From: Actinomycetes bacterium
Lineage (GTDB): Bacteria; Actinomycetota; Acidimicrobiia; Acidimicrobiales; JAMCPL01
Length of the DNA: 64,000 nucleotides
Direction of reading: 5' to 3'
NCBI GenBank assembly: GCA_021841005.1
Contig: JAKBVZ010000020.1
Location: 20,752-84,751, forward strand
Shown: positions 1 to 64,000 of the stretch, in pieces
Layout: every line of letters begins with the position of its first letter
How positions within the stretch are numbered: position 1 is the first letter of the stretch
Notes under the pieces: generated by a model
Databases searched by the model: none
Told to the model about the DNA's origin: nothing
What the model saw: the letters and a program-made list of their open reading frames with translations, nothing else
Program-made: the position numbers and the translations under genes

Positions 1-131
1 CACCAGTATGCCGGTGTACGTCAACAAGGATGCGTGCATAGCAACTGTTGCCAATGACGAAATGCATGTAGGATCATGAGCGGGCAGGCGGGCTTCTGGA
101 ACAGGTAAGCCGACGGAACGGGAACGGGACA

Positions 132-563
132 ATGGACATGACAGGTATATCAAATATGTCGAGCATACGTATGAGGTGCCGGAAATGCGGGCGGATTGCA
201 GCCGGAGCGGCAGCGCTGTCTTTGGCAACGTCACTTGCAGCCTGTGGCGGGCTACCTGCTTCTCCTGCAGTGCAAAAAGGCATAACGCCGGGCAAGCTTC
301 CACAGGGTCCAGTAGCTGCGGTCGTGCAAACGAGATACGTTGCTTTCGAACCGTCCACGGTTACGATACACACGGGCCAGGCTGTGGAGTGGGTCATGGA
401 TGACGGCCCTATACCTGGGAATATCCACTTCCCGCGCCTTCATGTTACCAGCCCGACGGAATCAAGCGGAAAGTGGTACCACACCTTCCACAAGGCCGGC
501 GTCTATCGCTATGTATCCACCATTCACTCAACCATGTTTGGAAAAGTAATCGTCAAACCCTGA
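132..563 (+). CDS. Cupredoxin-fold lipoprotein (amicyanin/plastocyanin-like) with Ser in place of the Cys copper ligand
   Basis: Lipobox LAAC follows a basic/hydrophobic N-terminus. The C-terminal motif GNIHF...YRYVSTIHSTMFGKVIVKP aligns to the type-1 copper pattern H...C-x2-H-x2-M. The codon at the Cys position is tcc (Ser). Confidence 0.6.
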   Translation: MDMTGISNMSSIRMRCRKCGRIAAGAAALSLATSLAACGGLPASPAVQKGITPGKLPQGPVAAVVQTRYVAFEPSTVTIHTGQAVEWVMDDGPIPGNIHFPRLHVTSPTESSGKWYHTFHKAGVYRYVSTIHSTMFGKVIVKP

Positions 564-658
564 AGGTCAATACATCCTCTTTGACAATAGGTGCCGACGG
601 ACGTATACACGGAAAACCACCTCAGGTCAGCCGCCCCGTCCGTCTGCCTCTACATACC

Positions 659-2323
659 TCAAGGTTTGGGGATCGCGGAAGGCGGCGGTACCCAGGGTGC
701 CGAGGATCCACCACTTCCGAAACATTCAAGTTGCTTACCCACTGGTAAGCTGGGCCCCTCGTTATATCCGGGATATGTATAAAACGTACCGTGGTTGCAA
801 GCAATGAAAGCGCCGACTCCGTGAGTCACGGCTCCCTGCGCACTGTTGTTCCAGTAGGTTATCTGAAAATTGGACGGAGTCGTATAGTGGCCAGGCAGGA
901 ACGCCCACCCCCCCATAGATGCGTCCTGCACGGACGGGGGAAGCGACCACATCCCTCTCTGAAAACTTTGCGGGGTAAGATCAGGTCCCGCCTGCTGGAG
1001 GGCGCTGAATAGCAGGAGTACGCTCCCATACGCCGCTCCAGCAGTCACCACATTGATAAGTCCATGCAACTGGTGGCCAGTTGCCAGCTTGTAGGCAAGT
1101 ACGTACTCCTGATCCTGTGGTGGAGTCGTCTGGACAAACGACGTAATTGCGTGTGCCCACTCCGCCTTATCAGCAGGAGAACTCATTATGCCTCTAGTTA
1201 TCCCATCACCAAGCGTCATGGGTACCCACTCAGGATAGTAGTGCTGCTGTGCAGCGGCAGTTGCCATGAACGCGGGTGTAACCGGGTCACATCCGCATAT
1301 CACCGTAGTCACTCCCTTGTTGCGAAAATCGGCCATAACCGCAGTAGACTCGGTCTCCACGCTGCCAAAGTTGGTGATCGAGTAGACAAACTGAGCCGCC
1401 ACGGGAATATGCGCAGCCTTGAGGGCGCCCGTAACCTCCTGAGCGCATGGCCTTAGAAAGGCAGCATCGGGATATATTAGGCCTATCTTGGCAGGTAAAT
1501 CATGCAAGTGCTTTCCGGCAGCATATATGGCTGGGAGCCCGTAGATGGAGTTCTTCACTATCTCGACGACACTCTGCATGAATTTGGAACAACTAGCAAT
1601 GGTGGAGTATTCGTAAGGTGCATTTTGGGCAAACCAGGAGTGCGGCATGAACTCTCCGCCTATGGCGATTATGTGGTGCTGTGCCAGGGCTGTGTCGTAA
1701 GGTGGAGCAGAGTATAGCTCTGACATATCGGCAAAAGCATGGAGAGACGCTGCCGTCTGGGCATCCGCCTCGGCCTGTTTCTGGTCCTGCCCTAGTAATT
1801 CATTTACATAGCAACCCTGCCCGTTAAAGTACTTGATGACAACTTTCCTACCCCAGAGTTCGAAGTCCTTGTTGAAAAGGGATACATAGATATTCGTCAT
1901 CCTCTTGAAGAGTGCCTCTGAGGCAATCGAACTGCTCTCCATGCTGGCGAGTACTGAGCAAAGTCCTTCGTTGCTGGCGTAGTTGACCGATACGTTGATG
2001 GTCTTTGCAGTCACAGCCAGCGGATCAGCCTTATCGGTCGCTCCACCGTTGTTGCCGCGCCACTTCGGCACGCAGTACGGTGCATACAGCGACCAGGGAA
2101 CCTGCCTCCGACCGGGCGTACACACATATCCACCCACCGTCGTGCCCGCCAGCCCCTCGCCGGGAGGCTTGTAAGGAATAAACCCTACTCCATTCGAGGT
2201 CGATGGTACCGCAACCCCGGTGCTGTGAAGCGAGGGAACAAAGACCATCACAAGGGCAAACGCAACTACGCCTATCAGAAGCCCCTTGTAGCGGAGCACA
2301 ACGGCGAATAATTTCTTCTGCAT
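659..2323 (-). CDS. ABC transporter substrate-binding protein, branched-chain amino acid (Liv) type
   Basis: Long ORF with an N-terminal membrane anchor/signal (MQKKLFAVVLRYKGLLIGVVAFALVMVF). It lies directly downstream of the Liv-type permease/ATPase gene on the same strand. I moved the start to the ATG at 2323 (ORF track gives 2386). The family call rests on context and overall look, not a search. Confidence 0.6.
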   Translation of the reverse strand: MQKKLFAVVLRYKGLLIGVVAFALVMVFVPSLHSTGVAVPSTSNGVGFIPYKPPGEGLAGTTVGGYVCTPGRRQVPWSLYAPYCVPKWRGNNGGATDKADPLAVTAKTINVSVNYASNEGLCSVLASMESSSIASEALFKRMTNIYVSLFNKDFELWGRKVVIKYFNGQGCYVNELLGQDQKQAEADAQTAASLHAFADMSELYSAPPYDTALAQHHIIAIGGEFMPHSWFAQNAPYEYSTIASCSKFMQSVVEIVKNSIYGLPAIYAAGKHLHDLPAKIGLIYPDAAFLRPCAQEVTGALKAAHIPVAAQFVYSITNFGSVETESTAVMADFRNKGVTTVICGCDPVTPAFMATAAAQQHYYPEWVPMTLGDGITRGIMSSPADKAEWAHAITSFVQTTPPQDQEYVLAYKLATGHQLHGLINVVTAGAAYGSVLLLFSALQQAGPDLTPQSFQRGMWSLPPSVQDASMGGWAFLPGHYTTPSNFQITYWNNSAQGAVTHGVGAFIACNHGTFYTYPGYNEGPSLPVGKQLECFGSGGSSAPWVPPPSAIPKP

Positions 2324-2411
2324 TATCAATCTCCCATCCGGTTCGATATCAGGTGACCTACCTTTGGCATCTCCACGACACCGCAATCCCGCAGCCTCAG
2401 CTCCTTCATGA

Positions 2412-5400
2412 TCAGTTCCCTACTCCGGAAAGGACTCCCTCGTCCTTACCATGCGTACCACCTCCGGACGGCGGTGAGTCCTCCTCCGTCCCGAGATATG
2501 ACGCCATCACTTCAGGGTTCTCTAGGACATCGGCAGTGCCGCCTTCAGCTATCACCTCACCTATATGCATACAGACAAGGCGATCAGAGATGGAAGCAAC
2601 CAGCGGAACGTCGTGTTCTATGACCAGAAATGCTGCCCCCGTCTCTTCCCTCAATCCGAGTATCAGCTCACCCAAAGCCTCTGACTCACGCTGCGCTATG
2701 CCTGAAGTCGGCTCGTCCAGCAACAGTACCTTCGGCTCATGTGCGAGGAGACAGGTGAACTCGAGAATACGGCGGGTGCCGGTTGAAAGCTCGCTGACAA
2801 AGTTGCCGCGAAAACGCTCCAAGCCCATATCCCTGAGCAAGCGCAGGGCCTTGACATATATTTCCGCCTCCGACTCCTTGGCGGCAGCAAGGCCTAGAGT
2901 ACATGCAATCGGATCTTTCACCGCCACGTGCTGCTCGCAGGCTGTCGCTATAGCATCGAGCACCGTCATGGCCGGGAAAAGCCTTGCGTCCTGGAATACC
3001 CTGCCAAGCCCTCTCGAAGCTCTCTGCGAGGGAGCTAGCGCGGTGATGTCTTCACCCGACATGAAGACCCTCCCCTGATCAGGCTTGAGAAATCCCGAAC
3101 AAACATCGAAAAGTGTCGTCTTACCCGCACCGTTGGTACCGATAATACCAACTATCTCGCCAGGACCCACCTGCACGCTCACGTCATGCAACGCAGCAAC
3201 TCCTCCATACTGCTTCGACACGCCTACAACTTCAAATGCCGGCATAGTGCTACAGTCACTGCCAGCTTTCTTCTCACTGGCTGCAATCCCACCCGAACCG
3301 ACAGCGCTCGCAATCATGCCGCCCGAAGCCATACCGCCCATCGCAATACCGGGCTGCGCGGGTGCTGCGCTGGATGTTACAGGCTGTATGCGACTCTGTG
3401 TGGGTTCCGGCTCGCGCGATTCCGTTGAATACTCACTGCTCATTGAAGCCGAGGCGAAGCCTTGCGTAGCGGTCCTGCCTACCCTGGCTTTCATGGCCGC
3501 AGAAATGAAAACCGAACGTAACAACGTGGGCTGCTGGGAAAGATCCGGCGTCGGACCGCTGAAACGTATCCTCCCTCTTTCCATGAAAACGGCCCGATTG
3601 GATATCGCCGTAGCGACATTGATCGACTGCTCCACGACCACGATGGTCACACCACTCTTGGCGAGATCAGTGACAACTTTGAGCAGGTCATTGACAACCG
3701 TAGGAGCAAGTCCCAGAGACAGCTCATCAATCATCAACAACTTCGGTTTGCAGAGCAGGGCCTGGCTGAGCGCAAGCATCTGCTGCTCCCCTCCGGAAAG
3801 CAATTCCGCCTTGTTGCGCAATCTGTTACGCAACTGGGGAAAGAGCTGAAGTACCCGGTCAGTGGCAGCTTCGACAAACGCCAACGCATCATCACTTTTG
3901 GAATGCTTCACCATCCATGCACCCATAGTGAGGTTCTCCTCTACACTTAGAGATGGAAATATACCTCTTCCTCCCAGCACAGCCACAAGTCCTGACCTCA
4001 CGCGATCAACAGCACTCTTATCCGTGATCTCTCGGCCTACAAAGGAAATCTTGCCTTCTCCAGGCTGCATCAGTCCTGCCAGAGTCCGCAAGGTGGTCGT
4101 CTTGCCGGCTCCGTTGGTACCCAGAAGGGCAAGCACCTCTCCCTGGGCAATACTGAAATTGACGTTGTAGAGTACCTGCGAACTGCCTATTGAGAGATCG
4201 ACATCACTAGCAGCCATTATCGGTACCCGACCTGTTGGAGGTCCTGCATAGGGTGCGGCCGGATGTGACTTGCCAGCATCCTGCTGGGCATCCATGGTAA
4301 CCTCCAGATCTTCCAGGGCGCCAAGGCGCAAGGCGGCAGAGCGCGCCATACTCCTATGGGCAGCCCCATCCCATCCCTGGTTACCATCATGGTCAACCAA
4401 GATACCCGCAAGGATCGCCTCCCCATCTACGTCAACCTTGGAAGCAATTGGTACAGATGGGGCAGGCGTGCCGTGCAGATCTCCGGTAATGCCCCGGCGT
4501 TTCACAAACGTAGCGAGTAAGCGGTCCCTGGCCGCAAAATAGAGCCACCCGAGCCCTTCAGGAGCTATCATCAGGATGACAAGCAACCCAACTCCCTGAG
4601 CCAGGTACTGCCATGCACCAGGCAAATGCCCCATCAGCTCGAAGAACACTGCCCCAAGCAGCCCCCCCGAAAGAGATCCAAGACCGCCCACCACAACCAC
4701 GGCAAAAATCATAACTGACTCGTTGGGATCGAAACCTGCATACCCTATGCCCTGGTTCTGAAGGACCAGCAAGGAACCAGCCAACCCAGCTATGGCCCCT
4801 GAGATGGCGAATACCATCAGCTTAGCGCGGAAGGAGCTAATGCCGTAAGCCGATGCCGCTCTGGCATTATCCCTCATGGCCACTACAGCCCTACCGGCTC
4901 TAGAATTACGAAAATTGGCAGCTAGGTATATCCCCACAACCAATACAAGAGCCGACAGCACGTACATCCAACGTTGCGAGTTCAGGTCGAAACGACCAAA
5001 AAGCACTGGCCTGGGCACGTTGGCAGGATTGAATAGCGGGAAGAAAGTGGAGGACAGCAGCCAGGTGGATGTCATCACTGCGAATGCCAGTGTAATGACT
5101 GCAAGGTACAACCCCGGAATGCGCAATGCCGGTATACCCATCACAACTGCCGCCACTGCGCCTACCAACGCTGATATCAGCATGGCAAGCAGGAGTTCGA
5201 CATGTAAATGGACGAGAAGCGCTCCCGTGGTAGCTGCGCCCACTCCCGCAATAGCGTACTGCCCAAGGCTGATCTGACCGCCCCATCCTGACAACATCAC
5301 CACCGATACGGCCAGCAAGCCATATATCGCAACAAAGGTAAACGTAGTCAACCATGTGGCGTTGAACGTCAAGGGGAGCACCACAAGCACCACCGCACCC

Positions 5401-6512
5401 AGAACGAAATATCCAATCTGGCGAGCAGCCCTGATCTCTTTCATACTTGCCAGTGCCGCCGGTATGGGGCGTATCTCGCGAAACGCTACATATCCCCCAA
5501 ATCCTGCGTCACTCGTTCGCTTCTGTTCGCGGCGCCTGAAAAGCAACGCTACAAGTATGAAGAAGAATGCAGCCACTCTTACATACGTGCTCTGGTGATA
5601 TGACCAGTAGACACCCTGATCCAGAACCCTTAACGCGATTGACCAAACCACTGCCATCGGCAATGAATCCATACCGGCCAGCACGGCTGCCGCCAGCGGA
5701 ATAAGCAATGATTCAGGGCCAGTAGCAACTCCCAGGCTTATGCCCTTTATCGGCGCAGTCAGTATGGCAGCTATCCCCGACAGTACTGTCGCCACCACCC
5801 AAACGATCATGGACAACCGCTTCACGGGTATACCGAGTAGGGTTGCACGCTCTTCGGAATCCGCGGAAGCTCGTATGGCTACGCCCGTATCGGTAGTTTG
5901 GAAGAACCAGTATAGCCCCAGCAGTGCAAGAGGGACAACAGCCAGAGCAATAAGATAATTACCGTTGAAAGTAATGGGGTTGATAGTGAACGACGCCGAG
6001 AACGGAGTAGTAAAAGTGGTCGTAGGAGAGATATTGTGAAACATATCCGGGAGTGCCACCTCGCCGGCCCCGAGTATCTGTGCTATGCCAATGGTAGCGA
6101 CCGTGAATATAAGTCTTGGAGTCTTGGAAAACCATTTGACCACGACCAAATCTATGAGCACTCCTACGACCACGGCCACCAAGAGACCTACAACAATCGC
6201 CACCCAGTAATTCCAGTGCTCGCCAACAACCGCAACAACCGCAACAGCCGCTGCCATGCCACCCATAGCACTCTGGGCAAAATTGAATATCCTAGTTGCT
6301 CGGTATATCAGTACCAGCCCCATCGCTGTCAGCGATGTGAGGCCACCCAGTACCACCCCCTGGAAAATCACTCCGGGAGGCAGGCCTGAAGGAAGCACCT
6401 GGCGCAAGATAAGATAGGCTACTGCGATCCCGAGCACCCAAACCCCGGCAAATACTGCTTTTCGCTGTCGCTGTTTCATCTGCGGAAAGATCAGAGAGGA
6501 TAGCTCCATCAC
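2412..6512 (-). CDS. Four-domain fused Liv-type ABC importer (LivH-like permease + LivM-like permease + two ATPase domains)
   Basis: Uninterrupted 1366-codon ORF. Two polytopic permease halves occupy about aa 1-330 and 340-690. Two nucleotide-binding domains follow, with Walker A GTNGAGKTTT and GTNGAGKTTL and signatures LSGGEQQ and LSTGTRR. The C-terminus ENPEVMASYLG is LivG-type. A Gly/Ala/Met-rich linker separates the ATPase domains. The ATG at 6509 is the likely true start (AAGGAG 7 nt upstream). Confidence 0.85.
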   Translation of the reverse strand: MMELSSLIFPQMKQRQRKAVFAGVWVLGIAVAYLILRQVLPSGLPPGVIFQGVVLGGLTSLTAMGLVLIYRATRIFNFAQSAMGGMAAAVAVVAVVGEHWNYWVAIVVGLLVAVVVGVLIDLVVVKWFSKTPRLIFTVATIGIAQILGAGEVALPDMFHNISPTTTFTTPFSASFTINPITFNGNYLIALAVVPLALLGLYWFFQTTDTGVAIRASADSEERATLLGIPVKRLSMIVWVVATVLSGIAAILTAPIKGISLGVATGPESLLIPLAAAVLAGMDSLPMAVVWSIALRVLDQGVYWSYHQSTYVRVAAFFFILVALLFRRREQKRTSDAGFGGYVAFREIRPIPAALASMKEIRAARQIGYFVLGAVVLVVLPLTFNATWLTTFTFVAIYGLLAVSVVMLSGWGGQISLGQYAIAGVGAATTGALLVHLHVELLLAMLISALVGAVAAVVMGIPALRIPGLYLAVITLAFAVMTSTWLLSSTFFPLFNPANVPRPVLFGRFDLNSQRWMYVLSALVLVVGIYLAANFRNSRAGRAVVAMRDNARAASAYGISSFRAKLMVFAISGAIAGLAGSLLVLQNQGIGYAGFDPNESVMIFAVVVVGGLGSLSGGLLGAVFFELMGHLPGAWQYLAQGVGLLVILMIAPEGLGWLYFAARDRLLATFVKRRGITGDLHGTPAPSVPIASKVDVDGEAILAGILVDHDGNQGWDGAAHRSMARSAALRLGALEDLEVTMDAQQDAGKSHPAAPYAGPPTGRVPIMAASDVDLSIGSSQVLYNVNFSIAQGEVLALLGTNGAGKTTTLRTLAGLMQPGEGKISFVGREITDKSAVDRVRSGLVAVLGGRGIFPSLSVEENLTMGAWMVKHSKSDDALAFVEAATDRVLQLFPQLRNRLRNKAELLSGGEQQMLALSQALLCKPKLLMIDELSLGLAPTVVNDLLKVVTDLAKSGVTIVVVEQSINVATAISNRAVFMERGRIRFSGPTPDLSQQPTLLRSVFISAAMKARVGRTATQGFASASMSSEYSTESREPEPTQSRIQPVTSSAAPAQPGIAMGGMASGGMIASAVGSGGIAASEKKAGSDCSTMPAFEVVGVSKQYGGVAALHDVSVQVGPGEIVGIIGTNGAGKTTLFDVCSGFLKPDQGRVFMSGEDITALAPSQRASRGLGRVFQDARLFPAMTVLDAIATACEQHVAVKDPIACTLGLAAAKESEAEIYVKALRLLRDMGLERFRGNFVSELSTGTRRILEFTCLLAHEPKVLLLDEPTSGIAQRESEALGELILGLREETGAAFLVIEHDVPLVASISDRLVCMHIGEVIAEGGTADVLENPEVMASYLGTEEDSPPSGGGTHGKDEGVLSGVGN

Positions 6513-6822
6513 ATACTCCTTATCACAATTAGGTCATTCCCGCCAGCCGGTACATACCCGCAACTCCGATCCCTACAACCCACCTCACTCGGCTTGTTCC
6601 GCATGTACGTGGAGTGCGACATACATAGCATGTTGCCTGCCACCGGCAAGCCGCGTGACCCTACTTTCTGACATAGTATCAGGTGTCTTGGCGATAGACA
6701 TTGAATAATATACAAAAACAGCTATCTCGTGAAAGACATTATCCAATCGTCTACCTAGTGCCTGAACCCTGGTATATGTTGCGCATTATACTCTACCGGA
6801 GCGCTCCACTAGTATTATTGAT

Positions 6823-8748
6823 ATGAAGTTCAAAACCTCTTCTCGAATGACCACCGGTACAACGCAACCCATGGCCAGATCTACGCGGGCCGATCGGCTG
6901 GCTGATCGTTCCCTGGAAGGGCTCTGCAGGGCAATCCTCCCGGTGCATGCTAACGAAGATAACGTTGCGGCCAACACGGCAACCCTGAAGCGATTCCTCG
7001 GCTACCAGCCGGCTTATGTGAACGTCGCAACTCGAATGGGCGCCGGTGCAGTGGATCTCTTGGCGAGAGCCGTATCCGGTAGATCCCTACAGAACGCCAC
7101 CGCCGACGATCAGGAACGGGTGATGTCACTGTTGACCCGGACCACGCTCGGAAGCAACGCGATGGAAGGCCTCAAAGCCCTTGTGCTGCTGGCTGCCGGA
7201 TCGGAAATGGCAACTGCCGAAATACTCGAAACCGCGCGCAATACCGACATCGTGAGACCAGACGCTGCCTTGGACGTAACGCCCTCGATATCCTGGCCTC
7301 AGGCCAGCCACTTCGACGCCGTCGTGATAGGGTCTGGCGCAGGTGGAGCTATGGCTGCAATGGAGTTGGCGGGCGCAGGCATGAGTGTCGCCATTATCGA
7401 GGAAGGACGGCGCTGGACCGTTGAAGAGTTCCGTACCATCCATCCCTTGGATCGTTTCGCAGGGCTGTACAGGGACGGGGGATCCACCATGGCGCTGGGA
7501 CAGCCTCCGATCGTACTCCCGATAGGACGGGCGGTAGGTGGAACGACGGTGGTCAACTCGGGAACATGCTACAAGACTCCCAAGGAAGTATTGCTCGACT
7601 GGCGCGATAAAGCAGGCTTCAGCCTTGCGGATCCGGACTCCCTAATGCCGGAACTGGACAGGGTGTGGGAGCTGATCCAGGTAGGTCCCGTTCCGCTTGA
7701 TGTAATGGGCATAAATGGAAAGATCGTTATATCCGGCGCGGAAAAATTGGGTTGGTCCACCGGTCCGTTGGACAGGAACGCTCCCGGATGCGGCGGCACC
7801 TGCCAGTGCGCCATAGGATGCCCGAAGAACGCCAAGTTCGGCGTACATCTGAATGCCCTTCCCAGAGCCTGTGCATCAGGAGCTCGGATCATCTCGGAAG
7901 CAAGAGCGTCCCGAATCATGGTGGAGAACGGGCACGCTACAGGTGTACTAGCGTACCGATCAGACGGATCCACCTTCAAGGTGCTCGCTCCTCGCGTAAT
8001 CGTAGCTGCAGGCACTACGATGAGTCCGTTACTGCTCAGGAGAAGTGGACTCGGAAAACACCACATGATTGGGAGGAACATGGCCATTCATCCCGCAGTA
8101 GGAGTGGCGGGTCGCTTCGAGGAGCCAGTGGTGGCATGGCATGGCGTTCTACAGAGTGCATATGTCGATCAGATCCATGCCGAACATGGAGTGCTGCTGG
8201 AAGCCACCTCCACTCCACCAGGCATGGGATCCATGATCCTGCCGGGCTTCGGAGGCAAGCTGGTAACCGAGCTGGAGCAAGCAGATCATCTGGGCGCTCT
8301 CGGCGGGATGGTGGCCGATTTGTCTGTTGGCAGGGTCATCGGAAGGAACCAGGCGACCATTATCTACAATCTCTCGAAACGAGATGGCAGGAGACTCCTG
8401 GAAGCCATACGGGGAGCCGGCAAGGTACTACTGGCCGCAGGCGCCATGGAAATCCTCACGGGCATTCCCGGTCAATCACCGGTACGATCCGAGCAGGATC
8501 TGGACGACGCTATTTCTCGCGCTGATCCAAAGTCATTGCACCTGGCGGCTTTTCATCCTGTCGGGACAGTTGCAGCAGGATCGGATCCCGGCAGGTTCCC
8601 AGTTGAACCGACTGGATCACTACGAGGCACGAGCGGTGTGTGGGTAGCCGATGGATCCCTGATGCCAACCTGCCCCGGAGTGAACCCGCAAGTTACCATC
8701 ATGGCGCTCTCGCTGGCGGTCGCAAAAAGCATTATCGATCAGCAGTAG
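6823..8748 (+). CDS. GMC-family FAD-dependent oxidoreductase with about 150-aa N-terminal extension
   Basis: Rossmann FAD motif VVIGSGAGGAMAAMELAGAGMSVAIIEEG. C-terminal GMC-like region GVWVADGSLMPTCPGVNPQVTIMALS. Confidence 0.75.
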   Translation: MKFKTSSRMTTGTTQPMARSTRADRLADRSLEGLCRAILPVHANEDNVAANTATLKRFLGYQPAYVNVATRMGAGAVDLLARAVSGRSLQNATADDQERVMSLLTRTTLGSNAMEGLKALVLLAAGSEMATAEILETARNTDIVRPDAALDVTPSISWPQASHFDAVVIGSGAGGAMAAMELAGAGMSVAIIEEGRRWTVEEFRTIHPLDRFAGLYRDGGSTMALGQPPIVLPIGRAVGGTTVVNSGTCYKTPKEVLLDWRDKAGFSLADPDSLMPELDRVWELIQVGPVPLDVMGINGKIVISGAEKLGWSTGPLDRNAPGCGGTCQCAIGCPKNAKFGVHLNALPRACASGARIISEARASRIMVENGHATGVLAYRSDGSTFKVLAPRVIVAAGTTMSPLLLRRSGLGKHHMIGRNMAIHPAVGVAGRFEEPVVAWHGVLQSAYVDQIHAEHGVLLEATSTPPGMGSMILPGFGGKLVTELEQADHLGALGGMVADLSVGRVIGRNQATIIYNLSKRDGRRLLEAIRGAGKVLLAAGAMEILTGIPGQSPVRSEQDLDDAISRADPKSLHLAAFHPVGTVAAGSDPGRFPVEPTGSLRGTSGVWVADGSLMPTCPGVNPQVTIMALSLAVAKSIIDQQ

Positions 8749-8753
8749 GTTAC

Positions 8754-10448
8754 TTACCGGCGGTGCAGGACGCTCCGATCACCCTGACGTAGCCCGGTAA
8801 TTACGTCTCTGTACGTACTGGCCGAATCCAATCCCATTGCATCGGTTGGCAATATCTTCGTGCCCCTCTCCCTGTCGACACCATGTATGCCAAACCTCGG
8901 CTGGTAACTGCCCCATTCGTAATTATCCGCAAGAGTCCAGTGAAAGTAGGACCCTACGGGGATTCCCGCGTCGATGGCACTCACCATGGCGGCGAGGTTG
9001 TCCCGTATATAATCTGGCCGTTGGAGCAAATCAAGGCGCGGGTAAGACCTGCCATTATGCACCCTGTTGCACATACCATTTTCCACGATCCACAATGACT
9101 TACCGGGTAATACGTTCGCACGACAGTACGTGATCAATCCTTCGGGATTCTCGGGATCCTCCCATAGAGGCTTAGCAGGGAACCATACCCTTCCACCAGA
9201 AGTCCGGTGCCCAGGCATGGCTACATGATGAGTGGATACGGGGTCATAATAGTCTATCCCCACGAAGTCCAACGCCATCTCGTAGTCGCTTGCATACACT
9301 GCATCCACGGCCATCTGGCTGGTCGGCAACCTGGCCGGCAAGGTCTCCGCCCGGGGGTATCGAGCAGTGCCACCGCCGACCCTGCGTTTCAATCCTTTGG
9401 AAGCGCCTACCGGAGAGTATCTTGCCGCAAGATGCCTGACCACCTGCTCGGCTCTGCCTACAGGGGGTAACTCCGCATACCATTCCCGGCGGCGCTCACC
9501 TATCCAGGCATCCAGGTCATCACGGGATACCCCGTAGCTACGGGCTGCCATGACATCTATAAGCATCTTGTCGAACTCGTAAATACTGACACAGGTATTG
9601 TTGGTGGTGACATCAGCATCGGGCTGCAACTTGTGTATGACCTCGTAAGCAGCTATATGGGCAGCCATTAGATGATCCGCACAGGTTGCCGCCTCCGCAA
9701 TGGACCACTTACGGCCTGGAGGGAATATGCCGAATAGGTAAGACCCCATCGTTATCACATTCATCTCGTTGATGGTGACCCAGTTGGAAACGTGCTCTTT
9801 CAGACGGTTCACCGCTAGGTCGACCCATCCGGAAAATATGCCGGCAGCATCGGGCATCAGCCAGAAATCCTCTCCAAGCCAAGCTGGATGCGTAAAATGA
9901 TGAAGCGTCACCAGGGGCTCCAGTCCTCTCTCCCTGCACGCCTTTGCAATCGCCACGTATCGATCAAGTGCCGACGCATCCACTTCACCTTCAGCCGGCT
10001 GTACCCTAGCCCATTCGATACTAAACCGGAATGCATCACATCCCATGGCCTGGACGAGGTCGAGCATCTCTTCATAGCGGTTCCAGAAGTCGAGAGCGAT
10101 GCCGGATGGTTCTACCCGCCCAGCCATCTCCCACCACAGCCAGTTGTTCGCAGGCTCACCCGGCCCGTTGAAACCACCCTCCACCTGAAAACCTGCTGTG
10201 GCAACCCCGAAGTGGAACCCATCAGGCAGTATTTGCTGTGGCCCTGCCTGGGCACCGGACCCTACCTGCCGGGGTGACGAAGGAACCTGCCGGCTGGCGC
10301 GGCGCGACCCAGCCTGTCGACTAGGTCCGGCCTGTCCTCGTGACCCGGCCTGTCTACGGTTGCCAGCCCTCGAAGTGGCTGAACTGGCCCCTTGCTTGCC
10401 TGCATTTTCCCTAGTTTCGTCAGTCTCGCCTACCATCCCCAACAGCAT
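8754..10448 (-). CDS. Glycoside hydrolase family 1 (beta-glucosidase-like) with Arg/Gln-rich N-terminal extension
   Basis: GH1 hallmarks are present: FHFGVATAGFQVEGG, acid/base TINEMN, nucleophile WIVENG. The first 75 aa or so are low-complexity RQAGS-type repeats. Confidence 0.85.
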   Translation of the reverse strand: MLLGMVGETDETRENAGKQGASSATSRAGNRRQAGSRGQAGPSRQAGSRRASRQVPSSPRQVGSGAQAGPQQILPDGFHFGVATAGFQVEGGFNGPGEPANNWLWWEMAGRVEPSGIALDFWNRYEEMLDLVQAMGCDAFRFSIEWARVQPAEGEVDASALDRYVAIAKACRERGLEPLVTLHHFTHPAWLGEDFWLMPDAAGIFSGWVDLAVNRLKEHVSNWVTINEMNVITMGSYLFGIFPPGRKWSIAEAATCADHLMAAHIAAYEVIHKLQPDADVTTNNTCVSIYEFDKMLIDVMAARSYGVSRDDLDAWIGERRREWYAELPPVGRAEQVVRHLAARYSPVGASKGLKRRVGGGTARYPRAETLPARLPTSQMAVDAVYASDYEMALDFVGIDYYDPVSTHHVAMPGHRTSGGRVWFPAKPLWEDPENPEGLITYCRANVLPGKSLWIVENGMCNRVHNGRSYPRLDLLQRPDYIRDNLAAMVSAIDAGIPVGSYFHWTLADNYEWGSYQPRFGIHGVDRERGTKILPTDAMGLDSASTYRDVITGLRQGDRSVLHRR

Positions 10449-10572
10449 TGCACATTATCCACCCTGCGCGCATATCCAGGATAACCTCCCGCGACCTGCG
10501 CCAATCGAGAGCGTAATCCACCATCATCCACCATGCACGCAAATACAGAGCGAGCCTGCCTGGTATACGGCC

Positions 10573-10678
10573 CAAGCTACTATGCTTTCCCACTTCGCCT
10601 CACTGCGCCTGTGCTCCGAGCTGTAGGAGCGCCTGTTGCGCAAGCTACTATGCTTTCCCACTTCGCCTCACTGCGCCT
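10573..10678. repeat. 38-bp perfect direct repeat flanking a 30-bp hairpin-containing spacer (68-bp period)
   Basis: CAAGCTACTATGCTTTCCCACTTCGCCTCACTGCGCCT occurs at 10573-10610 and again at 10641-10678. The spacer contains GCTCC-N8-GGAGC. It lies in the divergent intergenic region between the GH1 gene and the 10725 ORF. Confidence 0.9.
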
Positions 10679-10724
10679 CCCCACTGCGCTCTGTACTCCA
10701 TGGTAGGAGTAGACTTTAACGATA

Positions 10725-11744
10725 ATGGGAAACAGTACTGACATGGAATACAGCGCTGGCGGCCGCGATACGCTATCCATGAAGTGGCGTCGCCAGCGCG
10801 GGCGCTTGGAGGTCTGGTACGCTACGGTATCAGACCCCAGAAGCCGTTCCGGTTTCTGGATGCATAATGAGCTGATCTCCCCCATCGGGGAAACCGGAAA
10901 GCCGTTCATCCATGGATGGGCTGCTTTGTTCCGCAAGGGAGAACACCCGGTCATGGAACGCTACGGTCCTGTAGAAGTAGATTGTGAAGGGTCTGATTGG
11001 AATACGGAGGGCAGTTCCATTCCATTCATACCGACGATAAGCGGTATTACCTTGACGCCATCGCGATTGTCGGGCAAGCTGCATCAGCTGCAATGGGATC
11101 TGATACTGGACGGCGAGGGTGCCACGAAACCCCTCTTCACCTTTCCCTCCTGGGCATGGTCGAAAGAGATACTCCCGGGAGCACAGGTGGTTCCCGTTCC
11201 GAGTGTCTCGGTATCCGGGAAGATCCACCTCGAAGGTACCATGGGTGCTCCCCTCGAGCTGTCCGGCCAGGCTAGAGGTAACCTTGCCCACATATATTCC
11301 CACAGCAACTCGAAGAAATGGGGATGGCTCCATGCAGACCTGGGGGATGGCAATGTCCTGGAAATCGTGTCCGCAGTGCCTACCCGACCCGGATTGTCCG
11401 CCCTACCACCATTCACGCTTCTCCAGCTCAGACTTGGCAGTACCGACTGGCCCCGCGACCCGATGTTGGCCGCACCATTGTTCAGATCCTCGCTCGGCCT
11501 TCCCCGCTGGTCGGTCCATGGAACCCTCGGACGCTGGCGAGTGAGGGTGAACGTCACCTTGCCAGAAACCGAAGCGATCACCGTGGCTTACAAGGATCCA
11601 GACGGCTCACCTGTCACGTGTACCAACTGTGAGGTGGCGGATGCCGAGATAATCCTCGAGCACAAGTCCGCATCTGGATGGAAAGTTGAGAACAAGTGGA
11701 TGCTGGATGGGTGTGCCCACGCAGAAATAGGAGATAGGCCATAG
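10725..11744 (+). CDS. Hypothetical protein
   Basis: 339-codon ORF with good coding look, tightly followed by the aldehyde dehydrogenase gene. I recognise no diagnostic motif; any resemblance to a beta-barrel fold (tocopherol-cyclase/AttH-like) is only an impression. Confidence 0.5.
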   Translation: MGNSTDMEYSAGGRDTLSMKWRRQRGRLEVWYATVSDPRSRSGFWMHNELISPIGETGKPFIHGWAALFRKGEHPVMERYGPVEVDCEGSDWNTEGSSIPFIPTISGITLTPSRLSGKLHQLQWDLILDGEGATKPLFTFPSWAWSKEILPGAQVVPVPSVSVSGKIHLEGTMGAPLELSGQARGNLAHIYSHSNSKKWGWLHADLGDGNVLEIVSAVPTRPGLSALPPFTLLQLRLGSTDWPRDPMLAAPLFRSSLGLPRWSVHGTLGRWRVRVNVTLPETEAITVAYKDPDGSPVTCTNCEVADAEIILEHKSASGWKVENKWMLDGCAHAEIGDRP

Positions 11745-11760
11745 ACAACGGAGGTAAGCC

Positions 11761-13290
11761 ATGGACAAGCTAGTAAAAGATACTGTGTTGGACGAGGTGG
11801 TAAAAGAGGATGCCGACGAAGCAGTAGTCGCATCCGCTCTCGAGCTGGCACGATCTGCGTTCGCTGAGTGGAAAACGGTTCCTATCTCCGAAAGGTCTCA
11901 GCTCCTGAGAGCCATCCGGTCCCAGTTGCTCAACCATATGGACGAGATGGTTGAAATCATGACCGAGGAAACCGGCAAGGTAATTACCGAAGCAATTGTA
12001 AGCGAGGTGGTTGTGGCCTGCGAAGTACTCAGTTACTACGCTTCCCGTGCTCAGGACATCCTGCGCACTCGGTCGGTATTCCCGGGGTTGTTGATCCATA
12101 AGCGCGCCTACATACGCTACGAGCCACTCGGGGTAATAGGCGTGATCAGCCCTTGGAACTACCCGCTGGTGCTTGCAATAGGTCCTGTAGCAACTGCTCT
12201 GGCAGCAGGCAATGCGGTCATACTCAAACCGTCCGAATACACACCAAAGACCGGTGTGCTCATCGCCAAGCTGATAGCTCGAGCAGGAGGTCCGGAAGGT
12301 TTGGTACAGGTGCTCACAGGGCATGGACCCACCGGTGAAGCCCTGGTACGATCGGGCGTGGACAAGATAGCATTTACCGGATCGGTAAGGAGCGGGAAGG
12401 CCGTGATGCGTGCAGCCGCAGATAATTTGACTCCGGTGCTTCTGGAGCTGGGAGGAAAAGATCCATTCATCGTGTGCAAGGACGCCGATCTCGATAGAGC
12501 AGCAAAGGCATGCGTCTGGGGATCTTTCACCAATTGCGGGCAAACATGCATGGCTACCGAACGCGTGTATGTGGTAAAAGAAGTCTACGACATATTCGTG
12601 GACAAGGTGTTGGCCCTGACCGCCCGGCTCCGTCAAGGCAATGGCCCAAGTGACGACATAGGCGCCGTTATCCACGAAGGTCAGCTCGGAATCATCGACA
12701 GCCATCTGGCCGACGCTCTGGACAAAGGAGCGAGAGTGGCCTACGGAGGCGAACATGTAGATGTAGCCGGCAGGCCTTCAATGCAGCCCACCGTTCTTCT
12801 GGACGTAGACCACTCGATGGCGGTAATGACAGAAGAGACATTCGGGCCATTGCTCCCGATCATGAAGGTCGAGGACGTGGACGAGGCATTGAAGCTGGCC
12901 AATGACAGCCGGTACGGGCTCAACGCATCTATCTTTGCCAAAGATCCCCAGACAATCGAGAGACTGGTGGCTGGTATCCGATCAGGCAACGTATGCGTGA
13001 ACGATGTAATGATATCTTATGGGATACCCGCACTACCCTTTGGCGGTATAGGTGATTCGGGATTTGGCAGGTCTCACGGACCTGAAGGGTTGAAAGAGAT
13101 GTCCCACCTGAAGTCGGTCGCCGAAGACCGCTTCGGACTCGGAAGGGAACCTTCCTGGATGCCCGTGCCTTCCTGGCTGGGCGGAGCGGTGAAGGCGAGC
13201 CTAAGGCTACTGTACCGGCCCGGGCGCGCAGGATCATACAACAGCGCCGGACAGCCACTGTACGTGAATGGCAACCGGGTGGAGTCTTGA
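11761..13290 (+). CDS. NAD(P)+-dependent aldehyde dehydrogenase
   Basis: ALDH motifs are present: ELGGKDP, catalytic-Cys region FTNCGQTCMATERVYV, EETFGPLLPI. Confidence 0.9.
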   Translation: MDKLVKDTVLDEVVKEDADEAVVASALELARSAFAEWKTVPISERSQLLRAIRSQLLNHMDEMVEIMTEETGKVITEAIVSEVVVACEVLSYYASRAQDILRTRSVFPGLLIHKRAYIRYEPLGVIGVISPWNYPLVLAIGPVATALAAGNAVILKPSEYTPKTGVLIAKLIARAGGPEGLVQVLTGHGPTGEALVRSGVDKIAFTGSVRSGKAVMRAAADNLTPVLLELGGKDPFIVCKDADLDRAAKACVWGSFTNCGQTCMATERVYVVKEVYDIFVDKVLALTARLRQGNGPSDDIGAVIHEGQLGIIDSHLADALDKGARVAYGGEHVDVAGRPSMQPTVLLDVDHSMAVMTEETFGPLLPIMKVEDVDEALKLANDSRYGLNASIFAKDPQTIERLVAGIRSGNVCVNDVMISYGIPALPFGGIGDSGFGRSHGPEGLKEMSHLKSVAEDRFGLGREPSWMPVPSWLGGAVKASLRLLYRPGRAGSYNSAGQPLYVNGNRVES

Positions 13291-13406
13291 TCGGGAGGTA
13301 TCGGCAATCTTGTAAATATGCCGGATATGCATTAGTGTGTCTGTAGGGTTGAAATTGAATAGGTTCAAATTCAGGATGTCCCGGCAAGTAAGGAGGTATC
13401 AATTAC

Positions 13407-13769
13407 ATGAGTTTTCTAGCTGACCCGCCATTGCTAGTGGCATCGGGTATCGCTATCGACTCGGTAGTATCCGATGAAGATACAGCGAAGAAGCTGGAAA
13501 TGGGGACATTGCTGGTTTTCCTGCTGGTGTCGACATCTCTCTATCTCAACCTGGGCTGGGTAAAGCGTTTCTGGCAGTTCTTCGGAGCAAAATCCGGACG
13601 AGATTTCATGTTCAACTCGGGAGTGCTCCCGCTAAGTGACGTAAATACCACCACCAGGAAGCACCTGCTATCGGTAGCCCTCTTTGCCACCTATCCTCTA
13701 TGGCTCCGGATGGGACGTAAGCTCGGGGCCAGGATGCGGGCAAACCGTTCAGCGCTCTCCGCACGCTGA
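13407..13769 (+). CDS. Small hypothetical membrane protein
   Basis: 120-codon ORF preceded by AAGGAGG. It has predicted hydrophobic segments. No recognisable family. Confidence 0.4.
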   Translation: MSFLADPPLLVASGIAIDSVVSDEDTAKKLEMGTLLVFLLVSTSLYLNLGWVKRFWQFFGAKSGRDFMFNSGVLPLSDVNTTTRKHLLSVALFATYPLWLRMGRKLGARMRANRSALSAR

Positions 13770-14128
13770 ACTGGCATACCTGCGACAATACGCTTCACAT
13801 CTTCACGCTTCACATCTTCGTCTATTCTTCGAGCACGTTGGGCAGCGAGGCATATTGACTGATTAGTCAATATGAAGCTACGGCATAGGATGCACAAGCA
13901 AAGCATCAGGCCACTAGAACATGTACCATCCGCCAGTGCAGCAAAACAGGCATCTACAGATACAACATAGATTATAGATTCCGGCGAAGGTGCGGACTTG
14001 GTGGCAGGAAGATCACAGTACATGGACCCCTCCGGTATGCCGATTGATGGATTAGTATAGTGTATCGTAAGTGCCAAGTATAAGCTAGCGCCAAATATAA
14101 GTACCCAATCATAAGGAGGTAAAAATCA

Positions 14129-14899
14129 ATGCCAGTCGTAGAACGGGATCGCAAGGGTCACGTAGAAATCATCACCATCGATCGCCCGGAGGCCAGGAAC
14201 GCAATCAACGGTGAAGTGACCTCGAAACTCTCCGAAGCATTCGATGAGATAGCCGATACCGAAGATGCTTGGGTAGTCATACTTACTGGAGCAGGCGATA
14301 AATCGTTCTCCGCTGGCATGGACCTCAAGGCTTTCGCTGCCGGTGAAGGAGCATCTATAATCGGCGCCAAGGGAGGCTTTGCAGGCATAGTGCAGAGAGA
14401 TTTCCCCAAACCGATTATCGCAGCCGTCAATGGCTCAGCTCTGGGAGGGGGATGCGAAATTGCCTTAGCCTGCGATCTTATCGTAGCAGCAGAACATGCC
14501 ACATTCGGTATCCCAGAAGTGAAACGTGGTCTTATAGCCGGCGCAGGCGGCCTCATAAGGCTGCAACGCAGGGTCCCGCTGGCCTTAGCCCTCGAAATGG
14601 GGCTCACTGGCGAACCGGTCAGCGCAGCCAGGGCAATAGAAATTGGCCTCGTGAACAGGGTTGTACCGGCCGACCGCCTGATGGACGAGGCGTTGGCACT
14701 TGCCGGGACCATAGCGGCGAACGCCCCCCTCGCCGTACGTTGGTCAAAAAAGGTAATCCGGGAGTCAGTCTTCATGACCGAGGAGGATGGATGGAAGCTC
14801 AATAGCGAAGCCGTTGGCGCGGTGTTCACCTCTGCGGATGCAATTGAGGGTCCCACCGCATTCGCTGAGAAGCGCAAGCCCAACTGGCAAGGTAAGTAG
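14129..14899 (+). CDS. Enoyl-CoA hydratase/isomerase (crotonase family)
   Basis: Typical crotonase sequence: ITIDRPEARNAI, VILTGAGDKSFSAGMDLK, AAVNGSALGGGCEIALACD. AGGAGG RBS upstream. Confidence 0.9.
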   Translation: MPVVERDRKGHVEIITIDRPEARNAINGEVTSKLSEAFDEIADTEDAWVVILTGAGDKSFSAGMDLKAFAAGEGASIIGAKGGFAGIVQRDFPKPIIAAVNGSALGGGCEIALACDLIVAAEHATFGIPEVKRGLIAGAGGLIRLQRRVPLALALEMGLTGEPVSAARAIEIGLVNRVVPADRLMDEALALAGTIAANAPLAVRWSKKVIRESVFMTEEDGWKLNSEAVGAVFTSADAIEGPTAFAEKRKPNWQGK

Positions 14900-14990
14900 C
14901 ACCAATTGGCAACCGTCAATCATATCGAGGGTGTGGTAGTTTTTACCATTACTATCTCGTAGCGATATGTAGCCATAGCAATTCACGGCA

Positions 14991-15419
14991 ATGACTTCGG
15001 CTCAACTGGCCACAGGTACTTTGGCTCCTGCCGTAACGGCCATCCGGCTATCGCTTCACGTACTGGCGGCAACAGTATGGGTGGGTGGGCAATTCACGGT
15101 GCTCGGGCTACTGCCTACAGTCAGGGGATTCGGTGCAGAAGCACCTACTCTCGTTGCAAGAGCACTGGCGAGGATTCTATGGCCTGCATACGCCATACTG
15201 GTACTCACAGGCATATGGAATATACTCGCCATCGGTGGGCCGGAGAATTCCACTTGGTGGATCGTACTGTGGGTAAAAATTGGCGTGGTCCTGCTAGCAG
15301 GAGCAAGCACCCTGCTCCACTCGAAAACAAAGAATAGGCGAGCAATGGCGGTATGGGGTGCCGTGGCGGGACTGTCATCCGTCGTTGCACTTGTACTGGG
15401 CGTATTTCTTGCTGGATAA
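14991..15419 (+). CDS. Integral membrane protein, CopD-like four-helix domain
   Basis: Four hydrophobic helices. The motif LHVLAATVWVGGQF resembles CopD/DUF2269-type proteins. The functional call is weak. Confidence 0.45.
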   Translation: MTSAQLATGTLAPAVTAIRLSLHVLAATVWVGGQFTVLGLLPTVRGFGAEAPTLVARALARILWPAYAILVLTGIWNILAIGGPENSTWWIVLWVKIGVVLLAGASTLLHSKTKNRRAMAVWGAVAGLSSVVALVLGVFLAG

Positions 15420-15602
15420 TCCTATTCATAGCCTTACGTACGTACCACGCATGGTAAACACCTACTCCGGGTGCAATGCAAGCAATGCAATTGTGGTATA
15501 GACTTAAAGGTAGTTGTAGTGCAATTGCACCGGTCGATGCAGTTGTACTCGACTGGTCATGCAACCGTCCATTGGACGATTGCACAAGCAGAGGAGGTTG
15601 AT

Positions 15603-15833
15603 GTGCACGGAGTGCTCATAGCTGACATATTTGGTCCCGATATTGTTGTCGTAGTACTGCTCGCGGTGGTACTACTCTTTGGAGGCAGCCAGTTGCCCAA
15701 ACTTGCCCGTTCCCTGGGATCGGCGTCTCACGAATTCAAGAAAGCCGTTGAAGAGGGCGGTAAGGCGGACCAGCCCGAACAGAACAACAGCAACGCTAAC
15801 AACACGGATTCCAGTAACGGCAAGACCGAATAG
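15603..15833 (+). CDS. tatA: Twin-arginine translocase subunit TatA/E
   Basis: The core IVVVVLLAVVLLFGGSQLPKLARSLGSASHEFKKAVEEG matches the TatA TM plus amphipathic helix. I moved the start to the GTG at 15603, 5 nt after GAGGAGG (ORF track starts at 15471). Confidence 0.8.
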   Translation: MHGVLIADIFGPDIVVVVLLAVVLLFGGSQLPKLARSLGSASHEFKKAVEEGGKADQPEQNNSNANNTDSSNGKTE

Positions 15834-15906
15834 TTGCTCGGCCAAGTCGAGCAAGTGAGCATCGTGCCGTGCCTCTTATAATGGGAGGTATCGTGCCGGT
15901 GAGAAC

Positions 15907-17181
15907 GTGCTGTTGTTCTGCGGGACGGACCAGCAAACAATAAAACGGAGCATGCTCTCTTACAATACCTCCTATGCAAAGCCTGGAGCCGGACTGCCCA
16001 ATTGGATCGTAGTGATCATAGCTGCTGCAGGTGGATTGGTAGTAGCCAACCTCTACTACGTCCAACCTCTTCTTCACGCTATAAGCATCGACTTCAGGAC
16101 CACGCCCGCAGCAGCAGGATTACTGGTTACCACGTCCCAACTGGGATTTGCCGCCGGTCTAATGTTGCTCGTTCCTCTCGGAGATCTCGTGGAAAGGCGA
16201 AGGATGGTCCTCGCACTCCTCGTCCTATCAGCCGTGGCTCTCGCAGCATTCGCCATGTCGCCCTCCTTGATCCTGCTCGAGATGCTGGCCGTGGCCATAG
16301 GCGCCACTTCCGTGGTGGCACAGGTACTCGTTTCTTTCGTAGCCACAGTGTCCACAGAAGAAAACAGGGGAGCAATGGTGGGACGGACGATGAGTGGATT
16401 GCTGCTTGGCATAGTACTCGCTCGAACCATATCCGGAGCACTGGCCCAGGTGGCCGGGTGGAGAAGCATCTACTGGACAGCAGCTGCAGCAATGCTGGCA
16501 ATGGCGCTCCTGCTCGGGTACGTACTACCTCGTTTGCAGCCGCAATTCAAGCATGGTTACCGGCGGCTCCTGCACTCAGTCGTTGCACTCTTTCTCGAAG
16601 AGCCGGTGCTCAGGCGGCGGTCACTCTATGGCGCTACCAGCTTCGCGGCGTTCAGCGTGCTCTGGACCAACCTGGCCTTCCTGCTCTCAGGGGCACCATA
16701 CCATTACGACACCATAGAGATAGGCATGTTTGGCCTGGCAGGAGCCACCGGCGCTCTATGCGCTTCCGTGGCGGGTAAACTCACCGATCAGGGTCACGCC
16801 CGCATAGCCTCCATAGTATTTTTTTCCACCACTACACTGGCTTTCGGTCTGCTCGCTCTGGGCGGAACATCCCTTCTGGCCTTGCTGGCAGGGATCATCT
16901 TGGTCGATCTCGGTGTATGGGGAGCGCAGGTCTCCAATCAATCGCTCATCTACCGTCTTCGCCCTCATGCACAAAGCCGTATCACGACCATATACATGAC
17001 CTCGTACTTCATCGGGGGAGCGATAGGCTCAGCAACTTCGGCAATCCTCTATACGAAGGAAGGATGGATCGCCACTTGCGTCCTAGGGGCGGCCTTTGGC
17101 TTGATAGCCATCATCTTCTGGCTGGCGGAACGGCATAGCTTGGGCGACTACTACAGTCAGCTCACCCCGGTACATAAGTAA
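15907..17181 (+). CDS. MFS transporter
   Basis: About 12 predicted TM helices, with an MFS-like loop motif LGDLVERRRM between TM2 and TM3. Start uncertain. Confidence 0.75.
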   Translation: MLLFCGTDQQTIKRSMLSYNTSYAKPGAGLPNWIVVIIAAAGGLVVANLYYVQPLLHAISIDFRTTPAAAGLLVTTSQLGFAAGLMLLVPLGDLVERRRMVLALLVLSAVALAAFAMSPSLILLEMLAVAIGATSVVAQVLVSFVATVSTEENRGAMVGRTMSGLLLGIVLARTISGALAQVAGWRSIYWTAAAAMLAMALLLGYVLPRLQPQFKHGYRRLLHSVVALFLEEPVLRRRSLYGATSFAAFSVLWTNLAFLLSGAPYHYDTIEIGMFGLAGATGALCASVAGKLTDQGHARIASIVFFSTTTLAFGLLALGGTSLLALLAGIILVDLGVWGAQVSNQSLIYRLRPHAQSRITTIYMTSYFIGGAIGSATSAILYTKEGWIATCVLGAAFGLIAIIFWLAERHSLGDYYSQLTPVHK

Positions 17182-17279
17182 GCGTCGGCAGACGCCGCTT
17201 CTCACCGGTTACCCTCTCTCTAGTCTCTTTACTCTCTTGATGATGGCCATAGTGCCCTAGCAGGTACCTACCTTAGATT

Positions 17280-18197
17280 ATGGCGCCGACTTTCCTATGT
17301 CCCCAAGAGACTAGTATTATGTGCTGTATGACTCATCTCAATGTGGAACGGCTGAAGGAACGGCCTCGCGGAACGAATCCCTCGAGAGACTCAGTTGCTC
17401 GGCATCTTAACCATCTACGTCCCGCCATCTTGGTGCCAGCACTCGGGTTGTTGCTCGCTGCCTGCAGCCTGCCCAACTACGGTGGCTACAAGGGAGCCAC
17501 GACCCAGGGACACGATACCCACCTACTCTATGCCGGGCTCTTCACCACGGCCATCGTAGTAGGAGGCATTACGCTCAGTTTGATCTTGTGGTCGGTATTT
17601 CGCTACAAGAAGAGATCGGATGCAATGCCTCGCCAGTTCCAGTACCATATCCCCTTAGAAATCACCTATACGGTCATCCCTATCATTATCGTATTGGTGG
17701 TTTTCTTTTTTACCGTAGGCGTGGAGAACAAAGTGGATGCAGTCAGCTCCAACCCGTATGTACAAGTAAAGGTTACCGCCTTCCAGTGGGGATGGAACTT
17801 CGATTACCCGCAATTACATGTGGACGTGCATGGCGTTACCCTGCAAAATCCAGAGATGGTGCTCCCGACCGGCAAGACCGCTCGCATCACCCTGGTCTCG
17901 GCCGACGTCGTCCATGGCTTCTACGTCCGCCAGTTCAATTTCAGCAGGTACGCTCAGCCTGGCGTCATCAATGTCTTCGACCTGACCATACGCCACTCAG
18001 CCACCTACCAGGGACAGTGCACACAGTTCTGCGGCCTCTATCATGCCGAGATGCTTTTCCGAGTGAAGTCAGTCCCTCCTGCACAGTTTCAGGCCTGGGT
18101 GCACCAGCAGCAGGCTACCGGACACGACAAAGCTGTGGCAAAGCAGCCGTCGCCGATCGTCAAGGTCAGGTCGACCAATTCCAGGACCAAGATATGA
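17280..18197 (+). CDS. ctaC: Cytochrome c oxidase subunit II
   Basis: Lipoprotein-type signal LLLAACS, two TM helices, and a CuA centre (HGFYV...CTQFCGLYHAEM). Directly upstream of ctaD. The true start is probably internal to the ORF. Confidence 0.85.
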   Translation: MAPTFLCPQETSIMCCMTHLNVERLKERPRGTNPSRDSVARHLNHLRPAILVPALGLLLAACSLPNYGGYKGATTQGHDTHLLYAGLFTTAIVVGGITLSLILWSVFRYKKRSDAMPRQFQYHIPLEITYTVIPIIIVLVVFFFTVGVENKVDAVSSNPYVQVKVTAFQWGWNFDYPQLHVDVHGVTLQNPEMVLPTGKTARITLVSADVVHGFYVRQFNFSRYAQPGVINVFDLTIRHSATYQGQCTQFCGLYHAEMLFRVKSVPPAQFQAWVHQQQATGHDKAVAKQPSPIVKVRSTNSRTKI

Positions 18198-18225
18198 GTA
18201 AAACATTACACGAAGGATCACCGAG

Positions 18226-19959
18226 ATGACCCTTATAGAAGAAAAAGCCGCTGCACCTGCACGTGTTCAAAGCCGACCTGAACCTGTACACCATGCCGAA
18301 CCGAGCGGCCTGGTAAAGTGGCTCACCAGCACAGATCACAAGGTGATCGGCAAATCGTACATGTTTACATCTCTTGCCCTCATGATTATTGGTGGGGCAA
18401 TGGCGTTGTTGATACGCGCCCAGCTGGCCAGCCCGCACAGCTCCCTCCTGTCTTTCCAGCAATACAACGAGCTGTTCACCATGCACGGCAGCATCATGAT
18501 CTACCTGTTTGTAGGTCCGTTCGCATTCGGTGGACTGGCCAACTATGTAGTACCACTGCAGATCGGGGCACCCGACATGGCATTTCCAAGGTTGAACGCG
18601 CTCTCGTACTGGCTGTATCTGGGCGGATCGATCATCATGCTTCTGGGTTTCTTTACTGCAAGCGGTGCTGCTGATTTCGGATGGGTGGCTTACGCTCCGC
18701 TTTCCAGTGCTGTCAATTCCCCTGGTGCTGGACCTGATGCATGGATAGCGGCACTGATCCTTACCGGTTTTTCCGCTATTTTTACAGGTGTCAACCTGGT
18801 AACTACAATCTTCTACCTGCGAGCGCCTGGCATGACAATGTTCAGAATGCCGATATTTGTATGGAATATGCTGGTGACCGCTATACTCATCCTGATTGCC
18901 TTCCCCGTGCTGACCAGTGCTCTCGTCATGCTCTACGCAGACCGGCATTTCGGTATGGATATCTTTTCCGTCAAGGGTGGTGGTGTCCCGGTCTTGTGGC
19001 AGAATCTGTTCTGGTTCTGGGGACATCCGGAAGTCTATATACTGGCATTGCCATTCTTCGGGGTGATCACAGAGATCATACCGGTCTTTTCGAAAAAGCC
19101 GATATTCGGCTACAAGGGTATGGTGTTTGCCACGCTTGCGATAGCGGCACTATCCACTGGAGTATGGGGACACCACATGTTCACCACTGGAGTGGTGTTG
19201 CTGCCGTTCTTCTCGTTACTGTCCCTGCTGATCGCGGTACCAACCGGGATAAAGTTCTTCAACTGGATAGCCACCATGTGGAGAGGCCAGATCACCTTTA
19301 CCACCCCCATGCTCTGCGCAATAGGTTTTCTCATCACCTTCCTGATCGGTGGTCTCACGGGGATGTTCCTCGCATCTCCACCAGTCGATTTTCAGATGCA
19401 TGACACTTACTTCGTGGTGGCCCACTTTCACAGCGTAATATTTGCCCTGGTAATTGCAGCAATCGGCGCACTGTACTTCTGGTGGCCCAAAATGTTCGGC
19501 TGGTACCTCAATGACAGGATAGGCAAGGTACAGTTCTGGCTGCTGTTTGTAGGCGTGAACGCCACCGTGATCCCATGGTATATCCTCGGCCTGCACGGCA
19601 TGCCTAGGCGTGTGGCAGTGTACAGTACGGGCATGGGGTGGCACGCACTGAATATCGCTGCAACCGTCGGTGCGGATATCACCGGTGTCTCATTCCTTGT
19701 ATTCCTCTTGAATGTCTACCTCTCTTGGGACAAGAAGGTACCTGCGCCCAACAATCCCTGGGACGGTACCACTTTGGAATGGTTTACAAGTTCGCCCCCT
19801 CCGACGCACAATTTTACGCGGATCCCACCCATTCGCTCGGAACGACCGGTCTGGGACTACAACCACCCAAATGCCGTAGCCATACCGGCTCACACAAATG
19901 AGAACAACGACAAGCATGCATCGCCTCCAACCGGTGCCGACGACGACGGAGGTGATTGA
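18226..19959 (+). CDS. ctaD: Cytochrome c oxidase subunit I
   Basis: Canonical heme-copper oxidase motifs are present (WFWGHPEVYIL, HHMFTTG, VAHFHSV). 577 aa. Confidence 0.95.
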   Translation: MTLIEEKAAAPARVQSRPEPVHHAEPSGLVKWLTSTDHKVIGKSYMFTSLALMIIGGAMALLIRAQLASPHSSLLSFQQYNELFTMHGSIMIYLFVGPFAFGGLANYVVPLQIGAPDMAFPRLNALSYWLYLGGSIIMLLGFFTASGAADFGWVAYAPLSSAVNSPGAGPDAWIAALILTGFSAIFTGVNLVTTIFYLRAPGMTMFRMPIFVWNMLVTAILILIAFPVLTSALVMLYADRHFGMDIFSVKGGGVPVLWQNLFWFWGHPEVYILALPFFGVITEIIPVFSKKPIFGYKGMVFATLAIAALSTGVWGHHMFTTGVVLLPFFSLLSLLIAVPTGIKFFNWIATMWRGQITFTTPMLCAIGFLITFLIGGLTGMFLASPPVDFQMHDTYFVVAHFHSVIFALVIAAIGALYFWWPKMFGWYLNDRIGKVQFWLLFVGVNATVIPWYILGLHGMPRRVAVYSTGMGWHALNIAATVGADITGVSFLVFLLNVYLSWDKKVPAPNNPWDGTTLEWFTSSPPPTHNFTRIPPIRSERPVWDYNHPNAVAIPAHTNENNDKHASPPTGADDDGGD

Positions 19960-19962
19960 CAG

Positions 19963-20355
19963 ATGAAGGTCGAAGGAGTTGTCCTGATCAGCATCGGGAT
20001 ATTCATGGCAATGGTATCCGTCGGCTACTGGTTCTGGTCAGGAGAACCCTCCGGTACGGCAATGCTCATAGGTTCTGTACTGCTTGGTCTGTTGCCAGGA
20101 GGATATTATTACTGGTGGGCGAAACACATGAGGCCCAGACCAGAGGATCGCCCCGATGCGACCATGAAAGAGGGAGCAGGTGTCATCGGCTCGTTCCCAC
20201 ATGGCTCCATGTGGCCACTGGTGTTTGGGGCCGGAGCTTTTCTTACCGGTCTCGCACTTGCGTTCGGGTGGTGGTTTCTACCCCCTGGAGCAGGCCTTAT
20301 AGTGGTGGCTACGTTAGGAGTTACAATGCAATCCAGACGTGGCGGCACGATATAG
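19963..20355 (+). CDS. ctaF: Cytochrome c oxidase subunit IV, actinobacterial type
   Basis: 130-aa four-helix protein immediately after ctaD. Its sequence style (YWFWSGEPSGTAML...GGYYYWW) is typical of actinobacterial CtaF. Confidence 0.75.
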   Translation: MKVEGVVLISIGIFMAMVSVGYWFWSGEPSGTAMLIGSVLLGLLPGGYYYWWAKHMRPRPEDRPDATMKEGAGVIGSFPHGSMWPLVFGAGAFLTGLALAFGWWFLPPGAGLIVVATLGVTMQSRRGGTI

Positions 20356-20364
20356 AGCTATAGA

Positions 20365-21351
20365 TCAGCGCGCAGGAACAGAAACCGCCGCAACCATCTC
20401 AAACACTACAAATACCACCCAGGGCAGAGCCGCCATGACAAGATATCTGCCCCGGCCGTGACCGTTCCACAGCCCGAACAGCAGGTATCCAGCGGTAACC
20501 ACGGTAAGCACAGCGCTTACGACAGCCGCATCCGGAAGGTGCCAGGGAGTAAATACCACGGCCACAAAGCCCAGGATGCAGCTCTGAAATGCCGCAGATC
20601 CTGCTACGTTACCAAACGCCAACCCATCAGACCCAGATCGCACCCAGAGTACGCTATTCAGCGTTTCCGGAAACTCTGTCGCCAGCGGTATCACGACAAG
20701 TGCAAGCACAAGCGGATCGACATGGAGCCTGCCGGCCACAATTCCGATCTGAGCCACAAAAATATCCGAACCGGCAACAAGACAGGCAACTGACAGAAGG
20801 AGTTGCAGCGTAACCAGGCTCCAATGCGGTTTCTCGCCGCGATGGAACGTAACATGAAGCGGCTCGGGCATGCCCCCCGTTGAAGTACTCTTCTTCAGGG
20901 TAACGCCCACATATACTGCATACAACACGATTAGGCAGAACCCCCATATGACATGGATCACATGGTCAAATGGCATGATTACCAGGGACCCGGAGAAAGC
21001 ACCGAGAAATACCCCTAGGTCCAGACGACTCTGCGACTTCGGTACTGAGAGTGCCGGCTGGGAACGGCGGAGCATCACAGCCACTCCGGTAATCGCCGCT
21101 CCCAGGCCGAGAAGCATGAACGACGAGCCGAGTACGGCCCCTGTCGCTATCGCTGTGGAATGCGGTCGGGCCGCTGCGATTGCCACAATGGGTACAATGG
21201 TCTCCGGTAACGACGTGCCCAGCGCAGCCAGCAGGCTCCCGGTAGCACCGGTACCCAGCTCCAGCAGGAACCCTGCCCATTCCACTGCATTAGTGAAGAG
21301 TTCCGCACCAGCCACAATGGCAACGACGCTTACGATAAAAAGAAATACCAT
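20365..21351 (-). CDS. Ca2+/cation antiporter (CaCA family, Na+/Ca2+ exchanger-like)
   Basis: Two alpha-repeat signatures (GTSLPETIV and ATEFPETLNS) in a polytopic membrane protein. Confidence 0.8.
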   Translation of the reverse strand: MVFLFIVSVVAIVAGAELFTNAVEWAGFLLELGTGATGSLLAALGTSLPETIVPIVAIAAARPHSTAIATGAVLGSSFMLLGLGAAITGVAVMLRRSQPALSVPKSQSRLDLGVFLGAFSGSLVIMPFDHVIHVIWGFCLIVLYAVYVGVTLKKSTSTGGMPEPLHVTFHRGEKPHWSLVTLQLLLSVACLVAGSDIFVAQIGIVAGRLHVDPLVLALVVIPLATEFPETLNSVLWVRSGSDGLAFGNVAGSAAFQSCILGFVAVVFTPWHLPDAAVVSAVLTVVTAGYLLFGLWNGHGRGRYLVMAALPWVVFVVFEMVAAVSVPAR

Positions 21352-21431
21352 ACCGTACTCATGGCATACTCCTCATAGCTTCCCCAGGGGATTGCAGAGC
21401 GCATTCAGTCAAGGGAGAATACGCCGACCAG

Positions 21432-21674
21432 TTATCCCTCGATCACATCACCGAGCAGATCGACCTCCACCCCTACAGACCTCAACCACGAAAGCGCAGA
21501 CTCCACGTTGTCCGGCTCCCCTCCGATCTCGCATAGGATCCAGCCCTCTCCATCATCCACATTGGCCTTTCTAATGTTTGGCTCGACATCGTGATCCTTC
21601 ACCAAGCGAGCCAGAACCGGCTCGCGTACCAATTGCTCAGGGAATATCAGCTTCACCCTGACTTTCACCGACAC
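21432..21674 (-). CDS. Stand-alone NIL-domain protein
   Basis: The 80-aa protein (KVRVKLIFPEQLVREPVLARLVKDHDVEPNIRKANVDDGEGWILCEIGG) matches the NIL domain found at the C-terminus of MetN-type ATPases. Confidence 0.7.
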   Translation of the reverse strand: MSVKVRVKLIFPEQLVREPVLARLVKDHDVEPNIRKANVDDGEGWILCEIGGEPDNVESALSWLRSVGVEVDLLGDVIEG

Positions 21675-21683
21675 TCACCTTCC

Positions 21684-22481
21684 TCACCACATGCCTCCGC
21701 CTGTCCGGTAGCCCTCGAGATCCAGCACAACATACTTGAAGCCTACTCCATACACGGCATGCAATATCTCCATCCGCATGTCCATAGCTGCCGGCAGCTC
21801 ATCCGCACCAATCTCCAATCGAGCTATTTCCCCATGGTGCCTCACGCGTACCTGCCTGAGCCCGAGTTTCCTGAGCGCATTTTCAGCACGTGCAACTTGA
21901 GAGAGCATGCCTACTTCTATAGGAGTACCGTGAGGAATACGTGACGACAGGCAAGCCATTGAGGGCTTGTCCCATATATCCAGGGACAACGATCCAGCTA
22001 TCGACCGGACTTCCTCTTTGCCTATACCGGCTCGCACGAAGGGGAACACCGCTCCGCGTTGCTGCGCAGCTGCTTGGCCTGGCCGGACGTCACTGAGGTC
22101 GTCCAGATTGACTCCGAGCACCACGGTGGCACCCTCATCTTCTGCTATGGGTTCCAATGCGTCCATCAGGGCGTTCTTGCAGTGATAGCATCGATCGGAT
22201 CCATTAGATACGTAGTCCGGGTTATCGAACTCTTCCGTATGTACTTCCCGCAGGCGTAACCCCCACTGCCGAGCATATTTCCTGCATGCCTCCAACTCCG
22301 TTGCCGCCAACGAGGCCGACACTGCCGTCACGCAAAGGGCACCCGGCGGTCCCAGAACGCTGTTAGCCACCCATGCCAGCAGTCCTGAATCCACCCCACC
22401 TGAAAAAGCCACCACCACCTTGCCAAGATCATGCAACTCTTTCTCCAGCGCTGCAAGCTTGACCGGTGGTCGGCTGGACAT
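21684..22481 (-). CDS. LarE-like PP-loop ATP-dependent sulfur transferase (TIGR00268-like)
   Basis: PP-loop VVAFSGGVDSG. Cys motifs RCYHCK and MACLSSR. I moved the start to the ATG at 22481, directly after the hemQ stop (ORF track gives 22649). Confidence 0.7.
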   Translation of the reverse strand: MSSRPPVKLAALEKELHDLGKVVVAFSGGVDSGLLAWVANSVLGPPGALCVTAVSASLAATELEACRKYARQWGLRLREVHTEEFDNPDYVSNGSDRCYHCKNALMDALEPIAEDEGATVVLGVNLDDLSDVRPGQAAAQQRGAVFPFVRAGIGKEEVRSIAGSLSLDIWDKPSMACLSSRIPHGTPIEVGMLSQVARAENALRKLGLRQVRVRHHGEIARLEIGADELPAAMDMRMEILHAVYGVGFKYVVLDLEGYRTGGGMW

Positions 22482-22486
22482 TGCCA

Positions 22487-24839
<2,353 letters not shown>

Positions 24840-24915
24840 TTATCTTTGCCGGTAAGTCCTCAGGCGGCCACAGTCCACACACGGACCAGCAGCCACCAGA
24901 GAAGTATATCATCAC

Positions 24916-24942
24916 TTAGCACTCTAGTCTGTCGAGTGCTAA
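24916..24942. promoter_or_regulatory. CIRCE (HrcA operator) upstream of groEL
   Basis: Perfect consensus TTAGCACTC-N9-GAGTGCTAA, 100 nt upstream of the groEL start codon. Confidence 0.9.
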
Positions 24943-24949
24943 TAGCTAA

Positions 24950-25048
24950 TCACTTTCAGGATGATCGTGCAAGTACGCCTTCCGCTGCGGCCACTATGCC
25001 GCAGCCCGTGCATTACGGCTGTCACTTTCAGGATGATCGTGCAAGTAC
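24950..25048. repeat. MIRU-like element, locus A: 27-bp direct repeat flanking a 45-bp hairpin core (72-bp period)
   Basis: TCACTTTCAGGATGATCGTGCAAGTAC occurs at 24950-24976 and at 25022-25048. The core contains CTGCGGCCACTATGCCGCAG (7-bp stem, 6-nt loop). Confidence 0.9.
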
Positions 25049-25355
25049 ACTGTTCCGCGCCTCAATACTCAATATATGTGCACTGCGCAATGCATCGACC
25101 CGTTTTCATATCGACACGTTGCCACCACCACCAAATTGACATGAAATTGCAATGCAACGGTAAAGAGTTTGTCATATTTGTGGGTTATAGTATGTTTGGT
25201 AGCAAGTAGGCGCTCATCGGGCAACCTGAACGGCCGTTCGAATCTGAAAGGGCGTTCGTGCGTCTATTGCCAAGGATGCGATTCATATACGCAACCGCTA
25301 CAAGTGGCGTGCACTCTCCGGGAGGAGTGCCTTGACCGGACAGGAGAGTGAAACC

Positions 25356-28300
25356 ATGTCATTTGGAAAGAGAGGCCGCAGATTAAGGGTATTGTCGGGT
25401 ATTTTGCCGGGCGTGCTACCGGTAGCAATTGTGGCAGCCGTATTGCTGCCTCTCCTGGCCACAGCAGCAAATGCAGCTACAGTTCCCCAGGTGGTAAACG
25501 TTTCAGCAAGCGTGGCTGGTGGTTCTGGCTCAGCTGGAGGATGGGAGGTATCCAACGCCGCTCAACTGCCCGTCAGCGCTCTTACCGCAATATCCTGCCC
25601 TGCCACTGGTGATTGCGTGGCTGTGGGCCAGGGATTGTCCGGCAATACGATATCCGCCGTGACCTCGAATGGCGGGCTGGATTGGACAGTGCAGCAACTG
25701 CCTAGTGAGGTAGGCTCGCTTACCGGGATATCCTGCCCGACTACGCAAGCGTGCTTTGCTGTGGGGCAGGCATCCGAACCTTACAACAGCTTCACCCCAG
25801 GTGGAATCGTCGTATCCACCAGTAATGGTGGCTCCAGCTGGACTATCCAGGACATCCCCGGAGGAGTATCGTCGCTGACCGGCATCTCGTGTGCAGCTTC
25901 ATCCGATTGCTGGGTAGTGGGAAGCAACACTGCGTCTGTACCGGTAATGCTCAGTACCACAAACGGTGGTACCACTTGGACCGCTACTACACCCCCGGCT
26001 CCCGCCGGTAATCTTGATGTAATATCCTGTCCTGCTACAACTCACTGCGTAGCCACCGGTGCCAGTGGCGCAGTAGTAGTCACATCTGACGGGGGGAAGA
26101 CGTGGACAGTCCCACCCGTACCAAACGACACCACCAATCTTGATTCCGTATCATGCGCGGATGTCATGTTCTGCATGACCGTGAATATCCTTCCTTACAG
26201 CGGCAACTTCCGGGTCCGGAACGAGTCATCCACAGGTTTAGTAAGCTCATTTCAAACCTCCGCAGGCTCGGCTACAGCCCAGTCTGTATGGGTCACCACC
26301 GACGGAGGAACCACCTGGACAGTAGAGCAGGTGCCATCCAATATTATTCAACTGGCAGGTGTCTCATGCGCGCCTGCGTCCTCCAGCACCATCACAGGAA
26401 CAGCCTCTACCGTCTACACACCTTGTACTGCAATAGGTACGGAAGTCACCTCCGGCACACCCGATAATCCAATTACAGAAAACACGGTCGTACTCGCGTC
26501 CACTGACGGCGGATCGACCTGGAATACGGAGAACACTTCACCATCGACGGTTAATCTATTGGCGATATCGTGCAACGATATCACTGATTGCGTAGCCGTA
26601 GGTGCTGAGTCTCCCAACACCTCAACGACCTCACTGCCCACCCTGCTTGGAGGGTCCGAAACCAGTATAGCGTTGTCCACCACAGACGGAGGCAACGCAT
26701 GGAATCTTACGAACGTCCCTACTGCCAGCCAGGTACTCCTGAATGTGAACTGTGCCAGCACATCTGACTGCGTGGCGGTCGGCTCCACCACGGGAACCGG
26801 TGGAAGCACTGCAGCTCTCGCACTTTCCACCTCCAACGGGGGACAGACTTGGAGGCCGGAAAATCCACCTGCCAATGCGCCATTGCTGGATGTCTCCTGC
26901 CCGACTACGACTCAGTGTACAGCGGTGGGCGGTAATCCTATAGGGGGAATCTTCGGCCCCGGACCTGCAACCATTGTAAGCACTTCCAATGGAGGATCTT
27001 CGTGGACATCCGGGACTATACCGAACAATTTGTTGAGCATCCTCGGGGTCTCTTGCGCTTCTGTCAATTTCTGCGTATCCGTGGGTGCAGGGTTCCCTCC
27101 CAATGCCAAATCCGGGTATTCCTTGTCCAGCATAGTAGGTGTCATCCTTGTCAGCACCGATGGTGGCACCTCATGGAAAGAGCCGGCTTCATATCCAGGC
27201 GATGTGCTTTCCTCCGTGTCATGTCCTACAGTGTCCACGTGCTACGCATCAGGCAGTTCCATTCTCGGATCTGAGGGATTCAATGGGTTACCGGGAATGG
27301 TGGTGAAGACCATCAACGGTGGAAGCACGTGGTCGGTACTGCAGCCTGCCGGCAAGGACACCCCCGAACTGAACGGCATTGCATGTTCCTCTGCCACCCA
27401 GTGCGTCGTATCCGGAGGATCGTTACTGAACGGCCTTGAGGGCGGGAGCGGTGTAAGTGGCGGCTTGGGGTTCACCACCACAAACGGTGGAGCAAGCTGG
27501 AATAAATCCGCCTTCCCTTCAGGATCGCAGCCAGTCATGCGAATTTCCTGCGCAAATACTCAGGACTGCTGGGCAGCCAGTGGTGAATTATTCTCACCTT
27601 CTTCCGGAGGCATTCTGGCCAGCACCGATGGAGGAGTACAGTGGACCGAGCAGGCACTGCCCGTACAGCCTATGTCCATGTTCGGGGTATCGTGTCCCTC
27701 GACCACCGGCTGCTACGCTGCCGGATTGACGCCAAGCCAAAGCATTCTGCTCTCGACAACGACCGGAGGCTGGCTGGTGCCTGCTATTAGCTCTGTCAGC
27801 CCTAGCGACGGTTTCTCCTACGGTGGAACTACAGTGACCCTGTCAGGTACCGGATTCGTTCAAGGTCACACGGTGGTCAATTTCGGCACTGCGCCAAGTC
27901 CATCCGTAGATGTCCAGTCATCTTCTGAGCTGACCGCGGTGGCACCACCGGGAAGCGGAACTGTCAATGTCACGGTTCAAACTCCTGGCGGGACGACCAC
28001 CCCTACCAGTCATACCACCTTCAGTTACCAGCCTGCCGGCAGCTACACCTCTAGGGCAGCTTCCCCTTTCACGCCGGTCACTCCTTACCGTATAGCGGAC
28101 ACAAGACTGGGCTCCGGTGAGCCCTACGCGGGCCAGACCCTTGACACTGGCAGCGTGCTGAGCGTCAAGATCGGAGGTACCCAGCCTCAAGGGAGTGGCA
28201 ACGGTATACCCATCAGCGCCACAGCGGCAGTGATCAACGTAACCGCCGTCAACGCCGCTTCTCCAGGCTACCTGACCGTATGGCCAGCCGGGTATTCCAA

Positions 28301-29333
28301 GAGCACCTCCTCCGCGGTCAACTATTCCGGTACTGCGCCGGTCGCCAATCTGGTGACCGTTCCAATTGGACTGAACGGCCAGGTAAATGTATATGCCTCC
28401 AGCGGGCCGGTGGACGTGGTAATGGACGCGGAAGGCTGGTACGGCCCTGCAGGTACCAGCGGCTTTACCGCGATTAGTCCTTATCGTATAGCGGATACAA
28501 GGCCAGACTCCGGTGAGCCTTACGCGGGACAGACCCTTGCTCCCCATCGTGTGCTCACCATAAAGACCACTGGAACCGGCGCTACGCCCGCCAACGGCGG
28601 TGCCGGCGTTCCGATCACTGCCACTGCCGTAGACTTGAACGTAACCGCCGTCAACGCCGCTTCTCCAGGCTACCTGACCGTATGGCCAGCCGGCCAGGCA
28701 CGCCCGTTGGCATCCACAGTCAACTTCTCAGCACCTCCTATAATCTCGCCGGTGATACTGGATGGAAACCCGGCAACCTCATCGGGTCCCTTGCCTGTAT
28801 CGAACTCGGTTGCAGTAGCAGTGTCCTCCTCTGGTGAAATAAGCATTTATAACGGTTCGCAGGGAAGTATCAACGTAGTGGTGGACGTACAAGGCTGGTT
28901 CTCCACCCCAGACAGTACGAGCGCCTCTGGAAGTTCTCCTTTAAAGTTCACGCCAGTCAATCCCTACCGTATAGCGGACACGAGACCGGGTTCCGATGAG
29001 CCCTACGCGGGACAGACTCTTGCTCCCCATGGTGTGCTCACCATAAAAGCAGGTGGGACAGCCCCTCTGGGCAATGCCAACGGCGGTACCGGCATTCCGA
29101 TCACTGCCACCGCTGTAGTACTGAACGTTACCGTTGCCACCTCCGATGCATCAGGCTACCTGACCGTATGGCCGGCAGGCCAGGCACGCCCGTTGGCATC
29201 CAATACCAACTATGGAAAGGACACGATAATTGCAAGCCAAGTGGTCGTCCCTCTCGGATCAGGAGACAGCATCTCGATTTACAACTCAGCCGGCTACACC
29301 AACGTAGTGGTGGACGTGGAAGGCTGGTTCTGA
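25356..29333 (+). CDS. Large secreted protein: 14 BNR/Ycf48-like propeller units + IPT/TIG domain + three copies of an uncharacterised PYRIADTR domain
   Basis: Signal peptide MSFGKRGRRLRVLSGILPGVLPVAIVAAVLLPLLATAANA. There are 14 units, each pairing [IV]SC-x5-C-x-[AV]xG with S-x-[DN]-G-G-x-x-W. An IPT-like segment follows (SVSPSDGFSYGGTTVTLSGTGF). Then come three 128-161 aa repeats. I moved the start to the ATG at 25356, after GGAGAG. Confidence 0.8.
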   Translation: MSFGKRGRRLRVLSGILPGVLPVAIVAAVLLPLLATAANAATVPQVVNVSASVAGGSGSAGGWEVSNAAQLPVSALTAISCPATGDCVAVGQGLSGNTISAVTSNGGLDWTVQQLPSEVGSLTGISCPTTQACFAVGQASEPYNSFTPGGIVVSTSNGGSSWTIQDIPGGVSSLTGISCAASSDCWVVGSNTASVPVMLSTTNGGTTWTATTPPAPAGNLDVISCPATTHCVATGASGAVVVTSDGGKTWTVPPVPNDTTNLDSVSCADVMFCMTVNILPYSGNFRVRNESSTGLVSSFQTSAGSATAQSVWVTTDGGTTWTVEQVPSNIIQLAGVSCAPASSSTITGTASTVYTPCTAIGTEVTSGTPDNPITENTVVLASTDGGSTWNTENTSPSTVNLLAISCNDITDCVAVGAESPNTSTTSLPTLLGGSETSIALSTTDGGNAWNLTNVPTASQVLLNVNCASTSDCVAVGSTTGTGGSTAALALSTSNGGQTWRPENPPANAPLLDVSCPTTTQCTAVGGNPIGGIFGPGPATIVSTSNGGSSWTSGTIPNNLLSILGVSCASVNFCVSVGAGFPPNAKSGYSLSSIVGVILVSTDGGTSWKEPASYPGDVLSSVSCPTVSTCYASGSSILGSEGFNGLPGMVVKTINGGSTWSVLQPAGKDTPELNGIACSSATQCVVSGGSLLNGLEGGSGVSGGLGFTTTNGGASWNKSAFPSGSQPVMRISCANTQDCWAASGELFSPSSGGILASTDGGVQWTEQALPVQPMSMFGVSCPSTTGCYAAGLTPSQSILLSTTTGGWLVPAISSVSPSDGFSYGGTTVTLSGTGFVQGHTVVNFGTAPSPSVDVQSSSELTAVAPPGSGTVNVTVQTPGGTTTPTSHTTFSYQPAGSYTSRAASPFTPVTPYRIADTRLGSGEPYAGQTLDTGSVLSVKIGGTQPQGSGNGIPISATAAVINVTAVNAASPGYLTVWPAGYSKSTSSAVNYSGTAPVANLVTVPIGLNGQVNVYASSGPVDVVMDAEGWYGPAGTSGFTAISPYRIADTRPDSGEPYAGQTLAPHRVLTIKTTGTGATPANGGAGVPITATAVDLNVTAVNAASPGYLTVWPAGQARPLASTVNFSAPPIISPVILDGNPATSSGPLPVSNSVAVAVSSSGEISIYNGSQGSINVVVDVQGWFSTPDSTSASGSSPLKFTPVNPYRIADTRPGSDEPYAGQTLAPHGVLTIKAGGTAPLGNANGGTGIPITATAVVLNVTVATSDASGYLTVWPAGQARPLASNTNYGKDTIIASQVVVPLGSGDSISIYNSAGYTNVVVDVEGWF

Positions 29334-29335
29334 GA

Positions 29336-29611
29336 TCAGCCGCCGGCGACAGCAGGAACGACCGAGAGGGTCTGCCCATCCGTGACAGGTGTGTCCAGGC
29401 CATCGAGAAAACGGACATCCTCATCGGCTAGGAACACATTGACAAACCTCCGCAGACTGCCGGACTCGTCAAACAATCTCTCACCGATACCTGGGTACTT
29501 GGCATCAAGTTCCCTCAGCGTGTCTCCGACAGTCGCTCCACTGATACTGACCTCACCCAGTCCATCGGTGAGTTCCCGTAGCTGCGATGGTATCCTTACT
29601 GTAACGCTCAT
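29336..29611 (-). CDS. MoaD/ThiS-family sulfur-carrier protein (MetO/CysO-like), C-terminal GG
   Basis: 91-aa beta-grasp-like protein ending in AVAGG. It lies downstream of the threonine-synthase-like gene. Start is the ATG at 29611, preceded by GAGGAG (ORF track extends to 29665 through the repeat). Confidence 0.75.
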   Translation of the reverse strand: MSVTVRIPSQLRELTDGLGEVSISGATVGDTLRELDAKYPGIGERLFDESGSLRRFVNVFLADEDVRFLDGLDTPVTDGQTLSVVPAVAGG

Positions 29612-29764
29612 CTTCTGTGCTCCTCTTCTAGGTCTGCTGCGGCCACTATGCCGCAACTCGTGCACCGTGTGTTGCTCATCTTCTGTGCTCCTCTTCTAGG
29701 TCTGCTGCGGCCACTATGCCGCAACTCGTGCACCGTGTGTCGCTCATCTTCTGTGCTCCTCTTC
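29606..29764. repeat. MIRU-like element, locus D: 2.3 tandem copies of a 68-bp unit between metM-like and metO-like genes
   Basis: The 23-bp junction GCTCATCTTCTGTGCTCCTCTTC is present at 29606, 29674 and 29742. It is the complement of SD plus ATGAGC. The copies are separated by two 45-bp cores containing CTGCGGCCACTATGCCGCAA. Minus-strand mini-ORFs lie at 29676..29747 and 29608..29679. Confidence 0.95.
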
Positions 29765-29806
29765 CCGTGAGTCATACTACCAGTGCCTGTGTGTGGAGAC
29801 CATCCG

Positions 29807-31051
29807 TCATACACCGGAAATGCGGCCGGCCATTGCCTCGGCAAAGGCATCCATCCTGGCTGCGATGGTAACTGTTGGGTGGACAGAGTCGGTTAGAGCC
29901 TCGACGGTCTTGAGACCGTGACCGGTCACGAAGATGACCACCTTCTCCTCCGGCTTGATCACCCCTTCCGACACCAGCTTGGCGAGTGAAGCCACGGTCA
30001 CTCCACCTGCCGTTTCAGCAAATATACCTTCCGTTCTCGCCAGTAGCTTGATACCTTCGATTATCTCGCCGTCCGTCACGCTGGCAAACGAGCCTCCCGT
30101 GGACCGGACCGTATCGAGAGCGTACCAGCCATCAGCAGGGTTCCCTATGGCGAGCGACTTAGCGATTGTATCGGGTTTTACAGGTCTTATGACATCCTTG
30201 CCTGCCCGGAACGCATCGGCTACCGGAGAACATCCAAGCGCCTGTGCGCCTGATATCCGAACCGCTGGTTCCTCGGCAAGCAGCCCCACGGTATACAGCT
30301 CCTTGAACCCCTTTGCGATCTTCGTCAGCTGGCTGCCGGAAGCCACAGGAACCACCACGTGATCGGGAGTGGTCCATCCCATCTGCTCCGCCACTTCGAA
30401 CGCCAGCGTCTTGGAACCTTCCGCGTAGTAGGGACGCAGGTTCACATTCACAAAGGCCCAATCGTCGTGCTCACTGGTCAACTCCGCACACAACCTGTTC
30501 ACGTCATCATAAGTCCCTTCCACCGCAACCAGATGTCCGCCATATACCGCAGTCGTAATCACCTTTGCGACCTCCAGGTCATGCGGTATGAACACCAGTG
30601 ACTCCACCCCTCCTCGGGCCGCGTGCGCCGCTACGGCATTGGCGAGATTCCCTGTAGATGCGCAAGCCACCACTTTGAAACCCAGCTCACGAGCTTTGGC
30701 GAGTGAGACAGATACCACCCTGTCCTTAAAAGAACCGGTAGGGTTGGCCGTATCGTTCTTTACCCAGAGCGATTGCAATCCCAACTCGGAGCCGAGCCTA
30801 CCTGCCCGCACAAGAGGAGTGAAACCGGTTCCCATGGACAGATCGTCATTTCCCAGCACCGGAAGGAGTAGTCCGTATCTCCAGATACTACGCGGGCCTG
30901 CCTCTATGGACTCCCGGCTGATCCCCTCCTTAATACAATCGTAGTCGTAGTCCACTTCGAGCGGCCCGAAACAAAAGTCGCATACATGCAGCGCCTCCGC
31001 GGGATAGAGCCGTCCGCACTCCCTGCACTTCAGACCATTTACGCAATTCAC
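29807..31051 (-). CDS. Threonine-synthase-family PLP enzyme with N-terminal Cys4 zinc ribbon (MetM-like candidate homocysteine synthase)
   Basis: PLP lysine motif TGSFKDR. N-terminal CRECG...CDFC. Start is GTG, 5 nt after GAGGAGG. A SAM riboswitch lies upstream and a sulfur-carrier gene downstream. Confidence 0.8.
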   Translation of the reverse strand: MNCVNGLKCRECGRLYPAEALHVCDFCFGPLEVDYDYDCIKEGISRESIEAGPRSIWRYGLLLPVLGNDDLSMGTGFTPLVRAGRLGSELGLQSLWVKNDTANPTGSFKDRVVSVSLAKARELGFKVVACASTGNLANAVAAHAARGGVESLVFIPHDLEVAKVITTAVYGGHLVAVEGTYDDVNRLCAELTSEHDDWAFVNVNLRPYYAEGSKTLAFEVAEQMGWTTPDHVVVPVASGSQLTKIAKGFKELYTVGLLAEEPAVRISGAQALGCSPVADAFRAGKDVIRPVKPDTIAKSLAIGNPADGWYALDTVRSTGGSFASVTDGEIIEGIKLLARTEGIFAETAGGVTVASLAKLVSEGVIKPEEKVVIFVTGHGLKTVEALTDSVHPTVTIAARMDAFAEAMAGRISGV

Positions 31052-31166
31052 AGCAACCTCCTCATCATCGGTCGGGCATTGGCACCTGGTCTACCTTCAT
31101 AAGACATCACAGGTTGCCGCGGCTTCACAGGGCCCGTCCCTCAGCCGCTCTGGATGATGACAGCTG
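31052..31166 (-). promoter_or_regulatory. SAM riboswitch of the SAM-I clan (S-box-like core, apparently no internal P4)
   Basis: The minus-strand RNA reads UCAUCAUCCAGAGCGGCUGAGGGACGGGCCCUGUGAAGCCGCGGCAACC...GGUGCCAAUGCCCGACCGAUGAUGAGGAGG. It matches the S-box conserved blocks (AGAG-GGC-GAGGGA-GGCCC-UGAA-CC-GCAACC...GGUGC-AA). The P1 3-prime strand runs into the Shine-Dalgarno sequence. Confidence 0.8.
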
Positions 31167-31241
31167 GATGGCTACTGATGATTCATCCAAATGTCAATTT
31201 AAAGTATAGCACTGCTTACAAGGAGCGATAACCAGAGCTCA

Positions 31242-32699
31242 TTGACCCAGGTCACAAGAGACTTTGCCGATGCTGAGCACGGGGAAGTCAGTTTGCGATA
31301 TGCTATTTTCACCATGCTCGATGTCGAAGTCATAGTCGCATCGAATAGGGGCCCAGTCTCATTCGCACTCGACACAAAAAATAATCCCGTAGTGGCTTCA
31401 AGCGGGGGAGGTCTTGCAGGCACTCTCAGAAGGCTCCTGATTGGCAAGGGCGCCACATGGGTAGCGTGCTCCATGGGAGAAGCGGACACCAAGGCTGCAA
31501 GCTCTGGGCTGGCCGGAGCCGGAGCCGGCGAGGGCATCAATCTTGTAATGGTAAACCTGGATCCTGGCATCTACCACATGGCCTACGATACTGTCGCCAA
31601 TTCCACCCTCTGGTTCCTGCATCATCACATGATGGATCTGTCACGTGCACCGAGATTCGGCAAACGCTGGATGGAGGCATGGAAAGGCTACAGGGATTAC
31701 AATCAAGCATTCGCTGGTGAAATTGCCCAAGTTGCCGATAACGACGCATGTGTACTTGTCCAGGATTACCACCTTGCACTTCTACCGGGCATTCTCGCTG
31801 GAATCCGTCCAGACCTTCGTTGCATCCATTTCTCACATACCCCTTTCGCTGCCCCTGATTTCTTCGGTGTGCTGCCAACCGCTGTAGGCCGGGAACTCAT
31901 CACGGCCATGAGCACGGCCAAGAATTGCGGTTTCCATACCGAAAAATGGGCTGACTCTTACCGTAGGTCATGCATCTCTACGGGAATCGATTCACCTACC
32001 ACTTTTGTCTCTTCTCTCGGAGTGGACGCTGGCCTACTGCGCGAGGAGGCTCGAAGCGCCAAGTGCTCTGAAGCCAAGTCATGGGTGGAAAATGTGGCAG
32101 ACGGGCGTAGGCTCATTGTACGGACAGACAGGATGGAGCCATCCAAGAACGTGCTGCGCGGTCTCTGGGCATTTGACGAATTGCTGGCCGAACACCCTCA
32201 GTGGATAGAGCAGGTCGTGTTCCTGGTGCTCACCTACCCTTCCCGGCAGAACCTTCCCGAGTACCTGGCATACGCTTCCGAAGTGGAGACCACCGTGGAT
32301 TACCTGAATGACAAGTGGTCGACCAAATCCTGGACTCCAGTGGTGCTCGATCTCTCGGACGACTACTACAAGTCCCTGGCCGCACTATCGCTTTACGATC
32401 TACTTATGGTCAATCCGGTGAGAGATGGCTTGAACCTGGTCGCAAAGGAGGGTCCGCTGGTCAACGAGCGCAACGGCTCACTCCTTCTCAGCCGGGAAGC
32501 AGGCACTTTCGGCGAACTCAGCCAAGCCGCCATCGCCGTCAATCCTTACGATGTGGGCGAAACCGCTACCGCTGTTCATAAGGCGTTGCTGCTCGACGAT
32601 TCTGAACGTGCATCCCGCTCAACCAAGCTGGAGGAGCTTGCATCGACACGTACACCCGAGGACTGGCTGGATGATCAGCTCTCCCAGGCCCTAGCTTGA
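31242..32699 (+). CDS. otsA: Alpha,alpha-trehalose-phosphate synthase (GT20)
   Basis: GT20 features are present (VIVASNRGPVSF, VQDYHLALLPGIL, VNPVRDGLNLVAKEG). Start uncertain. Confidence 0.9.
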   Translation: MTQVTRDFADAEHGEVSLRYAIFTMLDVEVIVASNRGPVSFALDTKNNPVVASSGGGLAGTLRRLLIGKGATWVACSMGEADTKAASSGLAGAGAGEGINLVMVNLDPGIYHMAYDTVANSTLWFLHHHMMDLSRAPRFGKRWMEAWKGYRDYNQAFAGEIAQVADNDACVLVQDYHLALLPGILAGIRPDLRCIHFSHTPFAAPDFFGVLPTAVGRELITAMSTAKNCGFHTEKWADSYRRSCISTGIDSPTTFVSSLGVDAGLLREEARSAKCSEAKSWVENVADGRRLIVRTDRMEPSKNVLRGLWAFDELLAEHPQWIEQVVFLVLTYPSRQNLPEYLAYASEVETTVDYLNDKWSTKSWTPVVLDLSDDYYKSLAALSLYDLLMVNPVRDGLNLVAKEGPLVNERNGSLLLSREAGTFGELSQAAIAVNPYDVGETATAVHKALLLDDSERASRSTKLEELASTRTPEDWLDDQLSQALA

Positions 32700-32715
32700 G
32701 TCAAATGCTACCGCT

Positions 32716-33300
32716 TCAGCCCTTCTTGTGGCCTTTCATGATGGTGACATGACTGGCGGATATCGCTCCTGTAGAGGTGGCAGGTCCGATCACTCTCACC
32801 CGTTCGCCTACATGCAACGAGGACGCTGCAGCCGGCTTGCCTGCCGCTGAGTAGACAGTTGAGCTACTGGTCACCACGTTGTCTGTCTTGCCCGACTTCG
32901 TCGTCATGGTAAATCCGGTTGGAGACACAGCGGAAATCTTCCCCGCAGCCTCTGGAGGCTCGACAACCACTTCCTTTGCGGTAGAGCTAGATGCGCCCTT
33001 CACGAGTACCACTTTTACATGATCGCCATTGGCAAGCGAGGAGAAAGACGTAGCCACCCCATTGTCCTTGTACTTCGTCGACCCGGTGAGCGTTATGTTC
33101 AGTGTCGAGGACTTGAGGGTAAGAGTAAAGCCGTGTGCCGACAGAGCGGTCACCACGCCACTCAGGGCTTTCTTTTGGGATGGCGTCGAACTCGTCGAAC
33201 TCGGCACTTTAGCAGTGGCGGATGGTGCGGGACTCGACGAGCACGCTGCGGTACCGATGGCTATTGCAGCTATAGCGATGAGCTTGCTCATACGGCTCAT
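32716..33300 (-). CDS. Lipoprotein with two DUF5666-like repeats
   Basis: Lipobox AIGTAAC. There are two similar modules (GFTLTLKSSTLNITLTGSTKY...GDHVKV and GFTMTTKSGKTDNVVTSSSTVY...GERVRV). I moved the start to an internal ATG at 33300. Confidence 0.6.
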   Translation of the reverse strand: MSRMSKLIAIAAIAIGTAACSSSPAPSATAKVPSSTSSTPSQKKALSGVVTALSAHGFTLTLKSSTLNITLTGSTKYKDNGVATSFSSLANGDHVKVVLVKGASSSTAKEVVVEPPEAAGKISAVSPTGFTMTTKSGKTDNVVTSSSTVYSAAGKPAAASSLHVGERVRVIGPATSTGAISASHVTIMKGHKKG

Positions 33301-33552
33301 ACGCGAGCCATGGCCGCTGCTGCATCTGCCGCCGGTCGACCATCGGTGTGCCCTGCCTGCGTATTTGGCCGTAGCGTCCTCTACGCCTGCGATGCCTGCA
33401 ATGTCTGCAGCACCCGTCGACACACCGGACGGATTGTTGTTGCTCATGTGTATTCCTTTCTGTATCTCTGTATTGATATTCTGCATGACCTACCTATATG
33501 ACTGTCCTGTCTGGCTTTCCTGTCTATCTACGATATATTGGCGTTTGCATAT

Positions 33553-36500
33553 CTAAAGATGCTCCGCCGCATCACCCGCCAGGTTCCCACCCGCCAGGTT
33601 CCCGGAAACTTCCCCGCCATCTTCATCTTCATCCCTGTGCCTTCCAAGCAGCTTGCCCACCAGGCGGGCACCGTCATCAATATAGGAATAGAACACCGGG
33701 ACCACCAGCAACGAAAGTGCTGTCGAGGAGAGCAAGCCGCCGATCAGCACGGTGCCAATAGGCATTCGCTCGGAAGCCCCTACGCCGGTAAGCAAGGCAA
33801 GCGGCAGCATGGCACCGACCATAGTGGCGGTGGTCATCAAGATCGGCCTTATCCTGGTGGCCCCAGACTCCACGATCGCATCATTACGAGCATAGCCACG
33901 CTTGCGGAGCGTCTTGGTGTAATCCACCAGTAGAATCGAGTTCTTTGCCACCAAGCCCATCAGCATGATCATCGCGAGCAATGCAAATATCGACATGGAA
34001 AGCCCTGATGCCCAGAGCGCGAGCAAGGCTCCTACTGTGGCAAGGGGCACGGCGAACATCACTGAAAGTGGATCCAGGAAGGACTCGTAAAGGGCAGCAA
34101 GAAGCATGTACACGAGCAGTACTGACAATAGAAGTGCTCCTATCAGCGGTCCGAAGGCTCTTGACTGAGCCAGAGCCTCTCCCCCCACCTGCAGAGCATA
34201 TCCGGTGGGCAACCCAACGGTCTTGGCGGCGCTCATAAGAGCCGCCTCAGCAGGACCCGAGTTCCCTGAAGTGCTCGATGCGGAGACGGATACTGCATAT
34301 TCCCGATTGATCTGTACTATGCTGCCGGGCCCGGGCGCAACGCTCAAGTCGGCAACAGTGGACAGCGGCACCGTTCCGTGCCCTGTGGGTATTGGTATTG
34401 ACGAAAGCTCGGCCGGAGTGAACTTCACTCCTCCGTCCAACTGCATGACTACCGGTTCTGAAGGCGCTGTCGACGAAGTGATGAGCGGTGGCACCTTCAC
34501 TCCACCGAGAGCGGAAGCAATAGTGGAACCGATGGTGGAAGTGGTCACACCAAGGTAAGCCGCCTCAGCATGGTTTACATTGATGGCCAACTCTGGTGTA
34601 GGAGCAGGTATGTTGTTGGATACCTGAGAGACAGCTGGACTCTTTTCCGCTGCGTTGGTGATCGACGTCGCTATGCTCTCCAACTCGTTGAGGTCAGGAC
34701 CGACTATGGACACCGTGGCGGCACGAGCACCACCAGCAACAAACGGATTGCTTACATGGGCATGAGCGACCAGGCCAGGGTATTTTCGCTCCATTGCAAC
34801 GACTCGTTTCTCGTATGTCTTAATCGATGGCCGGCTGCCGCGGGGACCAAGGTCTAGGGTAATCTGTCCCAAATTGTGCCCCGTGCCTGATCCTGCACTA
34901 TATCCTGCCGAGACAAATACATTCGTTACGCCCTGCAAACCCTGCAACCTCTTGGAAAATGCCGCGAGGGTGGTCTGATCGGTCGAGAGCGGAGTACCTG
35001 GCGGTAGGGTGGCCTTCACCGTTACTACCCCGTTGTCCTCAGGGGGGACAAAAGTTGTGGGCACCACGCCGGAAGTAACGATGAGAACACTTGCAACCGC
35101 CGACACGATTCCCACGCTGAGCACTATAATCCGATGTCTGAGGGCCCACCTCACCACGTGCCGGTACCACTCACGCATCCAGTCGAACCCGGCATCGAAG
35201 CGCATACCTATTCTCGTGGACAACGTACCACTCTTCTGCTCCTTCCCAAGCCAGCGAGAGGCAAGCATGGGGGTAAGCGTGAACGACACCAGGAGGGAAA
35301 AGAGGGTAGCCGCTACAATGGTAAGACCGAACTCCCTGAAGAGCTGACCCACATTGCCCGAAACAAACGCCACCGGGGCATACACAACCACATCGGTCAA
35401 GGTAATAGCTACGGCCGCGGCCCCTATCTCCATCCGACCATCGACCGCAGCATCTGCAGGCGCCTTGCCCATGGCGCGATGACGATTGATATTCTCAAGT
35501 ACTACGATAGAATCATCAACCAGTATTCCAATGAGCAGTGACAGGGCCATCAGTGAAATAAGATCCAGGCTGAAATGGAGGAAATACATTACAAGGAAAG
35601 TGGATATCAGCGATACGGGTATGGCAATCATGACGATTGCCGTATTGGCCAACCTGTGCAGGAACACCAGCAGTATCAGTGCAGCTATGAGTATGCCAAG
35701 GAACAGATCCATCTCCACGTTGGACAGGGCACCTCTCACGTAGTTGGTCACATCGCCTATAATCGTGCTTGTAACCCCCGGAGGAAGTTTGCTCTGCAGC
35801 CCTGCCAGCGCTGATCGTATTGCCGTATCCACTTGCAAGGAGTTAGCGGTGGACGATGCGCTCACGACAAGACCGACCGCCGGACTACCATTCAAGGTGG
35901 CGACCGACTGCTTCTGGGCAAGACCCTGCGTGACACTGGCCACGTTGCCGAGAAGTACATTCCCGCCCGAGCGGGAAGCCACTGGTATGGAGGCAAGCTG
36001 CGCCACCGAGTTGTACCCTCCATGGACTCGAGCAAGTAGCTCGTGTTCTCCAACCACGGTTACGCCACCGGTGACTGATGTATTCTGCGCATGTAGAGCA
36101 CCTGCCACCTCGCTCATCGATACGCCATAAGCGCTGAGCGCAGTGCTCGAGACGTTGACGGTCACCACTTGAGGCTGCCCGCCGACAACAGTAACCTGGG
36201 AAACCCCTGGAATCTCCTGCAATGAAGGCGCCACCAGAGTGGATGCCAGGTTGAACAGCTGCGAGGACGCCAGCGGGCCCGAGAGGGCAATGTTCATCAT
36301 GGGCAACGCGTTTGGATTGGCTTTCAGTATCGAGGGTGGGCTTGCTGTGGATGGAAGTGACCTCGCCAACTTCTGCAGGGCAAGTGACACGCTTGCCGCC
36401 TGCTGATCAATATTGGTCCCTCCGGTAAACTCCATGGAAACCGATGAACGCCCTGGTGAAGAAGTTCCCACCATCGTAACGATACCGGACTCTGAAGAAA

Positions 36501-36783
36501 GTGCCTTCTCTATAGGGTCGGTAATGGCACTGGCCACTGTTGCCGCATTGGTTCCTGGATCTGATACCGATACGCGCAAGTAAGGAAAATTGACGTTCGG
36601 CAGGCGCCTGACCGGCAATCTTGTAAATGCCACCAAGCCAAAGAGCACGAAGAAGCCAAGCACCATGATGATGGTGACCGGTCGCCGCACCGACAGCGAG
36701 GTCAGATTAAAACGCGTATGCGTAACGGCGTTTCTCTCCTGTCCCTTCTTCCCGCTGGTCTCCCCGCCGGTCTGGACTCCCAC
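33553..36783 (-). CDS. RND efflux transporter, AcrB/HAE-type
   Basis: 1076-aa, 12-TM protein with two large loops. AcrB-like N-terminus (SVRRPVTIIMV) and conserved TM4 region GILVDDSIVVLENI. Confidence 0.9.
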   Translation of the reverse strand: MGVQTGGETSGKKGQERNAVTHTRFNLTSLSVRRPVTIIMVLGFFVLFGLVAFTRLPVRRLPNVNFPYLRVSVSDPGTNAATVASAITDPIEKALSSESGIVTMVGTSSPGRSSVSMEFTGGTNIDQQAASVSLALQKLARSLPSTASPPSILKANPNALPMMNIALSGPLASSQLFNLASTLVAPSLQEIPGVSQVTVVGGQPQVVTVNVSSTALSAYGVSMSEVAGALHAQNTSVTGGVTVVGEHELLARVHGGYNSVAQLASIPVASRSGGNVLLGNVASVTQGLAQKQSVATLNGSPAVGLVVSASSTANSLQVDTAIRSALAGLQSKLPPGVTSTIIGDVTNYVRGALSNVEMDLFLGILIAALILLVFLHRLANTAIVMIAIPVSLISTFLVMYFLHFSLDLISLMALSLLIGILVDDSIVVLENINRHRAMGKAPADAAVDGRMEIGAAAVAITLTDVVVYAPVAFVSGNVGQLFREFGLTIVAATLFSLLVSFTLTPMLASRWLGKEQKSGTLSTRIGMRFDAGFDWMREWYRHVVRWALRHRIIVLSVGIVSAVASVLIVTSGVVPTTFVPPEDNGVVTVKATLPPGTPLSTDQTTLAAFSKRLQGLQGVTNVFVSAGYSAGSGTGHNLGQITLDLGPRGSRPSIKTYEKRVVAMERKYPGLVAHAHVSNPFVAGGARAATVSIVGPDLNELESIATSITNAAEKSPAVSQVSNNIPAPTPELAINVNHAEAAYLGVTTSTIGSTIASALGGVKVPPLITSSTAPSEPVVMQLDGGVKFTPAELSSIPIPTGHGTVPLSTVADLSVAPGPGSIVQINREYAVSVSASSTSGNSGPAEAALMSAAKTVGLPTGYALQVGGEALAQSRAFGPLIGALLLSVLLVYMLLAALYESFLDPLSVMFAVPLATVGALLALWASGLSMSIFALLAMIMLMGLVAKNSILLVDYTKTLRKRGYARNDAIVESGATRIRPILMTTATMVGAMLPLALLTGVGASERMPIGTVLIGGLLSSTALSLLVVPVFYSYIDDGARLVGKLLGRHRDEDEDGGEVSGNLAGGNLAGDAAEHL

Positions 36784-36792
36784 GTGACTCCG

Positions 36793-38406
36793 CTAACCCT
36801 TCTTCCCGCCAAATCCTCCGAAGCCGCCTGCTCCTCCACCACCGGCTCCTCCACCACCACCCTTGGTGCCCTTTTTCGAGGTTGGAGCAGGAACGGTCAG
36901 CGTTCCCGACAGATTGGCGAGCCCGGCCACCGCCGTACCGGTCACGGTGGATGGTACGGTAATGCTGCCGCTGATCTTCACGTGTCCACCGTTCGCAAGG
37001 TAAGTCTGCCCTACGGCGACCACTTTCGTGCCCGCCGGGATACCCGTAACCATCGTGGTGGTACCATCCGATATTCCTGCGGTTACATTGACAAGCGATA
37101 CAGTGTGGTCGGAATGGATCTCGAACACCTGCGATATGCCATTGATGTTCACTATAGCCTCTGACGGCACGAGGACGGCGGGTGAATACTTTTTGGTGAT
37201 CACATTTACCACAGCGGATTCACCGCTCAGCAACCAGCTTGGCTGCGCCCCCGGTGTAAGCGTCACCGTAAAGGTCAACGAGCTTGGATTGCTGGTCGGC
37301 GATATCGCCTGGACCGTAACTGGCAACGGAGTAGGTGCACCTGGTGTCAAAGCACTGGCCTGCTCGCCGGCATGGATAAGAGCGAGATCCTGCTGTGCCA
37401 GCGGAGCTTGTAGTGTCAGTGCCGTAGTCTCTACAGTTGCCAGGGTGGTTCCCGATCCTACCTGTTGCCCGGTAATGGCGGGAACGGAAACCACAACCCC
37501 GGCAAATGGCGCCCTTACTGTCTCTTGGGCGATCTCTGCCTGAACCAGTTGTACCTGGCTCTGAGCTTGTATCAATGCAGTAGTGGAAGCAGGGCTTTCT
37601 GCCTGCACCAGCTGGTACTGAGCTGCACGCATAGCAGCTTGGGCTGCCGACAGGTTGGCCTGATCCAGAAGGACATCCTGCTGTGCCGTACCAAGGCCGG
37701 ACTGGTCGCTGGTGGCACTGTCACTGTCCGATGATTTCTCAGAAGCGTCCACCTGAGCTGTCTGCTCGGCTTGCTCGGCGTTGTCCAGGCTTACTTGGGC
37801 TTGATCCAGTGCCGCCTGAGCCTTTGCTACCCCTGCTTGTGCAGTAAGGATTGCCGCCTGCTGATTGGATGAATTAGTGGTCTGGGCATTTTGAAGGATG
37901 CCCTGAGCAGCCGCCAGTTGCGCCGCCAGCGTGGGACTGGTAACCGTAGCAACCGGCTGGCCGGCCTGCACCAGCTGACCTGCCGTCACGTCGACCGCTG
38001 TAACGGTACCGGAATTCGTAGCCACCAAAGTCAGCGTGGCCCGTGGCAACACCGTACCTGAAAGGGTCAACTGGTACGTAGCGGTGCCGGAGACAGACGA
38101 CGCCGCTATCACGGAGCTCACACCACTAGCCTTGTGATGCCCCTTCTTGCCCTTCTTGCCGTGTCCCCCATGATGGCCATGATGCCCGCCGGCAAGGATA
38201 ATGCCACCGCTGGAACCGGGCGAGCCGGCAAATGCGCTGGAACTCATACCGAGACCGGCAACAGTCATTGCAAGCGCGACGGCGAGCAGGAGCTTGATCC
38301 ACCTCGACTTATGCACATAGGTGGAAGCCGCCTTGGATACGGTGATGCAGATACCTCTGGTAATACGAGTTATCCTTGCGGTAAGTCCGGAAATGATCGC
38401 CTTCAC
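36793..38406 (-). CDS. RND/efflux periplasmic adaptor (HlyD/MFP family) with His-rich N-terminal and Gly-rich C-terminal tails
   Basis: Coiled-coil, Ala/Gln-rich hairpin region plus beta-barrel segments. N-terminal GGHHGHHGGHGKKGKKGHHK. C-terminal GGGGGAGGGGAGGFGGFGGKKG. Abuts the RND gene. Confidence 0.8.
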   Translation of the reverse strand: MKAIISGLTARITRITRGICITVSKAASTYVHKSRWIKLLLAVALAMTVAGLGMSSSAFAGSPGSSGGIILAGGHHGHHGGHGKKGKKGHHKASGVSSVIAASSVSGTATYQLTLSGTVLPRATLTLVATNSGTVTAVDVTAGQLVQAGQPVATVTSPTLAAQLAAAQGILQNAQTTNSSNQQAAILTAQAGVAKAQAALDQAQVSLDNAEQAEQTAQVDASEKSSDSDSATSDQSGLGTAQQDVLLDQANLSAAQAAMRAAQYQLVQAESPASTTALIQAQSQVQLVQAEIAQETVRAPFAGVVVSVPAITGQQVGSGTTLATVETTALTLQAPLAQQDLALIHAGEQASALTPGAPTPLPVTVQAISPTSNPSSLTFTVTLTPGAQPSWLLSGESAVVNVITKKYSPAVLVPSEAIVNINGISQVFEIHSDHTVSLVNVTAGISDGTTTMVTGIPAGTKVVAVGQTYLANGGHVKISGSITVPSTVTGTAVAGLANLSGTLTVPAPTSKKGTKGGGGGAGGGGAGGFGGFGGKKG

Positions 38407-38463
38407 ATATTCAATTCAACACCCCCAACATGAAAAACAGATTAAGAATGGTTAAAGACTTCC

Positions 38464-40134
38464 CTAATCTTTACGGTTGGCGATCGCAGGAAGCTTCACG
38501 ATGACCTGAGTGTAACTTGTCTTGTCATAATGGATATCGTTTTCCGTGCCCGCTCCGACACTGGCTTCAGTGGTACCCTCGGTTGTAGCTGGAGTTGCGG
38601 CATCCGTGATGGCACTCGTAGTGTCTCTCGTAACATCTTGTGTCACACCATGTCTTGCTCTATGTCTCACGCTATGTCTCATATGCTCGGCGCTGCCTGT
38701 TGCAGCACTACCTCCAGTAGCTGTCGTGATGCTTGACGTGGTAGCCGGCGTGGCGCTTTGAATGGTAACGGTGCCACCGTGCGCCTCGACGATTTGCCGT
38801 GTAATCGCCAGCCCCAAACCGAAACCTGGCACCTGCCGCGATCCCTGGCCACGATAGAATCGGTCGAATACATGCTCGAGATCTCTCGCCGGGATGCCTG
38901 GTCCGCTGTCACGAATTGACAGCTCCCCGTCGTGCAATGTCACATCCACCGCCTTGCCAGGTGGACTCCATTTGGCGGCATTGTCGAGGATGTTGGAGAT
39001 GGCTCGCTCCAATCTGGACCTCGATCCACTTACTGAAAACGGTTCGAGACGACTCTCCACTATAATGTCCGGATAGGCCAATTCTACGCGACTGATACAC
39101 GTCATCACAATCTCGTCAAGGTCTACCGCCTCATCAGACCCAGGCATGGCGACACCTTCATCTTCACGAGCAAGATCCACAAGGTCGCCAACCAGCAGGG
39201 CCAAGCTGTCAAACTGCTCCCGGACGTCAGCCACAAGCTGAGCCCGCTCGACGGCCGGTAGGGACTCGTCCCCTGCCAGTACCTCTACATTTGTCCTCAA
39301 CCCCGCAAGAGGGGTCCTCAGCTCATGGGATGCATCGGCCACAAGCTGACGCTGCGAACGCTGGGTGGCTTCCAGGACGCCAAGCATAGAATTGAGGGTA
39401 TGGGCAAGACGCCCGATCTCGTCCAGCTTGCCCACTGCTATGCGCTCATGGAGATCGCCTGTGGCCTTCACCGCCTCAACTGCCCTGGTAAGCCGTCTGA
39501 TCGGCCTGAGAGCGGCCCCGGTGACCAGTAGCCCGAGCAGGAGAGCAAAGAGGATGCCAGCCGAGCTCACTATTACAAGCACAAGAAGGAGACGGCTCAA
39601 CTCGTCACGAATCGATCCCACCGGCTTGATCACCTGGATGGCTTGGCCGGCAATGTACGGAGCCACCAGCATTCTCACGGGAACCCCGGAAATGGTAAGA
39701 TCCTCGAATGTACCTCTTGCGCTTCCCTCACCAGCTGCCGCGTGGCGGGCTAATGCCGTCACAGGCAGGTGGACGCTGGCATCCTGCGCTGCAATGACCA
39801 CTCCCTTGCTGTCTACTACCTGCACTAGCGTAGGCAACTCGGAAAGGCGGGCCAGTGTAGCTTTGCGAGGCTTGACGACCCTGGTTATACCGTGCTCGAA
39901 TACCAGTCCTTCTTCCCGTCGAAGTGCCGCATCCACTCTATGATACAGATCATGACGTACCACGATATAGACTGCAGTGGATGAAAGCAGGACGCCGGCT
40001 GCAACAGCCGCTGCCACCGCAAGCACCACCTTGGCCTTCCAGCTCAAAGAATGTCGAACCGACACGTCCCACATCCCTGCCAAAGCCAGCCCTGACTTCC
40101 ACCTGCCTGTACCGCCATCATCGTCGTTCTCCAT
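38464..40134 (-). CDS. Sensor histidine kinase (HAMP-HisKA-HATPase) with low-complexity insertion near the C-terminus
   Basis: H-box ADASHELRTPL, N-box LDNAAKW, G1 DSGPGI, G2 GFGLGLAI. An insert of about 85 aa, rich in Thr/Ala/His/Arg, precedes the final strand (VIVKLP). Confidence 0.9.
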   Translation of the reverse strand: MENDDDGGTGRWKSGLALAGMWDVSVRHSLSWKAKVVLAVAAAVAAGVLLSSTAVYIVVRHDLYHRVDAALRREEGLVFEHGITRVVKPRKATLARLSELPTLVQVVDSKGVVIAAQDASVHLPVTALARHAAAGEGSARGTFEDLTISGVPVRMLVAPYIAGQAIQVIKPVGSIRDELSRLLLVLVIVSSAGILFALLLGLLVTGAALRPIRRLTRAVEAVKATGDLHERIAVGKLDEIGRLAHTLNSMLGVLEATQRSQRQLVADASHELRTPLAGLRTNVEVLAGDESLPAVERAQLVADVREQFDSLALLVGDLVDLAREDEGVAMPGSDEAVDLDEIVMTCISRVELAYPDIIVESRLEPFSVSGSRSRLERAISNILDNAAKWSPPGKAVDVTLHDGELSIRDSGPGIPARDLEHVFDRFYRGQGSRQVPGFGLGLAITRQIVEAHGGTVTIQSATPATTSSITTATGGSAATGSAEHMRHSVRHRARHGVTQDVTRDTTSAITDAATPATTEGTTEASVGAGTENDIHYDKTSYTQVIVKLPAIANRKD

Positions 40135-40210
40135 CTCCGTAGGTCCTGTGTTCTCGACACAATCGGTCTTGCCCGCTCCGGCTCCGGTGGCATCTCACGG
40201 AACATCACTT

Positions 40211-40933
40211 TCATCCACCGATCCTTTCATCATGTGAACCGATTTCGTTCTGTGTCGAACTTCTCAATACATAACCGACTCCCCTGACCGTCTGGATCAG
40301 TCTGGGCGCACCACCAATCTCGGTCTTGCGCCGCAAGTAGCTTATGTACACATCCAAAGAGTTGGATGCAGGTCCGAAGTCGTATTCCCACACTTCCGCT
40401 GATATCACGTCACGAGTCAATACCCGCTCTGCGTGCAGCATGAGGAGTTCCAGCAGCCTGAACTCGGTCCTGGTGAGAACCAGCTCAGCATCTCCACGGG
40501 TCACCTTCCTGGTGGCGGTATTGCATTCAAGGTCTTCATAGCGCAATGTCTCAGGATCATCGGGACTTATACGTCTGAGCAATGCCCGCATCCTGGCAAG
40601 AAGTTCTTCCAACGCGAACGGCTTCACAAGATAATCATCCGCTCCTGCGTCGAGCCCCTCCACCCTGTCTGATATCGCATCCCGAGCTGTCAGCATCAGC
40701 ACAGGAACAGTATCGCCGGCAAGCCTGAGCCTGCGACATATTTCGAGTCCATCCGGATCAGGAATGGAAACATCCAGGATAATTGCATCGGGACTACTCG
40801 TATTCAAGTAACTCAGCGTGTCCTGGCCGGTCGTAGCGATATCGACAGCAAACCCATGAAGCGTAAGTGCCCGCTGGAGCGCTTTCAGCAGGCCCGGATC
40901 GTCATCCACGACAAGCAGGGTGGCGCTACTCAC
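40211..40933 (-). CDS. OmpR-family response regulator
   Basis: Receiver domain (LVVDDDPGLL, D in ILDVSIPDPDG, K in YLVKPF) plus a winged-helix output domain (LTRTEFRLLELL...RGVGYVL). Confidence 0.92.
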   Translation of the reverse strand: MSSATLLVVDDDPGLLKALQRALTLHGFAVDIATTGQDTLSYLNTSSPDAIILDVSIPDPDGLEICRRLRLAGDTVPVLMLTARDAISDRVEGLDAGADDYLVKPFALEELLARMRALLRRISPDDPETLRYEDLECNTATRKVTRGDAELVLTRTEFRLLELLMLHAERVLTRDVISAEVWEYDFGPASNSLDVYISYLRRKTEIGGAPRLIQTVRGVGYVLRSSTQNEIGSHDERIGG

Positions 40934-41061
40934 GACTGCGACATCACCCCAATACCCAACGTGAAATCTGAATCGCTATACAATATAGATAGTCTTGAAA
41001 TGCTAAGAGCCGGGGAGAGCGCGGGAGCAAGGACAATCATAAGAAGGCATCTACCCGTAGA

Positions 41062-41874
41062 TCACATATGCACTGCAAGGGTATTCACCAGCAAGTTCAG
41101 CATCTTTGCCACACTGGCCGGTCCAGCCAACAGGATATCGGCGCGCTCCAAAAGATCTCCTGGAATCTCAGGACTGTTCACCGCCACCCGCAATACCACA
41201 CTTCCAGATCGCGACAGTACGTCCAATGCATCGTATGCCTTGAGGTCACCGGCATCGTCACCAATGTAGCAGATCCTCTTCCGGCCATCCACCAGTTTCG
41301 TCACCGTGCTTCCCTTGTCGACATTGACAGGCACCCTAACTTCTATCGCCATCCTGCCCGGCTGCAGTTCCAATCCGTATACGTCAGCAAGCCGCACCGC
41401 AATCTGAAGCGCCTCTTGGGCCAACTCGGGAGCATTCCGCCAGTGCAACGCAAACCCAAGTCCCTTGTCCTCCAAGAATACACCGGCAGGCCGATCTTTC
41501 CACGCTTCGTCATGAGCGAGCCTGATCCGCTCTTCCCAACGGTTGGCGCCCGGCTCCATAAGCCTCTTGCCATCTACAAGCATCTCGAGCCCGTACATTC
41601 CGGCCAATATGACATCGTTGCCGGCACCGGCCAGCCTGTCCTCCAGGAAATCAAGCGGCCGACCGGAAATCACCGCTACGGTTGCCAGATGGTGAGCCAA
41701 GATGCCGAGCAACTCTGGAATACCAGACACGGCTACCGCTCTGCCTGGTTCAGGTACTATATCAGCCACAGTGCCGTCGAAATCAAGAAGGAGCGCTGTC
41801 GATTGGCCGTCAGCAGCCAGCCAGCCGGCCAGCTGCTCCTCTCCGGTTGGACATCCCTCCGGTACGCTACACAT
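41062..41874 (-). CDS. otsB: Trehalose-6-phosphate phosphatase (HAD family)
   Basis: HAD motif I LLDFDGTVADIV, motif with ISGRP, and C-terminal YIGDDAGD. Confidence 0.8.
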   Translation of the reverse strand: MCSVPEGCPTGEEQLAGWLAADGQSTALLLDFDGTVADIVPEPGRAVAVSGIPELLGILAHHLATVAVISGRPLDFLEDRLAGAGNDVILAGMYGLEMLVDGKRLMEPGANRWEERIRLAHDEAWKDRPAGVFLEDKGLGFALHWRNAPELAQEALQIAVRLADVYGLELQPGRMAIEVRVPVNVDKGSTVTKLVDGRKRICYIGDDAGDLKAYDALDVLSRSGSVVLRVAVNSPEIPGDLLERADILLAGPASVAKMLNLLVNTLAVHM

Positions 41875-41905
41875 GACTGCAGCTTAGCCGTGGATGTAAC
41901 TGATC

Positions 41906-43174
41906 TTACTTCATGCGTGATGCAGCGGAACCTGGCAATCTCCTGCCCGATACAGTGCAGTTTACTATCGCCACCCAGTGCCCTTTCTCACCAGCCACCC
42001 ACGGCACCAGATTCCTGTTACGGATCTCCTCTGACCACTGGTCGACAGCCTCCGTAATGTCTCGACCAAACCCGTTGACCACCACGCTCCAGCCTTCATG
42101 TATGCTCTCATCCAGCTGATCGATCTCCATGGATACAGGATGGAACGATGCTCCTTCAAGCTTCATGCCCGGATCTGTACGGAATGCTATGGTACGGCCA
42201 TCAAGTAGGTAGTTGACCACAAAAATGCGGGGCTCCTTGTTGTCGAGTATGGCAAGCCGCCCAACCGAGTGACTTTGCAGCAGGGCAAAACACTCGTTTT
42301 CAGATAGTTCTTCGAGATAGCCGCGACCTGCCGCCGTGGTGACGTTACGCCCTTGAGCCTGTCCTGTGTCCTGATCCTGGTCCTGCTCGCCGACCTGTAC
42401 CTGGACCGCATCGCGCGCTCCTGATGCCTGGTCACTTCTCCCGCCATGCGTCATCAGCAGATCTTTATCCTTTGTGGCAGCATCCACCGTATTTCCTTTC
42501 CCAACGTCATCTTTCGCTGCACCATCGTGTACAACCACAACAGGGCATGTAGCATGCGATACGAGGAACTGGCTCGTCGATCCAATGAACAGATCAGCAA
42601 CCAGCCTTCGGTGGTGCCTTCCGACCACCAAAAGATCAGCATTCCTGCAAGCATTGAGGAGAACCCGGGATGGGCTACCGTTCACTGCGCGGGAGACTAT
42701 TTCCAGATCATCCAGACCAGTTACGTGGCTCTTAAGCGATTCCAGTGCCTTGTCGATCACGCCATCGGCCCACTGCTGGATTTCCAGCTCCGTTGGAATC
42801 GGCGGTACGTAAGCACCCGAAAGAGCCTCAAAGGGATACTGCCATGCATGCACCACTTGCAATACAGCGCCTCGTAAGCTGGCTTCTCGCGCAGCCCAGA
42901 ACAGCGCCCTCAGTGACGTAGGCGTACCATCCACCCCTGCCACAATCGTCGGTTTGCGATTTGCCCAGCCTGGCTCACCATCATTTCCTAGTATATTGGT
43001 GTCGCCGGCTTCACTGGCAGGTTCTCTCAGCGGTTCGCTGCCGGTCATACCGTTATCGCCGGTTCGCTGCCGGTTATCAGGCTCGCGCTCTTCATCAGCC
43101 CCTGATCCATCACTCACAACCATACTGAAACCTCCTTTGCACCAAAGATCACCATCGATCCCTGCAACATGCAC
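41906..43174 (-). CDS. Universal stress protein domain fused to a pyridoxamine-5-phosphate-oxidase-like (FMN split-barrel) domain
   Basis: Usp core (IVAGVDGTPTS...LLVVGRHHR...GSTSQFLVSHATCPVVVV) is followed by a PPOX-like C-terminus (ECFALLQSHSVGRLAILDNKEPRIFVVNYLLDGRTIAFRT). Confidence 0.7.
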   Translation of the reverse strand: MHVAGIDGDLWCKGGFSMVVSDGSGADEEREPDNRQRTGDNGMTGSEPLREPASEAGDTNILGNDGEPGWANRKPTIVAGVDGTPTSLRALFWAAREASLRGAVLQVVHAWQYPFEALSGAYVPPIPTELEIQQWADGVIDKALESLKSHVTGLDDLEIVSRAVNGSPSRVLLNACRNADLLVVGRHHRRLVADLFIGSTSQFLVSHATCPVVVVHDGAAKDDVGKGNTVDAATKDKDLLMTHGGRSDQASGARDAVQVQVGEQDQDQDTGQAQGRNVTTAAGRGYLEELSENECFALLQSHSVGRLAILDNKEPRIFVVNYLLDGRTIAFRTDPGMKLEGASFHPVSMEIDQLDESIHEGWSVVVNGFGRDITEAVDQWSEEIRNRNLVPWVAGEKGHWVAIVNCTVSGRRLPGSAASRMK

Positions 43175-43320
43175 CTCGATACTCTGTATTATGCGCCCGT
43201 ACGTAACCTACCGCAACGGGGATGCCACCTAGCACGGCACCGTAGGACCACGGAAATTTTGTAAAAGTCACGTACGTAATAAAAAATAGATCAAACTTGA
43301 GCATCTGTGCATCATGTCTC

Positions 43321-43349
43321 TTGACATATACTATAATAGGATTTATACT
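43321..43349 (+). promoter_or_regulatory. Sigma-70-type promoter for hsp20
   Basis: TTGACA-17 nt-TATACT, with the -10 element ending about 45 nt upstream of the hsp20 ATG. Confidence 0.55.
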
Positions 43350-43394
43350 GTTAGTAGTTAGAGAAAACCATACAGGACAAGTAGAAAGGAGAAA

Positions 43395-43871
43395 ATGACT
43401 ATGCTCATGAGATTCGATCCATTCAGAGAAACTGACCGTTGGGCTGACCAGGCCTTGGCTGCACTGGCAGGATTGCCCGGAAGGGTTGGCTCCATGCCGC
43501 TCGATGCCTACCGCCACGGGGACGAGTTGACCATCTATGTAGATCTGCCAGGGGTAGATCCTGGCTCGATCGAGCTAACGGTGGAAAAGAACGTTCTTAC
43601 CGTAGCCGCAGAGCGCAGAGGACTGGAGGAAGAAGATAGTGAGGTGCTGGTGAATGAGCGTCCTACGGGTAAGTTCACAAGACAGCTGTTCTTGGGCGAG
43701 GGCCTCGATACAAGCAAGGTGGAGGCCTCTTACGACAAGGGGGTTCTCAGAGTGCTCATCCCCGTAGCCGAGCAGGCGAAGCCCCGTAAGGTACAGATAG
43801 CCACCGGTGGGAGCAACGGCAGCACACCGATAGAAGCAGGATCGAGAGAAACCGCGCCTACGGGATCGTGA
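43395..43871 (+). CDS. Small heat-shock protein (Hsp20/alpha-crystallin)
   Basis: Alpha-crystallin domain: DAYRHGDELTIYVDLPGVDPGSIELTVEKNVLTV...GKFTRQLFLGEGLD...ASYDKGVLRVLIP. Confidence 0.92.
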   Translation: MTMLMRFDPFRETDRWADQALAALAGLPGRVGSMPLDAYRHGDELTIYVDLPGVDPGSIELTVEKNVLTVAAERRGLEEEDSEVLVNERPTGKFTRQLFLGEGLDTSKVEASYDKGVLRVLIPVAEQAKPRKVQIATGGSNGSTPIEAGSRETAPTGS

Positions 43872-44265
43872 CCTGCGAAGTGGCCCACCTCCCACTGGCC
43901 GGTCGTCTGGTTGTGCTGCCATAAGCAACGCAACACGGTCGTGGAGAATGGTAGGGAGCTTGATATCATTGCCTGGGCAACGTACTGGCGATATACGTTG
44001 CCCAGGTATTACTATGCCATCCGCTTCACACTGGTTATCCACTTATCCACCACGCAAGGCCAGTTGCTTGTAGTGCTCGTTGCTGCCAGAAGATCCGGTA
44101 TGCACAGAACCGCCCCTATTTGCCATAACGGCGTAATGGCCAAAGTGCCCACATGCATACCGTAATCTCAACGTGAGACTAACCAAAAATATGCCATCCT
44201 GCTGCAACTCGCGCTATCGTATAGACTTACTCTTTGGCAAGCGCGTCGTGTCATATCGATGGCGA

Positions 44266-44339
44266 GCCGGTGTGGCGCAGTTGGCTAGCGCAGGCGATTT
44301 GTAATCGTCAGGTCGTGGGTTCGAATCCCACCACCGGCC
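44266..44339 (+). tRNA. tRNA-Thr (anticodon UGU)
   Basis: A hand-folded cloverleaf fits. Acceptor GCCGGTG/CACCGGC, D-arm GCGC-AGTTGGCTA-GCGC, anticodon arm GGCGA-TTTGTAA-TCGTC, T-arm GTGGG-TTCGAAT-CCCAC. 74 nt, no encoded CCA. Confidence 0.9.
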
Positions 44340-44521
44340 CTTTACAAGTGCTGATCACAAGCAGGGACAACTAGCAAGAATTGCATATACAAAATCAGCC
44401 AACCAATGACCAGGTAAGCTGTCTCTTTGCATTTGGTTATGAGACGGCAGAGCCAGTGGGAATCCCGAATACTCGGTCCCGCGTAGCCACAGCGATGGAC
44501 GCATAGGCTATTCTATTTGCC

Positions 44522-45874
44522 ATGACCCAACACGCCAAGCAAGGAACTTACGGTACCAGAGGTAGATCAGGAAAACAGGTGGACGAAAGCTCGATGGCTG
44601 GACTGTCTGCATTGAGCGCGCCCAGCCGGAAGCCGGTTGTAGGAGCGGCAATCGTCATCATCATTGCAGTGCTCGTCATTCTTCAGCTGGCACGAAGTGT
44701 TCCACCCGCCAGCATAAGCTTGACAAGTTCCAGCGCGCCGCTTACCTTCCCCGGTTCGGTTCCGAGCCTTCCCTGGCCAGCAAGCGGCGAGGCTGCACTG
44801 GCTATCGGCGGTATAGGTACCATCGGCGTCCATGGAGGGAATCAGCCACAACCCACTTGGAGCGTTGCAAAGCTCATGACCGCCTACCTGGTGCTTAAAG
44901 CTCACCCGCTCCAGCCAGGCGCCTCGGGACCCTCTCTCAGCGTCACCCCGGCAGATGTCGCCATCTACAACCATGACGTTGCCCAAGGCGACTCTGTGGT
45001 ACCGGTCACCGCAGGTGAAACACTGACCGAACGCCAAGCGCTGGAAGCACTGCTCATTCCCTCGGGAGATAACATAGCTCCGATTCTTGCCAACTGGGTT
45101 GCTGGATCGGAATCAGCCTTTGTTGCAAGGATGAATGCACAGGCGGCTGCTCTGGGCATGTCCAATACCCACTATGCAGACGCAAGTGGAGTGAACCCGG
45201 CCACGGTAAGCACTGCTGCCGACCAGCTCAAACTATTGGAATTCGTCTGGCAAGTGCCAGCGCTCAGGCATACGACCGAAATGGCCCAGGTAACCACCCT
45301 ACCAGCGCCATCGAACTGTGCAACGTGCATATACAACAACGATGCCATGATCGGTCATTATGGTTTCATTGGAGGGAAGACCGGGTCGGCCACCAACGGA
45401 GCTTTCTCGTTCGTCGCCCAAAAGACCATCGGAGGCCAACCCAGAACCATCTTCGGATCGGTAATGGGGCAGGTGGCATCATCGACCCCGACCCTGCCGA
45501 TGCCCCCCAATGCCAATAACCCGCTCAGTGTAATCGATCAGGCAGAAGCGGCGGCATATAACCTCGTGGACGCGCTCGGCAGTTTTCCTTTGGGACAATC
45601 CTCCCTCCCCGCCGGTACGTCACTGGGAACCATCTCAGTACCCTGGGCATCAAGCATCAAGGCGGTCACCAGCAGACCGCTCACCTTTTATGGTTATCCT
45701 GGCATCCACACCTCTATGACCGTGCGGAAAAGGAAGCTCGGCACTACGGTTTCCGCTCACCAGGTAGTCGCCACCCTTACCATCACTGCAGGCAACAGCA
45801 CCACCACAGTAAATCTCATGGCATCATCGGCCATACCAAGCCCAACGGTAACCTGGAAGCTGACCCGACTGTGA
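44522..45874 (+). CDS. D-alanyl-D-alanine carboxypeptidase (serine peptidase S11, PBP5-like)
   Basis: N-terminal TM anchor. Active-site motifs SVAK (SxxK) and SGDN (SxN), plus GGKTGS (KTG). Confidence 0.85.
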   Translation: MTQHAKQGTYGTRGRSGKQVDESSMAGLSALSAPSRKPVVGAAIVIIIAVLVILQLARSVPPASISLTSSSAPLTFPGSVPSLPWPASGEAALAIGGIGTIGVHGGNQPQPTWSVAKLMTAYLVLKAHPLQPGASGPSLSVTPADVAIYNHDVAQGDSVVPVTAGETLTERQALEALLIPSGDNIAPILANWVAGSESAFVARMNAQAAALGMSNTHYADASGVNPATVSTAADQLKLLEFVWQVPALRHTTEMAQVTTLPAPSNCATCIYNNDAMIGHYGFIGGKTGSATNGAFSFVAQKTIGGQPRTIFGSVMGQVASSTPTLPMPPNANNPLSVIDQAEAAAYNLVDALGSFPLGQSSLPAGTSLGTISVPWASSIKAVTSRPLTFYGYPGIHTSMTVRKRKLGTTVSAHQVVATLTITAGNSTTTVNLMASSAIPSPTVTWKLTRL

Positions 45875-46005
45875 CTTATTCCGGTTTTACTTTGAAGGAC
45901 CGGAACAGCTCGGCATGTTTGTCAGACAGTAGCCCAGTAAGAGCACACGCACAATCACCCAACACCAGTAAGCAAGAACTACCCGGCCGGCGGTTGGAGC
46001 ACGAT

Positions 46006-46244
46006 TAGAGGCTCAGCGGATAGGCATCTCGGGCTCGTCGTCCCCCTGGCTTCGCATCGCTGTGAAGTCGTGTATTGTCCATGCACGGAAGCTAGCCCTT
46101 CTGCCTCCACCTTGCACTACTCGCCCGGATGAACGCCTCCCTGATCTAAGCCGACAATCTACCAAGTCGCTACGGCCACTATGCCGTAGCCCGTGCGCTG
46201 GACCACGCCTCCCTGATCCAAGCTGCCTATCCGCTGAGCCTCTA
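46006..46244. repeat. 239-bp unit bounded by perfect 21-bp inverted repeats, containing MIRU-like locus B (19-bp direct repeat, 72-bp period)
   Basis: TAGAGGCTCAGCGGATAGGCA at 46006-46026 is the exact reverse complement of 46224-46244. Inside the unit, ACGCCTCCCTGATC[T/C]AAGC at 46133 and 46205 flanks a core with CTACGGCCACTATGCCGTAG. Confidence 0.85.
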
Positions 46245-46483
46245 GAGCATTGCGAACCTGATCCTATTGGAAAGAACCGAGCCAGGTGACCGTCGCAAAA
46301 GCGCGCCATCCTCGGTGAGTGCTATGCCGTGTATCCTCTCAAGAAGATCCAGGCACGTATCAAACCGCTAATAATCTCGGTACTTGACTCAGTTCCTTCC
46401 ATATACCCACAATCACATTATACTCCTGCCATCCCGTAATTACCACAAAAAATATGAAGGGCGTTGCGCTCCCCTTCGCTCAA

Positions 46484-47851
46484 TCACATTGTAGCGATAT
46501 TGCCAAACCGAGCATACCGATCCACAAACGACAAACGTACCAAACCAGTAGGACCATTCCTATGCTTGGCAATAATTACCTCCGCTGTTCCCCTATCCGG
46601 GGAATCTTGATTATATATCTCATCTCGATATATAAACAACACCACATCTGCGTCCTGTTCAATCGAACCGGATTCGCGCAGGTCTGCAAGCATCGGTCTC
46701 TTGTCCTGGCGCATCTCCAGGTTCCTCGACAGCTGGGACAGAGCGAGGACAGGAACATGCAGTTCCCTGGCCAGAATCTTGAGACCTCTGGATATCTCAG
46801 ATACTTCTACTTGGCGGTTCTCCGCATTATGCCGTCCGGTCATAAGTTGCATATAGTCCACCACGATCAGCCCTAGTCCACGATTGGAAGACATCAGCCT
46901 CCGCGACTTTGCCCTTATGTCCATGACGGTAAGATTTGGATTGTCGTCTATGAAGATTGGTGCATCATCCAGCTTGTTTATAGCGCCCCATATTTTGGCC
47001 CAGTCCGACTGGGAAAGGTGACCACTTCTCAGATGCTTTACGTCCACCTGGGATTCCGAAGATATAATGCGCTGCGATAACTCCAGGTGGCTCATCTCCA
47101 ACGAGAAAAGAAGTACGGGTATCTTGGAACGGATGGCGGCGTGGGTCAGCGCGCCCAATGCAAAACTGGTCTTGCCCATTGATGGCCGTGCTCCAACCAC
47201 CACCAGATTCGACGGCTGCAAGCCTGAAAGGTACTCATCGAGTCCTGTGTAACCAGTGGCGACGCCGGTAATCTGATGACCTGCTTCCTGGATGCGTTCC
47301 AGCGTCTCGACACTCTCTTTCAACAGCTCTGTAATGGGTTTCAAACTGTCAATAACTCTCCGGCTTGCGACCTCGAATATCATGGACTCTGCTCGGTCAA
47401 CTACTTCCAGGACATTTTCAGGGATTTCATAACCCATTTCCGCAATATCGCTCGCAACAACAATCAGCCGGCGTAGTAAAGACCGCTCCTCTACGATCCC
47501 GGCATAGTGCGAGGCGGAACTGATTGAGGGAGTGGATGCTTGAAGCGAGATCAGAACCGAAGGGTCTTCAAGGATCTCCGCATGACCCATTCTCCTGAGC
47601 TCTTCAGCCACCGTAACAGGATCTACGGGTTCCCCCTTGGTATACAGAGAACAGATGGCGGAAAAGATGTACCCGTGTGCAGGCTTGTAAAAATCTCCCG
47701 CCTGGCATCGTTCCAGCGCTACTGCAACGGCATCCCTGGATAGCAGCATAGAACCAAGCAGCGATTCCTCGGCCTCGATATTGTGTGGGGGAACCCTCCC
47801 ATTGAGAGGCTTTGCCGGTAAATGCTGTGAATGGGCGAGAGTCTGTACCAT
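46484..47851 (-). CDS. dnaB: Replicative DNA helicase DnaB (no intein)
   Basis: The N-terminus PPHNIEAEESLLGSMLL and Walker A GARPSMGKTSFAL are present. 455 aa. Confidence 0.97.
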   Translation of the reverse strand: MVQTLAHSQHLPAKPLNGRVPPHNIEAEESLLGSMLLSRDAVAVALERCQAGDFYKPAHGYIFSAICSLYTKGEPVDPVTVAEELRRMGHAEILEDPSVLISLQASTPSISSASHYAGIVEERSLLRRLIVVASDIAEMGYEIPENVLEVVDRAESMIFEVASRRVIDSLKPITELLKESVETLERIQEAGHQITGVATGYTGLDEYLSGLQPSNLVVVGARPSMGKTSFALGALTHAAIRSKIPVLLFSLEMSHLELSQRIISSESQVDVKHLRSGHLSQSDWAKIWGAINKLDDAPIFIDDNPNLTVMDIRAKSRRLMSSNRGLGLIVVDYMQLMTGRHNAENRQVEVSEISRGLKILARELHVPVLALSQLSRNLEMRQDKRPMLADLRESGSIEQDADVVLFIYRDEIYNQDSPDRGTAEVIIAKHRNGPTGLVRLSFVDRYARFGNIATM

Positions 47852-48097
47852 TACCTACAGTATGCGCCTTTCACCTGTGAGCATGCCACGGCATAAACCT
47901 GTGATATGCCTGTGGATTCCCTGACTTTTCCTCTGGACAAGCTGTGCAAATAATAGCTGCGAACAAAACAGCCGTGCGCGCACCTGATCACAGATGCCGA
48001 CATTTCCGCCATTTTCCACGAGGTGTCTCGTAGGCCACCATGATAAGCCGTACCGCTATAATTGATCATGGTTTCAGGCTACACAGGGCCTGTAACA

Positions 48098-48550
48098 CTA
48101 TTCCTCTGCCATGACCTCCAGCGTGACCTCAGAATCCACTCCCGGATAGAGATTCAATGTGACCACGTGGACACCCAGTGATTTTATGGGAGCAGCAATG
48201 TGGACTGACTTCCGGTCGACTTCCACGCCGGTTTGGATACGCACAGAATCGCTCACATCAGCAGCCGTAACAGACCCGAACAGACGTCCCTCGGGTCCTG
48301 CTTTGGCATAGACCTTGATAGTGGCTTCTTCCAAAATCGTCCTGATGGATTGAGCGGATTCCATGTCTCTGGCCTCTTTGAGATCCCGGGCACGGCGCAT
48401 GGCTTCAGCCTGTTTCGTCATTTTCTCCGTAGCGGCAAGTGCACTTCTCGAAGGCAAAAGCTTGTTACGAGCATAACCATCTGCAACTTCGACAATGTCG
48501 CCTTTCCTACCAAGATCATTGACATCCGTCCGTAGCAGCACCCTCATCAC
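48098..48550 (-). CDS. rplI: 50S ribosomal protein L9
   Basis: [32 protein letters not shown] is typical of L9. Its start overlaps the rpsR stop (GTGATG). Confidence 0.95.
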
Positions 48551-49239
48551 TGAATGTCTCCCCCGGTACCGCCCTCATCTTCCCTGTCACCGGAAGCCAC
48601 CGTACCACCCGGATCTGTAATGTCCGAGTCGGTCACGGCGCCCGCCGGAGCGCCCGGACCAGCTGGATCCGACCCGCCCGTCGGCACCTCTGAGCTACCT
48701 GAATCCAACGGGCCACCTGGAATCTCCGAGCCATCCGTACTCCCGGCAACATCCAGCCTTTCCGTAGAACCCCTACCGGTCTTGCCGGCACCACCTCCCC
48801 TGCTGGGATTATCCGTCCTGCCCCGTGGTCTTGCTCTGGACCCTTCGGAATCCCGTATCGGGCGGTCGGTATGATTCATGTGCTCACCCGTGACAGCTCT
48901 CTCGCCATCTCCTGGGAGGATATCACCCATATCCAGCGAGTAGGAAGACTGCCTGCGAGTTCCCGTTCTTTCAGCGCTAACGCGCTGGGCATATGGTAAC
49001 AATGCTACTTCACGCGCAGTCTTGACAGCTATGGCTATATCATGCTGATGCTGAGTGCAGTTACCCGTGACGCGCCTTGCCTTGATCTTGCCCCGCTCGC
49101 TAACATATCTCTTCAAGAAATCCACATCCTTGTAATCCACCCACTCTATATCATCAATACAGAGCAAGCAGGGCTTTTTTCTGTACTTACGCCCTGTGTC
49201 TTTCGTAACTTTGCGATTTTTCATACCATTTCTTCCCAT
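48547..49239 (-). CDS. rpsR: 30S ribosomal protein S18 with about 145-aa disordered C-terminal extension
   Basis: S18 core ([63 protein letters not shown]) is followed by a Gly/Asp/Ser/Pro-rich tail. I chose the start at the ATG at 49239 (GAGGAG 10 nt upstream), just after the ssb stop. Confidence 0.85.
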
Positions 49240-49240
49240 A

Positions 49241-49747
49241 TCAGAAAGGCTCCTCACTTTCATCGTAATGCACGGCACCCGGCTCGTCTTCCGCATAGTG
49301 CTTGGATGACGGTGCACCGTATGGACTACGACGAGAAAATCCTGGCGCAGGCGTACCGGTCTCCCCAGCCCCGCTTGCTTCCCTGCGCTCATTCTTTACA
49401 ATCTGTGCAGTAGCCCACCGCAAACTGGGACCCACTTCATCCGCCGTGATCTCGACCTTGTAACGATGCTCGCCGTCTGGAGTCTCCCAGGACCTTTGAT
49501 CAAGCCGACCCGTTACGATCACGCGAGTACCCTTTGACAATGACTCACTGGCATTTTCCGCCATCTCACGCCAGCATATCACATCAAAAAACGATACGTT
49601 CTCTTCCCAATCCTGTGTCTGCCGGTTCTGCCAGCGCCTGTTGACAGCCAACCCGAAAGCCGCTTTGGCAATCCCACTGGGGGTATAGCTCAGTTCCGGA
49701 TCTCTGGTCACATTACCAATCAATACAACCGTATTACCATTTGACAT
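49241..49747 (-). CDS. ssb: Single-stranded DNA-binding protein
   Basis: OB-fold N-terminus ([21 protein letters not shown]) and an acidic C-terminal tip (DESEEPF). Confidence 0.95.
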
Positions 49748-49824
49748 TTTATATCACTCCCACTCTTTAAGAAGGCACCGTTCAAGCATACTCAAAATAT
49801 CCAAAAACCCACAAGATCATATAC

Positions 49825-50181
49825 TCAGACAGCAACCCTGGACATTCTCGACAACTCCCTCGCCTCACTCCATTTGACCTGCTTAGTGTAGTTGTCAGGA
49901 AGTTTGACAACCTTATGACGAATAATCTCATCCATAAGGTAAAACGCGCGCTCAATCTGACCTATGCCACTTCCGTCAGCTTCAAAGCGAAAGAGCGCGT
50001 AGCTTCCTTCGTCATGATGATCAATACTGTAGGCCAGCGTTCTCTTGCCAAGACTTTCAGTTGTGACCACCGTAGCGCCGGCAGAACGTAAAGTGTCCTC
50101 TGCCCGCTTTATGGCACTTTCCAGAACACCTGGCTCGAGCTTGGTATTGAAAATTACCATAGCTTCATAAAGTCGTTGCAT
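49825..50181 (-). CDS. rpsF: 30S ribosomal protein S6
   Basis: YEAMVIFNTKLE...RTLAYSI...GSYALFRF is typical of S6. First gene of the rpsF-ssb-rpsR-rplI operon. Confidence 0.93.
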   Translation of the reverse strand: MQRLYEAMVIFNTKLEPGVLESAIKRAEDTLRSAGATVVTTESLGKRTLAYSIDHHDEGSYALFRFEADGSGIGQIERAFYLMDEIIRHKVVKLPDNYTKQVKWSEARELSRMSRVAV

Positions 50182-50366
50182 GATCTAATCTGTCTCCTTC
50201 GGTCCTGAGTCACATCCCTTGCAATAATGGATGATCCTCTCTAGGGCCCCCGTAGGGGCAGGTAGCGTAATAATCAGGTCAGTATATCACAAGGAACCGG
50301 GCCAATGCGCTCCCGTGCGTTCAATTTCAATACCCAATTTCACCGGCTGCCGCAGTTGCGCGGCGG

Positions 50367-51182
50367 TCAATGATAAGACTCCTCGTCTGAAGGATACCTG
50401 CCCGCTCTGACATCCTCTGACCATGACGATACCGCTCTAATGGCATCGTCAGCCAGAGTTGCATACCTTCGCACAAACTTGGGTACCCTTTCGCTCAGAC
50501 CCAACAGATCGTGAAATACCAGTACCTGGCCATCACAGTCGGCACCCGCTCCGATCCCGATGGTCGGCACCGGAACGCTCGCAGTGACCTCGGCAGCAAC
50601 TGCCCGAGGCACCGCCTCCAGCACGATGGCAAAGCATCCCACTTCGGCCAAGCCAATCGCATCCTGAACCAGCATCTCGACAGCCAACGGATCTTTGGCC
50701 TGCACTCTATGGCCTCCCAGGCGATGTATGGACTGTGGCGTCAATCCGATATGTCCCATGACAGGAATCTCGGCGGCAACCAAGGCTTCAATCGCCGACC
50801 GCCTGATCCGCCCTCCCTCCAATTTGACCGCTCCAGCGCCGGCTCTGATGATAGCAGCGGCATTTCGTATCGTATCGGCATCACCAAGGTGATACGAGAG
50901 CCAGGGCATGTCCCCGACAACCAAGGCATTAGGCTTGACGCTACTGACAGCAGCCACATGGACAACCATATGCTCCACGGTCATATTCAAGGTGTCGCTC
51001 TGTCCATGCACCGTCATGGCGGCGCTGTCGCCGACAAGAATAATGTCGACACCTCCCGCATCAGCTATCCGAGCTCCAGGAGCGTCGTATGCCGTCAGCA
51101 CGACTATAGGGGCACTGCTTTTTGACCTCTTACGTACCTTGATGTCCGGAACGGTAACTTGTGGAGCCATAGCTATACCCAT
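50367..51182 (-). CDS. panB: 3-methyl-2-oxobutanoate hydroxymethyltransferase
   Basis: VLTAYDAPGARIADAGGVDIILVGDSAAMTVHG and KLEGG motifs. Confidence 0.93.
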   Translation of the reverse strand: MGIAMAPQVTVPDIKVRKRSKSSAPIVVLTAYDAPGARIADAGGVDIILVGDSAAMTVHGQSDTLNMTVEHMVVHVAAVSSVKPNALVVGDMPWLSYHLGDADTIRNAAAIIRAGAGAVKLEGGRIRRSAIEALVAAEIPVMGHIGLTPQSIHRLGGHRVQAKDPLAVEMLVQDAIGLAEVGCFAIVLEAVPRAVAAEVTASVPVPTIGIGAGADCDGQVLVFHDLLGLSERVPKFVRRYATLADDAIRAVSSWSEDVRAGRYPSDEESYH

Positions 51183-51277
51183 ATTAGCCTAATCAGGTGG
51201 TTCCACGGGCTGCGGCATAGTGGCCGCAGCGGATCTGGAGATAGCTATACCCATATTAGCCTAATCAGGTGGTTCCA
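51169..51277. repeat. MIRU-like element, locus C: 37-bp direct repeat flanking a 35-bp hairpin core (72-bp period) at the DUF5318/panB junction
   Basis: ATAGCTATACCCATATTAGCCTAATCAGGTGGTTCCA occurs at 51169-51205 and at 51241-51277. The core contains CTGCGGCATAGTGGCCGCAG. A minus-strand mini-ORF lies at 51189..51254. Confidence 0.95.
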
Positions 51278-51718
51278 GGCACAATCCGGGCACACTTCCA
51301 CCACGTAACAAGCCACTTGACGGCCATGGACACGCATTTTCAGCTTGGTGATCTCGCTGGAATCAGTCACACAGCGACCTCCTGACGGGAGGCCATTGCC
51401 AAATGCATATGTAACGTGGACCGTATGACCATCTTGGCAAATCGGACAACTTTCTGCAGATGGCCTACCTACATTGCGTGCGGCCCTCAGCAGCTCGGGG
51501 TGGGCATCGCAGATATCCCTCTTGGAAACGCGACCCTTACGGAACTGAGCGATGAGCGACTCGCGAATCACTCCATACTCGACACCAGCCATCAGCTCTC
51601 CCGAAGGGTTCGGCTTTAAGCGACGAGAGGGCTGCATGCTCGCGCCACTCGATCTATTCCCGTTAAGGATATCCGAGGACACATCTCCAACGTCTCCACC
51701 AATATCTCCACCAGTCAT
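51245..51718 (-). CDS. DUF5318-like conserved actinobacterial protein (Cys-rich)
   Basis: Conserved-looking core (RKGRVSKRDICDAHPELLRAARNVGRPSAESCPICQ...VVEVCPDCAWNHL). It sits in the typical position divergent from padR-ino1. Its last 11 codons lie inside repeat copy 2. Confidence 0.65.
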   Translation of the reverse strand: MTGGDIGGDVGDVSSDILNGNRSSGASMQPSRRLKPNPSGELMAGVEYGVIRESLIAQFRKGRVSKRDICDAHPELLRAARNVGRPSAESCPICQDGHTVHVTYAFGNGLPSGGRCVTDSSEITKLKMRVHGRQVACYVVEVCPDCAWNHLIRLIWV

Positions 51719-51786
51719 GCCCTACAGGCTAATCGCTTATGAGATGTGAAGCACAACATGGCTTTCGACGTTCTCGATTTGCATTA

Positions 51787-51804
51787 GTGTCGATATATCG
51801 ATAC
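51787..51804. promoter_or_regulatory. Candidate PadR operator (18-bp near-perfect palindrome)
   Basis: GTGTCGATATATCGATAC contains the perfect 12-bp core TCGATATATCGA. It lies 10 nt upstream of the padR ATG in the divergent intergenic region. Confidence 0.4.
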
Positions 51805-51814
51805 AATATATCTA

Positions 51815-52501
51815 ATGCTTGAAATTGCACTTCTTGGAGTCCTCTCAGATGCTGACCTTCACGGTTACGAGATACGAAAACGTCTCAAGGAAGAGGGTCT
51901 CATCATGAATCTCTCGTTCGGAACCCTGTATCCTGCCTTGGCTCGCCTCGAGCGCTCCGGAGCAATAGAGTCATACCTTCAAGCCCCTACATCGGCCAAG
52001 CGTACGCGGACTCCGCTTACAGGATCCCTGACGGGGGAGAGAGCGGTGGCTGGATCACTGATGCACCAGCCCGTCAAGTCCACCCGGAACAAGAAAGTGT
52101 ACCGGCTGACTCCCGCCGGACAGGTACTCTTCAGAGAACTACTTGATTCTGACAGTTCAAATGGTGCTGATCGTCGCTCATTCGATATACGGTTGGCTTT
52201 CGCGCGATACCTCCCACCTTCCGCAAGACTCAAACTTCTCGAACGCAGGCGTGCGCGGATCATGGAAGACCTGGAACAGGCCAGATTGGTCTCGCAGGAA
52301 ACCCGCAAGCAAACCAAGAAATACGGAAACGCCCTGATCGAGCACAATATCGAGTCCATGGAACGTGATATGGCCTGGCTCAACAAGTTGATCACGGCGG
52401 AAATCGCATCTCGTGATGACACGACTAAGAGGTCGGTTGCAACGCGCACCACCAAAGCTCACTTACCTACAGAGATAATAAGTCCAGGCTCAGAGATCTA
52501 G
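51815..52501 (+). CDS. PadR-family transcriptional regulator
   Basis: The N-terminal winged helix (LLGVLSDADLHGYEIRKRLKEEG...FGTLYPALARLERSG) is typical of PadR. Located upstream of ino1, as in mycobacteria. Confidence 0.85.
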   Translation: MLEIALLGVLSDADLHGYEIRKRLKEEGLIMNLSFGTLYPALARLERSGAIESYLQAPTSAKRTRTPLTGSLTGERAVAGSLMHQPVKSTRNKKVYRLTPAGQVLFRELLDSDSSNGADRRSFDIRLAFARYLPPSARLKLLERRRARIMEDLEQARLVSQETRKQTKKYGNALIEHNIESMERDMAWLNKLITAEIASRDDTTKRSVATRTTKAHLPTEIISPGSEI

Positions 52502-52541
52502 CCGGTCGCCCTCTTCTCACAACAGACAAAGGAGATAATAT

Positions 52542-53624
52542 ATGAGCACAAAGAAGGAACCAATAAAATTGGCAATCGCAGGCATAGGAAACTGCGCCAG
52601 TTCGCTTGTACAAGGCCTCGAGTACTATAAGGATGCAGATCCGCAGGATACTATTTCAGGGCTTATGCATGTCGTGTTGGGAGGTTACCACATCTCGGAT
52701 ATAAAAGTAGTGGCAGCTTTCGACATCGACAGCGCCAAAGTCAGTACGGATCTGTCAAAGGCGATCTTTGCGGGGCAAAACAACACGATACGTTTCTCGA
52801 AAGTAGGGTATCAGGATGTACCTGTCAAGCGGGCGCCCACTATGGACAGTTGCGGCATGTACTACGGGGAAATGATGGAGGAATCTCCGGCAGAACCCGT
52901 GGATGTGGCAGAGGAACTGCGGAAAAGTGGAGCACAGGTACTCGTCAGTTACTTGCCCGTGGGATCGGAGAAGGCTCAGCGTCATTACGCAGAGGCATGC
53001 CTGGAGGCGGGAGTCGCCTTCATCAATGCCATACCGGTGTTCATTGCGAGTGACCCGGCATGGGCAGACCGGTTCACCAAGGCCGGCATTCCCATAATCG
53101 GAGATGACATAAAGAGCCAGGTAGGTTCCACAATATTGCACAGGATCATTACAAGGCTCATGGAGGACAGGGGCGTCAGCATCGACCACACATACCAGCT
53201 CAATTTCGGGGGCAACATGGACTTCATGAACATGCTGGAACGATCTAGGCTCGAATCGAAGAAAATCTCCAAGACACAAGCAGTCACCAGCCAGATCGAC
53301 TCATCCCATCTAGAAGCATCTGATGTTCACATCGGCCCGTCGGATCATGTTCCCTGGTTGAATGACAGAAAATGGGCATACATAAGGCTGGAGGGTAGAA
53401 ATTTCGGTGATGCCCCGCTCTCCGTGGAACTGAAGCTGGAGGTATGGGACTCACCCAACTCGGCTGGCGTCATGATAGATGCCATCCGGTGCGCTCGCCT
53501 GGCGATTGACAGAGGTATTGGCGGGCCTCTCGTGGCACCGAGCGCATACTTCATGAAATCTCCACCAGTGCAATATCACGACAATATAGCTCACGACATG
53601 GTAGAACAGTTCATAGCCGGGTAA
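52542..53624 (+). CDS. ino1: Inositol-3-phosphate synthase
   Basis: Actinobacterial Ino1 signature N-terminus [22 protein letters not shown]. 360 aa. Confidence 0.9.
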
Positions 53625-53796
53625 GCGACTCCTCTAAAGGTCGGCATCAGCCAGCCTTTAGCACGAAAAAGCAGGTAAGAGGCTGAACCTCTAAGTATAC
53701 CGAAAGAATGCGGATCAGACACTTGCGCGCCACATTGTGGGCAATTCAAGTAATTCAACGGCATCCACCAGTTCTCCAGAATTAAGATTGCCCTGT

Positions 53797-55209
53797 TTAG
53801 TACTCAGGAGCGGTACGATGCTTCCACCATTCGTCCAACTCCCTGTACGCTTCGCTCTCGGAGAGAGGCCCCCTGTCCATTCTGAGCTCCAGTAGAAAGG
53901 AGAGCGCCTCGCCAACCTCGTGCCCAGGCGGTATACCAAGATGCTCCATGACTTGGACCCCATTCAGGTCCGGCCTTATTGCGTCGAGTTCTTCGCGCAA
54001 TCTAAGTTCCTCTATGCGCCTCTCGAGTTCGTCCATCCTGAGGTTGAGCTTCCTGGCCTTGTCAGGATCGCGGGTGGTGCAGTCACATCTGGTCAGTTCG
54101 TTGAGCCAACTGAGCAACGGACCTGCATCTCGGACATACCTTCGTACAGCACTGTCTGTCCAACCGAATCTATACGTGTGAAACCTGAGATGTAGCTCCA
54201 CCAGCCCTGACACGGTTTCGATATCCTCCTTGGAATATCTGAGCTGCTTCATGCGCATCCTTGCCATTCTAGCGCCAACGACATCATGGTGGTAAAAGGA
54301 AACTCCGCCCGACGAAAATGACCGCGTGGCGGGTTTGCCTACATCATGGAAGAGAGCCGCAAGTCTGAGCAGCCTTTCGGGACTGCTCTTGTCCACCACT
54401 GCCAGCGTATGCGCCAGCACATCCTTATGACGATGAATAGGATCCTGCTCCAATCCAAGCGCCGGCAACTCGGGAAGGAACTCACCGGCTAATCCAGTAT
54501 CGACAAGAAATTTCAGCCCACTTGATGGTCTGTTCACCACCAGCAACTTGTCCAGTTCATCGCGAATACGCTCACGCGACACCACCTCTATACGTCCAGC
54601 CAGTTCAGATACAGCAGATACCAGCTCGTCTACCGGAACGAGATGATACCCTGCAATAAGCCTGGCAGCTCGCAGCATTCTAAGTGGATCATCGGAGAAA
54701 GACTTTTCAGGGCTGGACGGGGTTCTCAGCCTTCCCGCGGCAAGGTCATTCACCCCTCCGAAAGGATCGATCAGTTCCAGCGACGGAAGTGAAAGTGCCA
54801 TCGAATTCACCGTAAAATCCCTGCGAACGAGATCTTCTTCGAGCGAATCACCGAATGTGACTTCTGGATTGCGTGTCCCCGGGTTGTACACTTCGGCCCT
54901 GTAGGTAGTGATCTCGTAGCGCAACCCGTCCTTTAGCGCGGCTATTGTACCGAACTGCTTGCCTTGGATCCATACATTGTCCGCCCAGCCACCAACCAGT
55001 GCTTGGATTTCATCCGGGCGCGCATCGGTGGCAAAGTCCAGGTCCGGCATGGCATCAGGCAAGCCAGGCACGCCAACGCTGGCACTTTTTCCTAGAATGA
55101 GATCACGAACCGTTCCGCCGACCAGGTACAATTGCTTGCCGGCAGCCTGGAAACGATCACAGAGCTTTCCGGTCATGCTGACAATCTCATGTACTCGTTC
55201 TGGAATCAT
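53797..55209 (-). CDS. cca: CCA-adding tRNA nucleotidyltransferase with HD domain
   Basis: PolyA_pol head (YLVGGTVRDLILG, DLDFAT) plus an HD region (LFHDVGKP). Confidence 0.88.
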   Translation of the reverse strand: MIPERVHEIVSMTGKLCDRFQAAGKQLYLVGGTVRDLILGKSASVGVPGLPDAMPDLDFATDARPDEIQALVGGWADNVWIQGKQFGTIAALKDGLRYEITTYRAEVYNPGTRNPEVTFGDSLEEDLVRRDFTVNSMALSLPSLELIDPFGGVNDLAAGRLRTPSSPEKSFSDDPLRMLRAARLIAGYHLVPVDELVSAVSELAGRIEVVSRERIRDELDKLLVVNRPSSGLKFLVDTGLAGEFLPELPALGLEQDPIHRHKDVLAHTLAVVDKSSPERLLRLAALFHDVGKPATRSFSSGGVSFYHHDVVGARMARMRMKQLRYSKEDIETVSGLVELHLRFHTYRFGWTDSAVRRYVRDAGPLLSWLNELTRCDCTTRDPDKARKLNLRMDELERRIEELRLREELDAIRPDLNGVQVMEHLGIPPGHEVGEALSFLLELRMDRGPLSESEAYRELDEWWKHRTAPEY

Positions 55210-55249
55210 GGTGAATAATCTACCCTAGCCGAGCTAACATCATTCCAGT

Positions 55250-57544
55250 GTGAAAATCAGCTTGGATAACCGGTACGCCGGCAGTGACAGATCTCATTGC
55301 AAATCTTTGACGCGAGCAATTGCCGAGTTCTGGCAGGCTTCGCAAATTCTTTCGTTCTCCTTTGCCTCGCTCGGCTCGCTTGCTGTAGCTCTTGTATTTG
55401 TTGCACTCCTACTCTCGCAGGCAGGCTCCGGTACAAGCATTCATGAAGGCGTAACACGCAATGTGGTGCAGGCAGGCAACCCAACTAGAGCCGACACCTT
55501 AACCTCTACTACGATACATCCGCGATTGAACCTAGTCAACCAGACGCCATGGGCAAATCTTACCCATCCTTACAACCTGCGTTTTGACCTCACGGGCAAC
55601 CCAGCAAGTGGCACAGCACGCCCTACCCAAGCCGCTGCGTCACCACTCAAACTGCCACACAATCTCCTTGCCAGCTATTCAGTAACCGTGTTGCTGTACA
55701 ACAGATTGATCAGCCAATCGGCCTTTCAGGCATCCTTGGGCAATGTTTCCAGTGGATCGGTCCTCACCCAGTCAACACCCATACCCCTCAGCAATCTCGC
55801 ACAGTACACAGGGGGAAATTTCAGTTTGACAATCGACATCAGCGATGGCTACACAAGTACCTCCTTGCCATCTTCGTTCACTGCCGGTCTGTCGTGCATG
55901 CCGGGCAGCGGCACATGCCACGGTGTCTACCCGCTGCAGCTTGCCCTCCAGGCGACTCGTCCTGATGGTTCGGTCTCCACGGTATCCAGCCTCGACACGT
56001 ATATGATTTACATACACACAACACCCCCGACTCAAAAGCTACATGTATCCTGGATAGTTCCACTGATGTTACCGGCGCAAGCGATCGGAGCCGGCGGCGC
56101 TCCTCTACCCGTATCCCGTAATTCACTGAGGGCATTTACCGCTACACTGAACGCCATCAAGAACAACCCGGCAACCCCAGTCACTCTATTTCCCGAACCG
56201 GCAGCCTTGCACCAGATTACAATGATGGCCTCTAACGGAAACAGTACTGCTCGCACCGCGCTGAATGACCTGACCGTCATAGATTCTGAACCAAATGATG
56301 AACTAATCTCAGGTCCTTACGTACCGATAAACGTAAGTCAACTTGCCTCCGCCAATCTGACACAACAGATAGGCGACCAACTGAACCAGGGCAAAACCAT
56401 AATGGCAAACGCACATCTTCATTCATACGGACATCTCTGGTTACCGTCCATGCCGCTCTCTGATCAAGGAGCCTCCGCTTTGCAGGCATTGGGCATAACC
56501 AATCTAGCCATACATATGTCAAACCTGAATACCCAGTATACGAATTTGACACCTACCAATCCCTTCACGCTGAACTTGGGTACACATCACAGTGTCACTG
56601 GTTATCCTCTGGACAGCAGTTCCAACAGCATACTGTCCCAGGTACCTACAATTGGCTCAGCGCTGGCAGCATATGATCTTCTTGCCAATTTCGCTATAGT
56701 ATATTTTGAAGCCCCGTTCGAACCCACTCCCAGAGGCATTATAGTATTTCACAACCAAAATCAGCCTATACCAGCAGCTTTTGTAAACACCTTTCTGGGC
56801 CTACTGGACAGCAACCCGGTGATTCAGCCAGTAACGTTTTCCCAATACTTGAAGCAAGTTCCCTCACTGCCGAATGCCGGTGATCGTAGCTTGATACTCA
56901 GCACCGCCCAGGCGCGCATTATGACCATGCCCCCAAAACTATACTCTGCAATCACGCAATCATATAGCCGTCTCGTAGCCTTCGAGTCATCTTTTACCAG
57001 TGGTACCGTTTCCCAGTCACTATACGATATGTTCCTGTCCAGTTTTGACAGTACGTTCTCCACTCATTCTGCCATTTCAGCTATCAGCGGTTTCAATCAG
57101 AGAATTTCGAGATACTTACACAACGTGTCCATCATCTCCGATAAAACCGTCACTTTTACGTCTTCAAAAGCCACAATACCGATCACCTTGACATCTAAAT
57201 TAAAATATCCCGTGAAAATCCGTCTCGAACTGCAGGGCAGTGGTATCCAACCAATATCAGGCCGGTATAAGCAAGTCACCCTTAAACATAGCACCACTGT
57301 TGTATACATTCCGTTAATTATTCGTGCTACTGGTTATTTCAAAATTACGGTAAGACTGGTTTCCGTGAAGGGAAATATGACCATTGCTGCTGCACGCCTG
57401 CCAGTCCGGTCTACTGCCATCTCTTCAGTGGCAGTTGTATTATCGATTGGAGCCATCCTGATATTGTTAGGGTGGTGGCTGCATACTCTTAAACTCAAAC
57501 ATTCAACAGAGAGGCATGTGCCGAAACACGTGCAACGCACCTGA
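55250..57544 (+). CDS. Large conserved hypothetical membrane-anchored protein (Rv3909/DUF6049-like by position)
   Basis: 764-codon ORF with an N-terminal TM helix and a C-terminal TM helix (AVVLSIGAILILLGWWL). It sits immediately upstream of murJ, as its mycobacterial counterpart does. Confidence 0.6.
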   Translation: MKISLDNRYAGSDRSHCKSLTRAIAEFWQASQILSFSFASLGSLAVALVFVALLLSQAGSGTSIHEGVTRNVVQAGNPTRADTLTSTTIHPRLNLVNQTPWANLTHPYNLRFDLTGNPASGTARPTQAAASPLKLPHNLLASYSVTVLLYNRLISQSAFQASLGNVSSGSVLTQSTPIPLSNLAQYTGGNFSLTIDISDGYTSTSLPSSFTAGLSCMPGSGTCHGVYPLQLALQATRPDGSVSTVSSLDTYMIYIHTTPPTQKLHVSWIVPLMLPAQAIGAGGAPLPVSRNSLRAFTATLNAIKNNPATPVTLFPEPAALHQITMMASNGNSTARTALNDLTVIDSEPNDELISGPYVPINVSQLASANLTQQIGDQLNQGKTIMANAHLHSYGHLWLPSMPLSDQGASALQALGITNLAIHMSNLNTQYTNLTPTNPFTLNLGTHHSVTGYPLDSSSNSILSQVPTIGSALAAYDLLANFAIVYFEAPFEPTPRGIIVFHNQNQPIPAAFVNTFLGLLDSNPVIQPVTFSQYLKQVPSLPNAGDRSLILSTAQARIMTMPPKLYSAITQSYSRLVAFESSFTSGTVSQSLYDMFLSSFDSTFSTHSAISAISGFNQRISRYLHNVSIISDKTVTFTSSKATIPITLTSKLKYPVKIRLELQGSGIQPISGRYKQVTLKHSTTVVYIPLIIRATGYFKITVRLVSVKGNMTIAAARLPVRSTAISSVAVVLSIGAILILLGWWLHTLKLKHSTERHVPKHVQRT

Positions 57545-57566
57545 CGGGTTCGAGGCTTACCAACCA

Positions 57567-59171
57567 ATGCACACCGATGCAAATTCCAAAGATTCTGGCC
57601 AAAGCATTTCCCGTGCTACTCTGTCCATGGCCGTTGGTACGGCACTGTCCAGGCTTACCGGGCTCCTACGGATATTTGCCTTAGCCTACGCTCTGGGTTT
57701 TGGTGCATTGGCGGACTCTTACAACCTATCCAACACTTTGCCTAATATCATTCATGATCTGGTGCTTGGTGGCATTCTGACTGCAACATTCGTGCCCGTA
57801 TTCGTGGAACACATTGAAAACAAGGCTGACAATGCGTATGACGATATTTCCGCCATCCTAAGTGTATCCATGGTGGTGCTTCTGGCAACAACAGTATTAT
57901 TTCTTGTCTTTGCACCTTACATTGTCAATTTGATCGATCTCTATGCCAGTTCTGCCACGCGCTTACATGAAACCTCTCTCAGTATCGATCTTCTCAGATT
58001 GTTTGTTCCCCAGGTAGCCTGTTACGGACTGTTCGGACTGGCTACGTCGCTGCTGAATGCACACAGAAAGTTCACCCTGCCTGCCTTCGCTCCAGTAGTC
58101 AACAACATCATCACGATAACCGTGCTGATCGCATTTGGCCTGATTGCAAGGCATCTGGATTCCACCTGGCTGGTCGACCACAGGGACGCGCTCCTGCTAC
58201 TAGGACTCGGTACGACCAGCGGCATTCTAATGCAGTTTCTGATCCTTCTTCCAAGTCTCCGCAGGTTGGACCTACGCCTTCATTGGAATCCTTCGTTCTC
58301 CCATCCAGCAGTCAGGAAAATTGTCCGCTTGGGTGCATGGACAGTCGGCTTCGTGATCGCCAATCAAATATCCCTCCTGATCGTTCTGGCAATCGCCCAG
58401 CATCTAGAGGTAGGTGCCCTATCCGCTTATACGTACGCGTACTCGTTCTTTCAGGTTCCATTCGGCGTCATAACCGTATCGGTAATGGGAACTGCGGTAC
58501 CTGCACTGGCCAGTAACTGGTTCGCCCGTAATCACCGTGCCTTCAACCATACTTTCTCCATTGGACTGACAAGGATACTGGCCGTAGTCCTGCCGGCGAC
58601 GGCAGTGGAGGTTATAACGGCCAGACCTCTTATTGCATTGTTGCTCGGTCATGGTACGGGCAATTTTGCCTCCACGGCGTTGACCGGTCAGGCGCTGGCA
58701 ATGCTGGCACTCGGTTTACCAGGGTTCTCCGTATTCATGTACTGTATGGCCACCCTCCAGTCAGTTCAGCGTATGCGAACGGTATTCGTCTTCTACCTGA
58801 TCCAGAATGCCGTCAACATAATGCTTGCATTGACGCTTCCCAAGTTGTTGGGACTTAGAGGGTTGATGCTCTCTATTGCAATCTCATACGATCTTATTGC
58901 TATATTTGCAATATTCTATGTGCGGCGGCAGCTAATGCCAGGCATGCCAAGACCTCCGCTACGAATCGTAGCCAGGATAATTACAGCTACATGCTTCCTC
59001 GCTGTAGCCATGGCGGCTGGACTCGGTATCTCCGGATCAAATACAGTGCAATGGCTGCTCATCCGGGTAATAACCGCACTGCTAGGAGGAGGGATGATCT
59101 ATCTCCTGATCTCGATTCTACTGGGAACCATCGATAGGCGCTTTCGCCAGGCGAGTCATCCACGTAAGTAA
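57567..59171 (+). CDS. murJ: Lipid II flippase MurJ (MviN)
   Basis: The N-terminus (SMAVGTALSRLTGLLRIFALAYALG) and polytopic body are typical of MurJ. I moved the start to the ATG at 57567, after the upstream stop (ORF track gives 57516). Confidence 0.88.
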   Translation: MHTDANSKDSGQSISRATLSMAVGTALSRLTGLLRIFALAYALGFGALADSYNLSNTLPNIIHDLVLGGILTATFVPVFVEHIENKADNAYDDISAILSVSMVVLLATTVLFLVFAPYIVNLIDLYASSATRLHETSLSIDLLRLFVPQVACYGLFGLATSLLNAHRKFTLPAFAPVVNNIITITVLIAFGLIARHLDSTWLVDHRDALLLLGLGTTSGILMQFLILLPSLRRLDLRLHWNPSFSHPAVRKIVRLGAWTVGFVIANQISLLIVLAIAQHLEVGALSAYTYAYSFFQVPFGVITVSVMGTAVPALASNWFARNHRAFNHTFSIGLTRILAVVLPATAVEVITARPLIALLLGHGTGNFASTALTGQALAMLALGLPGFSVFMYCMATLQSVQRMRTVFVFYLIQNAVNIMLALTLPKLLGLRGLMLSIAISYDLIAIFAIFYVRRQLMPGMPRPPLRIVARIITATCFLAVAMAAGLGISGSNTVQWLLIRVITALLGGGMIYLLISILLGTIDRRFRQASHPRK

Positions 59172-59407
59172 TCCAATGGTGCATGCGTCTATATAACCGC
59201 AGTTATGTAACCGGCAGTACAACGGCGACAGTCCTGTAAATATCGTGATGACATCCCGCGTAACCACCCGGTGGATGATTACGTACAGCAGAAACATAGG
59301 CACACCAACCAGCTAGGACGTCGTCCGGCCTGCGAGTACGAGCGACTATTCGTGAGACGCTACACTAAGATAGGCGTGTCCTGCCTAAACTGAGGAGGTT
59401 GTATGAC

Positions 59408-60256
59408 ATGATCAAAATCATTACCGATAGCGCATGTGACATTCCTGATGACATGCTTGCTGCCGGCGAAATCGAAATGGTTCCACTTACCGTACGATTC
59501 GGGGAACACGAGTTCAAGGACCGGGTGGAGTTGCCGACCTCCGAGTTCTGGAAAATGCTCGCCGCTACAGGCTTGATGCCCCAGACCTCGGCACCATCGC
59601 CCGGAGATTTCCAGAAAGCGTTCGATGATGCTTTCGCCAATGGTGCAAGTGGGATATTGTGTATCACAATATCGTCCGGATTATCTGCCACATATCAGTC
59701 TGCGCTGACCGCGGCGCAAGCCTATCCACAATCCACACCGGTGGTGGTGGTGGATACAGCCATGGCATCCATGGGTGAAGGCTTAATAGTGTTGAAAGCG
59801 ATGGATTTGCTGCCAGAGGATATTACTCTTGATGAAATGCGCACGAAACTGCTGAAGGCACGGAGTGATATATTATTATATGCAGTCATTGACAGCCTAG
59901 ATTTTCTCAGGCAGGGAGGTCGGATAGGTGGTGCCTCAGCGTTGCTCGGTTCCATGCTATCCATAAAACCGATTATAACCATGAGAAATGGAAAAATAGA
60001 GCCAGACTCGAAACAGCGTACCAGGGCAAGAGCTTTGGAATACATCGCGGAAAAAATTCGCGGTCAGCAAATTGCCAAACTGGCCATTGTAAGTGGGAAT
60101 TCCGGAGATGTCGACATGCTTGTGAGCAAACTCAAGGAGATACAGCCAGAGATCACGCCAATGGTTACTGATCTCAGCGCAATCGTGGGAAGCCACTCTG
60201 GACCGGGTACTCTTGGAATATGCGTGGAAGTAGATCATGATGCCAGAAATACCTGA
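59408..60256 (+). CDS. DegV-family fatty-acid-binding protein
   Basis: MIKIITDSACDIP...SAPSPGDF...ITISSGLSATYQSA is typical of DegV. The ATG at 59408 lies 9 nt after GAGGAGG. Confidence 0.88.
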   Translation: MIKIITDSACDIPDDMLAAGEIEMVPLTVRFGEHEFKDRVELPTSEFWKMLAATGLMPQTSAPSPGDFQKAFDDAFANGASGILCITISSGLSATYQSALTAAQAYPQSTPVVVVDTAMASMGEGLIVLKAMDLLPEDITLDEMRTKLLKARSDILLYAVIDSLDFLRQGGRIGGASALLGSMLSIKPIITMRNGKIEPDSKQRTRARALEYIAEKIRGQQIAKLAIVSGNSGDVDMLVSKLKEIQPEITPMVTDLSAIVGSHSGPGTLGICVEVDHDARNT

Positions 60257-60536
60257 AGACTGGGCCCATCAGGCTGCTGGCGGCCTTGATGCTGCTGTGA
60301 CCAAGCTGTACAACTTGACAGTACGGCCCGCTTACCTTGTAGGCAGGATTGTTACCTTTGGCCTTATTGTTGCTGTTCTCGCGCTGGTAAGCTCCATCGC
60401 CGTTTATATTGGTATTGTAAGATTACTTGATACCTACGCATTTGGAAACAGAGTTTGGATCACTGACCTGGCAATAGGTGGGGTTATGATATTTAGTGGC
60501 TTTTTACTGTGGTCCAAGCGTAGGTCACATAAGTGA
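60237..60536 (+). CDS. Small two-TM membrane protein
   Basis: 99-codon ORF overlapping the degV end by 20 nt, with two hydrophobic helices. No family recognised. Confidence 0.45.
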   Translation: MMPEIPEDWAHQAAGGLDAAVTKLYNLTVRPAYLVGRIVTFGLIVAVLALVSSIAVYIGIVRLLDTYAFGNRVWITDLAIGGVMIFSGFLLWSKRRSHK

Positions 60537-60557
60537 ATATGTTGGAGGATATTTGAT

Positions 60558-61538
60558 ATGCCAATGGTACATGCTGCTGATAAAATATATAATGTAGTTA
60601 TACTGGGTTCCGGACCTGCAGGGTTGACTGCTGCAATTTATACAGCCAGAGCGACATTGGATCCACTGATGATAGAGGGTGAAGCGGATCCAACTGGTGA
60701 CCAGCCAGGTGGTCAGCTAATGCTCACTACTGATATTGAAAATTTTCCTGGATTTCCTGATGGCATAGAAGGTCCAGAACTCATGCAACGCTTCCGTCAA
60801 CAGGCTGAACGCTTTGGAACCACCATAGTGTCCGGCGGCGCCACCAAAGTCGACCTCTCCGAGCGTCCATTCTCGATATGGATAGCCGACCCAGCAAATT
60901 CCGAAATGTCAATAAGGAGCCACAGCTTGATCATTGCCACCGGTGCACATGCCCTTCATCTCAACGTCCCTGGTGAGGAACGCCTCATAGGACATGGTGT
61001 GTCCACCTGCGCCACATGTGATGGCTTTTTTTTCCGCGATCAAAACATTGCGGTAGTCGGAGGCGGTGACTCTGCCCTTGAAGAAGCTATTTTTCTGACT
61101 CGCTTCGCACGCCAGGTAACAGTAATCCACAGGCGAGACGAATTCAGGGCTTCACGTATCATGGTGGAAAGGGCTGTAGCAAACGAAAAAATAACCTTCC
61201 TGCTCGAATCCAGGGTACTCGAGGTCATGGGCAATACCAAGGTGGAAGGTTTGAAAATAGAAAACGTACGCACAGGATCTAAATCCTTGCTTGGGGTCAC
61301 CGGACTATTCGTCGCCATAGGACATGAGCCTAATAGTGGTATTTTCAAGGGACAACTGGAGCTGGACAGCAACGGGTATATTGTCACCCAACCTAATTCA
61401 TCCAGGACGAATGTGCATGGAGTCTTTGCATGTGGAGACGTACAAGACAGGGTATATCGTCAAGCCATTACAGCAGCAGGCACGGGCTGTATGGCTGCCC
61501 TGGACGCTGAGCACTGGATACGTGAAAACGTAGAATAG
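60558..61538 (+). CDS. trxB: Thioredoxin-disulfide reductase
   Basis: Motifs present: VVILGSGPAGLTAAIY, redox-active CATCDG, GGGDSALEEA. Confidence 0.95.
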   Translation: MPMVHAADKIYNVVILGSGPAGLTAAIYTARATLDPLMIEGEADPTGDQPGGQLMLTTDIENFPGFPDGIEGPELMQRFRQQAERFGTTIVSGGATKVDLSERPFSIWIADPANSEMSIRSHSLIIATGAHALHLNVPGEERLIGHGVSTCATCDGFFFRDQNIAVVGGGDSALEEAIFLTRFARQVTVIHRRDEFRASRIMVERAVANEKITFLLESRVLEVMGNTKVEGLKIENVRTGSKSLLGVTGLFVAIGHEPNSGIFKGQLELDSNGYIVTQPNSSRTNVHGVFACGDVQDRVYRQAITAAGTGCMAALDAEHWIRENVE

Positions 61539-61627
61539 TACGTCCCTCTAACAGCGCGCCACAAGTTGCCACCTACACCAATCCGTATTCCAAGGTCTGT
61601 ACAGCCCATATTACATAGGAGAATACC

Positions 61628-62605
61628 CTGCAACCCCTAAAATTTGGTGATACCGGCGATAACGTCGCTGATCTGCAGCAACGACTATCAGCAATTGGAT
61701 TCGATATCTCTCCCGATATAAGAGGGTATTTCGGTCAAGGCACTGTGGCGGCTGTTGAGGCTTTTCAATACCGCCGAGGACTGGACATTACCGGAATATG
61801 TACCCAACTCACCTGGGACACACTTGTTGAGGCTTGCTACAGGCTGGGTGATAGAATCCTCTATCTCGCTCAGCCTCTGATGAAAGGTGATGATATAGCT
61901 GAGTTGCAACGACGGCTCTCTGCATTGGGGTTTGACATCGGTAAAGTCGATGGTATGTTTGGTAAAGATACTGCAAATGGACTTGCGGAGTTCCAGTCCA
62001 ACGTTGGCCTTCACGCCGATTCCGTATGCGGATACCGAACTTTGGCGGAACTGGACCGGGTATTATTTCGTCATTCCGACACAGAATTGGTAGCCAGTGT
62101 AAAAGACCGCGAGAAGTTACGTCATAGACCAAAGACCCTTGCTAAGACAACGGTATTTATAGCGAATAGCGGTGGTCTTGACGTCTTGGTCTCAGCATTG
62201 AAACGCGGTATCTCAGACAGCAGTGCCACTGTACTTCAGATGACTCATCCCAGTGGATCTGTGCAAGCTGCTTCCGCAAATGCCGTCGGTGCCGACGTTT
62301 GTTTGGCACTACTGCTGACCGATTCGCCAAAAGGTACAGTCATCTCCTATTATGCCGGCCATACTTATGAATCCCCAGGTGGTAGGCGGTTGGCGGAATT
62401 GTCTGGACAATATTTAAAGGATTTCCTGAATACAAATGACGTCACGATCAAAGGCATGTCTGTTCCGATCCTTCGCGAAACCAAAATGCCCTCCATCTTG
62501 TGCCAGATCGGTCCAGCCTCTTATGTTGTGAAGTTTACATCCTCATTCGCCGCCGCACTGGCCCATGCCCTTATTGATTGGGCCATCCGTCCCATTGTTG
62601 ACTGA
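61628..62605 (+). CDS. CwlM-like protein: two peptidoglycan-binding domains + degenerate amidase_3 domain
   Basis: PG_binding_1 repeats (GDTGDNVADLQQRLSAIGF and GDDIAELQRRLSALGF) are followed by an amidase_3-like body. The first repeat lies upstream of the track start (GTG at 61745). There is no ATG/GTG/TTG between the in-frame stop at 61616 and 61745, so the start is unresolved; CTG at 61628 after AGGAG is a guess. Confidence 0.7.
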   Translation: MQPLKFGDTGDNVADLQQRLSAIGFDISPDIRGYFGQGTVAAVEAFQYRRGLDITGICTQLTWDTLVEACYRLGDRILYLAQPLMKGDDIAELQRRLSALGFDIGKVDGMFGKDTANGLAEFQSNVGLHADSVCGYRTLAELDRVLFRHSDTELVASVKDREKLRHRPKTLAKTTVFIANSGGLDVLVSALKRGISDSSATVLQMTHPSGSVQAASANAVGADVCLALLLTDSPKGTVISYYAGHTYESPGGRRLAELSGQYLKDFLNTNDVTIKGMSVPILRETKMPSILCQIGPASYVVKFTSSFAAALAHALIDWAIRPIVD

Positions 62606-62738
62606 AACAGTATCCACGGCATTACTCTTAGGTACAGAATCAGATGGACTGTTAGAAGAGGACCAACCCATGAGCTTTATCCACAGCTTTATGCACATCC
62701 TGTGGATAAAGCTCATGATTGTCTTTATGCTTGGACTA

Positions 62739-63824
62739 CTAGTCTACCATGACCTTGTATATTCTCTCAAGGTCCTCTATCGTATAAAACTCGATAATGA
62801 GTTTACCTTTCTTCCCTCCGAGATCCACATGTACCCTGGTATTGAGATAATCAGCCAACAACGTCTCCAACTCCAATATCCCTGGAGCTTTCGATACATG
62901 CTCATCTGGACCATTTCCGAGTTTATCTGTTTCACGCCGTAATGTCTTTGCCCGCTGTGCCGCAGAGAACAAATCCTCCGGAAGATCAGAGTGCCTGCTG
63001 TCTCTACCAGCACTATCTTCGCTATCATCGATTTGAGTGTGGCTGGCATAATTATTGGAGTCATCGTGGTCTGCTCTGTGTGACATTGCCTCACCTTCAT
63101 CAAGTGAATGAGACAAGCTGGAATCTGCATCCTGGCGATTATCGCCGTCTATCTGGTGTTGTACCAGCTGTTTGATAATGTCTTCAACCATTCTAACGGT
63201 AAGGTTTTCGGAAACAATGCGCTGTGCAATCTCTTCCTGCATAACTCTATCTGGAGTTGCCAGTAGCGCTCGCGCGTGCCCAGCACTAATACTGTTATCT
63301 GCAAGTACCTTCTGAACTGTGGCCGGAAGTTGTAATAGTCTTAGCGTGTTAGATATTGCGGAACGACTTTTTCCTACTCGCCGGGCCACCTGATCATGTG
63401 TATATCCGAAGTCATCAATAAGCTGCTGATAGGCCGCCGCTTCTTCCAGCGAGTTGAGATCCTCTCTGTGTAGGTTCTCAATAAGAGCTTTCTCCAGGCT
63501 GCCGCTCTCGTCCGTCTCATGCACAATCACCGTGATTGTCTGCAGTCCCGCTCGCCTAGCTGCACGCCACCGTCGTTCGCCGGCAATGATTTCGTATTCT
63601 TTCGCTCCAACCTGTCTGACTAAGATCGGCTGCAGCAATCCCACCTCTCTAATCGAACCAGCAAGTGAGGCCATTTTCTCTTCGTTAAAAACCATCCTTG
63701 GTTGTAACTGATTAGGTCTCACGTCTCCAATTGGAACTTCTCTGAGCTTGTCATCTCCATAGTTGACGGATTCAGCTGGTATCAAGGCACCCAGCCCTCT
63801 CCCAAGTCCACTACGCCTCGCCAT
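62739..63824 (-). CDS. parB: Chromosome partitioning protein ParB
   Basis: GLGRGLGALIP, ParB box LIENLHREDLN, HTH region, and a long Asp/Ser-rich linker before the C-terminal dimerisation segment. Confidence 0.93.
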   Translation of the reverse strand: MARRSGLGRGLGALIPAESVNYGDDKLREVPIGDVRPNQLQPRMVFNEEKMASLAGSIREVGLLQPILVRQVGAKEYEIIAGERRWRAARRAGLQTITVIVHETDESGSLEKALIENLHREDLNSLEEAAAYQQLIDDFGYTHDQVARRVGKSRSAISNTLRLLQLPATVQKVLADNSISAGHARALLATPDRVMQEEIAQRIVSENLTVRMVEDIIKQLVQHQIDGDNRQDADSSLSHSLDEGEAMSHRADHDDSNNYASHTQIDDSEDSAGRDSRHSDLPEDLFSAAQRAKTLRRETDKLGNGPDEHVSKAPGILELETLLADYLNTRVHVDLGGKKGKLIIEFYTIEDLERIYKVMVD

Positions 63825-64000
63825 AATTAATCTCCTTTGCTAGTTCCCGATATGCTATAGATCCCTTTGATAGAGGATCAAACACGGTTACTGGCTGGCC
63901 AAACGAAGGGGCCTCGGATATTCTTACCGTCCTAGGTACCATCGTCTTGCACACTTTGTCACCAAAGTGTTTTCTCACCTCCCCGGCCACTTCGTCCGAC
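63811..64000 (-). CDS. parA: ParA/Soj partitioning ATPase, C-terminal fragment (gene runs off the window)
   Basis: My translation of the minus strand gives SDEVAGEVRKHFGDKVCKTMVPRTVRISEAPSFGQPVTVFDPLSKGSIAYRELAKEINYGEA*. The stop overlaps the parB start by 14 nt. Confidence 0.85.
   Translation of the reverse strand, partial: SDEVAGEVRKHFGDKVCKTMVPRTVRISEAPSFGQPVTVFDPLSKGSIAYRELAKEINYGEA

Follow-up and report, generated by a model that had tools for sequence, protein, structure and literature searches.

A SAM-I riboswitch-controlled threonine synthase homologue and an adjacent sulfur carrier form a predicted metM-metO operon for homocysteine synthesis in an Acidimicrobiales bacterium

Two genes, which we name metM and metO, lie behind a structured leader on the minus strand of the window, by which we mean the whole 64,000-nucleotide stretch of DNA that was analysed. 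The first, metM (29807..31051, minus strand, GTG start), encodes a 414-residue PLP enzyme of the ThrC family, which we predict to be a homocysteine synthase dependent on the thiocarboxylate of MetO. The protein matched the Pfam PALP family (PF00291, E = 8.5e-76) and passed the NCBIfam equivalog model for thrC (TIGR00260) with 294.3 bits against a cut-off of 167.1. The codon of the catalytic Lys109, in the conserved motif SFKDR, lies at 30727..30725 (minus strand). An N-terminal Cys4 zinc ribbon of the form CxxC...CxxC (30971..31027, minus strand) was identified from the alignment and from a match to the small zinc-ribbon family PF05810, and its cysteines C9, C12, C24 and C27 were invariant across 13 relatives. 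These matches bear out the initial annotation, which had described a threonine-synthase-family PLP enzyme with an N-terminal Cys4 ribbon and had expected the gene to be labelled thrC. Indeed, every public source that names the window protein or its relatives calls them threonine synthase. Cysteate synthase could be rejected, the TIGR03844 model having failed with 77.5 bits against a cut-off of 324.9, and CysM and CysK models were absent from the listed profile matches. An AlphaFold model calculated on a 13-sequence alignment reached a pLDDT of 42.5 and was unusable.

The leader of metM contains a SAM-I (S-box) riboswitch aptamer (31062..31160, minus strand), as had been read from the sequence beforehand. 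The Rfam covariance model RF00162 matched it over its full length (model positions 1-108) with 72.2 bits against a gathering score of 44.4 (E = 6e-15). A possible -10 box of the operon promoter, TATACT (31203..31208, minus strand), was read off the sequence, and close relatives carry TATACT or TATAAT at this position of the alignment; a sigma-70 consensus scan did not call this putative box. At the other end, the Shine-Dalgarno sequence of metM, GGAGG (31057..31061, minus strand; likewise read off the sequence), abuts the 3' strand of helix P1, starting 1 nt past the aptamer, whose 3' end lies 10 nt before the metM start codon. With the two in such direct contact, the riboswitch probably acts by blocking translation. 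The distance from aptamer to start codon was at most ~13 nt in 15 of 18 related loci, and therefore there is no space for a terminator. In the minimum free energy fold, an anti-Shine-Dalgarno strand, CAGUAGCCAUCC, just 5' of P1 (31166..31177, minus strand) pairs with GGAGGUUGCUG, which spans the Shine-Dalgarno sequence and the nucleotides between it and the start codon, and the resulting helix is stacked on P1. By our reading of the alignment, the relative L003 has kept this helix, in which a single compensatory change has turned a C-G pair into U-A. The extension of P1 was common to four sequences only, and the support it lends is weak. Since the leader RNA fold was no more stable than those of shuffled sequences (z = -0.85), the occlusion model draws on the geometry of the leader and on these four sequences. 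Plentiful SAM would stabilise P1, and P1 with its stacked extension would then bury the GGAGG ribosome-binding site and turn metM translation off. Two kinds of expression platform were seen among the related loci: Shine-Dalgarno occlusion in 15 of the 18, and terminator-like hairpins in L022 and L016.

The second gene, metO (29336..29611, minus strand), encodes a sulfur carrier of the MoaD/ThiS/CysO type. The 91-residue protein ends in ...PAVAGG, that is with a free C-terminal Gly-Gly, and matched the ThiS family (PF02597, E = 3e-14). Its best solved relative was CysO of Mycobacterium tuberculosis (3dwg_C, E = 1.6e-23), and another CysO structure, 4n6e_B, was among the closest. The description of a 91-residue MoaD/ThiS-like protein ending in GG thus stood.

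The two genes are separated by 195 nt, whereas in most relatives they overlap as ATGA. A 68-nt tandem unit that had escaped the initial annotation occupies this spacer in 2.4 copies (29605..29764, minus strand; TRF, 97% matches). Each full unit comprises a Shine-Dalgarno sequence GAGGAG, an ATG, a 23-codon open reading frame and an 8-bp hairpin, which gives two mini-ORFs, one per full unit (29747..29676 and 29679..29608, minus strand). We considered whether these encode a conserved micropeptide or a RiPP precursor and rejected the idea. The peptide had no family match, and it was missing in relatives whose MetM is 94% and 88% identical. Between strains, the mini-ORFs showed 2 synonymous and 5 non-synonymous codon changes at 12.5% nucleotide divergence, compared with 70 synonymous and 4 non-synonymous changes in metM at 6% divergence. 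These codon counts give no sign of purifying selection on the peptide. The unit is strain-variable: it occurred only in strains that share at least 99% MetM identity, whose assemblies have one or two mini-ORFs each. Its 32-nt core had no further occurrence in the window, and the fold stability of the spacer RNA was not significantly above that of shuffles (z = -1.68).

We compared the window protein with canonical threonine synthases, a phylogeny that the initial annotation had proposed as a check. In a neighbour-joining tree of 88 sequences, a 24-member clade containing the window MetM was separated from every ThrC in all 100 bootstraps. The window protein is 50-94% identical to members of this clade and at most 41% identical to sequences outside it. 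The matches listed in a scan of representative genomes fell into two classes with a gap between them, the loci L008-L026 being 49-75% identical (430-680 bits) and the rest at most 41% identical (at most 294 bits). The clade ranges over Chloroflexi, Nitrospirota, Dormibacterota, Acidobacteria, cyanobacteria and two archaeal phyla. Ten motif positions set it apart. In canonical ThrC these read T-F-S-N-R-Q-N-N-A-R (Thermus numbering 88, 134, 155, 157, 160, 164, 188, 191, 240 and 242), and in the clade they read L-Y-N-R-Y-S-S-(Q/L)-S-A, together with a one-residue insertion. The window MetM, with L136, Y181, N204, R206, Y209, S213, S238, Q241, S299 and A301, is like the tabulated clade members. 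Across the 22 representative sequences tabulated, the signature parted MetM from ThrC without exception, and both patterns hold from bacteria to archaea. Four of the replaced ThrC residues, T88, S155, R160 and N188, presumably line the substrate-phosphate pocket. The zinc ribbon behaved differently from the signature. Its four cysteines are present in 22 of the 24 clade members and also in 44 of the 64 non-clade ThrCs, and we therefore discarded the idea that the ribbon is a carrier-docking domain specific to MetM; it is common to most ThrCs of the archaeal type.

The genomic setting divides the two groups in a similar way. Of the 19 clade loci and 61 ThrC loci among the matches listed, 17 of the former and none of the latter have a MetO homologue directly downstream of the enzyme gene. 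Directly upstream, 13 of these 19 clade loci carry a SAM-I riboswitch, as do L001, L003, L005 and Nonomuraea. At ThrC loci, an nhmmer search of 657 kb and an Rfam search of 12 loci found none. Four other genomes from three phyla (Nonomuraea, L020, L021 and L026) carry the clade gene together with a canonical thrC that adjoins hom, thrB or homK. In Nonomuraea gerenzanensis, whose chromosome came from the plasmid collection, where it is filed as a plasmid, riboswitch, metM and metO lie at 11.81 Mb and a separate thrC-thrB pair at 2.50 Mb. The Chloroflexi locus L020 has the order hom-thrC ... metM-metO, and the Nitrospirota loci L021 and L026 have the order metM-metO-NIL-thrC-HomK(TIGR02535)-aspartokinase. 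The canonical thrC of L089, L020 and L021 has a hom/thrB/homK neighbourhood. In the Thermoproteota locus L025, metM-metO is followed by a ThiF/MoeB-type E1 gene. The order metM-metO-groEL2 is found both in the window and in Nonomuraea. A protein search seeded with L019 returned Acidimicrobiales-type proteins only, the matches listed in the representative-genome scan included no Streptomyces locus, and the plasmid collection yielded no Streptomyces metM.

Within the window itself, a Pfam scan of 33 ORFs detected no ThiF/MoeZ-type or JAMM-type gene, in line with the initial annotation, which had noted that neither an E1-like nor a JAMM gene is adjacent. There was likewise no hom, thrB or homK among these 33 ORFs. 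The scan covered most large ORFs within 10 kb on each side and size-compatible ORFs elsewhere; it left out a 1076-residue ORF at 33553..36783 and several small ORFs.

Two further genes, co-directional with metM-metO and downstream of it, are candidate sulfur-delivery or regulatory partners. The LarE-like gene (21684..22484, minus strand), 7 kb away, encodes a PP-loop ATPase with SGGVDS and CXXC-C motifs, the latter read as those of a [4Fe-4S]-type LarE after PMC9283937. It scored 287.6 bits against a cut-off of 150 with TIGR00268, and it matched the LarE structure 5udq with E = 1e-36. Beside it, a 79-residue stand-alone NIL-domain protein (PF09383, E = 1.7e-17) is encoded at 21432..21674 (minus strand). 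LarE-like and NIL genes recur near metM in several phyla. Among the matches listed, NIL homologues were present inside the metM clusters of Nitrospirota L021 and L026 and Chloroflexi L018, and at none of 61 canonical thrC loci. The LarE-like enzyme was linked to metM-metO through gene neighbourhood alone, and we consider it rather unlikely that the LarE-like and NIL proteins contribute to homocysteine synthesis by this route in Acidimicrobiia and in certain other phyla. If they were, the LarE-like enzyme might adenylate the C-terminal glycine of MetO and convert it to the thiocarboxylate, replacing an E1-type MoeZ, or it might instead use MetO-COSH as its sulfur donor, in the way TtuA uses TtuB. 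The NIL protein could be a partner that binds methionine or homocysteine. The NIL protein was dismissed as a second GG-type carrier, since its C-terminus reads GDV(V/I)E(S/G). A universal requirement for it was also rejected, since the plasmid collection, including the Nonomuraea chromosome that bears metM-metO, has no NIL homologue.

The clade split, the motif signature, the linkage to a carrier gene and a SAM-I riboswitch, and the coexistence with canonical thrC in relatives all support the reading that the initial annotation had put forward as probable. We put the probability at roughly 85% that the locus is a metM-metO operon of an Acidimicrobiales bacterium, controlled by a SAM-I riboswitch and making homocysteine from O-phosphohomoserine. 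The Streptomyces system named in the initial annotation corresponds to the MetM/MetO route of Hasebe et al. 2024 (Appl Environ Microbiol 90:e01247-24), as that work is cited in PMC12172450 and bioRxiv 10.1101/2024.10.14.618325. As cited there, Hasebe 2024 describes MetM as an often mis-annotated ThrC homologue that works with the sulfur carrier MetO on O-phosphohomoserine. By analogy with the Streptomyces work, MetM would bind O-phospho-L-homoserine on PLP and eliminate phosphate. It would next accept the C-terminal thiocarboxylate of MetO at C-gamma, where canonical ThrC would add water at C-beta. Release of the adduct would yield homocysteine, to be methylated to methionine. Since MetO already ends in Gly-Gly, it should need no C-terminal trimming. 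Recharging MetO to MetO-COSH would fall to an activating enzyme whose gene lies elsewhere; a MoeZ-type enzyme is the published precedent, and the LarE-like enzyme 7 kb downstream is a candidate. Against this reading, the window protein passes the thrC equivalog cut-off, the window has no E1-like or JAMM gene among the ORFs scanned, and a Microcystis clade member discussed below behaved differently in vitro. As to the cut-off, TIGR00260 does not separate MetM from ThrC, and the Nonomuraea MetM passes it too, with 270 bits. Sequence comparison links the window MetM to an enzyme of proven function, that of S. albulus, indirectly, by way of the same Microcystis homologue.

If the protein were a genuine threonine synthase of the archaeal type with a zinc ribbon, SAM control might serve to apportion O-phosphohomoserine between threonine and methionine, and the small protein would be unrelated or regulatory. 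The TIGR00260 score of 294 bits against 167, the name given in all public sources that name it and the frequency of the ribbon among non-clade ThrCs are what such an enzyme would show. We nevertheless regard this explanation as very unlikely. The window protein differs from ThrC at all ten signature positions, which ThrC otherwise keeps invariant. Canonical thrC occurs alongside the clade gene in four genomes of three phyla, and the carrier gene accompanies the clade and, among the matches listed, none of the 61 ThrC loci. Moreover, a SAM OFF switch would cut threonine synthesis when methionine is abundant. Plant threonine synthase is activated by SAM, the opposite of what an OFF switch on a threonine synthase would achieve. 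It is similarly improbable that the pair makes another sulfur compound, such as cysteine from O-phosphoserine in the manner of M. tuberculosis CysM/CysO, or that the carrier feeds another thiolation, for example through the nearby LarE-like enzyme. The closest solved relatives of the carrier are CysO proteins (3dwg_C and 4n6e_B), a LarE-like sulfurtransferase recurs nearby, and the grouping of S. coelicolor SCO4293/4294 with sulfate-assimilation genes would fit any sulfur amino acid. Yet the enzyme is of the ThrC type, with CysM and CysK models absent from its listed matches, and its Nitrospirota and Chloroflexi neighbours are thrC and the aspartate-pathway genes that make O-phosphohomoserine (aspartokinase, hom, HomK). 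SAM riboswitches chiefly control methionine and SAM genes, which also argues against another sulfur compound. For the Streptomyces homologue, genetics and biochemistry, as far as the citing accounts relate them, indicate homocysteine.

The remaining alternative, which we judge extremely unlikely, is a bifunctional threonine synthase/threonine deaminase, as reported for a Microcystis homologue, with no role in methionine synthesis in vivo. The ThrC (metM) of Microcystis PCC7806, next to a metO-like gene, is reported to share 51.6% identity with S. albulus MetM (PMC12172450). In vitro, this clade member showed threonine deaminase and weak threonine synthase activity, formed no clear homocysteine with Na2S, and did not raise methionine upon induction of its gene (PMC12172450). 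In our comparison, thrC_1 of Microcystis NIES-2519 (from the proteomics table of PMC12172450; about 400 residues, incomplete) fell inside the clade, with 60.6% identity to the window MetM and at most 42% to any non-clade ThrC; we took it to be the same enzyme as the PCC7806 metM. The assay, however, supplied Na2S and not the carrier thiocarboxylate, and the Microcystis gene is without a SAM riboswitch (PMC12172450), whereas the window enzyme is flanked by a SAM-I riboswitch and a carrier gene, both of which are kept across the clade.

Since the core pathway has already been published (Hasebe 2024), the present result counts as a sound identification, not as a discovery. A metM-metO assignment nonetheless bears on annotation. 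Because all named public homologues carry the threonine synthase label, models of acidimicrobial metabolism (class Acidimicrobiia) would have a gap at methionine and possibly a false threonine route. Price et al. 2018 counted Acidimicrobium ferrooxidans among the organisms without any homocysteine route known at that time. The ten-position signature, the carrier gene and the riboswitch together offer a discriminator for re-annotation. The LarE-like/NIL pair suggests a place where the sulfur-charging step might be encoded, and charging of MetO by a LarE-like enzyme, if true, would represent a novel charging mechanism for a ubiquitin-like sulfur carrier.

Among known systems, the MetM/MetO pair of Streptomyces albulus is a close counterpart. 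In both, as far as the S. albulus locus is described in PMC12172450 and bioRxiv 10.1101/2024.10.14.618325, the gene of a ThrC-homologous enzyme stands beside a MoaD/ThiS-type carrier gene, with a SAM riboswitch upstream of metM. The window organism belongs to the class Acidimicrobiia, its two genes are set apart by the 195-nt spacer with the tandem mini-ORFs, and its carrier ends in a free Gly-Gly, whereas S. albulus MetO, in the accounts cited, apparently needs Mec for maturation. The metM-metO-groEL2 neighbourhood is shared with actinomycetes. We saw it in Nonomuraea, and for S. coelicolor SCO4293-4296 we infer the order from the literature, in which SCO4293 ('thrC') and SCO4294 share their regulation with sulfate-assimilation genes and lie next to groEL2 (SCO4296). 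Compared with the T. maritima-type LarE of the [4Fe-4S] class (PMC9283937), whose family turns a carboxylate into a thiocarboxylate by way of adenylation, the window protein shares the PP-loop SGGxDS and CXXC-C motifs and an equivalog-level score. It differs in being paired with a stand-alone NIL gene and in recurring beside metM-metO, and no larA, larB or larC was seen in the window.

The Wolinella succinogenes HcyS/MetY route has been cited as 'the protein thiocarboxylate pathway' (PMC5764234). There, as predicted here, the sulfur of homocysteine comes from the thiocarboxylate of a ubiquitin-like carrier. Unlike the window pair, the HcyS/MetY route uses O-acetylhomoserine and a MetY-type enzyme of fold type I, with E1 and JAMM genes adjacent. 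The CysM/CysO/Mec/MoeZ system of M. tuberculosis resembles the window pair in combining a PLP enzyme of fold type II, a phosphorylated hydroxy-amino acid and a protein thiocarboxylate, and its carrier CysO is the closest solved relative of MetO. The enzyme that activates CysO is encoded elsewhere in the M. tuberculosis genome, like the one expected here. The window enzyme differs in being of the ThrC and not the CysM type, in its predicted substrate, O-phosphohomoserine in place of O-phosphoserine, and in having no adjacent JAMM gene. With canonical ThrC (Thermus thermophilus 1UIM, Aquifex aeolicus 2ZSJ, Bacillus subtilis 6CGQ and M. tuberculosis 2D1F; 34-40% identity, E = 4e-58 to 4e-49), the window MetM shares the fold, the PLP-lysine motif SFKDR and the predicted substrate. 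In MetM, however, other residues stand at the ten invariant motif positions and the N-S-x-N-P-x-R loop is one residue longer, and in place of a hom/thrB context the window gene has an attached carrier gene and a SAM riboswitch.

We predict from the genes that the pair in the window, which comes from an uncultured Acidimicrobiales bacterium, forms a functional MetM/MetO route to homocysteine controlled by a SAM-dependent OFF switch, and we put the probability of this reading at roughly 0.85. On the reverse strand, a -10-like TATACT (31208-31203) and a Shine-Dalgarno (SD) sequence GGAGG (31061-31057), both read from the sequence, flank a SAM-I riboswitch aptamer (31160..31062; RF00162 over the full model, E 6e-15, 72.2 bits where the gathering score is 44.4). 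The 414-aa metM ORF (GTG start at 31051, end at 29807), a 195-nt spacer and the 91-aa metO ORF (29611..29336) follow on the same strand. The initial annotation had described a threonine-synthase-family PLP enzyme with an N-terminal Cys4 ribbon, a 91-aa MoaD/ThiS-like protein ending in GG and an upstream S-box SAM riboswitch, and our searches recovered all three. MetM is a fold-type II PLP enzyme (PF00291, E 8.5e-76) that exceeds the thrC equivalog model TIGR00260 (294 bits vs 167) and carries a CxxC...CxxC ribbon (residues 9-27). MetO belongs to the ThiS/MoaD family (PF02597, E 3e-14) and ends in ...PAVAGG; among solved structures its nearest relatives are two CysO sulfur carriers, one from M. 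tuberculosis (3dwg_C, E 1.6e-23), the other from Amycolatopsis (4n6e_B).

Loci of relatives were collected by a pattern scan with one genome per species, which gave at least 80 loci in two classes. Among the matches listed, the enzymes of the high class (loci L008-L026) were 49-75% identical to window MetM and scored 430-680 bits in phmmer, and those of the remaining loci reached at most 41% identity and 294 bits, so that a gap separates the two classes. We aligned 88 proteins: 24 high-class members, among them those of Nonomuraea, two archaea and Microcystis (thrC_1, from a paper supplement), and 64 from outside that class, one of which was T. thermophilus ThrC as reconstructed from a PDB alignment. 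The phylogeny against ThrC that had been proposed as a check split off the high class in 100 of 100 neighbour-joining bootstraps of these 88 proteins. Window MetM shares 60.6% identity with the Microcystis sequence, 56% with that of Nonomuraea and 34-40% with canonical ThrCs; Microcystis thrC_1 itself shares 50-62% identity with clade members and at most 42% with any non-member. We take thrC_1 for the enzyme examined in PMC12172450, which describes a homologue from Microcystis that has a metO-like gene beside it and is 51.6% identical to S. albulus MetM. If so, S. albulus MetM would also belong within the clade, by way of the Microcystis homologue.

The two classes also differ at ten positions. 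The canonical enzymes tabulated (Thermus, Nonomuraea, Nitrospirota, Paenibacillus, methanogens and haloarchaea) read T88-F134-S155-N157-R160-Q164-N188-N191-A240-R242 in Thermus numbering, within conserved ThrC motifs. All clade members tabulated read L-Y-N-R-Y-S-S-(Q/L)-S-A, save one with A at position 188, and their N-S-x-N-P-x-R loop is one residue longer; the residues in window MetM are L136, Y181, N204, R206, Y209, S213, S238, Q241, S299 and A301. T88, S155, R160 and N188 of Thermus ThrC are, we presume from ThrC structures, holders of the substrate or product phosphate. In ThrC the held phosphate then serves as the base for water addition at C-beta. A remodelled pocket would be expected of an enzyme that releases phosphate and admits a protein thiocarboxylate at C-gamma.

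Gene linkage was compared between the same classes. Among the matches listed, the gene directly downstream encodes a MetO homologue in 17 of 19 high-class loci vs 0 of 61 low-class loci, and in at least 12 relatives the metO start overlaps the enzyme stop (ATGA or GTGA), an overlap that implies coupled translation. SAM-I stands directly upstream in 13 of the 19 high-class loci among the matches listed, as it does in three close relatives (L001, L003 and L005) and in Nonomuraea; of the high-class loci lacking it, two are archaeal, two come from Chloroflexi and two are cut off near the 5' end. No SAM aptamer was matched in the low-class loci by an nhmmer aptamer profile over 657 kb, and none was found by Rfam (SAM-I) in 12 canonical thrC loci. 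The clade split, the signature and the linkage to carrier and riboswitch together back the MetM/MetO interpretation put forward in the initial annotation.

Several genomes carry a canonical thrC as well as the pair. In Nonomuraea gerenzanensis, otsA / riboswitch-metM-metO ... groEL is found at 11.81 Mb and thrC, paired with thrB, at 2.50 Mb. The 11.85-Mb record of this species, filed in PLSDB as 'plasmid I' (NZ_LT559118.1), is evidently the chromosome, with thrC-thrB, groEL and metM-metO aboard, and this filing opened one whole actinomycete genome to search. In the Chloroflexi locus L020, hom-thrC lies a few kb from metM-metO, and two Nitrospirota clusters (L021:166-7379 and L026:11-6854) run metM-metO-NIL-thrC-HomK-aspartokinase-LeuA/CimA-like in one direction, HomK being a phosphoglycerate-mutase-like homoserine kinase (TIGR02535, 560 bits). 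The neighbours in these clusters make O-phosphohomoserine, the predicted substrate common to MetM and ThrC. A ThiF/MoeB-type E1 gene comes right after metO in Thermoproteota (L025). Most MetO proteins end in GG, and some carry extensions (GGC, GGH, GGV, GGAFIM or GGADSVT; MetO genes at L003:4435-4713, L004:2061-2339, L016:2300-2593, L021:1450-1734 and L026:1043-1318); such extensions would need proteolytic trimming, which fits the requirement for Mec reported in S. albulus. Immediately after metO in L020, a Chloroflexi MAG, lies a T-box leader (7116-7542, 104 bits), after which come a small ORF and the gene of a family-5 solute-binding protein.

How the riboswitch acts can be read in part from its spacing. 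Only 10 nt separate the 3' end of the aptamer from the start codon, with GGAGG beginning 1 nt after P1, which leaves no room for a terminator; no terminator-like site was found after the window aptamer, the sole consensus match in the scan lying inside the aptamer. In the minimum free energy fold an 11-bp extension, CAGUAGCC-A-UCC (31177-31166) paired with GGAGGUUGCUG, stacks on P1 and buries the SD. The leader fold was not more stable than shuffles (z = -0.85), and covariation of the extension amounts to one compensatory pair among four sequences. The distance from aptamer to start codon is at most about 13 nt in 15 of 18 loci, and in L008-L015 the SD (GAGGAG) is part of the P1 3' strand itself. 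SD occlusion is the platform of Acidimicrobiia and Nonomuraea; a terminator-like hairpin with a U-run is found instead in Dormibacterota (L022:5922-5983) and an Actinomycetota MAG (L016:955-1059). That one aptamer-gene pairing occurs with two expression platforms argues for real SAM control. In the window this control most likely takes the form of an OFF switch acting on translation.

The spacer between metM and metO holds a tandem repeat overlooked in the initial annotation: a 68-nt unit in 2.4 copies (29764..29605, reverse strand, 97% identical), with an 8-bp hairpin predicted in each unit. Each full unit repeats metO's own SD (GAGGAG) and ATGAGC and encodes 23 codons, MS(D/N)TRCTSCGIVAAADLEEEHRR; the TGA of each mini-ORF overlaps the next ATG (ATGA), and the last overlaps the metO ATG. 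Assemblies with 100%-identical MetM have one or two mini-ORFs, which may be real variation or assembler collapse, and a single mini-ORF is present in a strain whose nucleotide sequence has diverged by 6%. We considered a conserved peptide gene and dropped it: codon changes between strains were 2 synonymous vs 5 non-synonymous in the mini-ORF and 70 vs 4 in metM, so the peptide shows no purifying selection, and relatives at 94% and 88% MetM identity have unrelated spacers with no mini-ORF. We conclude from these comparisons that the repeat is a young tandem duplication of the metO translation-initiation region. This duplication may give metO independent, multiplied ribosome entry here, where most relatives couple metO to metM. 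A -10-like TAGTAT lies at 29774-29779 (reverse strand), ~30 nt upstream of the first spacer SD, with TAATAT at the same site in L005 and TAATATAAT in L001; it may be an internal promoter that frees metO from riboswitch control.

Farther downstream on the metM strand, after groEL2 and a HemQ-like gene, a LarE-family PP-loop ATPase gene (22484..21684; TIGR00268, 287.6 bits vs a cut-off of 150; PDB LarE, E 1e-36) is tightly packed with a gene for a stand-alone 79-aa NIL-domain protein (21674..21432; PF09383, E 1.7e-17). The LarE-like protein has SGGVDS and a CYHC plus a third Cys, which make up the CXXC-C motif that marks LarE proteins of the catalytic [4Fe-4S] type (PMC9283937). The order metM-metO-groEL2-hemQ-larE-NIL recurs in L011, L012, L100 and L101; of 16 metagenome contigs that extend >6 kb upstream of NIL, 13 show it too, and larE adjoins NIL in 46 of 48 contigs with >1 kb upstream. 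This recurrence among Acidimicrobiia-type contigs could be inherited synteny. The presence of larE or NIL inside metM clusters of other lineages argues for more than that: L016, from another Actinomycetota lineage, has riboswitch-metM-metO-larE-like contiguous (larE-like at 2634-3542, E 9e-61), NIL lies between metO and thrC in Nitrospirota (L021:1793-2041, L026:1397-1633), and Chloroflexi L018 has metM-NIL without metO (NIL at 6388-6630). Among the matches listed, the 61 canonical thrC loci contained no NIL gene, and two contained a LarE-like gene. A universal role for NIL is counted against by the lack of a NIL homologue in the plasmid collection, which includes the Nonomuraea chromosome. 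LarE adenylates a carboxylate and then forms a thiocarboxylate, and NIL/ferredoxin proteins are needed by the DUF39 route to homocysteine, which is unrelated (PMC5764234); on these grounds the pair may be what charges MetO, takes sulfur from it or senses methionine.

The wider neighbourhood appears old, since otsA / metM-metO / groEL2 is common to the window and Nonomuraea (class Actinomycetes). The order metM-metO-groEL2 occurs in the window (groEL2 24812..23190), L001, L003, L100, L101 and Nonomuraea. In the window an otsA-like trehalose-6-phosphate synthase gene (31242-32699, forward) is divergent from the riboswitch, with a trehalose phosphatase gene (41062-41874, reverse) 9 kb beyond. A forward gene for a 1333-aa secreted-looking protein (25332-29333; many STDGG.TW BNR/Ycf48-like repeats, a TIG domain, three C-terminal repeats) is convergent with metO, with 2 nt between the stop codons, and separates it from groEL2; in L001, L003, L100 and L101 groEL2 follows metO directly or one gene later, and in this interval a 99%-identity strain (L005) also carries genes for FMN_bind and ApbE. 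Elsewhere, only residues 82-131 of a 280-aa ORF (48547-49389, reverse) belong to the ribosomal protein S18 domain; the ORF call is probably over-long, or the protein has an unusual extension.

The mislabelling as threonine synthase that had been predicted is what we found: wherever public names are given for the protein and its relatives, they read 'threonine synthase', so that the annotation corrected here is wrong in every named database entry encountered. TIGR00260 gives MetM-clade proteins 270-294 bits at a cut-off of 167 (window:29807-31051; L088:5965-7203), and no MetM-specific model matched in an NCBIfam search, which explains why the label is systematic. The residue signature offers a way to tell MetM from ThrC. 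In S. coelicolor, SCO4293 ('thrC') and SCO4294 fall within a sulfate-assimilation expression cluster (PMC2267785) and adjoin groEL2, SCO4296 (PMC2631018), a gene order also present in the window. The Streptomyces MetM/MetO named in the initial annotation is real and the route itself is already known, published by Hasebe et al. 2024 (AEM 90:e01247-24) and outlined in two further papers; one of these, PMC12172450, places a SAM riboswitch upstream of S. albulus metM as well. Acidimicrobium appears, in a 2018 survey (PMC5764234), among organisms lacking all homocysteine routes then known; the MetM route probably accounts for homocysteine synthesis in Acidimicrobiia.

Follow-up and report, generated by a model that had tools for sequence, protein, structure and literature searches.

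Organization of the DUF5318/panB junction

Two genes meet on the reverse strand of the window (the whole 64,000-nt stretch of DNA analysed here): a gene with the DUF5318 domain (51245-51718; Pfam PF17249), a 157-aa ORF that ends in NHLIRLIWV and a stop and is also a gene call in L007; and panB (50367-51182; Pfam PF02548, Pantoate_transf), which encodes ketopantoate hydroxymethyltransferase, starts with MGIAMAP, and has a 271-aa product in both the window and the sister MAG described below. The nearest matches of the DUF5318 protein are from Acidimicrobiales. Where the two genes meet we found a 37-nt direct repeat (ATAGCTATACCCATATTAGCCTAATCAGGTGGTTCCA on the forward strand) at 51169-51205 and 51241-51277; the two copies are 100% identical, are spaced 72 nt apart, and give 2 matches, against 0.00 expected from shuffled window sequence. 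Read along the reverse strand, the order is TGGAACCACCTGATTAGGCTAATATGGGTATAGCTAT, CTCCAGATCCGCTGCGGCCACTATGCCGCAGCCCG, TGGAACCACCTGATTAGGCTAATATGGGTATAGCTAT again, and then GGCTCC. The upstream copy (51241-51277) rebuilds the 3′ end of the DUF5318 gene: it holds the last codons, the TAG stop (51247-51245), and a duplicated panB-type ATG (51254-51252), and this ATG and the stop together read ATGGGTATAG. The downstream copy (51169-51205), contiguous with panB, rebuilds the 5′ end of that gene; in it are the 23 native nt that precede the ATG at 51182, this ATG itself, and the two leading bases of a second ATG (51170). Either this first ATG (51182) or the second, conserved one (51170) may be the start of panB, and both are rebuilt by the duplication. 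As panB retains 23 nt of its native upstream sequence, independent initiation is possible.

Between the two copies lies a 35-nt core (51206-51240, reverse strand; CTCCAGATCC-GCTGCGGC-CACTAT-GCCGCAGC-CCG), which is missing from relatives and recurs at other sites (see below). Its central part, GCTGCGGC-CACTAT-GCCGCAGC on the reverse strand, forms a hairpin with an 8-bp GC-rich stem (arms at 51223-51230 and 51209-51216) and a 6-nt loop (51217-51222); as RNA, it has a predicted folding energy of -16.6 kcal/mol (z = -4.35). We rejected an intrinsic terminator as an explanation for this hairpin, since it is followed by CCGTGCA with no T run and no terminator-like site was found in 50900-51900. Rfam covariance models gave no match at E <= 5 at this junction (hereafter copy D), and only chance-level matches at the second copy of the repeat family in the window (copy B). 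An assembly artefact could be set aside, since independent ENA assemblies agree with the window at D (L007), and independent NCBI assemblies agree with it at sites A and B. A preliminary description of this DNA, made from the sequence, had listed the repeat, the hairpin core, the ORFs, and their translations, and all of its coordinates and sequences agree with ours on re-checking.

Single-copy overlap in related genomes

The junction is uninterrupted in every relative that we compared. The sister MAG (GCA_023379675.1), three or four more assemblies of the sister lineage, and a more distant relative (GCA_027365435.1) each contain one 37-nt segment, and in all of them the DUF5318 stop overlaps the panB ATG by 10 nt (ATGGGCATAG and, in the distant relative, ATGTATGTAA); for example, the two genes are called at 6001-6462 and 6453-7268 in L009, which is a 10-nt overlap, and in the sister the sequence across the junction is TGGAATCACCTGATCAGGCTGGTATGGGCATAGCTATGGCTCC, where the segment is present once. 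Homologues of the DUF5318 protein are encoded in GCA_023379675.1 and several read-set assemblies (88% identity) and in GCA_027365435.1 (87% identity over the aligned part); at the nucleotide level, identity to the window is about 90% for the sister lineage and about 78% for the distant relative. In the alignment every relative has a single gap of 72 columns, which corresponds to the first 37-nt copy plus the 35-nt core, so the window is longer by exactly 72 nt. The preliminary description had proposed that the genes originally overlapped by 10 nt and that the insertion duplicated the whole junction; the single-copy 10-nt overlaps in the sister and in the distant relative bear this out. It had also suggested looking for an uninterrupted overlap in relatives, which is present in both related lineages, and had named as counter-evidence relatives that carry both 37-bp copies and lack the hairpin core, of which there are none among those compared.

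We infer that the 10-nt stop/start overlap is the ancestral state, and that the lineage of the window probably gained the 35 nt and the second 37-nt copy in one event. A history in two steps is unlikely, since the panB start would have been lost had the core come first, and a prior duplication would require the core to land exactly between the two copies. The orthologous 12.4 kb of the sister MAG contains no copy of the family core; this, together with the identity of the two repeats at D (37/37), indicates that the insertion is recent, and it appears to postdate the split from the sister that is about 90% identical.

A family of hairpin-core repeats

The site at D is one of eight at which we identified the core: three other sites are in the window (copies A, B, and C), one is just outside it (copy H, in L018, about 9 kb past the right end of the window, in the same organism), and three are in the sister MAG (copy E in L003, and copies F and G in L005, with the core of G at L005 1562-1593). 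Five of the sites (four in the window and one outside) thus fall within about 74 kb of one organism. Their 32-nt consensus, built from the aligned copies, is TCC-GCTGCGGC-CACTAT-GCCGCAGC-CCGTGCA. In the 64 kb, five occurrences of the 22-nt hairpin were found where 0.06 were expected; they lie at positions 24984, 29636, 29704, and 46169 (forward strand) and 51209 (reverse strand), and when a covariance model was run on the window, these five copies scored 54-60 bits and everything else 12 bits or less. That dispersed copies act alike at other gene starts was beyond the view of the preliminary description.

Copies C and F each carry one compensated change in the stem (the stem of C is the variant GCTACGGC/GCCGTAGC), so that two stem pairs show compensatory double changes, a level of covariation reached by 6 of 500 shuffles. 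These compensated changes indicate that the hairpin has been preserved, whether at the present sites or in the source copies.

Outside this organism, an exact 19-mer scan of 185,579 species genomes (one per species) found the core in the sister MAG alone; the other 19-mer matches were dismissed as chance, since they lack the CCGTGCA tail. The same scan gave one match, by chance, in metagenomes and none in viral contigs. The family appears, as far as is visible, to be confined to a single uncultured lineage of Actinomycetota. None of the window ORFs scanned has a transposase, reverse transcriptase, or Cas domain, none is a RAYT gene, and no candidate for the mover of the element was seen among them; the element itself is too small to encode anything. 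A padded 42-column profile of SAAATMPQPV, a peptide read through three of the copies (see below), gave 88 word candidates against a protein database, none of them at E <= 10.

Duplicated local sequence and a near-constant unit length

At seven of the eight sites the core is flanked by a duplication of 15-37 nt of local sequence, in units of 68-72 nt; the exception is copy G, where no flanking repeat was detected. Copy A (24950-25048, forward strand) has exact 27-nt repeats (24950-24976 and 25022-25048), which enclose an insert of 45 nt (core 24981-25012), and a period of 72. Copy B (29605-29764, forward strand) consists of 2.4 tandem units of 68 nt with cores at 29633-29664 and 29701-29732, and its 23-24 nt duplication is exact and present in three copies. 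Copy C (46133-46231, forward strand; core 46166-46197) has 27-nt repeats with 4 mismatches and a period of 72, and copy D (51169-51277, reverse strand) has the exact 37-nt duplication, with the same period. In the sister MAG, copy E has a 27-nt duplication with 2 mismatches and a period of 72, with an older degenerate unit 72 nt upstream; and copy F has an exact duplication of 15 nt, which extends with mismatches, and a period of 71. Copy H has an exact duplication of 22 nt (about 38 nt if an internal diverged patch is included), also with a period of 71. All copies are single or in direct tandem, with no inverted pairs.

The period is thus far steadier than the length of the duplication. The clean, young copies are built either as 27+45 or as 37+35 nt (duplication plus insert), a difference of about one helical turn. 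Conservation among the loci is limited to the 32 nt and does not extend to the outer ends of the insert; the linkers of a few nucleotides that join core and duplication vary among copies, young ones included, which a simple cut-and-paste element would not predict. By eye, these linkers look like native flanks. We aligned them as imperfect copies of the native flanks: in the anchored alignment, permutation across copies gave p = 0.15 and 0.07, neither significant, and unanchored alignments stayed at the level of shuffles.

Effects at other gene boundaries and copy-number variation

Copy A is in the divergent intergenic region between groEL and a BNR-TIG gene; it adjoins the CIRCE operator that precedes groEL and leaves the native sequence alongside this operator in place. 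Copy B is between a thrC-like gene (29807-31051, reverse strand, behind a SAM riboswitch) and thiS (29336-29611, reverse strand), and is antisense to both. The duplicated block at B, read on the gene strand, is GAAGAGGAGCACAGAAGATGAGC, which comprises the thiS Shine-Dalgarno site and start codon and occurs in triplicate. A 23-codon ORF, MS(D/N)TRCTSCGIVAAADLEEEHRR and a stop, begins at each of the two spare starts (29676-29747 and 29608-29679, reverse strand) and has a TGA that overlaps the next ATG (ATGA), the last one overlapping the ATG of thiS. The 68-nt period at B equals 72 minus this 4-nt overlap, and the two units are identical. Copy F likewise duplicates the start of a gene, in this case for a 609-aa transporter, and gives a 24-codon ORF (MTPTTDDESAAATMLQPVRWDGYP and a stop) that ends in ATGA; and copy E is an in-frame insert of 24 codons (IPSAAATMPQPVQRQ) in the N-terminal part of a 668-aa ORF. 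Copies D, E, and F encode the peptide SAAATMPQPV, and copy B encodes CTSCGIVAAAD. Copy C is inside a 235-bp element with terminal inverted repeats; this dnaB-peptidase spacer is rearranged between lineages, so the comparison yielded no empty site and exposed the 235-bp element. Empty sites for A and B were sought through the sister orthologue of a 1333-aa neighbour (P0122), and this gene lies there between yajC-secDF and ruvB, with no orthologous intergenic region.

A genuine start codon lies within the duplication at three of the seven sites. Targeting of start codons cannot be shown with seven sites, and selection on the survivors would look similar. Unit lengths are 68 and 71 at the ATGA-type starts and 72 elsewhere, which is compatible with a frame filter.

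The copy number at B varies. An exact look-up of the ThiS protein found ten assemblies, in which the thrC-thiS spacer is 195 nt long (two units) in three and 127 nt (one unit) in five; two contigs break within the repeat. Altogether, six sequences have two units at B (the window, L016, L017, L021, L023, and L024), and five assemblies have one. The one-unit alleles are of two kinds, each equal to one of the two unit variants, and one kind is found in a background with several other substitutions. With its one- and two-unit alleles, the locus behaves as a variable-number tandem repeat, and its copy number is a possible strain marker for this organism in metagenomes. It is plausible that a unit at D could be lost precisely by the same route as at B; the exact 37-nt repeats would permit such loss by slippage or recombination.

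The bridging mini-ORF and possible translational coupling

As the preliminary description had pointed out, the duplicated ATG at 51254 opens a mini-ORF (51189-51254, reverse strand, in the ORF list) of 21 codons, MGIAISRSAAATMPQPVEPPD and a stop. It starts in a 10-nt overlap with the DUF5318 stop, its frame passes through the hairpin, and it ends with TAG (51191-51189), which is followed by GCTAAT and then by the panB ATG at 51182, that is, by a gap of 6 nt in the same frame. This TAG is specific to the lineage: both relatives have CAG at that place, and the TAG is the product of a synonymous change from ATC to ATT in the DUF5318 gene. In its absence, the upstream ATG would read straight into panB.

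Translational coupling reaches its highest efficiency with short spacing between genes, and structure just 3′ of the stop codon is negatively correlated with it; the sole role of a short ORF may also be the delivery of ribosomes (PMC12548453). In all lineages panB is preceded by a weak Shine-Dalgarno-like sequence, which suggests that translation of panB depends on coupling; this sequence is weak in both copies of the 37-nt segment, so the mini-ORF may itself be poorly translated. As the preliminary description had proposed, it is plausible, with parallels in other copies of the family, that coupling from DUF5318 to panB was kept across the insertion. Ribosomes that finish DUF5318 would re-initiate at the ATG of the mini-ORF in the original overlap geometry, would melt the -16.6 kcal/mol hairpin as they translate, and would terminate close enough to panB to re-initiate there, so that coupling would be relayed rather than broken.

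The same structure could also carry a silent mini-ORF, with panB translated from its own rebuilt ribosome-binding region and with the hairpin and the mini-ORF having no effect on expression; we regard this as possible, if somewhat less than likely. The downstream copy retains the native sequence in full between -23 and the ATG, no coupling is at stake where copies A, C, and G are located, the peptides differ among copies (SAAATMPQPV and CTSCGIVAAAD, as above), and the start codons in three of seven duplications are no clear excess over what selection alone would leave. Against a silent mini-ORF, an ancestral 10-nt overlap together with a weak Shine-Dalgarno-like motif is typical of coupled pairs; all three start-codon cases end their mini-ORF between -4 and +6 nt from the true start; and the unit lengths of 68, 71, and 72 suit the frame required at each site. 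Between a ribosome relay through the mini-ORF and a silent by-product, we put the chances at about even. In either case, the mini-ORF is best seen as a tolerated by-product of a long duplication, and not as a gene for a functional peptide.

Possible mechanisms of insertion

Comparison of the sequences establishes the insertion itself, the 37-nt duplication, the rebuilding of both genes, the geometry of the mini-ORF, and the equivalents of these elsewhere in the family. We consider it likely, as an overall account, that a non-autonomous hairpin-core repeat was inserted into the 10-nt overlap of DUF5318 and panB, that 37 nt of target were duplicated, and that coupling may be relayed across the insert. 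Judging from the product (35 nt of element and 37 nt of duplicated target), the insertion would have proceeded through two staggered cuts about 37 nt from each other and filling of the gaps; we favour a trans-acting enzyme as the agent of these steps. With the upstream stop, the downstream ATG, and the sequence upstream of this ATG all inside the duplicated block, both genes are left intact. A ruler-type integrase, and template switching onto an existing copy, are possible alternatives to the staggered cut. Duplications of 15-37 nt with a near-constant period of 72 nt have no worked-out mechanism.

A more ambitious reading, which we offer tentatively and think rather doubtful, is that the family represents a mode of integration new for small bacterial repeats: a unit of about 72 bp, constrained by helical phase (a 35- or 45-bp insert with a 37- or 27-bp duplication), that lands harmlessly on starts, stops, and promoters, leaves relay mini-ORFs behind, and is precisely lost again. 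On this reading, it is the copying of so much target that would make insertions at such places harmless.

Among known enzymes, a DDE transposase of the IS1549 / IS1634 type could act in trans, the hairpin being formed by the fused pair of terminal inverted repeats that would make up a minimal MITE. IS1549, from the actinobacterium Mycobacterium smegmatis, and the related IS1634 have direct repeats of 8-514 bp, for which there is no mechanistic model (PMC2266710), and the duplications here are likewise long and variable (15-37 nt). We think such a transposase improbable: the arms are just 8 bp long, the insert lacks conserved outer ends, no such transposase is found among the window ORFs scanned, and a near-constant period of 72 nt has not been reported for those insertion sequences.

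An integrase with a ruler like that of CRISPR adaptation, for example off-target activity of Cas1-Cas2, would insert a short duplex and duplicate a target segment of repeat length. In E. coli, off-target spacer integration duplicates a target segment of repeat length. The layout of duplication, insert, and duplication (37+35 nt at D, 27+45 nt at A, C, and E), the near-constant period of about 72 nt, and duplication lengths about one helical turn apart are as such a ruler would give. However, the insert has the same sequence at every site, whereas spacers are diverse; the window has no CRISPR array, and no cas gene among the ORFs scanned; the core has no match in viral contigs; and the two units at B are identical. 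An integrase of this kind therefore seems very unlikely.

Finally, a one-off replication error (template switching or slippage with filler DNA, giving a partial tandem duplication with no mobile element) would also produce a short direct duplication with an intervening segment, and slippage or unequal recombination does change the number of units at B; but such an error is contradicted, as a stand-alone account, by the recurrence of one 32-nt core, with compensated changes in its stem, at eight sites of two species, and we give it hardly any credence. The extended junction homology expected from template-switch copying onto an existing copy is not significant (p = 0.15 and 0.07, as above).

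Comparison with known repeat systems

We describe a small, previously undescribed repeat family, a variant of the theme of small interspersed repeats: a lineage-restricted and apparently non-autonomous element with MIRU-like behaviour and a REP-like hairpin, whose unusual point is the long target duplication. With the empty site in hand, it can be seen how a long target duplication may render harmless an insertion exactly on a stop/start overlap: both the gene ends and the geometry of the overlap are rebuilt by the duplication.

The family differs from MITEs, which have terminal inverted repeats, a core of 100-400 bp, and a duplication of 2-10 bp; here the insert is 35-45 nt long, the 8-bp stem is the sole inverted repeat, and the duplication is 15-37 nt. 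It resembles spacer integration by Cas1-Cas2 in having a short insert between duplicates of about 27-37 nt in a unit of about 70 nt; but compared with a CRISPR array the pattern is reversed (conservation lies in the insert, and the flanks are of local origin), and cas genes and a leader are absent from what was scanned of the window. With IS1549 and IS1634 it shares long direct repeats of variable length at the insertion site; those elements, however, are autonomous, 1.5-2 kb long, and carry a transposase gene, whereas here the insert is 35-45 nt and the period is near-constant at 72 nt.

Rickettsia palindromic elements (RPEs) are about 100-150 bp long, and we know of no target duplications of 20-40 nt for them. 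Like RPEs (PMC3184786), the element is palindromic and can lie in frame in a gene and add a peptide to it (the 24 codons of copy E); the phylum is unrelated. REP sequences and REPINs, which RAYT (Y1 HUH) transposases mobilise, are likewise short GC-rich hairpins in many copies, mostly outside genes, with stems kept by compensatory change. The inverted doublets typical of them (REPIN/BIME) are absent among our copies, and, unlike REPs, the family core is also found in frame within coding sequence; to our knowledge, long target duplications have not been reported for REPs.

The closest parallel in behaviour is with the MIRUs (Supply et al., 1997), which are 40-100 bp long, have tetranucleotide direct repeats, and contain ORFs that overlap their neighbours (PMC3184786); MIRUs insert at start codons with an internal ORF coupled at a spacing of -4, and expression is little affected (PMC12548453). 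Like them, the repeats described here are actinobacterial, fall in the 40-100 bp range, are dispersed between operon genes as single or tandem units, and vary in copy number; and they contain a short internal ORF, which ends in an ATGA overlap in B and F and, in D, starts in the 10-nt overlap and ends 6 nt before panB. Going by the published description of MIRUs, the differences are that the host is not a Mycobacterium, that only the 32-nt core, rather than the whole unit as in MIRUs, is common to the loci and the remainder of each unit is duplicated local sequence, and that the flanking duplication is 15-37 nt rather than a tetranucleotide. The family thus extends MIRU-type behaviour (start-codon insertion, coupled mini-ORFs, and variable-number tandem units) to a distant, uncultured actinobacterial lineage, and the occurrence of this behaviour in an unrelated hairpin-core element suggests convergent evolution.

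Hairpin units in variable and decaying contexts

The hairpin unit (a 32-nt hairpin core flanked by duplicated local sequence) varies in copy number at one site. In the spacer between the thrC-like gene and thiS (window 29605-29764, copy B; loci L021-L030 in the other assemblies), the 68-nt unit is present once or twice depending on the assembly; since these assemblies are of the same organism, the unit behaves as a variable-number tandem repeat. The 68-nt repeat of this spacer is also where two metagenome contigs end. The operon formed by the thrC-like gene, the mini-ORFs and thiS is headed by a SAM riboswitch (31062-31160, minus strand, 72 bits), which suggests a sulfur-carrier (CysO-type) route to cysteine or methionine under SAM control.

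Units can also persist and decay within a gene when they are in frame, as indicated by a degenerate, older hairpin unit in the sister MAG (GCA_023379675.1; locus L003, 3556-3605). Exactly 72 nt downstream of it, in the same 668-aa ORF, is copy E, an in-frame insert; the older unit reads ...GSMPQPGAS...

Upstream of groEL (23190..24815, minus strand), we found a perfect match to the CIRCE operator (24916-24942; TTAGCACTC-N9-GAGTGCTAA). Only 8 nt separate this operator from the start of hairpin copy A, and the duplication in copy A preserved the native sequence adjoining the operator.

An inverted-repeat element and a conserved block near dnaB

Hairpin copy C lies inside a 235-bp element (46008-46242) in the spacer between dnaB and the D-Ala-D-Ala carboxypeptidase gene. 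Its terminal inverted repeats are 19 bp long and perfect (GAGGCTCAGCGGATAGGCA), and TA flanks it at either end. By its appearance it is a MITE that took an older hairpin unit (copy C) along with it. Judging from the alignment, the orthologous spacer of the sister MAG appears to lack the element, in a spacer that is rearranged and does not align cleanly. Downstream of dnaB is a non-coding block (46262-46452) that shares 94.8% identity with the sister MAG, more than the flanking genes do (89-93%). A search against Rfam gave no match to the block at E <= 1; it may represent a regulatory region or a small RNA.

Replication context

The window's right end carries parB (62739..63824), and the next 10 kb (L018, 1-10000) contain parA, gidB, yidC, rnpA, dnaA, and dnaN. 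This gene order places the chromosomal origin about 5-6 kb past the window, so that the entire window lies on a single replichore. The strand relation to fork direction is identical at four of five hairpin sites, a number too small for interpretation.

Unusual proteins

Ribosomal protein S18 (48547..49392, minus strand) was called at 230 aa, far above the usual length of S18. About 150 aa of this form a C-terminal extension with abundant Gly, Asp, and Pro and a low-complexity look. A single ORF of 1366 aa (2412..6512, minus strand) combines two branched-chain amino-acid permease domains with two ABC ATPase domains; this may reflect either fusion into one LivHMGF-type transporter or several consecutive genes that no stop codon separates.
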